Of a DNA stretch of 27,040 nt, positions 1-27,040 are shown one piece after another. The position numbers and the translations under genes are program-made. The number at the start of each line of letters is the position of its first letter. Positions within the stretch are counted from its first letter, which is position 1. The notes beneath the pieces are model-generated. The model worked only from the letters and a program-made list of their open reading frames with translations, was not told the origin of the DNA and did no database searches. Source of the stretch: a virus. Lineage: Duplodnaviria > Caudoviricetes. The stretch lies in the IMG/VR virus record IMGVR_UViG_3300012942_000120, positions 1-27,040 of that record. One strand, written 5' to 3'.

Positions 1-573
1 CACACTGCCTGTCGGCGCGCCTCCGAAATTGCCCCACGACGCGAAGTTTCCGGATTGTTGCAGCAGATTCGTTCGCGGCGTCGCATACAGCAGTTGCCTG
101 CCTTGCCAGTCGGTGCGGTAGATCGACTGGACGTCAATCGCCTGATTGACTGGCTGACCATTGGGGCCAACGAGCTGGAATGCCTTCGTAGCGCCATCGC
201 CAGCGCCAAATTGCTGGTTCTCGACCGTTATGTCCGTCAGAAAGTTTGCCGCGTCCAGATACCTCGCCAGCGTGCGGCGGCGGCGTACCGTGGCACCCAC
301 GAGATCATCGAGATAGACGCACAGCGCCGAGATCGTGCCGTTGATGTCGCCGACGGTTAGCGTTGGCGAGGGCTGCTGCGCGTCCGTCGTGCGCATGAAT
401 CCCGTCGCCTGAATCGGCCATGGCTTGTATTCGTTATCCTGCCACCAGATCGATGCAGACTGCAGATGTCCATGGAAGCGCAGCATGTCGCCGCCGATCG
501 CCGTGCAATCGACTTCGAATAGCTCGATGAGCGCGCCGGGCTCTAATTGTTGTACGTCTGCTGTTATCGGCAT
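1..573 (-). CDS. Minor tail protein L (lambda gpL-like), runs off the left edge; carries a non-gpL segment after residue 111
   Basis: Hand translation from ATG 573 (overlaps the TGA of the upstream gene): [36 protein letters not shown]...[11 protein letters not shown]...[16 protein letters not shown]...[15 protein letters not shown], a typical gpL N-terminal half. Open to position 1. Not in the ORF track because there is no stop. Confidence 0.88.
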
Positions 574-1850
574 CAGGCGTACTCGTAAATCAGGATGTAG
601 CCAGGGGACGCCGATCCACCCGCCAGCGCGTTCTGGCTAGCACCAAGCACAGTACCGCCGCCGCCTGCGCCGCGGCCCGAGGCCGCGCCACCCGTTACGC
701 CCGCACCTCCGACCCCGCCAGCGCCGAGCGCGCTTGTCGCGCCGTTTCCCAGCGAGTACGTAGCACCCGCTACCGAAAAAGCACTCGACCCACCAGGATT
801 TCCGCTGGTAGCAATTAGTGCTGTGCCTACCTTCAATACCACGCCGCCGCCAGCGGAGGCTGCAGCTTGCGGGGATGAGGTAGGACCGCTAATACCGCCG
901 CCAGGCCCGCCTGTGCACGTACAGATAGACCCGTTAGTACCGAATGAGGTGTTACCCCCAGTAGTACCTACGTTCCCTAGCGCGCCTGCGCCCGGCGCGC
1001 CAATAGTCAGCGCAACATCGCCTGAGACCGCGGCAGCGTCAATCTGCGCGGCAGTAAGCAGGTATCTTGCGAAGCCTCCACCGGCACCGCCCGATCCCGC
1101 AGCCCCCTGATTTGCGCCAGTTTGGGGACAACCGCCGCCGCCACCACCACCACCGACTTGTTCCACAATGGCAAACGTGAGCGCGGCATTGCGCGTATAA
1201 GACGCGGCACCCACAGTGCCAAACGCCTTCACGCCCAACAAGCGGCCGGTTAGCGTGGCCGGGTTAAAGTTTCCGAGATCCCACGGAGGATTTCCATTGA
1301 ACGTAGGGCGAACGGGGAACGCTACAGGATTCTCCGGGGTTGTATTAAGGATATTGCCGCCCACCGATAAGGTGCCGCCGACCGTCTCGTTTCCGGCTAC
1401 GGTGCAATTGCCGTTGACTACTTCGTTGTCTGAGTTTGTGCGACCGCGCATTAGGACGGTCCACGCATGCACGCCGTCCGAGTCCATCAAGGCTGCCTCG
1501 CCCGGGTTGAGCGCGGACAGCGCTACCGTATCGCCAGAGCCCGTTCCGATTGCCAGGGTGATGACCGTTGTCCCGACGTTGCGCAAATGGATGATCCCGT
1601 CCGCGCCACACGATGCCGCCGTCGGCATCTGCACGATGCCAGCTGAGGCGAGCGCAATATTGACACGCTTTCCAAGGTGCAAAGCCGCGGTGAGCGCCTG
1701 AGCGGCAGTGATTGGTGCCGCACTCGTGAGCGTGGCCTGTGCATTGAGCACTGCCATATTCGAATTCGTCTTCGCGAAGCCAGTCCGAACGGGATCGCCA
1801 TCGGTGGCCGCCGGCGCGGTCCCGAGATTTACAGTCTGGAGTGCAGTCAT
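573..1850 (-). CDS. Gly-rich tail fibre/tail accessory protein
   Basis: 425 aa between gpM and gpL. N-terminal [22 protein letters not shown] motif is common at phage tail-fibre starts. C-terminal Gly-rich domain (VGGGGGGGG...GAGGGG...GYILIYEY). Confidence 0.7.
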
Positions 1851-1856
1851 TGTGCG

Positions 1857-2195
1857 TTACGGTGCGAAGGATTGAATGAACGTCGCGGTGATGGTGTACA
1901 CGCTGCCGTCTTTCGTTGGCTCGGTGTACGTCTCGCAGGTGAATTGCAACTGCGGGCGCAGCGGCGGCGTCCAAAGGAACGGCGTTGCGCCGGCGTGCGC
2001 ATCCAGGAAGCTGAGGATCGCCGAAATCTTCGTTTCGTCGCCGATGAACTGCAGCGAATACGTCGCCGAGCGGTTGTTGAGGCCGTCAGCTGCCTTCTGC
2101 GCATATCCGTCTCCGAACTGCGCGGTCCGCGTGCGCAGCGTCGTGTCGCCGGACAGGTTGGCAACCGTCGGCGCCCACGTGAAGAGGTCAGCCAT
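1857..2195 (-). CDS. Minor tail protein M (distal tail, lambda gpM-like)
   Basis: Start at ATG 2195 (TAATG overlap with the TMP stop). MADLFTWAP...AQFGDGYAQKAADGLN...FLDAHAGATPFLWTPP is a gpM signature. 112 aa. Confidence 0.9.
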   Translation of the reverse strand: MADLFTWAPTVANLSGDTTLRTRTAQFGDGYAQKAADGLNNRSATYSLQFIGDETKISAILSFLDAHAGATPFLWTPPLRPQLQFTCETYTEPTKDGSVYTITATFIQSFAP

Positions 2196-5100
2196 TAGCC
2201 CACGCTCCCATACTTCTGCTGCCACGCGTAGCCGCCCTGCCCCTTCATCTTTGCCGCAATGCGGGCATCGACCAGATTCTTGAGCTGGCCTTGCAGCCAC
2301 TTCGCATCGTCAGCAGACAGACCACCGCCGCTATCGCTTGTTTGCACTGTCAGGCTAATAGCCGCGCCTTGGGTGGCGCCATCCTGAGCAACTCCGCCAC
2401 CGACAACGCCGCCCGAGGCGAAGCGTGCCAGCCCATCAACAGTGGCACCATTGTTGAGGGCGTTAACGCCGTTCTCGCCGATCCGACTCACAGTGGCGGC
2501 CGTGAGGATGCCCTCACCGTCACTCGCACGAATCAATAGGCTGTCGCTGGTACCACTGCCGGGGCCGCTCAATACCCCACCTTCCGCATGCGATCCCGCA
2601 AAGTTGCCCGTGAGACCAAGCAGATTGTCCAGGGAATCGCCCGGTAAAGCGTTTGCGACGCTTCCAGCCAAACCCGTGTTGGAGCCAAAAAGACCGGATG
2701 CAGCAGAAACCGCGCTGGCAAGTAATCCGCTAATCGCAGCTTTTGCGGACATTCGTGCAAGATCCGCGATAATGGAATTAGCGAGCGATGTGAAACTGAG
2801 CTTGCCGGTCTGGACGAATGACACCCATGCATCTTCCATCCCGCTCGTCACGTCGCCAAACAGCTTTTCCGTTTGTTTCATCCGATTGGCGGCGTCGTCC
2901 ATATAGTCCTCAAACGCCGTTTTCGCCCCGTTTGTCCAATCCGCCTGTTTCGCCTTCAATTCGGCGTAATAGTCAGAATAATCTTTCAACGACTCCTTCA
3001 ATCCGGCCTGAACCCGAGCCGAGTCAATGTTGTATTGATCGCTGCCCAGCAGCCCGCTTTTTGAAGCAGTCTTGTTGAGCTTTTCCTGCTCATCCTGGTA
3101 CTTCTTATAGATCGATCTCACCTGATCAGCTTGCTTTTGAGCATCCGAGCCCATACCAACTGCAGATAGCTGTCGCTGATACTGGTCAGCCTGAGACACC
3201 TGGTAACTCGAAACGTCTGCATCAATAGAAGCGCTCGCCTCTTTCAGCCTATTTAGGTCATCCTGCGATTTCTTTTGCTGCTCTAGCGCAGTGTTCTGTT
3301 TGAGTACCGCGTCGATGGTGGCTTGGCTGGCAAGCAACGATTTTTGGTCCGCTGTGAGCGTTTGCTTGCTCTTCAGATCGGCAATCATCTGCTCGAACTT
3401 AATCTGCTTTTCCTGCTCGGTGCCTATCTTCTGAGTTGTGTTCAGCTGAGCCGATAACGCAGCCTGCGTTTCTGTTGCCGCCTGCAACATGCGGGTGGCG
3501 GCGTCGTCGGTATATGCCTTGGGAGCCCGCTGCTTCGGATCCTTGTACTTTGAATTTATCTTGCCCTCGTCCGACAACTGCTGATCTAGACTTAGGCCTA
3601 GCGGCGTCGCGATGGTGTCAATGTACGACTGTATTTCCTTAGTACGCTTGTCCGCCGGTGTTGCAAACTGCGAATTCCAAACATCGTACGAGTGTTTTGC
3701 GTCGATCAATTCCTGCTGCTGTCGATCCGTTCGAGCCTTATCTTGTGAATCCTTGACCGCCTTGTCGCGCGCAGCGATCGCCGCCTGCAGCTCCGATTCA
3801 TCTTCCGAGGACCATTGACCAATCGGTGCACGCGCGCTTTTGTTTGCCTGCAAGCGAGAAACAATTTCCCCGGGGCCGGCCGCGGCGCCAAACGATCCGA
3901 CGGCCTCGACGGCGCCGTTTATCATGGCTTTAATGTCTCGCCAGCCCGTGAGGATAATGCCCTCGTTCTTGGAAATATCCTGCGTCCGACTCTCCATTGC
4001 TGCCGAAAACGCCTCTACTGCAATCTGTGCTGCACCCGTCGCGTCTCCCTGCTTCTCTAAGGCGGTGATCTGGTCATAAGTCGATGCGGTCAGGAAGTGA
4101 TATTGATCATTTAGCGCAACTGAAGCCTTGACTGGATCGTCTGCCAACTTGGTGAAATCATCCACCATCTTTTGCGCAGATATACCGGTGTACGTCGCAG
4201 CATCTGCAACGGTCTGGCCCAGTGTCGCGATTTCATCGCCCGTCAGCTTTCCGGTGGCCGCCAACGCAGTCACCGCCGCAGCCGCCGCATTAAAGCTCGC
4301 CCCTCCCGAAGTGGCAGACGTCGCCATAGCCCTAAGCTGATCCGCCGTTACCCCCGCGTACCCACCCGTCAGAGCGAGAGCCTCATTCATTTTCTCGTTC
4401 TGTGACTCGACTACGTACATCGCAGCGGCGACTCCTGCAATCGACAGCGTCACCGGGTTCAGCACCAGTTCAAGGGCACCCGCCAACGAAAGAAGACGTG
4501 TGAACGATCCGGCTAATTTTGAAAAATTACCACTTGCGGCCTCACGCCCCAACACGCCGATTTCGTTAGCTAAGCCATGCGTTGCGTGGACGGCTAAACC
4601 AGCGCCAGCCGTCTCCGCCTCGTAGGCGGCCGCCATTTCCTCGCCGAGTGCGATCTGTGCTTTTCGGGCGGCGATTTCCTCGGCGATCGCTGCCACTTGC
4701 GCAACTTCTGCCTCCGTATAGCCCGCCATTTGAGCGTCATAGACCGCCATTTGGGCATTGGTAGCAGTAAGCGCCGTAAGCTGGCGTCCCAACGCCTCCG
4801 CAACCGCCGCCGCACCGGCGCTGATTTCCGTAGACGCCGCGGTGAATTGCGCCGCAGCCTCTACTTGCATCGTTCCGGCATTTTCGGCCGATGCGGCGAT
4901 GCCAGAATTAGCTTTCTCTGCCATCGTCGCCGCTGCTGCCAATTCATCAAGGCTTGCCGCGTATCTGGCAGCCACGTCATCCTGCGCAGCCAGTGCAGCC
5001 GTCGCTGCCAGCGATGATTCAACCATCGCGGAGATGCGTGCAGCGGCGGCCGCTTCGCTCTCTCCCATTGCAACAGTTGCAACCGTAGCACTTTGTATCG

Positions 5101-5455
5101 CTACGCGACTTTCATTAATCCGGTCGATAAACGGTTGAATAGCCGACGTAATGCCAAGTTGCTCCGCAAGCATCGCGCGGCGAGCTTCGGTTGAATACTC
5201 AAGCTTTTGCGCCTGCTGCACATACGCGGCGGTAGTTTTGTTAATTGCATTTATTTCGGCTTTGCTGAGCGTTTCGCCGGCGGCGGCGGCCTTAGCCTGC
5301 GCCTCCATAACGGCGGCTTCCTGAGTTCTGACGACCTCGGCCTTCAGCCGCTCGATCGTCATAAAGTCATTGTTGGCCTTCGTGGCCTTGCCCATCTCAA
5401 CAACGAACTGACTCGCGTCACCAACCAGGGTCGCCTTCAACTGCTTATCAGCCAT
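2195..5455 (-). CDS. Tail tape measure protein
   Basis: 1086 aa, Ala-rich helical sequence. Lambda-type TMP motifs (ALALTGGYAG, KLADDPVKASVALNDQYHFLT, DWTNGAKTAFEDY, FASGGVVG). Lies just upstream of gpM. Confidence 0.95.
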   Translation of the reverse strand: MADKQLKATLVGDASQFVVEMGKATKANNDFMTIERLKAEVVRTQEAAVMEAQAKAAAAGETLSKAEINAINKTTAAYVQQAQKLEYSTEARRAMLAEQLGITSAIQPFIDRINESRVAIQSATVATVAMGESEAAAAARISAMVESSLAATAALAAQDDVAARYAASLDELAAAATMAEKANSGIAASAENAGTMQVEAAAQFTAASTEISAGAAAVAEALGRQLTALTATNAQMAVYDAQMAGYTEAEVAQVAAIAEEIAARKAQIALGEEMAAAYEAETAGAGLAVHATHGLANEIGVLGREAASGNFSKLAGSFTRLLSLAGALELVLNPVTLSIAGVAAAMYVVESQNEKMNEALALTGGYAGVTADQLRAMATSATSGGASFNAAAAAVTALAATGKLTGDEIATLGQTVADAATYTGISAQKMVDDFTKLADDPVKASVALNDQYHFLTASTYDQITALEKQGDATGAAQIAVEAFSAAMESRTQDISKNEGIILTGWRDIKAMINGAVEAVGSFGAAAGPGEIVSRLQANKSARAPIGQWSSEDESELQAAIAARDKAVKDSQDKARTDRQQQELIDAKHSYDVWNSQFATPADKRTKEIQSYIDTIATPLGLSLDQQLSDEGKINSKYKDPKQRAPKAYTDDAATRMLQAATETQAALSAQLNTTQKIGTEQEKQIKFEQMIADLKSKQTLTADQKSLLASQATIDAVLKQNTALEQQKKSQDDLNRLKEASASIDADVSSYQVSQADQYQRQLSAVGMGSDAQKQADQVRSIYKKYQDEQEKLNKTASKSGLLGSDQYNIDSARVQAGLKESLKDYSDYYAELKAKQADWTNGAKTAFEDYMDDAANRMKQTEKLFGDVTSGMEDAWVSFVQTGKLSFTSLANSIIADLARMSAKAAISGLLASAVSAASGLFGSNTGLAGSVANALPGDSLDNLLGLTGNFAGSHAEGGVLSGPGSGTSDSLLIRASDGEGILTAATVSRIGENGVNALNNGATVDGLARFASGGVVGGGVAQDGATQGAAISLTVQTSDSGGGLSADDAKWLQGQLKNLVDARIAAKMKGQGGYAWQQKYGSVG

Positions 5456-5909
5456 TCTGAACCTCGGTCAATGCAGACGCCAACATATCAACTATCGTCT
5501 GAAGCGCTTGCTGGGTCTTGGCATCGACGGCCGGCCGGAAAAATGGGTGAGCAGCGGCATGCGAATTGCCATGTTCAGCCTGATACCCATCTTCGACCAG
5601 AAGACCGTAAAACGCGTCGCGCCCTATAACTATGCTATACGTCTGAAGACGCCCAGCAACGCTCGAATTCTCCGCATCATGGAAAATGATAATGTTTTTC
5701 TTGAGGGTGCCAGGCGGATACACAGTGCCACTTCTCTTATGCGACTTCAGGCCAATTGGCGCGCGTAATTTTATTTCACCCATGATGACGCGCGCACCAG
5801 CGACTGTCGCCTTCCGGAGCGTCGACTCGCTGGCGACGTCGGTCATCTGCTCGAGCAACTCCCCGAAGCCAGTCGGGTTACTGATCGTCGCCGATACACC
5901 AGCCGCCAT
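5448..5909 (-). CDS. HK97 gp10-family tail completion protein
   Basis: LRKATVAGARVI...RAP...GTLKKNI...AFYGLLVEDG...AHPFFRPAVD matches the HK97-gp10-like pattern. Confidence 0.8.
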   Translation of the reverse strand: MAAGVSATISNPTGFGELLEQMTDVASESTLRKATVAGARVIMGEIKLRAPIGLKSHKRSGTVYPPGTLKKNIIIFHDAENSSVAGRLQTYSIVIGRDAFYGLLVEDGYQAEHGNSHAAAHPFFRPAVDAKTQQALQTIVDMLASALTEVQNG

Positions 5910-5933
5910 TTTCCACCTATAGGGTTCGACACA

Positions 5934-6332
5934 TTACCGCCTGCGTCGTTTGACCTTGAATTTCTTGCCGTCGCCTTGGTTCAGATCGACGCCGAATACC
6001 GCCAGCGCGACGAACTTGGCCTGATCCTTTGGATCTTCAAATAAAATCGGCTTGCTCGACGCCGGCTCTTCAATCCACGGCATGAAATCTGTCGGCCTGA
6101 AGGGATCAGGCTTCGCCTTGGCATTGCGGTTCACGTTTGCAATCAGGGCCGCAAGCTGCCCCATTCGCATGTCTGCTATGCGTTCGCCAAACGGTTCGAT
6201 CCGGTAATACGCCATCCAGTACGCCAGCTCGTCACTATCAATCGCCCGTTTTGCATGGGCGATCGACTTATGCCCGAGCGCCAGCGTCAGGCGGTGCCAG
6301 AAGAGTCGCTCTGGATGGCTTCGGAGTTTTTT
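5934..6332 (-). CDS. Tail assembly chaperone, gpT portion (reached by -1 frameshift from gpG)
   Basis: Frame overlapping the gpG 3' end reads KKLRSHPERLFWHRLTLALG...ELAYWMAYYRIEPFGERIADMRMGQLAALIANVNR...DFMPW, typical of gpT/DUF4035-like proteins. Confidence 0.8.
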   Translation of the reverse strand, partial: KKLRSHPERLFWHRLTLALGHKSIAHAKRAIDSDELAYWMAYYRIEPFGERIADMRMGQLAALIANVNRNAKAKPDPFRPTDFMPWIEEPASSKPILFEDPKDQAKFVALAVFGVDLNQGDGKKFKVKRRRR

Positions 6333-6661
6333 TCTGCATCCTCGACCGCCTTCTGGCCGAGACCGTTGATGCGCTGGCACTCCAACCCGATTTTGCGCAC
6401 CAACTCTGCGTGACTCTTCCGCAATACGTCGACCTCATCGGGAGCGAACATCGGCGTACCGTCTTCATTGACGACGGTGGCCGCCACGAGCGCGGAAAAA
6501 TAGACGCTGTCGGTAAGTCCTTGGTCTTGAACAACTTTCTGAAACGCATCGCGGTCATATCCGCTCATCACGCGAATGCGAAGCGTGCCATCGAGACCAT
6601 TCACCGAGGTATCCTCGGTGCGGGTAGCGACGGCGGCCAACAACTGCTCTTTCGTCAGCAT
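6287..6661 (-). CDS. Tail assembly chaperone gpG
   Basis: 124 aa directly after the tail tube gene. MLTKEQLLAA...IRVMSGYDRDAF...VVNEDGTPMF...AEKN, ending at a slippery site. Confidence 0.85.
   Translation of the reverse strand: MLTKEQLLAAVATRTEDTSVNGLDGTLRIRVMSGYDRDAFQKVVQDQGLTDSVYFSALVAATVVNEDGTPMFAPDEVDVLRKSHAELVRKIGLECQRINGLGQKAVEDAEKNSEAIQSDSSGTA
6326..6332 (-). other. Programmed -1 ribosomal frameshift slippery site A AAA AAC
   Basis: Minus strand reads GCA GAA AAA AAC TCC near the end of gpG, an X XXY YYZ heptamer. A -1 shift enters the gpT frame. Confidence 0.85.
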
Positions 6662-6664
6662 CGA

Positions 6665-7096
6665 TTACCCCCCCACTGCCGGCGTGACTTCAATGTCGCC
6701 GGTAATTTTGATGACAACGGTTCCTTTCACGACTGCGTCGACGGCCGAGGTGATTGGAAAGCTCTTCACGTATGCGTCGAACGCGATCGTCGAGCCGTCG
6801 CTAAGCGTCGCCTGATACGGAGCAACAACTCCCGATTTCTTATCGGCGAGCAGCGCTGCGTGGCTCGGCTCCGACATGTTGATGTTGATGTCGAACGAGA
6901 GCGTGTCCCAATCCTGTAGACCGGGCCTCGATTCCTTCGCGGTGCTGTCGAAGTCCGTCACGTCGATGTCGCTTGCGGAGCCAGAGAACCCGTTGAAATT
7001 CGACATATTCTTAATCGGCGCCCACACCGGTGCCTCCGTGGTTCCCGTGTTTTTTGCGAGCTTCGTGCCCTGCGAGCTAATTGCGGTGCTGGTCAT
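6665..7096 (-). CDS. Major tail (tube) protein
   Basis: MTSTAISSQGTKL...SDIDVTDFDSTAKESRPGLQDWDTLSF...FDAYVKSF...IKITG, a siphovirus tail tube pattern in the expected position. Confidence 0.9.
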   Translation of the reverse strand: MTSTAISSQGTKLAKNTGTTEAPVWAPIKNMSNFNGFSGSASDIDVTDFDSTAKESRPGLQDWDTLSFDININMSEPSHAALLADKKSGVVAPYQATLSDGSTIAFDAYVKSFPITSAVDAVVKGTVVIKITGDIEVTPAVGG

Positions 7097-7100
7097 GGTT

Positions 7101-7454
7101 TCACTCCTGATACCAGATGGAAAAGTCTTGCCGACTGCCGTAAAGCTTCGTGTCGTCCTCGTAGACGCTCACCGGCGCGCCAATCGGCACGCCGCGAACA
7201 GGCGCGGCAGTCAGCGCAGCGCGCACCTGTTGAATGATGGTTGCCGCTTCGGCCCGCGTGGCTGCCCACACAGCGACCTGCATGCGGCTGTTTTGCAGCG
7301 TGTCCGCGCCGTCGAATGTCGTTTCGTCGACGCCTCCTACGGATTGATAGACGATGTACGGCTTGACCGCAGTGGCCGGCGCGACGTCGGGATACACGCG
7401 ACCGCTGGCAAGTGCCTTGATGGCGCTGTAGGTGACGGATTCAGCGCTAGCCAT
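7101..7454 (-). CDS. Tail terminator (DUF3168/HK97 gp11-like)
   Basis: From ATG 7454: GRVYPDVAP...PYIVYQSVGG...RMQVAVWAATRAEA...YEDDTKLYGSRQDFSIWY. Confidence 0.85.
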   Translation of the reverse strand: MASAESVTYSAIKALASGRVYPDVAPATAVKPYIVYQSVGGVDETTFDGADTLQNSRMQVAVWAATRAEAATIIQQVRAALTAAPVRGVPIGAPVSVYEDDTKLYGSRQDFSIWYQE

Positions 7455-7800
7455 CGTTGCCGCCCTCTGTGCACGCGAGATCGGTGCGCTCGCGCCCGGC
7501 ATAGTCCGGCAGCGCCTTCTGAATGTTGAAAATCGCATCGTCGACCGGCTGGCCGTCGACAAACTTCAGCAGCACTGCTCGCATGCCGTTGTCGATGTCG
7601 GTACGGAACCGAATGCGGATGCTGGCCGTTGCGCTGGCAACATCAGTGTCAGAGACGAGCGATTCCTTGCCGGTTAGCATGCGCACGTTGCACCAGACGG
7701 TAGCGACCTCGGTCCAGCCCTCGATCGGCTGGCCGAGATCATCGACACCGCCGCCGTTGCGCTCGATGCGCATGCGCCGATTGAGATCGCCCGCGCGCAT
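7447..7800 (-). CDS. Head closure/head-tail adaptor (SPP1 gp16-like)
   Basis: From ATG 7800: MRAGDLNRRMRIE...DDLGQPIEGWTEVATVWCNV...IRIRFRTDIDNGMR. The ORF-track upstream extension overlaps other genes. Confidence 0.88.
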   Translation of the reverse strand: MRAGDLNRRMRIERNGGGVDDLGQPIEGWTEVATVWCNVRMLTGKESLVSDTDVASATASIRIRFRTDIDNGMRAVLLKFVDGQPVDDAIFNIQKALPDYAGRERTDLACTEGGNDG

Positions 7801-8144
7801 CAGACACCCGGCACGATGCGATGCGGTCGCAGCAGCGTCCGCGCGTTGAACGGCAGCTCGACCAACGTTCCGACGGACGAATCCTCGCGATTCGCATACA
7901 GCTCCGCCGTCGATTTGAGAATCGCTGCCTTGATCGCGCCGTTCACGACCATCGGATTGTCGCCGGCCGTGCCCGCTGTAACAGCGGCGTCGAGCGCATC
8001 TTGATCCTCGAAGACCTGCCGATTCAGATAGTCGATCGCCGACTGCGTCGCGCCGTCGAGCAGAGCCTGCACGACATCGTCCTCGACGCCTGTGTCCTGC
8101 CGCAAGAAGCCAAGCGCCAGACTGAGATCGACAAGCGCCATCAT
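7800..8144 (-). CDS. Head-tail connector (HK97 gp6-like)
   Basis: LRQD..EDDVVQALLDGA...YLNR...IKAAIL...LYANRE...LLRPHR. Confidence 0.88.
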   Translation of the reverse strand: MMALVDLSLALGFLRQDTGVEDDVVQALLDGATQSAIDYLNRQVFEDQDALDAAVTAGTAGDNPMVVNGAIKAAILKSTAELYANREDSSVGTLVELPFNARTLLRPHRIVPGV

Positions 8145-8309
8145 TTACTTCGGGGCCGGCGACGGCTTTTTGGCCGGCGAACCTTCGAGCGCATCCTTCT
8201 CGCGCGCGGCAGCTTCGAGCTCCGACGGACATTCGTCGCCGGATTTGAATTCCTTCGGGTAGATCTCGCCCTGCGGGACACCCTTGAACGGCTTCGTGAA
8301 CTTCGGCAT
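8145..8309 (-). CDS. Small hypothetical protein downstream of the capsid gene (54 aa)
   Basis: ATG 8309 with a GAGGA RBS. MPKFTKPFKGVPQGEIYPKEFKSGDECPSELEAAA... Confidence 0.7.
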   Translation of the reverse strand: MPKFTKPFKGVPQGEIYPKEFKSGDECPSELEAAAREKDALEGSPAKKPSPAPK

Positions 8310-8318
8310 GGTTTCCTC

Positions 8319-8352
8319 TAAAAAAAGAAGGGGCGTCGCAAGGACGCCCCTC
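8319..8352 (-). terminator. Intrinsic terminator after the major capsid gene
   Basis: Minus strand GAGGGGCGTC-CTTGC-GACGCCCCTT followed by C and a T run. Confidence 0.8.
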
Positions 8353-8380
8353 AACCCCCACCCACTGACGGAGATGCGAT

Positions 8381-9664
8381 TTACTCTGCGGCCGCCGCGA
8401 TCTTCAGTGCACGCATCGGTTCCGGGTTGAGCAGGCCGCCGCCTACGCGCTTTGTCGTGTAGAACAGCACGTACGGCTTCGCCGTGTACGGGTCACGCAG
8501 CACGCGCACGCCGACGCGATCGACGATGAGATACGTCTGCTGGAAATCGCCGAAAAGGATCGGCGTAGAGTTCGCCGCGATGTCCGGCATATCGGGCACC
8601 TCCGTGACCGGATAGCCCGCGAGCGTCGCCGGCTGCCCGGCGACATACGACGGCTGCCACAGATAATTGTTCTGGCCATCTTTCAGTTTGCGCACCGATC
8701 GCTGCGTATTGCGGTTCATCGTGAAGCGAGCGTTGCCGGTGAACGCGCTCGGCAGGTCATAGATCAGATCGATGATGCCATCCGACGTGATGTCTGCCGC
8801 CGCCCCACTGAGTACCGTCCCGATGGCTCCGAACGGATGCGCTGCGTCATTCGCTGCGCCGTCGACATAGGTCAGAATGCCGGTGGGCTTTTTCGTGCCA
8901 TCGCCAGACACGAAGGCGAGGCCCTCCTGCTTGGCGAATTCCGTCTGTACCTCACCGGCCAGCCACGTTTCGAGGTCGATCTCGCTGTCGTCGAGAATGC
9001 CCTGCGTGGCCGCCGGGTTGGCGTAGATCTCGCCCGAGCCGAACGCGAGCGACGCGAAAGTGCCTGTGTTCGTCTGCGGACGTGCGTCCGTCTCGCCGAC
9101 CCAGCCGCTCGCGGTGCCCCCCAGATTGAACAGCTTCGAGAAGCCAGCCTTCGACACCGGCTGCACCCGACACAGCTGACGCATCGGCGAGATGAGCACG
9201 AGCTTATTCGTGATCGTACGATCCCATTCGATAGGCGTCAGGTAGCCTCCCTGCTCGTCGGCGCCCTTGTTGAGTGCGGCGTTGATGTCCCCTTTCTTCA
9301 CATGCGCCTTGAAGGCGTCCGTGTATTCGGCATCACGCAGCGACGTACCGCCCTTACCGCTCATTTCGAGGGAGGCCATTTTGATGCTGTGCTCGTCGAG
9401 CGCCTTCTGAAACTCGTCCAGATCGGCCCCGATCTTTTCCACTTTTGCGGTGATGTCGGCAGCCGGCAGCCCGGCCTTCAGGGCATCGAGTTGCTTCGTG
9501 TTCTCGGCCTTGAACTGTTCGAATGCTCGGTTGACGCCTTCGACGAGCGCCTTCACGTCGCTTCCGCCTGCGTCTGCACGTACCGAGACGATGCCACGCG
9601 GCACAGCACCTGCAGTTCCCGCCAGGGTTGCCGCGAGCGCGGAGATGAAAAGCTTCTTGCTCAT
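8381..9664 (-). CDS. Major capsid protein, HK97 fold
   Basis: 427 aa. N-terminal coiled-coil delta-like region, then GGYLTPIEWDRTI, WVGE, LKDGQNNYLWQP, FGDF, RDPYTAKPYVLFYTTKRVGG. Confidence 0.97.
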   Translation of the reverse strand: MSKKLFISALAATLAGTAGAVPRGIVSVRADAGGSDVKALVEGVNRAFEQFKAENTKQLDALKAGLPAADITAKVEKIGADLDEFQKALDEHSIKMASLEMSGKGGTSLRDAEYTDAFKAHVKKGDINAALNKGADEQGGYLTPIEWDRTITNKLVLISPMRQLCRVQPVSKAGFSKLFNLGGTASGWVGETDARPQTNTGTFASLAFGSGEIYANPAATQGILDDSEIDLETWLAGEVQTEFAKQEGLAFVSGDGTKKPTGILTYVDGAANDAAHPFGAIGTVLSGAAADITSDGIIDLIYDLPSAFTGNARFTMNRNTQRSVRKLKDGQNNYLWQPSYVAGQPATLAGYPVTEVPDMPDIAANSTPILFGDFQQTYLIVDRVGVRVLRDPYTAKPYVLFYTTKRVGGGLLNPEPMRALKIAAAAE

Positions 9665-9668
9665 GAAT

Positions 9669-10511
9669 TTATCCTTGAAAAGCGTTAATTAGGTTCTGCA
9701 GCGAGACTGCAACGTCGTCGCCAGCGCCCGGCATGGCGTGTTCCGCGGCAGCGCCCGGCTTGCCGTCGAATAGGGCCTTGAACGCTTCGCGGCGCGCGCT
9801 ACGTGAATATCCAGCGCTCGCCATTGAAGCTTCCACGAGCGCCATTGCCTTACGCTGGGCGCTCGCATTCGAATCTTTCGCGATTTGCGCGCTCTCCAGC
9901 AGGCCACTCGCGAAACCATCCGCAACGGCCTGCTCGGCGCCAATCCACGATTCCTTGTCCATCAGTGCAACGGCCTCATCCTGCGTGATGCCCGCGCGCT
10001 GGGAATACACCTTCGCCATCGCGGCGTCGAACGGCGCGAGAATTTCCGACGCCTGCGCAAGGTCGTGCCGATTGCCGATAGCGACCGTCCACGCGTTGTG
10101 AATCATGAGGAAAGCGCCGTCACCCATCAGGATTTCGTCGGCCGCCATCGTGATCACCGAAGCCGCTGACGCCGCAAGCCCGATGACGTTGACCGTCACT
10201 TTCGCCTTGTGCTCGCGCAGCAGGTTGTAAATCGCGACGCCCTCAAAAAAATCGCCACCGGGAGAATTGATGTTCACCGTCACATCCCGGGCGCCGATAT
10301 TGCGCAGCGCTGAGCTGACGCGTTTTGCAGTGACCCCGGTGCCTTCCCAGTTGTCGCCAATCGAGTCGTAAATCGAGATCGATGCGACATCGTCAGAAGA
10401 CGCTGCCCGGGCGGCCGGCTCCCATCGGGCCAACGCATCAGGTCGCAAATCGAATTGCGCCTTATTGAGCCGGTGATCGGCTCGGATTTCAGGCAGTCTG
10501 AGCAGGCTCAT
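9669..10511 (-). CDS. Prohead maturation protease, ClpP (S14) type
   Basis: INSPGGDFFEGVAIYNLL, GLAASAASVI (catalytic Ser), LMIHNAW (His). Lies between portal and capsid. Confidence 0.93.
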   Translation of the reverse strand: MSLLRLPEIRADHRLNKAQFDLRPDALARWEPAARAASSDDVASISIYDSIGDNWEGTGVTAKRVSSALRNIGARDVTVNINSPGGDFFEGVAIYNLLREHKAKVTVNVIGLAASAASVITMAADEILMGDGAFLMIHNAWTVAIGNRHDLAQASEILAPFDAAMAKVYSQRAGITQDEAVALMDKESWIGAEQAVADGFASGLLESAQIAKDSNASAQRKAMALVEASMASAGYSRSARREAFKALFDGKPGAAAEHAMPGAGDDVAVSLQNLINAFQG

Positions 10512-11772
10512 CGCTGGTCCCCTTCGGTTTCTGGGTCATTGGGTTGCGCAGCGCATCAGTCTGCGGATCGTCGGATTTCGGCAAGTCGGACAGTTCTCGA
10601 ACTTCGTTTTGAGACATCCACGGCGCCTGTCCACCGGCACCGAGCGCCTTCGAGAAGAACGACGCCTGGTCGTTGAGCGTGCCGCGCAGCAGCGCACCCT
10701 CGTTGAACTTGTATTGCAATAGGCCGAGTTGACTGTCGGGAATGAAGCTGCGCGCAGCAGCCTGTTCCCAAGACACAAACCAGTGCGCAAGGCCGTATTG
10801 AATGAAAAATATCGCGAGCTGCTCGATGCCACTGCCCCAGCTAGTGTCATCCATCATCAATAGAGGTCGTGGCACGCCGTACATGCGAGCGACCTCTTCA
10901 ATCTGATGGTTGCGTGTCTCGATCTGCTGTGCAGATACCGCAGTGGCGGTGAATTGCTTCGCAGTTGCGCCCTCTTCCAGCAACATCCAGCGGCCGGCGT
11001 TGTCGGCGCCAGCATAATTCGTGTCGAGTGATCCGCGCATACGCCCGTAGGCGTTGTCTGAAAGCTCTTTCGGCACCTCAATCGCGCCGCCCGCCATCAC
11101 GCCAGTTCGGAATGTGCGCGACGCAGCTCGCTCTGCCTGCTCGGCGAGCTCTAAGCTTTCCCTCGATAGGCGTATGCGAGAGATACCGCATACTCCGTCG
11201 AGCGACAGATCACGCAAATGGAACACATCGCGCGCCGGCAGCGTGATCATGCCGTCGCCCGGCGTCGTATAGTCGTAGACCATCTGCCAGGCAGCCGTGA
11301 GGCGCGGCTTCGTCGAGCCGCGATCCATCGGAATCAGCCGGACTGGACGATTACCCGTCCATATGACACGCGCGAAGGATTGCCCGTCGAGCAACGCGCG
11401 AAGTTGCATCAGACTCTTGAATTCAATCGGCGTCTGCCAGTCGTTTGGCTTGTATTTGAGCAACCTGTGCGCCGGATTATCGATCTGCACCCGCTTCTGA
11501 TCGTCGCTGCTTTGCAGATTCAGCGGCAGCATGCCGATTGCTTGGGAAATCAAAGTCACGCAGCGCAGCACAGCCATATTGCGTAACGCGTGCATGCCGC
11601 GCGGGTCATACCCATCGATTTCCCCTCGGCGGATGTACTCGAGCAAACGCGGATCATCCATGCCGGTGAATGTGTCGCCGCCGGAAGGGATTTCAGCGCG
11701 GATCGATGGCTCCTGAGAACGAGTTTGGGCCTCCGGCTGACTACCTCGCCGGAAGAAATCGAGCAAACTCAT
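10489..11772 (-). CDS. Portal protein, HK97 family
   Basis: From ATG 11772 (GAGGTGA RBS). AVLRCVTLISQAIGMLPL, KPNDWQTPIEF, DVFHLR, EEVARMYGVP, MSQNEVR. Confidence 0.95.
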   Translation of the reverse strand: MSLLDFFRRGSQPEAQTRSQEPSIRAEIPSGGDTFTGMDDPRLLEYIRRGEIDGYDPRGMHALRNMAVLRCVTLISQAIGMLPLNLQSSDDQKRVQIDNPAHRLLKYKPNDWQTPIEFKSLMQLRALLDGQSFARVIWTGNRPVRLIPMDRGSTKPRLTAAWQMVYDYTTPGDGMITLPARDVFHLRDLSLDGVCGISRIRLSRESLELAEQAERAASRTFRTGVMAGGAIEVPKELSDNAYGRMRGSLDTNYAGADNAGRWMLLEEGATAKQFTATAVSAQQIETRNHQIEEVARMYGVPRPLLMMDDTSWGSGIEQLAIFFIQYGLAHWFVSWEQAAARSFIPDSQLGLLQYKFNEGALLRGTLNDQASFFSKALGAGGQAPWMSQNEVRELSDLPKSDDPQTDALRNPMTQKPKGTSDEPAQTA

Positions 11773-11779
11773 TCTCACC

Positions 11780-13513
11780 TCAAAGGAATCGGATGCCGCG
11801 CGACTCATACACGGACGGCCCTTGAGCCGGCGGGTTGAGCGCCATCAGCGATACCGCATCGAAAATTGCCATGAGCGGATCGATTTTCCCCGTTCCGCTG
11901 GCCTGTTTTGTGATGTTCACCGCGTTGCCGACCGGCACTACACGCGCGTTACCGACGGCCCATGCCATCAATGGCTGCCCGCCGTGAATGAGGATGCCAT
12001 CGGGCGCCTGACCGTCCGCGAGACGACGCCCGCTCGCCGCAGCGATGCGACGCTCGGCGGTCTTGATTGCGCCGGAAAGCTTCCAACCCTGCGAAATGCC
12101 GATTACCTTCTCTTGTGGCACCTTTGCTTCGGCCAGCGCGTCGAGAACTCCCCCGATCCCGGCCGGATCAGCGCCTACCTGATATAGGAGACCGGCTTTC
12201 TCGACCGTCGCGACGATCGCGGCGACATCTGAAACATCGTCGCCGATCAGCTCCACGACGGTCAGATCGCCGTCCTTTTCGAAGTCGCGCAAGCGCTCGG
12301 CGATCTCCTTTCTGCGGTCAAACACAGAGGGATGCGCCCAAGCATGCGTCCAGGTTAGCCAGTTCCGCGTCCCCGTCTCGCGCCCGACAAGCGCAAGGCC
12401 AAGCAAGTCATCCAAACCGCCGCCGTCGACGCCAACCGCAATAACTTCGCACCGCGCGATCAACTCCTCGACAGTCAGTTTCGGTGCCTTCGCGGCGGCC
12501 TCCCAGAAGTCAGCTCCGGCCCAGCGGTCGCTACGCAATGCGAGGCCGATCTCGACGTTTCCGTGCTTCGCCAGGAAGCCTCGAAGCGATGCCTCGCCCT
12601 CTTCGCTCGCCTTGCGGTGCTCGCGTACCAGAAAGGCTTCGTCGACGGAGTAACCAAGGTTCGGATTTACCATCCCGAGGTTTTCGACGCGCAAATGCCC
12701 CCTTGACTTGACCATCTCCGGCGGATGCTCGTAGATGATCGGGAGAAACTGCGGATCGTGAATCTTGCCGTCGCGAACATCGCGCGCGTATTGCAGCTTT
12801 TCCCTGAAAACACCGGCCGGCGGATCATCGCTCTGGGTTGTGATCCAGATAACGAAACCTTCTGGGCGCGACGCTAAACCACCGAGCGCCTCGCGCAGCA
12901 TTTCTTTCGCCCCAGCCTGCTTACCAAAGAGCCAAAGTTCTTCAATCAGCGTGCCAACGCTTTTTTTGCCGGCCGCCGTGTTTGGGTCGGCTGCGATAAC
13001 CTTTAGCGTCGCATTTTTCTCGCGATGCGTAAGCGTTTTTATATGCGACTGGACATGAATGATGTCCGCGAGCTGGTCATCCTCTTCTGGCTCTTCGAAC
13101 GCCACCATATCCTTCGCGGGGCCGAAGCTGTTGTTCGCGACTTCAAGTGTCGGCGCAAGAATGGTGAACTCCGCCGACTGACGCCAATTGCGGATCAGGC
13201 AGGTGAGCATGATCGACGCCGCCAAGCCAGACTTGAAGTTTTTTTTCGGCAGCATCACAAACCATTCCGTGATGAGTCGGCGCCCGCTCGCAGCGTCGTA
13301 CGCGCCGAACACTGTCGCCGCGAGATCGAAAATCCACTGCCCCGACGCCTCGCCAATAGTCGGGCTGCCGGGCGCATCGACGATACGCAGCGAGCGCATT
13401 ACCTCAAGTCCTCGCTCGGCCTCTTCCGGAAAGATCGGCGCTGGAATAATTGACCGCCCTTCCCGGAGCCGCTCAGCCCAATCAGGGCATGCGGTCGTCC
13501 ATTCTGGTGTCAC
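11780..13513 (-). CDS. terL: Terminase large subunit
   Basis: 577 aa. Walker A-like PKKNFKS, Walker B-like TLIEE, ITTQS coupling motif, nuclease VGVDGGGLDDL and C-terminal KIDPLMA. Confidence 0.95.
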   Translation of the reverse strand: MTPEWTTACPDWAERLREGRSIIPAPIFPEEAERGLEVMRSLRIVDAPGSPTIGEASGQWIFDLAATVFGAYDAASGRRLITEWFVMLPKKNFKSGLAASIMLTCLIRNWRQSAEFTILAPTLEVANNSFGPAKDMVAFEEPEEDDQLADIIHVQSHIKTLTHREKNATLKVIAADPNTAAGKKSVGTLIEELWLFGKQAGAKEMLREALGGLASRPEGFVIWITTQSDDPPAGVFREKLQYARDVRDGKIHDPQFLPIIYEHPPEMVKSRGHLRVENLGMVNPNLGYSVDEAFLVREHRKASEEGEASLRGFLAKHGNVEIGLALRSDRWAGADFWEAAAKAPKLTVEELIARCEVIAVGVDGGGLDDLLGLALVGRETGTRNWLTWTHAWAHPSVFDRRKEIAERLRDFEKDGDLTVVELIGDDVSDVAAIVATVEKAGLLYQVGADPAGIGGVLDALAEAKVPQEKVIGISQGWKLSGAIKTAERRIAAASGRRLADGQAPDGILIHGGQPLMAWAVGNARVVPVGNAVNITKQASGTGKIDPLMAIFDAVSLMALNPPAQGPSVYESRGIRFL

Positions 13514-14022
13514 ACGCCTTTCCCGCCAGAAGCAACTAGCTTGGGAGGCGCTGCCGACGCGAAGCGACCGCCGCCCGCCTTCTTGGCAGCTTCCCTCTGA
13601 GCATCTTTCTTGCCGCCCTCGCCGGGCTTTTGATGCATGAACGGCATCAGCGCCTTCGCTGCGTCAACGCGAAGCTTGGGCTCGGTGCTCTGGTCATTCA
13701 TGGCGGCGATAAGGAACTGCTTCGGGTCGTTGAACGTCAGGATGGAGTCGAGATCGAAACCAGCCGCTACTGCAGCCTTCGTGACCGCCACCGCGTCAGC
13801 GGCAGGAGCGCCCTTCGCCGCCTTTAAGGCCGGCGCAGGCTTCGCTCCAGCTTTCTTGCGATGCTGAGCGAGGTAAGCCGCAACGTCCTTGTCTTTAACA
13901 AGGCGAGATCCGGCGGCCGATGCAGTCGCCGAACTGTAACCGGCGGCGATTGCCGCGTCCTTATTGGACTTCCCGGCTAAAACAGCATCGGCAAATGCCC
14001 GCTTTTTGCTGTTAAAAGCCAT
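13510..14022 (-). CDS. terS: Terminase small subunit
   Basis: From ATG 14022: HTH-like KRAFADAVLAGKSNKDAAIAAGYS...AGSRL, then LRVDAAKALMPFMH. Overlaps the terL start (GTGA). Confidence 0.88.
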   Translation of the reverse strand: MAFNSKKRAFADAVLAGKSNKDAAIAAGYSSATASAAGSRLVKDKDVAAYLAQHRKKAGAKPAPALKAAKGAPAADAVAVTKAAVAAGFDLDSILTFNDPKQFLIAAMNDQSTEPKLRVDAAKALMPFMHQKPGEGGKKDAQREAAKKAGGGRFASAAPPKLVASGGKGV

Positions 14023-14039
14023 TAACAAAATCCTCAAAC

Positions 14040-14112
14040 GGGGAAAAATTCTGTGCGTGCGGGAACGGTCGGTCTAGCGCCTAAATAGCCCCAAACTTTC
14101 GACACCCCCATC
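14040..14112 (-). other. Putative cos (packaging/cleavage) region
   Basis: Non-coding stretch between HNH and terS. Minus strand GGGGGTGTCGAAAGT...CTAGACCGACCGTTCCCGCACGCACAGAATTTTTCCCC resembles end regions of HNH-associated cos phages. Exact cut site not determinable. Confidence 0.55.
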
Positions 14113-14129
14113 CATTAGGCATTTTCTAT

Positions 14130-14217
14130 GTTGCAAATTCGCAACATTCGGGTCAACTTCGTTGTTTTTTCGCAACATTGAGGCGAACCGCCCTCGAAAC
14201 CGTTGGTTCCACGCAAC
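14130..14217. repeat. Three GTTG-N8-CAAC palindromic boxes
   Basis: 14130-14145 GTTGcaaattcgCAAC, 14161-14176 GTTGttttttcgCAAC, 14202-14217 GTTGgttccacgCAAC. Confidence 0.7.
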
Positions 14218-14221
14218 TGTT

Positions 14222-14620
14222 TCACGAAATCGCTTCCCGACCGCGCTCGGCCTGCGCTTTCTCGCTGTCGTGATGGGGTTTGCAGAGCGTCTGCACATTG
14301 GTAGGGTCGAGCCGCAGTCGATCGTCACCACGATGTGGAACGATGTGGTCGCCGATGTTGCCCAGCGGTTCAGCTACGCCACGTGCCGCGCACTGGAGCA
14401 CCACGTCAGCAGGCGACAGCGTGGTCATACCGAGGTCGCGCAGACAGAACACGCAATGCGGATGCGCCGCGAGGTGTCGCGCGCGCAGTTGCTGCCAGTC
14501 GTAGCCGTATCCACGCGCTGCGCTGCTCGTCTTGCCTACACGCCACGAGCCGGGCTGCACGATCGCAACACGGCTAGGCAACGACGACAGGCGAGACGGC
14601 AGCGTGCGAAGGCGCGGCAT
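14222..14620 (-). CDS. HNH endonuclease (HK97 gp74-like terminase cofactor)
   Basis: RGYGYDWQQLRARHL..HPHCVFC...DHIVPHRGD...NVQTLCKPHHDSEK. Lies immediately upstream of cos/terS. Confidence 0.92.
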   Translation of the reverse strand: MPRLRTLPSRLSSLPSRVAIVQPGSWRVGKTSSAARGYGYDWQQLRARHLAAHPHCVFCLRDLGMTTLSPADVVLQCAARGVAEPLGNIGDHIVPHRGDDRLRLDPTNVQTLCKPHHDSEKAQAERGREAIS

Positions 14621-14627
14621 GCAGCGA

Positions 14628-14963
14628 TCAGGCAGCCGGATACGCAGCGGCGAGCGCAGCGTTCGTTGCGTCCTGCACGGCCGCGTCGGTCAGGTTCGCA
14701 TCGATCGCCTTCAGCGCGAGCGCGATCTTGATTGCCGTGTCGACGGTCGTGTTCGTGGTCGCCGGCGATGCCGGCGCTGCTGCGGGAGTGCTCATGGTCG
14801 ATCCTTCGATGCGGGTTGAGGAAATGAGGGCGGTCAGTCGAGCCACCTCCGCGGCCACGTCAGTTTCGACGCTCGTCGCCGTTTGCTCGGCTTTCTGCTC
14901 AACAGCTTTCGCCTCGCCGGTGAACCACGAGACGACCTTCTGAATGATGGCTTTGAGGTTCAT
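14628..14963 (-). CDS. Hypothetical Ala-rich protein, first gene of the late operon
   Basis: 111 aa ORF with phage-like codons. Possible internal start at 14795. Confidence 0.6.
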   Translation of the reverse strand: MNLKAIIQKVVSWFTGEAKAVEQKAEQTATSVETDVAAEVARLTALISSTRIEGSTMSTPAAAPASPATTNTTVDTAIKIALALKAIDANLTDAAVQDATNAALAAAYPAA

Positions 14964-15022
14964 TTGACGGGCGTAAAATTGATGCGCCGGGAGGGCCGGC
15001 GAATCCTATGGAGAAAATCTAG

Positions 15023-15211
15023 ATGGCGATCTATACCGACGAAGAGGCACTCGATAAGGCAATTGAACTCATCGACACAGCTCTTTCTGCGGGAAGTCTT
15101 GCGCCCATCGTTCCGTCGAATATGGGCAATGCCGAAGCTAGCGGCAAGAAAGTGGGGGAATACATTGGCGCGGCCGTCGAAGCGCTACGCGATAAATTGA
15201 AGACGCTCTGA
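15023..15211 (+). CDS. Small hypothetical protein (moron, antisense to the late operon)
   Basis: GGAGA RBS, 62 aa amphipathic sequence. Stops right at the 15214-15245 hairpin. Confidence 0.65.
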   Translation: MAIYTDEEALDKAIELIDTALSAGSLAPIVPSNMGNAEASGKKVGEYIGAAVEALRDKLKTL

Positions 15212-15213
15212 TG

Positions 15214-15245
15214 AAAAAAGCCCGCTTGCTTTCGCTTGCGGGCTT
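15214..15245 (-). terminator. Late terminator (tR'-like), possibly bidirectional
   Basis: Minus strand GCCCGC-AA-GC-GAAA-GC-AA-GCGGGC-TTTTTT, about 30-60 nt downstream of the late promoter start. Confidence 0.8.
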
Positions 15246-15280
15246 CCTGTTCGCACCAAGGGTACGGTATATGAAAATGG

Positions 15281-15309
15281 AGTATATGGCCGCTATTTCG
15301 GCCAGTCAA
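15281..15309 (-). promoter_or_regulatory. Late promoter (pR'-like)
   Basis: TTGACT (15309-15304), 17 nt spacer, TATACT (15286-15281). The -35 overlaps the stop of the Q-like gene. The spacer contains the inverted repeat GGCCG-AAATAG-CGGCC. Confidence 0.85.
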
Positions 15310-15875
15310 GCCCCAATCAGCATTCCCGACTCACTCAGTTGATCGTAGAGATCCGCCCATGCGCTCTTTTCCAGAGCCTTGAGATACGCAGCAATCGCCG
15401 ATGCGTGACGTCCTGCCGTGCGCGCAGGAATGCCGAGGTTGTCGGAGACGTCCGTGACGCTGAGCTTTTCGCCGAAGTGACGCATGATGACGGCGACGCG
15501 GAAGCGGTGCACTGGCGGCAATATTTCCAGGGCATCGACGCATGCGCTGGATAGCTGACTCACCGCATCCTGAAACATCGGGCTTACCTTCCATCCGCTG
15601 CAGCACGCGCTCATGCAGCTGCACTGCTCCCGCCGCGGCGCACTGCGAGCGATCACGGCTAGCATGCGCAAGTGCTCCATCCTGCCCAGCTCCGCCATGA
15701 CCATGCCGGACTGAGCGGCGCCGTCAAGGCCGACAAGCCCGCGACCACTGCCAGATCCGCCACGCTGCAGCAGCTTCGCCATCGGCGACATCGCGTACTG
15801 CTGGGCCGAGTAGTGACAGGCGAACAGAACCGCCTCTTGCGCGCTCTTGAAGATTCCCTCGTGAGTTGCTTCCAT
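15306..15875 (-). CDS. Late-gene regulator, antiterminator Q-like
   Basis: ATG 15875 with AAGGTG RBS, 189 aa. Cys cluster CSCMSACCSG and C-terminal HTH-like segment. Immediately followed by a promoter plus terminator, as for lambdoid Q. Confidence 0.7.
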   Translation of the reverse strand: MEATHEGIFKSAQEAVLFACHYSAQQYAMSPMAKLLQRGGSGSGRGLVGLDGAAQSGMVMAELGRMEHLRMLAVIARSAPRREQCSCMSACCSGWKVSPMFQDAVSQLSSACVDALEILPPVHRFRVAVIMRHFGEKLSVTDVSDNLGIPARTAGRHASAIAAYLKALEKSAWADLYDQLSESGMLIGA

Positions 15876-15898
15876 GTTCACCTTGTTGTTCGAGTTTC

Positions 15899-16150
15899 TC
15901 AGGGGACGACGACGAACGGAATTCCATGACAGGTCAGCCAGTCGCCCAACGCGTGTCGAAGTTCGAGGCTGTGCGGCCACGCGTATTCGATCTGTGAGAC
16001 GCCATCCGACGTTAGGCTGATCTCGCCGCTGAACGGGCAGTTATCGAACGCGACGAGTTCGGCGCCGGTAACGATGTCGCGATGCCGCAGCGCCGATTCG
16101 AGCAACTGACCGGGCACGTCGGCATATTGGATATAGGCATGCGCGCTCAA
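15899..16150 (-). CDS. Hypothetical protein (83 aa)
   Basis: TTG start overlapping the upstream TGA. SAHAYIQYADVP...LGDWLTCHGIPFVVVP. Confidence 0.6.
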   Translation of the reverse strand: MSAHAYIQYADVPGQLLESALRHRDIVTGAELVAFDNCPFSGEISLTSDGVSQIEYAWPHSLELRHALGDWLTCHGIPFVVVP

Positions 16151-16476
16151 GCGGCCGCCTTCTGTTCGAACGTCCAGTCGATCGCGCCGCTCGCGAGGAA
16201 GTCCGGAACGATCGGCGACTTGTCGGCCGCATCGACGGACAGCCAGCAAAGCGCGTTGGAAACCCGCTTGCTGTCGTTCCGGCTGACGAAGCGCCGCAGA
16301 TGCTCTGGCACGAACGCCAATGCCTGCACGCCCAAGAATTGCCCACGCCACATGACGCGTCGCAACGCGATAACATCGGCCGCGAAGCGGTACGGCTGGG
16401 GCGCAACAATCCCCATCGACCCGACTGACGATTGCCGGCGACCCACGTCTGGATATAGCTCTACGTCGACTTTCAA
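16147..16476 (-). CDS. Hypothetical protein
   Basis: 109 aa, translationally coupled at both ends, GGAGG upstream. Confidence 0.6.
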   Translation of the reverse strand: MKVDVELYPDVGRRQSSVGSMGIVAPQPYRFAADVIALRRVMWRGQFLGVQALAFVPEHLRRFVSRNDSKRVSNALCWLSVDAADKSPIVPDFLASGAIDWTFEQKAAA

Positions 16477-16763
16477 TTTTCAAACCTCCATTCCGTATCG
16501 CCGCTAGCGATAAATTCAGACAGCGACTTTCGGTTTAGGCTCACGCGAGCGGAGCATCTCAGCACTTCCACCGACTTCCACGAACTCAATGGCGCGAAGA
16601 TCGCCCTGCGGTGATGCGGCGGTATATAAGCGTCGACCACTACAGCTTCGTCGCTCCACATGCCGCTCACCGTGACACGCAGGACGGCGTGCACCGTCGT
16701 TTCAAACGTGTCTATGCCGACGCCGGCTTTAGTTCCCACATGCACGTCGACAAGCAATCTCAT
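16473..16763 (-). CDS. Hypothetical protein (96 aa)
   Basis: ATGA coupling with the upstream gene at 16760-16763. Confidence 0.55.
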   Translation of the reverse strand: MRLLVDVHVGTKAGVGIDTFETTVHAVLRVTVSGMWSDEAVVVDAYIPPHHRRAIFAPLSSWKSVEVLRCSARVSLNRKSLSEFIASGDTEWRFEN

Positions 16764-17197
16764 GCCTGCGCGCCCGTGGATGCCATTTTTCGTGCTCGAC
16801 GCGGCTTCCACCGCTCCAGCGCGTCATTGAAAACGGCGCACTTCTCTTCCCACGACGCGCCGCCGCGGTCGAGCCATTCATGACATGCCGAGCACCCTGG
16901 CACGGTGAACCAGTGCTTCGCTTTCAGCGCGCCGGCCTTGCCGTGAGCCGACTGATTCGAATGACAGTCGACTACCGTAGGATCGGCCCAATCAGTCCAA
17001 GGGCATTTGATGTTCAGGTAGCAAGGCTCATCGCGGCATGCCGCCAAATACTTCGAGCCTTCGGCGACAGTCGGCTTCTTCATGCGGCTTTTCATCGCCG
17101 TTCGCCGCAGCGCGGTTCCACGATTCGCGAAGCTGCTGAACGGCGAACCGGGATTGCGCGCAAAACCGGTTTGCTTCATCTGCGTCGAACGCTTCAT
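16760..17197 (-). CDS. DUF1364-like Zn-binding putative nuclease (nin-region)
   Basis: YLAACRDEPCYL...TVVDCHSNQSAHGK...KA...VPGCSACHEWLD. ATGA-coupled start at 17197. Confidence 0.75.
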   Translation of the reverse strand: MKRSTQMKQTGFARNPGSPFSSFANRGTALRRTAMKSRMKKPTVAEGSKYLAACRDEPCYLNIKCPWTDWADPTVVDCHSNQSAHGKAGALKAKHWFTVPGCSACHEWLDRGGASWEEKCAVFNDALERWKPRRARKMASTGAQA

Positions 17198-17475
17198 TCG
17201 CCTTCCTGCTCGAAGAAACGCGCGCGGGTTCCACATCGGCCCACGACGATCGCCATCCAGTGCGGGTATTGGCGCTGGTTATATGCGAGCGCGTTGCGCG
17301 TATAGCGGCGCGTCTCGCCGTCAACCGGATCGATTTCACTCACCGTCGACGGATGCATGCACAGATGAGATCCTCCCGGCTGCGGGATGGTCGGAACGCC
17401 AGGACGTGTTGCCGGCTTCGACGACAGCGACGACGCCGACGTGGCGAAAAAACGGCACTCGACGCAAAGTCTCAC
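17194..17475 (-). CDS. Hypothetical Cys-containing protein
   Basis: GTGA-coupled. LCVECRF...CMHP...RCGTRARFFE. Confidence 0.65.
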   Translation of the reverse strand: MRLCVECRFFATSASSLSSKPATRPGVPTIPQPGGSHLCMHPSTVSEIDPVDGETRRYTRNALAYNQRQYPHWMAIVVGRCGTRARFFEQEGE

Positions 17476-17642
17476 GAGCGCTCCGGCATAACGCGGATCT
17501 CGACCGGCATACCGCTAGCAGCGATCAACGATCGCCGGCCTTCGCTCCAAAAATGAAATGCAAGCGCGCGGATCGCACTCGACGCGGTTCCGTTCGGATA
17601 CTTGCTATCGAAAAACGCGTCGAATTCTTCGAGTTCGGTCAT
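17472..17642 (-). CDS. Small hypothetical protein (56 aa)
   Basis: Hand translated MTELEEFDAFFDSKYPNG...VMPERS. Coupled at both ends and fills the gap exactly. Confidence 0.6.
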   Translation of the reverse strand: MTELEEFDAFFDSKYPNGTASSAIRALAFHFWSEGRRSLIAASGMPVEIRVMPERS

Positions 17643-18010
17643 GACGTCACCAGCTGCGTCAGCATCGATTTGAATGGGCTCGGTGCGCGCGCGCTGCGCC
17701 GAGCCTTGATCACGGCTTTGTTATTCCGGTACGACCGACGCCCAATTGCCCTGCGATCGGTTTCCGGTGGCGATGCATCCCTGCGATTTCCGAGCGCGAA
17801 CAGACCGGCCGGCAACCCAGCGCGACCAATCTGCGGGACGTAGCTCTTGATGTAAAAGTGCTTCTCGGGCGTCTTCCGTGCGGTGCTAATGCACGAGCTG
17901 ACCGTGGATTTCAGCATTCCGAGTTCGTCGGCCAGATCCTCCGTAGTCATCGGGCCGTGTTCTCGAATCAGCGCCTTTATCGCTTCGCGCGTTCTGGCTG
18001 GAGCCGGCAT
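17639..18010 (-). CDS. HTH-domain hypothetical protein
   Basis: REHGPMTTEDLADELGMLKSTVSSCI, winged-HTH-like. Confidence 0.7.
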   Translation of the reverse strand: MPAPARTREAIKALIREHGPMTTEDLADELGMLKSTVSSCISTARKTPEKHFYIKSYVPQIGRAGLPAGLFALGNRRDASPPETDRRAIGRRSYRNNKAVIKARRSARAPSPFKSMLTQLVTS

Positions 18011-18567
18011 CAGATTTCCTTTATGGATATGTCGTGCACAGCGAGCATTTGCTTCCGCTTCTGCACGTAAGCTGGGTTCTTCCGGGTCGCTGGCGACTTC
18101 ACGTCCTCAACGACCTGTGCTCCCGTGGCAACATCGATATAGACGAAGTCCGCTACATAGTTCGACGCGCGCTCCCACTTGCCGTCGTCTCGACGCTTGC
18201 GCGGGGTGAGTTCGAATGCCACCTGCAGACGCAAATCACGAATCTCGCCGCGCGCCTGCCGCTGCACCAGGTCGAACCAGTGCGAGCGCTCCTTCAGGCT
18301 GTCGAACTTGATTCCCTCGTGCTCGCACTTCGTGTTGCGATACTTCGCCATCTTCTTCGGCTTTGCCATGCTCAGCGGCGGCTGTGCGAACGGATCATCG
18401 AAATCGGATTCGTCTAGCGCACTGGGCTGCGGCAGGTTTCCAGTTGCCCGGTAGATCGCGAGTTGCGCCGCAGTCATCGGCGGGACGACCGATTCGCGCA
18501 CGCGCGCAGTGCCGACTGTATTTGTCCCGGCCGGGATAACCATCGGCCATGCGGCACGCTTCGTCAC
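18010..18567 (-). CDS. DUF1064-family PD-(D/E)XK nuclease (putative resolvase)
   Basis: KYRNTK..EGIKFDSLKE...DLRLQVAFEL...YVADFVY...VVEDVKS...YVQKRK. GTG start at 18567. Confidence 0.85.
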   Translation of the reverse strand: MTKRAAWPMVIPAGTNTVGTARVRESVVPPMTAAQLAIYRATGNLPQPSALDESDFDDPFAQPPLSMAKPKKMAKYRNTKCEHEGIKFDSLKERSHWFDLVQRQARGEIRDLRLQVAFELTPRKRRDDGKWERASNYVADFVYIDVATGAQVVEDVKSPATRKNPAYVQKRKQMLAVHDISIKEI

Positions 18568-18752
18568 CGCGCGCGAGCCTTCACGACGATCCCGATTGCC
18601 GCCACGGCGAGACCGAGAATGAATGTGGCGATGAAGCCGAGCCACAGCGGCGATGTCACCCACCACCATGACCACGTCGCGACCACGCCAATGCCCGCGA
18701 GTTTCAAGAACAGCAGAATCAGAAAAGCGAAACCGCCAAGACCGATCGTCAT
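18564..18752 (-). CDS. Small two-TM membrane protein
   Basis: MTIGLGGFAFLILLFLKLAGIGVVATWSWWWVTSPLWLG..., the LKL.G...WSWWWV..PLW motif common in phage membrane proteins. Confidence 0.75.
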   Translation of the reverse strand: MTIGLGGFAFLILLFLKLAGIGVVATWSWWWVTSPLWLGFIATFILGLAVAAIGIVVKARAR

Positions 18753-18910
18753 TGATTTTTCTCCCACTTCGAGGGGTTGAAGGTGCATACCTGGTGCCCC
18801 GGCACGAAAATGTGCTCGGGCTTGTGTGCGCAGTTGCGGTAGCCCTGCCGATACATCTTTTCGTAACCGCATGAGGTCGTCGCGTGCTTGCAGGTGCGGC
18901 ACGTGTTCAT
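18749..18910 (-). CDS. Small Cys-rich protein (53 aa)
   Basis: MNTCRTCKH...NCAH...VCTF. ATGA-coupled with the replication gene, GGAGG RBS. Confidence 0.65.
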   Translation of the reverse strand: MNTCRTCKHATTSCGYEKMYRQGYRNCAHKPEHIFVPGHQVCTFNPSKWEKNQ

Positions 18911-19911
18911 GCTGCCTCCGCGTGCGCAACCTGTTCGCGCGGAACGTCGTTGAAGTACGCGTAGAGCTGGATGTACACGCTCTCGGTGTCCTTGACGGAG
19001 CGCAACATTTCCTCCATCCATTCGCCAGGACCCGCGGCCTTGTACACGCGCGCCTTGAATCGCTGGAAGTGCTCGTCTGGCCGTTTCTCGATTCCAAGCT
19101 GTTTGGCGCGCGAGTCGATACCGCTCACCGACTTCCACCAGTCGGGTACAATCGACTGACCGGACGATACGGCAGGCGAATCGGCGCGGAGCGGAAACAG
19201 GCCTGTCCAGCCGCGCAACACCGCTTCGTCGATGCACGCCGCCGGCTCGTGGCCTAGCTCGCGCAGCTTCGCAAGTCGTCGGACAGACACACTCGCCGCC
19301 GGCCTCGTCCATGGTGCCGATTTCTCGGCAGCCTTCGCCTCCCGGTGTTCACACCAGTCGTGCCAGGCAGATCGTGGTAGCCAATCGGGTAAATCGAATT
19401 CGCGAAGTTCGACATGCAACGCAACTCGCGGCGCACGCCGCGCAGGTTGACGGTTCTCTGACGGTTCCATGGTGGTTCCTGACGAGTCGGGTGCAAAGCT
19501 ATTGCACCCTTTAGCGTCGTCATTTGCACCCTTTGTTGCGCCGTTTGCACCCTTTTCGTCGCCGTTTGCACCCTTCTCATTCGGTGCAGAATCTGCGCCC
19601 TTTGAGCCATCTGAAATGGGTGCAAGGTCTGCGCCCTTTATCCAGTCTGGATTGATGCGATATTCGCGGGCACGTCCACGTCCGCCACCTTGGTTCGCAA
19701 CAAGGATCAGCCAGCCCCGTTTGAGCATTCGTTTGATTTGGTATTGCACCGCGCGCTCAGACTGGCGCGTTTTTGCCGCCATCGTTTCGATGCTGGGAAA
19801 GATATGCGTGCCGTCGTCGTCTGCGTAATCTGCCAACTTCAAAGCCAGATTGAGCTCGCCACCACCTTCGGGGTATCGGTCCCACACCTTGTCCATTACC
19901 TTGATGCTCAT
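18907..19911 (-). CDS. Replication initiator (lambda O-like, N-terminal HTH)
   Basis: LKLADYADDDG..IFPSIETMAAKT..SERAVQYQI, internal iteron-derived KGAN repeats, C-terminal LPDWL...W..W..HR...GWTGLF. Confidence 0.85.
   Translation of the reverse strand: MSIKVMDKVWDRYPEGGGELNLALKLADYADDDGTHIFPSIETMAAKTRQSERAVQYQIKRMLKRGWLILVANQGGGRGRAREYRINPDWIKGADLAPISDGSKGADSAPNEKGANGDEKGANGATKGANDDAKGCNSFAPDSSGTTMEPSENRQPARRAPRVALHVELREFDLPDWLPRSAWHDWCEHREAKAAEKSAPWTRPAASVSVRRLAKLRELGHEPAACIDEAVLRGWTGLFPLRADSPAVSSGQSIVPDWWKSVSGIDSRAKQLGIEKRPDEHFQRFKARVYKAAGPGEWMEEMLRSVKDTESVYIQLYAYFNDVPREQVAHAEAA
19489..19638. repeat. Iterons of the putative replication origin
   Basis: TTGCACCCTT at 19502, 19524, 19545, 19566 (21-22 bp period), CTGCGCCCTT at 19593 and 19629, and inverted GGTGCA halves at about 19490, 19583 and 19619. 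Confidence 0.85.
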
Positions 19912-19918
19912 TGCCGCC

Positions 19919-20095
19919 TCAGTGGCCGCACGGCAGCTCGCCGCACAGATCAGCCCTGGTCTGGCACAACAGGCAGGTTGCCTGCTCGTGATCGATGCCG
20001 GCAGGCTGGATTTGCTCGGCTGACCATGCCGGCTCGCAGCGGAAGTGTTCGGTGAGGGTTTTCAGGATCACGCCCGGTTCGAGCTGCTCGTTCAT
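19919..20095 (-). CDS. Small hypothetical protein (58 aa, C-terminal CxxC...PCGH)
   Basis: Hand translated MNEQLEPGVILK...TCLLCQTRADLCGELPCGH. ATGA-coupled. Confidence 0.6.
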   Translation of the reverse strand: MNEQLEPGVILKTLTEHFRCEPAWSAEQIQPAGIDHEQATCLLCQTRADLCGELPCGH

Positions 20096-20955
20096 GCCGC
20101 CCTCGCCTGTTCGTCGAATGACGCCATGGCAGCCTTCGCGCCAGCGAGGCCCGGCAACGCCTCAACGGCGGGATCATCCAGACCGAGCACCCATCGGAGC
20201 GCTGCAGCACGATCGCCGGTCGCCGACTCGAGTTCGGCGAGGATCTGCTTTCTCGTGCGAAGGCGTCCCGCCGGCGAACCGAGAGCGGCCTTCTGGGCTC
20301 GCGAGCGCTCATGCCCCTGCTTGCCCTCAGCCGCGGCGATCAGCGCGGCAACCTTCGCGCGCTGCTCGTCTGGCTTGAGCCGCGCGAGACGCAGCGCGTG
20401 CGTCACAGTGATCTGGTCGCTTTCGAGTGCGTCGCGGACCGCGCCACAGCAATCCAGCAGGCGAAGCGACGAGCGCACCGTTTGCGGATCGACGCCAAAG
20501 TGAATGGCAATCGCCTCGTCGTCGTTGCCGATGTCGCGCATGCGCTGCATCTTCTCAGCGCGGTTGATGGCCGAGTCGTTACGCCGGATCTCGTTTGCCG
20601 ATGCCATCATCCCGGCGAGTTCGCCCTGCTTCGCCCGCTTCGGCAACGCCGGCACAAGAATCGGCTGCAGGCCCTCATCGCGCAGCCGCCGGTTCGCTTC
20701 GCGCGCGTTGATAACCCGGCGTCGGCCGTCGACTACGACCACCTGCCCCGTCTCTGGATCCTTGTGGACGATGATCGTTTCCAACACCCCGTGATGCCGG
20801 ATGTTGCGCACCATCGCCTCATCGGGCGGCAGGTGCACGCGGCGGTCATAGAGCGCATGCGTCTCGTCGGTGATGAGCGTCAGCGCGTCCGGATCGAAAA
20901 ACAGAACGTTGCTCTTGCCCGCCGCGCCGTAGGCGTCGATGGAATTTTTAGCCAT
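20092..20955 (-). CDS. ParB/Srx N-terminal domain protein
   Basis: From ATG 20955: NIRHHGVLETIIV...VVVDGRRR (ParB Arg patch)...ANEIR, followed by an HTH (IAIHFGVDPQTVR). Confidence 0.85.
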   Translation of the reverse strand: MAKNSIDAYGAAGKSNVLFFDPDALTLITDETHALYDRRVHLPPDEAMVRNIRHHGVLETIIVHKDPETGQVVVVDGRRRVINAREANRRLRDEGLQPILVPALPKRAKQGELAGMMASANEIRRNDSAINRAEKMQRMRDIGNDDEAIAIHFGVDPQTVRSSLRLLDCCGAVRDALESDQITVTHALRLARLKPDEQRAKVAALIAAAEGKQGHERSRAQKAALGSPAGRLRTRKQILAELESATGDRAAALRWVLGLDDPAVEALPGLAGAKAAMASFDEQARAA

Positions 20956-21220
20956 TTCGTGGGAGCCCAAGGGTTTCGTTGAAAACGCCGGTCGCTGCGC
21001 ATTTCTGCTCGCCACGCACCGCGAGCGCTTCGTCGTCGAGCAACTCGCGCACACGGCCACAGACGCTGGACAGGCGCAGATTTGTGCGGTCGGCGATCTC
21101 CTGACGCGTGAGTGTCATGACCGGGCTATAAAACAGATCGAGAATCACCTGCTTCTGCGTGCGGCGCAGGCCGCCGTCGAGCGCATCGTGAGCTGCGCGC
21201 TGGGTATGCGTGCTTCGCAT
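20948..21220 (-). CDS. HTH-domain hypothetical protein
   Basis: LTRQEIADRTNLRLSSVCGRVREL. Confidence 0.75.
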   Translation of the reverse strand: MRSTHTQRAAHDALDGGLRRTQKQVILDLFYSPVMTLTRQEIADRTNLRLSSVCGRVRELLDDEALAVRGEQKCAATGVFNETLGLPRNG

Positions 21221-21225
21221 GTGGT

Positions 21226-21666
21226 TTACTCCGCCATGCCGCGCAGGCGCGCAGCGATGTTGAACAGCACCTGCGCGTGCTTGAAAATGCGGCCTTCCAC
21301 GCGCTCCACTTCCTTATGCTCGACGCGGCCATCCTCCAGCGTCTTGCAAATTTCCTTGCCTACCAGCCCGTGTGTCGACCAGGCTTCGCCCATCAGCTCG
21401 ACGATCGCGGCGTCGGTACACCCTTCCACGTCCGGCAGATGAACGAGCGCATAGCCCCGATCGCGCGCCCATGCCTCAAGAACGCGGTCGTCATCGGCCA
21501 TGTCCGTGATCTGCACGGCGTCCATCAGCGTGGCCTTGTGCGTATCCGTGTTCGGATTGACCTTGCTCCGCAGCACGGCCGCGGACATGCCGAGGCGTGG
21601 CGCGAGTGATTCGCAGCCGCCTTTGTAGTCGTGCGCAACCGCGCGAAGAGTGTCAAGGATGTTCAA
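21226..21666 (-). CDS. Phage regulatory CII-family protein
   Basis: TTG start at 21666 with GGAG RBS. (M)NILD...AHDYKGGCESLAPRLGMSAAVLRSKVNPNTDTH...LEDGRV..KE. Confidence 0.8.
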   Translation of the reverse strand: MNILDTLRAVAHDYKGGCESLAPRLGMSAAVLRSKVNPNTDTHKATLMDAVQITDMADDDRVLEAWARDRGYALVHLPDVEGCTDAAIVELMGEAWSTHGLVGKEICKTLEDGRVEHKEVERVEGRIFKHAQVLFNIAARLRGMAE

Positions 21667-21874
21667 TTGCCGCTCCACACAAACGTGTTTTGTCCCCGTC
21701 AGTACAACTAAAGTCACCTTGGACAACAACGAAACGGGAAACAAGAAAAATGAAATCGTCGATGCCGGGCACTACCGGGACTTCGGGTCGCACCAGTACG
21801 ACCTTTTCGGATCGAGGCGCGGGGGCTCGCCTCGCATCCGGTTCGCGTGCTCCGCTCTATGGAGCCGCGCAAAC

Positions 21875-22183
21875 TCAAGCAGCGTCAGCAGCCAATGCGC
21901 AATCCGCATCGCTTTCCTCGCTGCTCTTGCTCGTCGCGCTCGCGCCGCTGTTCGTACACTGAGCGAGCGCAGCGCGCGCCTCCTCGACCGTCATCACGAA
22001 GCCGCCGTGCGCGACACCCGACCTCGGCTGAACCATGAATCGGCGCTTCGACAGCGTTTCGTCGTTCCCGCTCTCGACGTGAAGCGCGTCGGGGCACTCC
22101 CGGCGGATGATCTCGGTCGCTGCGGCAATACCGCCGTGGTTCGCGGCGTTGCGCAGCATTTGCTGGTGGTGCGGAAGGTGCAT
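21875..22183 (-). CDS. Hypothetical protein (102 aa)
   Basis: ATG 22183 with GGAG RBS. MHLPHHQQMLRNAA... Confidence 0.55.
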   Translation of the reverse strand: MHLPHHQQMLRNAANHGGIAAATEIIRRECPDALHVESGNDETLSKRRFMVQPRSGVAHGGFVMTVEEARAALAQCTNSGASATSKSSEESDADCALAADAA

Positions 22184-22271
22184 AAATGCTCCGTGGTTAT
22201 AGGGGCGAGGACACCGGCTTTCGCCTGTAGACTTGGCAGTTCTCACACAACCACGATCTACGGGGATCCTC

Positions 22272-22541
22272 ATGGAAGACAAAATCGAAAAACTCGTTTC
22301 CGCTGTCGAGAAGATGCAGCCAATACTGCAATACCTCGTCGCAGAGAACGCCGCGATGGCTGCCATCATCCGGTCGCTCGGCACTGCCAATCGGGACAAT
22401 GCTGCATTTCAAGCCGCACTCAAGACAGAGGCAGAAATCCGCAATGTTCGGCAACTGAACAGCGCTATGTCCGACGACGACATCGCTGCATTCAAGAAAT
22501 CTCTGGCGTCGTTGCTGCCGAAGCAACCTCTCGAGCTTTAA
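22272..22541 (+). CDS. Hypothetical helical protein (moron, antisense to the PR operon)
   Basis: GGGGA RBS, MEDKIEKLVSAVEKMQ..., 89 aa. Confidence 0.65.
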   Translation: MEDKIEKLVSAVEKMQPILQYLVAENAAMAAIIRSLGTANRDNAAFQAALKTEAEIRNVRQLNSAMSDDDIAAFKKSLASLLPKQPLEL

Positions 22542-22734
22542 GCTCTCGTGAAATGGCGGCCTCGTTTGCTGTAGTGGCCGCCGCCAACGTGTCGATGCGA
22601 TCGCCGAGCGGGTCGATCCAGCTCAAATTGGAGACGATCTCTCGGTTCGGTAGTTCCATTCCACCCACGCCGGGCTGGTGTCGCTCAAGCAACGAGATCA
22701 GCCTGGCGTACAGGCGTGCATACAGGTTCTTCAT
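22492..22734 (-). CDS. Hypothetical protein following cro
   Basis: GGAGG upstream. MKNLYARLYARLISLL... The 3' end overlaps the plus-strand moron. Confidence 0.45.
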   Translation of the reverse strand: MKNLYARLYARLISLLERHQPGVGGMELPNREIVSNLSWIDPLGDRIDTLAAATTANEAAISRELKAREVASAATTPEIS

Positions 22735-22765
22735 TTCAGGCTGCCTCCGGTTATGCAGCGGCTTG

Positions 22766-23005
22766 TTAGCAAGATGGATTCGCGCGTGCGGCAACTTCCA
22801 CGGTTTGCCGGTCGCCGTTCTTTTCAGAAAGTACGGCGTCGTGCAGCCGCTTGAGTTTTGACATCACCTCGTAGGACACCCGCTTACCCCGTCGCCCTGT
22901 GTGGATCGCGGACACGGTGGACTGATCGACGCCACTCAGGCGCTCAATCTCCATCTGTGTCAATCCGCGCTGCATCAGGTCGGCAATCATCAGTTGAGCG
23001 TTCAT
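22766..23005 (-). CDS. cro: Cro-like HTH repressor
   Basis: 79 aa, GLTQMEIERLSGVDQSTVSAI. Divergent from cI. Confidence 0.85.
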   Translation of the reverse strand: MNAQLMIADLMQRGLTQMEIERLSGVDQSTVSAIHTGRRGKRVSYEVMSKLKRLHDAVLSEKNGDRQTVEVAARANPSC

Positions 23006-23012
23006 GGACACG

Positions 23013-23041
23013 AGAATATTACATTGGGACTTGGATAACAA
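23013..23041 (-). promoter_or_regulatory. PR promoter
   Basis: TTGTTA, 17 nt, TATTCT, then 7 nt to the cro ATG. Overlapped by operators. Confidence 0.65.
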
Positions 23042-23078
23042 GTCCCAATGGAATGGCGCGATCAATTACGATTGCAAT
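23018..23078. promoter_or_regulatory. OR: three 14-bp operators plus the PRM -10
   Basis: ATTACATTGGGACT (23018-31), AGTCCCAATGGAAT (23041-54), ATTACGATTGCAAT (23065-78). Consensus ATTmCA-NN-TGkAAT. TACGAT at 23067-72 lies 6 nt before the cI ATG. Confidence 0.8.
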
Positions 23079-23780
23079 ATGAAAACTTTGGCGGAAAGAG
23101 TTAAGGCGCGCCGCCTGGAGCGGGGCATGACGCAGGGCGAGCTCGCAAAAGCCGCGGGCGTATCGCAATCGACGATCGCACACGTGGAGTCCGGCCGAAA
23201 TGAGGGTACGAAGCACATCGCCAAGATTGCTCGCGCCCTTAATGAGACCACCGAATGGCTCGACGGACCGGCAAAAAATTCTAACGCTCGATCAAGGCCC
23301 GCAAAGTCCGGTAATTCCGACGTTCAGCCTCCATCACCTTTGCAGTATCCTGTCAGCACAAAGAATGTGCGTCATGTGTTCGTCATAGGGCGCGCTCAAG
23401 CAGGACTACCTGAGAGAATTTGGACTGACGGGGACTATCCAGTGGGGGCAGCAAACGAGTACGCGGAAATAGCCACTGGCGATAGCCAGGCCTTTATAGT
23501 TCCGGTGGTTGGCGACTCAATGTCTCCCAAATACGAGCCGGGTGAGTTTGCGCTTGTCGAACCGGAGACTCCGCCAGAAGTCGGCGAGGACGTTCTCGTG
23601 AGGCTCGCGGATGGGCGGACGCTCTTAAAGCGTCTTTATCGGCGCTTGGGCGCGGTGATCGTCCTGAAGAACCTGAACCCCTCTAAGGCTGAGGAATTTT
23701 CGTTCGAGCCGAACGAGGTCACGTGGATGTATTACGTTGCTCACCCCGTGCCAGCACGAAAAATAAAAATGCGCATGTGA
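23079..23780 (+). CDS. cI: CI-like repressor (XRE HTH plus S24 autopeptidase)
   Basis: MKTLAERVKARRLERGMTQGELAKAAGVSQSTIAHVESG, AQAG cleavage site, GDSM (Ser), LKRL (Lys). Confidence 0.95.
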   Translation: MKTLAERVKARRLERGMTQGELAKAAGVSQSTIAHVESGRNEGTKHIAKIARALNETTEWLDGPAKNSNARSRPAKSGNSDVQPPSPLQYPVSTKNVRHVFVIGRAQAGLPERIWTDGDYPVGAANEYAEIATGDSQAFIVPVVGDSMSPKYEPGEFALVEPETPPEVGEDVLVRLADGRTLLKRLYRRLGAVIVLKNLNPSKAEEFSFEPNEVTWMYYVAHPVPARKIKMRM

Positions 23781-23894
23781 AACATTGCATCGCTTCTGTC
23801 CGGGACGCGAACAGCAGAAGTTTGGCCGCAAAGAGAACCATCAACGGCCGCAGAGGGCCGGCCACCCGTCCGCGGTCAATAAAACAATATTTCT

Positions 23895-24545
23895 ATGACA
23901 AAAACAGCTATTGCCGTTTGCCTCGGGGCGGTGGTCCTTTCGGGCTGCTCGATGGCATGGGGCGTTCATCAGTCACTCCCGTATGCACCGCAAGTAAGCG
24001 GCGCACTCAGTACATCTGGGCATGTGGATGTGTATCGCGACGGCGATCGACCGCGGCGGCCCATCATTCTCATTGCAAAGTTGGGCGCGAACGGCAACGG
24101 GTATGCCACAGACGACACGCTCGTGAAAACGCTCGTCAAGGAAGCGCAGAAGGTGGACGCGGACTGTCTCGTCATCACCAATAGCTCGGTCTCAAGGGAT
24201 GAAACCGTTGGATCCTATGGGGGCGGCCTGCTCTTCACAAGCCAGATCAAGCGCCCTCACCTATATGGCATAGCTTGCAAATATTCGAAAGTGATCGCCG
24301 GCTTGAATGCAGATAAGAACGGGCTGGTGGGTTACGTTCCGAGCGGCACCCCAGCCGCCCGCGCGGGCATCGTCGAAGGGGACAAATTGCTGGCCCTAAA
24401 TGGTGAGGCAATCACAAGTTCGCCCTACGTCGCCGAGCGGGAGGTCTCGCTCAAAAGCCCTGGCGACAAGGTGACAGTTGATTACCTGGATAAAAATGGG
24501 GAAAAGCACACCACAGTGCTGACTCTCGACGCCGCTCCGCAATAA
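23895..24545 (+). CDS. PDZ-domain lipoprotein (immunity-region moron)
   Basis: Signal peptide with lipobox LSGC. C-terminal PDZ (GTPAARAGIVEGDKLLALNG...PGDKVTV). N-terminal domain with LVKEAQKVDADCLV. Confidence 0.8.
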   Translation: MTKTAIAVCLGAVVLSGCSMAWGVHQSLPYAPQVSGALSTSGHVDVYRDGDRPRRPIILIAKLGANGNGYATDDTLVKTLVKEAQKVDADCLVITNSSVSRDETVGSYGGGLLFTSQIKRPHLYGIACKYSKVIAGLNADKNGLVGYVPSGTPAARAGIVEGDKLLALNGEAITSSPYVAEREVSLKSPGDKVTVDYLDKNGEKHTTVLTLDAAPQ

Positions 24546-24569
24546 GCAGCCCTCGCACCACGCTCATCG

Positions 24570-24594
24570 AAGCCCCGCCAGTCGGGGCTTTTTC
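24570..24594 (+). terminator. Intrinsic terminator ending the cI-lipoprotein unit
   Basis: AAGCCCCG-CCAGT-CGGGGCTT-TTT. Confidence 0.85.
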
Positions 24595-24645
24595 ACTGCT
24601 ACTCCCCGATGCGTTCTCAGCGCCCGTAGACGTGCCTCAAATTTA

Positions 24646-24687
24646 ATTACATATGGACTTGACCAATCAACATTCCATTTGTAATAT
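24646..24687 (+). promoter_or_regulatory. PL promoter with two OL operators
   Basis: TTGACC (24659-64), 17 nt, TAATAT (24682-87). Operators ATTACATATGGACT (24646-59) and ATTCCATTTGTAAT (24672-85) match the OR consensus. Confidence 0.85.
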
Positions 24688-24753
24688 CCCTCTCACGCAC
24701 TCACCGAACCCCTCGGCGGATGCTGACAGGAGATAGGGATGCAGGACTGGAGG

Positions 24754-25077
24754 CTACTGACGATCGAGCACGGTCGACGAATCATTGAGGCCGAGTACAG
24801 CGAAGGTCGCTTTACGGGATTCACTTCCCGGGCAAAGCAGGATGACCAAGTCGCCGCCCTTGGCTTGAGAGAATGGTTCGGCGATCTGCTTCGCAGCTTT
24901 GCGGGGCTTGTCGACGGGCGCGATATGAATGGCTCCGCTCACATCCAGATTATCAAGGTCTCCGATGTCCCCGAGGGAGCGACCGTCACGAACAACGACC
25001 GTGAGCGTCTTCCCATCGACGATGCACGTGAATCGGTCGCGGTGCGGTCCAAAGTGTCTTGTGCTGGTGATTTTCAT
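24754..25077 (-). CDS. Hypothetical protein (alternative: antiparallel plus ORF 24739-25146)
   Basis: The minus frame reads like a globular alpha/beta protein (KGGDLVILLCPG). Start uncertain (25077-25155). The plus ORF has an AGGAG RBS but shadow-like composition. Confidence 0.5.
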   Translation of the reverse strand: MKITSTRHFGPHRDRFTCIVDGKTLTVVVRDGRSLGDIGDLDNLDVSGAIHIAPVDKPRKAAKQIAEPFSQAKGGDLVILLCPGSESRKATFAVLGLNDSSTVLDRQ

Positions 25078-25283
25078 TTTGATCTGGATTTGCTTGGTCT
25101 CATGGTCAGAAATGGGCGCAAGGTCAGCCTGTATTTCCACGGTTGACCATATCACACAGTTTTGAGCGGGAGCGTTTCGGCAAGAAGTCGTCGCGGCGAC
25201 TCTAAATAGCCCGTATCCAGTCTCCGTAGTATGGGCGAAACGTTCCCGCTGAAAGCTGTGAATAACAGATTTTTAGGATAACT

Positions 25284-25436
25284 ATGAACCGGGTTGCTTG
25301 TGATAACGCCCTGCTCGCCTCGTGTGATCGGCTTCATGGTCGTGCCGTCCGCGCGATCGGCGTGATGCTCATGTGTGGCGTCGCGATCGGCTGTGTGTGG
25401 TTCCTCTGCGTCGCATGGCGCGCAGGGGTTCTGTGA
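25284..25436 (+). CDS. Small single-TM protein (50 aa)
   Basis: AGGA RBS. MNRVACDNALLASCDRLHGRAVRAIGVMLMCGVAIGCVWFLCVAWRAGVL. Confidence 0.65.
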   Translation: MNRVACDNALLASCDRLHGRAVRAIGVMLMCGVAIGCVWFLCVAWRAGVL

Positions 25437-25561
25437 TGCGCTCGGCGATCAGGGTCTGGCTCGGCGCGGCCGTTGCAGTGGCGATCTATCTGCTCGCATG
25501 CTCGTTGCTGGATCAGCAAGCCGCCAAAGTCGAACGCTGCAGCGTCGTTCGCTGCACCTGA
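25436..25561 (+). CDS. Small single-TM protein (41 aa)
   Basis: TGATG-coupled. MRSAIRVWLGAAVAVAIYLLACSLLDQQAAKVERCSVVRCT. Confidence 0.65.
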   Translation: MRSAIRVWLGAAVAVAIYLLACSLLDQQAAKVERCSVVRCT

Positions 25562-25580
25562 ATCTTGAAAGGAGTCAACC

Positions 25581-25751
25581 ATGCACATCCTGTTTCCATG
25601 CTTAATAGTCCTCATTGTTTTGGTCGTTGGGTTCTCGATGGGATTCGTAGCGGGGTCCTTCTGGACTGCAGTTGCGCGGGTTGATGACTTCGGCCGGGAT
25701 CGTAGCTCGATGATGGACGACGCAGCACCCTATCCGCGCGCGTGGGAGTGA
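25581..25751 (+). CDS. Small single-TM protein (56 aa)
   Basis: AAGGAG RBS. MHILFPCLIVLIVLVVGFSMGFVAGSFWTAVARVDD... Confidence 0.65.
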   Translation: MHILFPCLIVLIVLVVGFSMGFVAGSFWTAVARVDDFGRDRSSMMDDAAPYPRAWE

Positions 25752-25755
25752 ATGC

Positions 25756-26055
25756 ATGGGCTGCCATGTCCGTTGCCGCCATTGCGAGGCACGCCGCTGT
25801 CTTAAAAGAAACCCGGAGCAGTACGAGCGCTGCCCCCCCTGCCGCGTGTGCGGGCGAACGAATTGGCGTGTGGATCGGTGGATGAATCGACGCAATACGA
25901 CGCTGACAGCGTGCGCGTGCGCCGGTTACTGGTTTCCACATCGGCGCGGGTCGCTGTTCTGCTGGCATCGAGCAGATGGTTCAAATCGATTCCCCGGTGA
26001 TACGGATTTTGCAGACCGCAACTACGAGCCCGAATTGAGCGACGCAGTTGCATAG
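25756..26055 (+). CDS. Cys/His-rich putative Zn-finger protein
   Basis: RCRHC...PCRVCG...WRVD...CACAGYWFPHRRGSLFC. Confidence 0.75.
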   Translation: MGCHVRCRHCEARRCLKRNPEQYERCPPCRVCGRTNWRVDRWMNRRNTTLTACACAGYWFPHRRGSLFCWHRADGSNRFPGDTDFADRNYEPELSDAVA

Positions 26056-26150
26056 CCGAGTAGTACCGCGGCGCGGGGAGGCTCCTGTGTTGCGGCGTGT
26101 TTGGCCGGCGCCCGTCCGGGCCAGTCCTTTTTCATCCCATAGGAGAAGTC

Positions 26151-26504
26151 ATGCAACAAATTCAGATTCCACCGCTCGCCGAGGGTGAGGTCTATATCGG
26201 TGCCATCGGTAACAAGACCGGCGATGTCGAGCACATCATTCTTCTGCCCGGCGACAACGATGGAGCGACATGGCAGGCGCAAATGGATTGGGCGAAGTCG
26301 CTCGGTGGCGACCTCCCGAATCGCATTGAACAGGTGATGCTGTGGTCCGCTCATCGCGACCTGTTTCAGAAGGAATGGTACTGGAGCAACGAGCTCGATG
26401 AAGACGGCTGGGCCTGGTGTCAGGACTTCACCCGCGGCTACCAGAGCTACGGCGGTCAGTACGGCGAGTTCCGCGCCCGCGCCGTCCGCAGATTGCCCAT
26501 TTAG
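26151..26504 (+). CDS. DUF1566 (Lcl C-terminal, C-type-lectin-like) protein, putative DGR target 1
   Basis: AGGAG RBS, 117 aa. W..QMDWAKSLGGDLPNRIE...WYWS...AWCQDF..GYQ......EFRARAVRR. Confidence 0.88.
   Translation: MQQIQIPPLAEGEVYIGAIGNKTGDVEHIILLPGDNDGATWQAQMDWAKSLGGDLPNRIEQVMLWSAHRDLFQKEWYWSNELDEDGWAWCQDFTRGYQSYGGQYGEFRARAVRRLPI
26406..26495 (+). repeat. Putative DGR variable repeat VR1
   Basis: 90 nt, 74/90 identical to 26810-26899, with all differences at codon positions 1-2 of NNY codons. Confidence 0.8.
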
Positions 26505-26542
26505 TCGTTTATCAATTCGTAAGCATTCCAAAGGGGATGACG

Positions 26543-26908
26543 ATGCAACAAATCCAGACTCCGCCGCCCGCCAAAGGCGAGATCTATCTTGGCGGCTTCG
26601 TCGACGCAAACGGCGACGTCATGCATACGATCCTGCTGCCGGGCGACAACAAGCCGGCCACGTGGCAACAGCAGATGGAGTGGGCGAAAAGCATCGGCGG
26701 CGATCTGCCGACGCGCGCCGAGCTGGTCATCGCGTACGAGAGGCATCGCGATCAGTTCAAGAAAGCCGCCTACTGGTCGAACACGCCCGACACGGATCCG
26801 GGCTATTCCGGCTGGGCCTGGTGTCAGCGCTTCAGCATCGGCTACCAGTACGGCAACGCTCAGAGCTACGAGTTCCGCGCCCGCGCCGTCCGCAGATTGT
26901 CGATTTAA
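26543..26908 (+). CDS. DUF1566 protein, paralogue, putative DGR target 2
   Basis: AAGGGG RBS, 121 aa. WAKSIGGDLPTRAE...AYWS...AWCQRF..GYQ......EFRARAVRR. Confidence 0.88.
   Translation: MQQIQTPPPAKGEIYLGGFVDANGDVMHTILLPGDNKPATWQQQMEWAKSIGGDLPTRAELVIAYERHRDQFKKAAYWSNTPDTDPGYSGWAWCQRFSIGYQYGNAQSYEFRARAVRRLSI
26810..26899 (+). repeat. Putative DGR variable repeat VR2
   Basis: Second copy of the 90-nt repeat (see VR1). Confidence 0.8.
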
Positions 26909-26937
26909 TCCTTCAGCCATTTACAACGGAGCATCGC

Positions 26938-27040
26938 ATGACGATCACGCTTGAACAGATCAAGGCGGATCACGCGCGCATCGGCGCGGTGATCGAAGCC
27001 TTCCGGAAACAGCAGCGCGCGACCGAGTATCGCGTCGCCG
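26938..27040 (+). CDS. Hypothetical protein, 5' part (possibly a third target gene)
   Basis: GGAG RBS. MTITLEQIKADHARIGAVIEAFRKQQRATEYRVA, runs off the window. Confidence 0.6.
   Translation, partial: MTITLEQIKADHARIGAVIEAFRKQQRATEYRVA

What the first reader, a model, noticed from the sequence alone, without database searches (positions are those of the whole stretch)
24659..27040. The hypervariable proteins sit in the CI-repressed early (PL) operon, not in the tail module
Seen: the targets are stand-alone domains of about 120 aa with no signal peptide, TM segment or virion-anchoring region. They lie downstream of PL/OL, more than 20 kb from the tail genes and on the opposite strand, and a further co-oriented gene starts at 26938. 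Established: the classic phage DGR diversifies a receptor-binding tail protein (Mtd). Inference: here diversification produces a panel of small intracellular binders expressed right after infection or induction, for example adaptable anti-defence or host-takeover factors, or binders against competing phages. I know of no functional characterisation of such a system.
Basis: inference. Interest (0 to 1): 0.85.

Follow-up and report, generated by a model that had tools for sequence, protein, structure and literature searches.

The report
Phage DGR diversifying tiny early lectins
A soil phage of the Burkholderia type carries three tiny lectin-fold genes with the mutation scars of a targeted-mutation element (a DGR) behind its repressor-bound early promoter instead of in its tail, so they likely act as adjustable binders inside the infected cell; the layout is common and already on record, and what they bind is untested.

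Summary
Observation largely confirmed. The window is a lambda-like temperate phage. ORFs 26151-26504 and 26543-26908 are stand-alone C-type-lectin (DUF1566/Lcl_C) domains; their 3' ends differ almost only at adenines of relatives' templates (15 of 16, P 7e-9). The gene cut at 26938 is a third target (152 aa in a longer assembly). They lie behind a promoter overlapped by two operators matching OR. Template, Avd and reverse transcriptase are not in the window; 70 of 78 relatives with room have them right after the third target, but about 1 in 10 has lost them, so activity in this phage is not shown. The cassette occurs in phages with unrelated tails, which argues against a virion role. Corrections: three targets, eleven variable codons, tail genes may be nearer on the circular map, and a terminator-like hairpin precedes the cassette (delayed-early). 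The element is catalogued (Wu 2018; phage Magia 2021), and this scan already reported it six times on other DNA. The anti-defence role is plausible and untested.

The parts
22766..23005 (-). Cro-like HTH gene
   Evidence: PHROG 6831 E 6e-19; listed ORF 22766-23065
23018..23078 (.). OR: three 14-bp pseudo-palindromic operator sites (23018, 23041, 23065)
   Evidence: consensus was picked by eye from OR and OL together
23079..23780 (+). CI-type repressor (HTH_3 + Peptidase_S24)
   Evidence: Pfam E 1e-13 and 2e-14, PHROG 4 E 6e-41
23895..24545 (+). PDZ-domain lipoprotein downstream of cI, followed by a strong hairpin and T run at about 24569-24594
   Evidence: Pfam PDZ; hydrophobic N-terminus with LSGC; hairpin -16.3 kcal/mol
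24646..24687 (+). PL promoter (-35 at 24659, -10 ending 24687) overlapped by OL sites at 24646 and 24672
   Evidence: related contigs in other runs keep the -35 with different operator letters (loose ends)
24739..26055 (+). small co-oriented early ORFs (135, 50, 62, 56, 99 aa), two with PHROGs of unknown function
25163..25255 (+). conserved structured RNA-like element in the PL transcript; candidate antiterminator or ribozyme-like RNA, not an Rfam member
26101..26132 (+). terminator-like hairpin and T run directly before the first target
   Evidence: -10.2 kcal/mol in the window, weak and not listed by the simple scan; such a hairpin precedes the cassette in 39 of 73 relatives against 1 of 73 before avd; annotated as terminator in Magia
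26151..26504 (+). target A, 117-aa CLec (DUF1566) protein; VR1 at about 26406-26495
26543..26908 (+). target B, 121-aa CLec (DUF1566) protein; VR2 at about 26810-26899
26938..27040 (+). 5' part of target C (152 aa: N-terminal helix plus CLec with its own VR), cut by the contig end
   Evidence: first 34 residues identical to P0130, which lies on a 44,756-base contig like targets A and B; sister contig L019 continues it as a CLec; model pLDDT 91

Best explanation
The three genes are targets of a diversity-generating retroelement and likely encode small cytoplasmic binding proteins that are made early in lytic growth and would neutralise or redirect fast-changing host proteins, most likely anti-phage defence proteins, by binding them. 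Shown: CLec fold, adenine-specific variable regions, position behind a repressor-bound promoter, and in relatives the order targets-avd-TR-RT-integrase. Inferred: when CI leaves OL (infection or induction) the PL transcript reads through the terminator before the cassette, possibly helped by the structured RNA near its 5' end, and so makes the targets, Avd, the template RNA and the RT together during phage DNA replication. The RT miscopies template adenines and rewrites eleven codons in each target independently. B and C are two long-kept scaffolds (different jobs or partners); extra A-type copies are added elsewhere in the same operon. With no catalytic domain, they would work by occupying a partner's surface. 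Odds: DGR targets 0.97; core intact in this phage about 0.85; non-virion early binders about 0.7; ligand is a host defence protein about 0.35.
For: VR1 and VR2 differ at 16 places, 15-16 of them adenines in relatives' templates (hypergeometric P 7e-9). Against sister contig L019: 28 of 52 template-A sites differ, 2 of 116 other VR sites, 38 of 732 outside. 70 of 78 relatives with room have avd and a full-length RT after target C. 148 of 148 in-register VR peptides are distinct, none repeated within a locus. Fold: Lcl C-terminal domain Z 10.0 (B) and 13.4 (C); Mtd Z 6.6 and 8.5. No hydrophobic segment in 238 of 239 homologues at the 1.6 mark. 60 of 85 loci have a repressor, replication, CII, exonuclease or RecT gene in the fetched flank, 72 of 85 that or an integrase; no target on the opposite strand in 85 of 85. 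The cassette is shared by phages with a contractile sheath (14 of 46 records) and with a lambda-type tail L (2 of 46, and the window); Magia, a predicted myophage, has a B protein 75% identical. Scaffolds are constrained: before the VR 11 synonymous to 6 replacement codons (A) and 7 to 5 (B), inside 0 to 10 and 0 to 9; adenines in Gln/Glu codons of the template changed at 5 of 542 sites. B-B 68%, C-C 69%, same-locus B-C 38% identity.
Against: No TR, avd or RT is in the window, and none was tied to this phage: no RT on a 44,756-base contig among the best 120 hits or in 7 clusters opened. About 1 in 10 relatives has lost the core. No expression, localisation or ligand data. No PADLOC match, and nothing in the sequence points to a defence protein as ligand. 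The closest solved folds are extracellular adhesins. The low change at Gln/Glu adenines is partly explained by the RT's lower error rate before G (10.1101/2025.03.24.644984), and the Tyr/Asp/Gly/Ser richness of the VRs matches the RT's own bias (PMC12875486), so neither proves selection for binding. The early position may serve the retroelement (replication-linked homing) more than the proteins.
Confidence: 0.55

Rival explanations
1. Prophage-encoded sensors: the targets are made at low level in the lysogen or on superinfection and bind proteins of competing phages or mobile elements, as proposed for cytoplasmic CLec DGR targets of multicellular bacteria.
For: Cytoplasmic hypervariable CLec sensors are proposed in PMC10907252. 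The proteins lack export signals. The source sample holds several related phages with this cassette.
Against: The genes lie behind an operator-covered promoter and a terminator-like hairpin with only about 20 bases to the start codon, which should silence them in the lysogen; no effector domain is fused and no PADLOC match was found.
Confidence: 0.15
2. Accessory virion adhesins: made early but later attached non-covalently to the particle (perhaps through the N-terminal helix of C), changing host range or adhesion as Mtd does. This is the Magia authors' guess.
For: Most viral DGR targets are structural (10.1101/2020.04.01.020958); the nearest folds are adhesins; C has an amphipathic N-terminal helix, residues 5-23.
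Against: Same proteins at 70-80% identity in phages with unrelated tails; never in the late operon among 85 loci (only the window's and Magia's structural genes were used as queries); A and B have no anchoring domain.
Confidence: 0.12
3. The retroelement rides in the early operon mainly because that is where it is expressed during replication; the mini-targets give little benefit, or in this phage are frozen relics of a lost core.
For: Homing depends on replication direction (PMC12875486); cores are lost in several relatives while targets stay; no core in the window.
Against: Two distinct scaffolds are kept together in 66 loci, extra copies are added, synonymous changes exceed replacements outside the VR, and the source run holds template-like and RT-like contigs.
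Confidence: 0.1
4. Soluble lectins released at lysis that bind capsule, LPS or biofilm sugars, as decoys or to prepare neighbouring cells.
For: Best fold match is the Lcl C-terminal domain, an adhesin domain.
Against: Early rather than late timing; monovalent single domains would bind sugars weakly (general knowledge).
Confidence: 0.08

Closest known systems
DGR of Burkholderia cenocepacia phage Magia (MT701587, genes 44-47 and 57; PMC7883833)
   Same: Short CLec targets, B then C then avd, TR, RT, integrase, downstream of the immunity repressor; B 75% identical; terminator annotated before the first target.
   Different: Magia is a predicted myophage with its extra target right after the repressor region; here a lambda-type tail and three targets in tandem. 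The announcement names two targets and guesses host range; it reports no test.
CLec2, category d1, architecture B1 DGRs of B. cenocepacia H111, B. thailandensis MSMB43 and Ralstonia solanacearum CMR15 (Wu et al. 2018, PMC5758913, Table S1 rows 32-34)
   Same: TG-TG-AVD-TR-RT, DUF1566-only short targets, three targets per element.
   Different: Those rows leave the phage column blank; in the passages I saw the early-operon position is not discussed.
Bordetella phage BPP-1 DGR (Mtd)
   Same: Adenine-specific rewriting of a C-terminal CLec VR; Avd and RT; fold match to 1yu0 (Z 6.6 and 8.5).
   Different: Mtd is one 380-residue tail-fibre tip protein; here three 117-152-residue proteins without anchor in the early operon.
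Clade 5 DGR antigen-sensor candidates of multicellular bacteria (PMC10907252)
   Same: Predicted cytoplasmic hypervariable CLec domains in phage-host conflict, untested.
   Different: Chromosomal, fused to STAND or vWA and effector domains; here phage-borne single domains with no effector.

Membership tests
Diversity-generating retroelement | VR differs from TR almost only at TR adenines | tested here: met
   With relatives' templates, since the phage's own is off the contig: 15-16 of 16 VR1/VR2 differences; 28 of 52 against 2 of 116 versus L019
Diversity-generating retroelement | Own template repeat linked to the targets | tested here: inconclusive
   Absent from the contig; a template-like tail is seen in the source run but not joined
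Diversity-generating retroelement | DGR reverse transcriptase and Avd in the cassette | tested here: inconclusive
   Beyond the contig end; 70 of 78 relatives have both; not tied to this phage
Diversity-generating retroelement | VR at the 3' end of a CLec-fold target, followed by a conserved GC-rich IMH run | tested here: met
Diversity-generating retroelement | DNA hairpin after the VR | not tested
   Only the short intergenic stretches were folded as RNA; Wu 2018 lists 'no' or 'weak' for this group
CLec2 / category d1 targets (Wu 2018) | Short protein made of a DUF1566 domain only | tested here: met
   PF07603 E 9e-4 and 8e-6, below the curated cut-off; homologues named DUF1566 proteins
Lambdoid PL (early left) operon | Promoter overlapped by operators that match OR, next to cI, pointing to the integrase side | tested here: met
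   integrase downstream in 37 of 85 related loci
Lambdoid PL (early left) operon | Targets co-transcribed from PL and repressed by CI | not testable with these tools
   No RNA data; terminator-like hairpin intervenes
Mtd-type virion receptor-binding DGR target | Encoded with the tail genes in the late operon | tested here: not met
   Opposite strand, early region
Mtd-type virion receptor-binding DGR target | N-terminal anchoring or trimerising domains | tested here: not met
   A and B are CLec only; C has one 19-residue helix
Mtd-type virion receptor-binding DGR target | Present in the virion | not testable with these tools
   No proteomics found for Magia, vB_E192a or vB_PL1
Pistol ribozyme (for the RNA at 25163-25255) | P1, junction, P2, six-pair pseudoknot, P3 and cleavage-site GU | tested here: not met
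   25.7 bits against 34.5, E 0.13; only P1 and the A-rich junction align; loop variants break the possible pseudoknot

The most novel reading that the evidence does not exclude
Temperate phages of Burkholderiales use a DGR as an adaptive counter-defence system: a panel of antibody-like intracellular domains, re-randomised each lytic cycle, that evolve to block whichever defence protein a new host carries.
Probability: 0.3. Interest if true: 0.85.

Novelty: new member of a known kind. Interest (0 to 1): 0.42.

Why it matters
Tested phage DGRs change receptor binding. A DGR family that acts on non-virion early proteins would widen what targeted hypermutation is used for, and could be the first evolvable counter-defence device in phages. 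Culturable carriers exist (Magia, vB_E192a, vB_PL1), so the question is directly testable. This window adds one more member, a third target, evidence that the cassette is independent of tail type, and a candidate leader RNA; it does not settle the function.

Tried and rejected
No RNA holder listed. B with C complex prediction: no verdict, score 0.01. First genome-contig scan with the single protein confirmed nothing; the alignment scan worked. Foldseek gave no match at E 0.001 in PDB or BFVD; VIA-align did. Mapping the variable residues on one face could not be done from coordinates: none are returned, and the VR loop of B had pLDDT under 50 at 102-109; in C's better model they fall on a two-strand hairpin and its loops, 121-140. 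Tyr/Gly/Asp enrichment as a sign of selection was rejected: Ser via TCC is depleted while Ser via AGC is not, and the RT's own bias gives this pattern. The synonymous count for target A was out of frame and was redone. PADLOC and NCBIfam gave nothing for the targets. The ESM Atlas gave only hypothetical or DUF1566 clusters. The RNA element is not a Pistol ribozyme.
Full report
Setting. The window is a whole 27,040-base contig of a lambda-like temperate phage: on the - strand tail L, tail M, tape measure, tail tube, capsid, protease, portal and terminase (1-14037), then replication O-like, ParB-like, CII and Cro genes; on the + strand a CI repressor with HTH and S24 domains at 23079-23780. Close homologues of the target proteins come from Burkholderia, Paraburkholderia and kin.

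The promoter. Three 14-base pseudo-palindromes lie between cro and cI (23018, 23041, 23065). A matrix trained on these three ranks 24672 (20.5 bits) and 24646 (18.4) as the best other sites in the window; the next are 26525 (15.0) and 1782 (10.9). The consensus used to pick the training sites was chosen by eye from both regions, so the test is not fully independent. The two sites overlap a -35/-10 pair at 24659-24687, the only match of a stricter pattern on either strand of the window. A strong hairpin with a T run ends the cI-lipoprotein unit just upstream. PL/OL is therefore well supported by sequence; repression by CI follows from lambdoid genetics and is not shown.

The targets. ORFs A (26151-26504, 117 aa) and B (26543-26908, 121 aa) are 63% identical, hit Pfam Lcl_C/DUF1566 weakly and share a 113-base 3' repeat. 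The model of B (pLDDT 81) and of C (pLDDT 91) match C-type lectin folds: Legionella Lcl C-terminal domain Z 10.0, rmsd 4.0, 105 aligned and Z 13.4, rmsd 3.4, 111 aligned; Mtd 1yu0 Z 6.6 and 8.5. No hydrophobic segment is present (hydropathy only). The gene cut at 26938 is a third target: its 34 codons are identical to the start of P0130, a 152-residue CLec protein with its own VR that lies, like A and B, on a 44,756-base contig; sister contig L019 also continues it as a CLec. Only two VR copies lie in the window, none in the tail genes present; the tail-tip genes are off the contig.

DGR signature. The window has no TR, avd or RT. VR1 and VR2 differ at 16 places; 15 or 16 are adenines in each of 15 relatives' templates, P 7e-9 with the L002 template. 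Between the window and L019 (92% identical) 28 of 52 template-adenine sites differ, 2 of 116 other VR sites and 38 of 732 sites outside. In relatives, 42 TR-VR pairs of the first 15 loci gave 516 of 581 mismatches at adenines without filtering. In the larger set, 67 loci gave 174 pairs; 16 with more than two non-adenine mismatches (mostly indels) were dropped, which lowers the background; the other 158 had 1,882 changes at 3,818 adenine sites and 68 at 7,084 other sites. Eleven codons vary; all 148 in-register VR peptides are distinct.

Is the core present in this phage? Of 103 loci fetched, 3 were left out (the window's own contig, one distant phage, one unrelated hit) and duplicates merged, leaving 85. 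Of 78 with room downstream, 70 have avd and a full-length RT; 8 were flagged without, of which L042 is a truncation artefact and L098 a remote target; L083/L084, which have a broken core, were merged away as duplicates. So about 1 in 10 has lost the core. The probable source run holds a template-like tail and RT-like contigs, some at the phage's depth of about 18-21, and a contig that joins the window's B-C spacer to 382 bases of gene C, but several related phages are mixed and nothing joins C to an RT. A search for an RT on the 44,756-base contig was inconclusive. I put an intact core at about 0.85.

Position is a family trait. 60 of 85 loci have a repressor, replication, CII, exonuclease or RecT homologue in the fetched flank, 37 an integrase downstream, 72 either; all targets are on the same strand; homologues of the window's or Magia's structural genes were within the flank only for Magia. 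Most loci have two (38) or three (37) targets. B and C are stable orthologous groups (68% and 69% within, 38% between in the same locus; 66 loci), while extra copies resemble B. Among 46 long viral records chosen from these loci, all carry the family, 14 have a contractile sheath and 2 a lambda-type tail L; the remaining 30 were not typed. Near-identical targets in phages with unrelated tails argue against a virion docking role. A hairpin before a T run precedes the first cassette target in 39 of 73 loci, against 1 of 73 before avd, 0 of 21 before RecT and 0 of 20 before the exonuclease; in the window it is weak (-10.2 kcal/mol). With about 20 bases between it and the start codon, the cassette likely depends on read-through from PL, which makes it delayed-early and quiet in the lysogen (inference).

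Are the proteins functional? Outside the VR synonymous changes exceed replacements (11 to 6 in A, 7 to 5 in B); inside there are only replacements (10 and 9). Template adenines in Gln and Glu codons changed at 5 of 542 sites, against 29-81% in AAC codons; the RT is known to err less before G, so this is only partly selection. The Tyr, Asp, Gly, Ser bias is what the RT makes by itself.

Mechanism. Best reading: small cytoplasmic binders, re-diversified during phage replication, that act by covering a surface of a variable host protein; defence proteins are the most likely class because they differ most between strains and act at this stage (inference from established phage biology; the left operon of lambdoid phages holds gam, ral and kil, recalled). 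Rivals are sensors against other phages, accessory virion adhesins, released lectins, and a retroelement of little benefit. Nothing here identifies a ligand.

Literature. PMC7883833 (main text read) describes the Magia DGR with short targets 47 and 57 and suggests adaptation or host range. PMC5758913 (passages; three supplement rows) catalogues this architecture in B. cenocepacia H111, B. thailandensis MSMB43 and R. solanacearum CMR15 and says half of category d targets are short DUF1566-only proteins. 10.1101/2020.04.01.020958 (passages) says viral targets are mostly structural and excluded targets under 300 bases. PMC10907252 (passages) proposes cytoplasmic CLec sensors. PMC12860723 (passages) describes vB_E192a and vB_PL1 with no DGR mention in the main text. 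PMC11661182, 10.1101/2025.03.24.644984 and 10.1101/2024.10.15.618418 were seen as passages; PMC12875486 as passages and section 7. Searches found no functional study and no paper proposing an early intracellular role; the library lacks most subscription papers, and bioRxiv supplements were closed. This scan's own index lists six earlier findings of the same system in five other genomes; I had found Magia before that call.

Verdict. Interest 0.42.

Noticed in passing
window 25163-25255 (+); L002, L004, L096, L104-L121; phage Bcep176 11404-11435: Conserved structured element in the PL transcript: a long outer stem that covaries (15 of 21 predicted pairs with a change on both sides, 14 sequences) around a five-pair hairpin and a conserved A-rich junction. 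18 viral contigs carry the 17-base core (conservation there is by construction). In L107, L116 and L117 it starts about 50 bases after the same leader that follows PL here. Candidate put-like antiterminator or unknown ribozyme-like RNA.
   Followed up: partly
window 24739-25146 (+): 135-aa ORF with no family, sitting between PL and the structured RNA; a related contig in another run lacks it (joint 24708 to 25185), so it looks like a swappable first-gene slot.
   Followed up: partly
window 23895-24545 (+): PDZ-domain lipoprotein directly after cI and before the terminator, so likely made in the lysogen; possible superinfection-exclusion or envelope moron.
   Followed up: no
window 26525-26538: Operator-like 14-mer (15.0 bits, the third best non-training hit) overlapping the ribosome-binding site of target B; L019 has the same letters; may be chance.
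   Followed up: no
window 26456 and 26860: Both VRs share a T where most relatives' templates have C, and L019 has C; suggests a private template allele copied into both targets.
   Followed up: partly
P0130 C-terminus: Target C of this phage ends two residues earlier than the family consensus (152 against 154 aa), at the IMH end.
   Followed up: no
window 22233-22541 (+): 102-aa ORF on the strand opposite the PR operon, between cro and CII, no family; possible moron.
   Followed up: no
window 19508-19575: Three to four 21-base repeats inside the replication O-like gene, likely origin iterons.
   Followed up: no
L008, L021/L044, L023/L052, L031, L034, L056, L083/L084; L006: Relatives that keep the targets but have a truncated or missing avd, TR or RT; in L006 the template itself has lost many AAC codons.
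   Followed up: partly
OK094664 and OP650936: Two phage records with different stated hosts (Shewanella, Tenericutes) have the same length, 47,902 bases, and a Burkholderia-type cassette; host labels may be wrong.
   Followed up: no

Follow-up and report, generated by a model that had tools for sequence, protein, structure and literature searches.

A likely multi-target diversity-generating retroelement with small early-operon targets in a lambdoid temperate phage

Background

Diversity-generating retroelements (DGRs) of phages are known as host-range switches that act on tail fibres. The cassette of phage BPP-1 has the gene order mtd-avd-TR-brt and a single tail-fibre target, and a GC-rich hairpin that follows the variable repeat (VR) is required (PMC3240598). 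A potential DGR is also carried by the Burkholderia cenocepacia phage Magia (MT701587), in which gene 44 encodes the reverse transcriptase (RT), gene 45 encodes Avd, and genes 47 and 57 are targets (PMC7883833). The DiGReF collection includes multi-VR DGRs in Burkholderia, Ralstonia, Collimonas and Pseudogulbenkiania (PMC3521204, Table 2). In the survey of Wu et al. 2018 (PMC5758913), DUF1566 proteins with CLec2 VRs constitute category 'd', of which Legionella LdtA is an example; about half of this category consists of short proteins with DUF1566 only, and about 15% of DGRs have several targets. Multi-target cases with DUF1566 are also given by Yan et al.

The locus described here is at the end of a stretch of 27,040 bases (the window), which is a complete virus record and ends there. 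We regard its DGR as real and probably intact, with multiple targets and of the Magia type. As in Magia, the order is target(s)-avd-TR-RT within an early-left operon between repressor and integrase, across a junction that we infer, and the target family is shared, including short targets plus a target extended at its N terminus. In contrast, the tail of Magia is sheathed and its third target lies apart, 7 kb upstream, whereas this phage has a sheathless, lambda-type tail tube and three tandem paralogues. The element also resembles the multi-VR elements of DiGReF in having two to four paralogous targets that appear to be rewritten independently from one template; sections 13-14 of that report (PMC3521204) give such elements without phage context or function.

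The likeness to BPP-1 comprises adenine-only changes, an AAC-rich template, and the gene order. However, the single tail-fibre target and GC-rich hairpin of BPP-1 (PMC3240598) are replaced here by several small early genes, a row of T pairs spaced by 8 bases, and a template inside the RT frame. Unlike tropism-switching DGRs of the BPP-1 type, this locus has as targets early-operon proteins of 117-121 aa and not a tail fibre. LdtA, a surface lipoprotein, is encoded by a chromosomal element, whereas the window targets are signal-less products of phage early-operon genes. Also, unlike the conflict-system sensors of clade 5 described by Dore et al. 2024 (PMC10907252), which are joined to NTPase or effector domains or lie next to them, the targets stand alone.

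The cassette is already catalogued, in Magia and DiGReF, and this copy adds a member. The interest lies in what the small early proteins may do and in the candidate recipient mark without a hairpin, both of which are common to the whole clade. Here the DGR machinery is directed at multiple tiny proteins of the early operon, and the phages that carry it have unrelated tails. Targeted hypermutation might therefore have a use inside the cell, and cultured phages exist for testing.

Results and discussion

Two gene ends and their paralogues

Target gene 1 (26151..26504, plus strand) is an open reading frame whose translation of 117 aa is a stand-alone protein with a predicted C-type-lectin fold (Lcl_C/DUF1566-like). 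Target gene 2 (26543..26908, plus strand; alternative ATG at 26537) encodes 121 aa with a predicted C-type-lectin fold. Only the start of a third paralogue is present (26938..27040, plus strand), which belongs to the class with an N-terminal extension and is truncated by the contig end. It is identical at 29 of 34 residues to the third target of locus L002, the nearest of the compared loci to the window targets and also to the RT described below.

The original prediction was that the ends of both genes are rewritten by a DGR from one template repeat (TR). Its alignment of 26406-26495 (VR1, plus strand) with 26810-26899 (VR2, plus strand) is gap-free, and a recount agrees that 21 of the 30 codons are identical. 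The nine differing codons (GAC/CGC, ACC/AGC, CGC/ATC, AGC/TAC, TAC/GGC, GGC/AAC, GGT/GCT, TAC/AGC and GGC/TAC) are exactly those listed, and the 16 mismatches fall at codon position 1 (seven) or position 2 (nine) and never at position 3, every one being non-synonymous. Upstream of the repeat, the divergence is ordinary, as had been claimed, with 26 identical, 26 synonymous and 33 non-synonymous codons and one 4-codon gap; 43 of 89 mismatches in this part are at codon position 3. The absence of third-position changes from the repeat has a Fisher p of 1.4e-4, and that of synonymous codons among amino-acid-identical codons a p of 2.0e-5.

The VR pair is the largest direct repeat in the window, and a repeat scan found just these two copies. 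The constant 3' part of VR1 includes an IMH-like run of 14 bases that are all G or C (26471..26484, plus strand), an identical copy of which is found in VR2 (26875-26888). A 14-base run of this kind, ahead of where VR and template begin to diverge, is a further likeness to BPP-1, which has (GC)14 (PMC3240598).

Template and reverse transcriptase on a second contig

The window itself has no match to an RT or to Avd, so the core was sought elsewhere. All 44 templates from other phages have at least two non-adenine conflicts with the window VRs, most often at letter 51, and these conflicts served as the signature of a motif scan. In a metagenome collection, the scan found two records with a common assembly prefix in their names, namely L054 and the contig of the window itself (L055); in viral contigs, it found one record (L053), which is identical to L054. 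L054 is a contig of 4,483 bases with a template on its minus strand (4075-3986).

This template agrees at every position with the 87-letter TR that had been predicted, GGCTGGGCCTGGTrTCAGAACTTCAACAACGGCwACCAGAACAACAACrATCAGAACAACGAGTTCCGCGCCCGCGCCGTCCGCAGA, in which the three ambiguous letters prove to be A, A and G. The expectation that VR mismatches would map only to TR adenines also held over letters 1-87, for 14 of 14 differences in VR1 and 12 of 12 in VR2, and all 16 mismatches between VR1 and VR2 fall on adenines of the L054 template. The first difference between the VRs and the template that is not at an A is at letter 89, so the template end departs from the VRs in the manner of an IMH*. 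Behind the template is an intact reverse transcriptase frame, as had been anticipated, open for 449 codons (Pfam RVT_1, E 1.4e-14), with YVDD and GLPIGNLSSQ motifs and with 84% identity to the annotated Magia RT and 89.9% to that of L002. The Avd gene was recovered in part: its last ~40 bases are on L054, and the rest of the gene would fall in a gap. Beyond the RT are an HNH-like gene, a DUF4224 gene, and an integrase, as expected at the end of an early-left arm.

The gene ends are thus almost certainly genuine DGR targets. The prediction that they are rewritten from one TR is supported by the template and RT on L054, which are likely from the same prophage. Ordinary gene conversion between paralogues, combined with positive selection and involving no retroelement, could make the 3' ends of tandem genes alike; under it one would expect neither a distinct adenine-rich template accounting for all the differences nor a neighbouring RT, and we give it hardly any credence. 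It is refuted by the adenine fit of L054, unless L054 is unrelated and fits by chance.

The window breaks off within target 3, and the first bases of L054 belong to the 3' end of avd. Judging from the layout of L002, an unsequenced gap of ~710 bases would separate them and would hold VR3 and most of avd, and L002 offsets predict the VR of the third paralogue near 27293. Contigs from four runs were compared with positions 25600-27040, a comparison that cannot reveal variation within the population. In run X1, one record is identical over 26879-27040 and extends 272 letters beyond the window end, and a loose end at 26897 matches letters of the L054 template-RT junction. Because the window probably comes from X1, this evidence is not independent. 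In run X2, from another study, one record is identical over 26919-27040 and extends 241 letters beyond. A search for the last 31 window bases in viral contigs found no match.

It is conceivable that the window VRs are orphaned relics and that L054 derives from a different, closely related phage in the sample. Orphans do occur among 52 related loci (14 viral contigs, 5 annotated phages and 33 genome contigs): 45 have most of the RT, 6 of the 51 informative loci have lost template and RT, and the remaining locus is too short for a verdict. Moreover, the run that covers the sequence best contains contigs of several related phages, and no sequence bridges the window and L054. However, the L054 template is free of non-adenine conflicts with either VR, versus at least two for each of the 44 others, and both contigs break where the cassette layout predicts. 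Also, positions that are never A are free of mismatch in the window, as they are in 40 of 42 intact loci versus 2 of 5 orphan loci. Relics are accordingly very improbable, and L054 is very likely to be this phage's own intact core, with a putative physical join to the window.

The family of related loci

The closest genome contigs are from Paraburkholderia, Caballeronia, Burkholderia and Cupriavidus. Pfam calls both bAvd and RVT_1 in the closest relative, L002, and avd was found in relatives also by tblastn. Each template serves one to four VRs within the flanks examined; in 12 loci, a target lies at a distance, 3.5-9.6 kb upstream and on the same strand. Over 101 distinct template-VR pairs from 44 loci, 1203 of 2719 adenines are changed, compared with 12 of 6068 other letters, and none of the VRs contains a stop codon. 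Copies with insertions (L014:10739, L023:8649 and the L033 template) were missed by the ungapped repeat scan and are excluded from the counts.

By the established BPP-1 mechanism, which we infer to operate here, the RT, together with Avd, would make cDNA from the template RNA with errors at adenines, and this cDNA would be written over each VR separately. Rewriting in the family finds support in near-identical phages whose differences are confined to template adenines. Among 15 gene pairs with zero or one difference in 240 upstream bases, which are related and not independent, 14 differ at 5-16 VR letters, all of them at template A. The DGR family is therefore active.

The Magia template explains its three VRs with adenine changes only. 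One of these VRs is in gene 46 (L015:12163-12627), which is annotated as hypothetical and whose VR differs from the template at 11 adenines only; Magia thus has three targets, not two. The Magia and L054 templates differ at six positions that are not adenine-compatible.

Several members of the family have unusual features. Six cassettes are orphaned, with VRs that lack a template or a whole RT (L008, L020, L034, L036, L044 and L049); L008 and L036 keep just an avd fragment, and L020 keeps just the last part of the RT. The VRs L014:10739 and L023:8649 have insertions or deletions beside AAC-derived codons. In the L006 template (L006:11392-11481), G replaces several adenines, and one VR nearly equals the template, as would be seen if the template had been overwritten by a mutated copy. 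The L018 and L019 records (cassettes at L018:1842-1931 and L019:12275-12364) are each 47,902 bases and are filed under Shewanella and Tenericutes hosts, which look doubtful. Both have a Burkholderia-type cassette with identical upstream DNA, and their VRs differ from the template at 14 adenines versus none. In the distant loci L037-L052, the first target, which precedes the extended target, belongs to a longer class that carries an insertion, which makes the paired layout an old one.

A candidate recipient mark and the overlap of template and RT

Each VR is followed by three TT pairs with a spacing of 8 bases (26500..26517 after VR1 and 26904..26921 after VR2, both on the plus strand), which form a candidate recipient mark. 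This row is found in 94 of 102 distinct VR flanks and in none of 36 template flanks, compared with at most 7 of 102 in 500 shuffles, and it is kept in 25 of the 29 flanks that are less than 60% alike. Rows of TT pairs at spacings of 7, 9, 10 and 11 occur in 6, 7, 2 and 0 flanks, respectively. The L054 template lacks the 8-base row, and three of the nine VR copies without it belong to loci that lack the core. It is likely, from these patterns of conservation, that recipients are told from the template by the TT row past the constant 3' block, with no hairpin involved.

A hairpin as the recipient mark was considered and rejected: the mean folding z over 102 VR flanks is -0.36 (11 are below -2), and none is evident in the window. 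Hairpin-type repeats follow the VR in 34% of DGRs according to Wu et al. 2018 (PMC5758913), so a candidate mark that needs no hairpin is relevant to target finding in the two thirds of DGRs without one. Our literature searches found no paper on a row of 8-base repeats after VRs; one candidate (10.64898/2026.09.22.753630) deals with something else.

Relative to the template frame, the RT frame is shifted by plus one in 45 of 45 loci and runs through the template without a stop. From 99 bases upstream of the template it is open in 44 loci, compared with 4 and 0 loci for the other two frames. A start codon lies between the template and the first RT motif in 1 of 45 loci and inside the template in 29; L054 has neither. 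The RT of this phage would therefore probably be translated across its own template; as AAC runs lack stops in shifted frames and the loci are related by descent, these frames amount to a hint. Cassettes in which the template overlaps the 5' end of the annotated RT frame constitute group 3 in DiGReF (PMC3521204), and the template is described as untranslated by Wu et al. 2018 (PMC5758913).

Fold and variation of the target proteins

Pfam Lcl_C (DUF1566) matches target 1 at 19.9 bits (E 9e-4) and target 2 at 26.7 bits (E 7e-6), both below the curated cut-off of 34.9, and ESM Atlas clusters named DUF1566 were matched at 0.98-0.99. An AlphaFold2 model of target 2 has a mean pLDDT of 84, which is lowest in the variable loop region (about 58-72). 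Its best structural match is the C-terminal domain of Legionella Lcl (8q4e; Z 9.9, rmsd 3.7, 112 aligned), followed by a Bdellovibrio adhesin domain (Z 9.8) and Mtd (Z 6.9). Foldseek searches of PDB and BFVD gave no match at E <= 0.001, and Lcl ranks first at E 0.019. The VR is thus predicted by modelling to be the 3' end of a C-type-lectin-fold target.

A hydropathy window detected no hydrophobic leader and no membrane segment in targets 1 and 2. The third target class has an extra N-terminal extension with a conserved hydrophobic pattern. Complex prediction for target 2 with the third target of a relative gave an uninformative score of 0.01. Only 13 longer homologues were found among 8000 candidates scored, with no recurring extra, effector or anchor domain.

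Nine AAC codons and two codons with a single A would allow, by arithmetic, ~6 x 10^11 protein variants per target. In the family, Tyr, Asp, Ser and Gly account for 547 of 901 AAC/AAT-derived positions. Adenines in the Gln/Glu codons of the VR (three Gln, one Glu) are rarely changed (3/101, 0/101, 1/93 and 1/101), and invariant Gln/Glu-codon adenines, all of which precede G, are changed in 4 of 293 cases. Near-invariance of this kind fits selection on a folded scaffold, or an effect of sequence context on the RT, since all precede G.

Genomic setting and site of action

The window has the layout of a lambdoid temperate phage: the minus strand carries the genes for tail, head and terminase, which are followed by replication, CII and Cro-like genes (CII at 21226-21744 and the Cro-like gene at 22766-23065, both on the minus strand). 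A CI-like repressor with HTH and S24 domains (23004..23780, plus strand; Pfam, PHROGs) places the targets on the early-left side, and short plus-strand genes run from it to the target genes. A gene that resembles PHROGs tail fibre families (573..1850, minus strand) has no VR copy and is 24 kb from the targets. In 28 of the 52 loci, repressor, Cro, CII, replication or recombination markers place the cassette on the early-left side and in none on the reverse side; the other 24 show no early-side marker with the limited queries used. The cassette is found in sheathless phages (the window and L002) and in sheathed phages (Magia and L003). In L002, its operon also contains a Lar-like restriction-alleviation gene and a methyltransferase.

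An intracellular role is preferred because of the early-left location, the occurrence with both tail types, and the remote tail fibre gene that lacks a VR. The products would be small, signal-less proteins of predicted C-type-lectin fold, made from a repressor-controlled early operon. Their most likely place of action would be the interior of the infected cell, where they would form a shifting set of protein binders. The use that we favour is an early one, in which they would bind and blunt host defences or other proteins of the host. Specifically, counter-defence or host take-over is suggested by the timing and by the neighbouring genes (Lar-like, methyltransferases), and is a plausible purpose that falls somewhat short of being probable.

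The targets might instead be receptor-binding adaptors, attached to the virion in trans, through which host range is switched in the way of Mtd in BPP-1. Targets of viral DGRs are mostly tail proteins (Roux et al., PMC8144416), a change of host range was suggested by the authors on Magia (PMC7883833), and the predicted fold matches adhesin tips; indeed, the best structural matches are surface adhesin domains, which would suit an outside role. However, the targets are on the strand opposite to that of the distant tail fibre gene, have no fibre-like or anchor segment, and belong to a cassette common to sheathless and sheathed phages. The target proteins are therefore probably no part of the virion, and virion adaptors are quite unlikely.

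The targets could also be made in the lysogen, where they would sense or block superinfecting phages as a variable immune receptor encoded by the prophage. They are downstream of the repressor, on the same strand and amid recombination genes, which argues against this role. In lambdoid phages, the region downstream of the CI repressor is normally silenced by CI in lysogens. Neither is there a recurring fused effector domain, and the promoter and terminator scan of the window gave no more than chance (one promoter site versus 2.1 expected). Conversely, DGR-varied CLec domains, some of them short and CLec-only, have been proposed as antigen sensors in cellular conflict systems (PMC10907252), and a hairpin with a T run before the first target in several relatives could give the cassette its own control. 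We consider a lysogen sensor unlikely, if less so than a virion adaptor.

A multi-target DGR with its core on L054, whose targets are small putative intracellular binders and whose recipients are hairpin-free, is in our judgement a likely explanation of the whole. A more elaborate version is decidedly tentative: temperate phages of Burkholderiales would carry an antibody-like intracellular repertoire of 2-4 tiny lectin-fold binders, produced early during infection, directed against host defences and each independently rewritten to ~10^11 variants, with the 8-base row as address and the template translated as the front of the RT. Our literature searches found no functional test of such early-operon targets.

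Three further features of the window were observed. A GC-rich stem followed by a T run precedes the first target (26103-26133) and was not called by the terminator scan. The same arrangement before the first cassette target is found in L004, L015, L020 and L021, and it is annotated as a terminator in Magia; perhaps it could make the cassette depend on antitermination. Directly after the repressor is a gene for a PDZ-domain protein with a lipoprotein-like leader (23895-24545, plus strand), which is probably an accessory gene expressed in the lysogen. Finally, three repeats spaced by 21 bases (19508-19575) are within a gene resembling replication initiators and are likely to be origin iterons.
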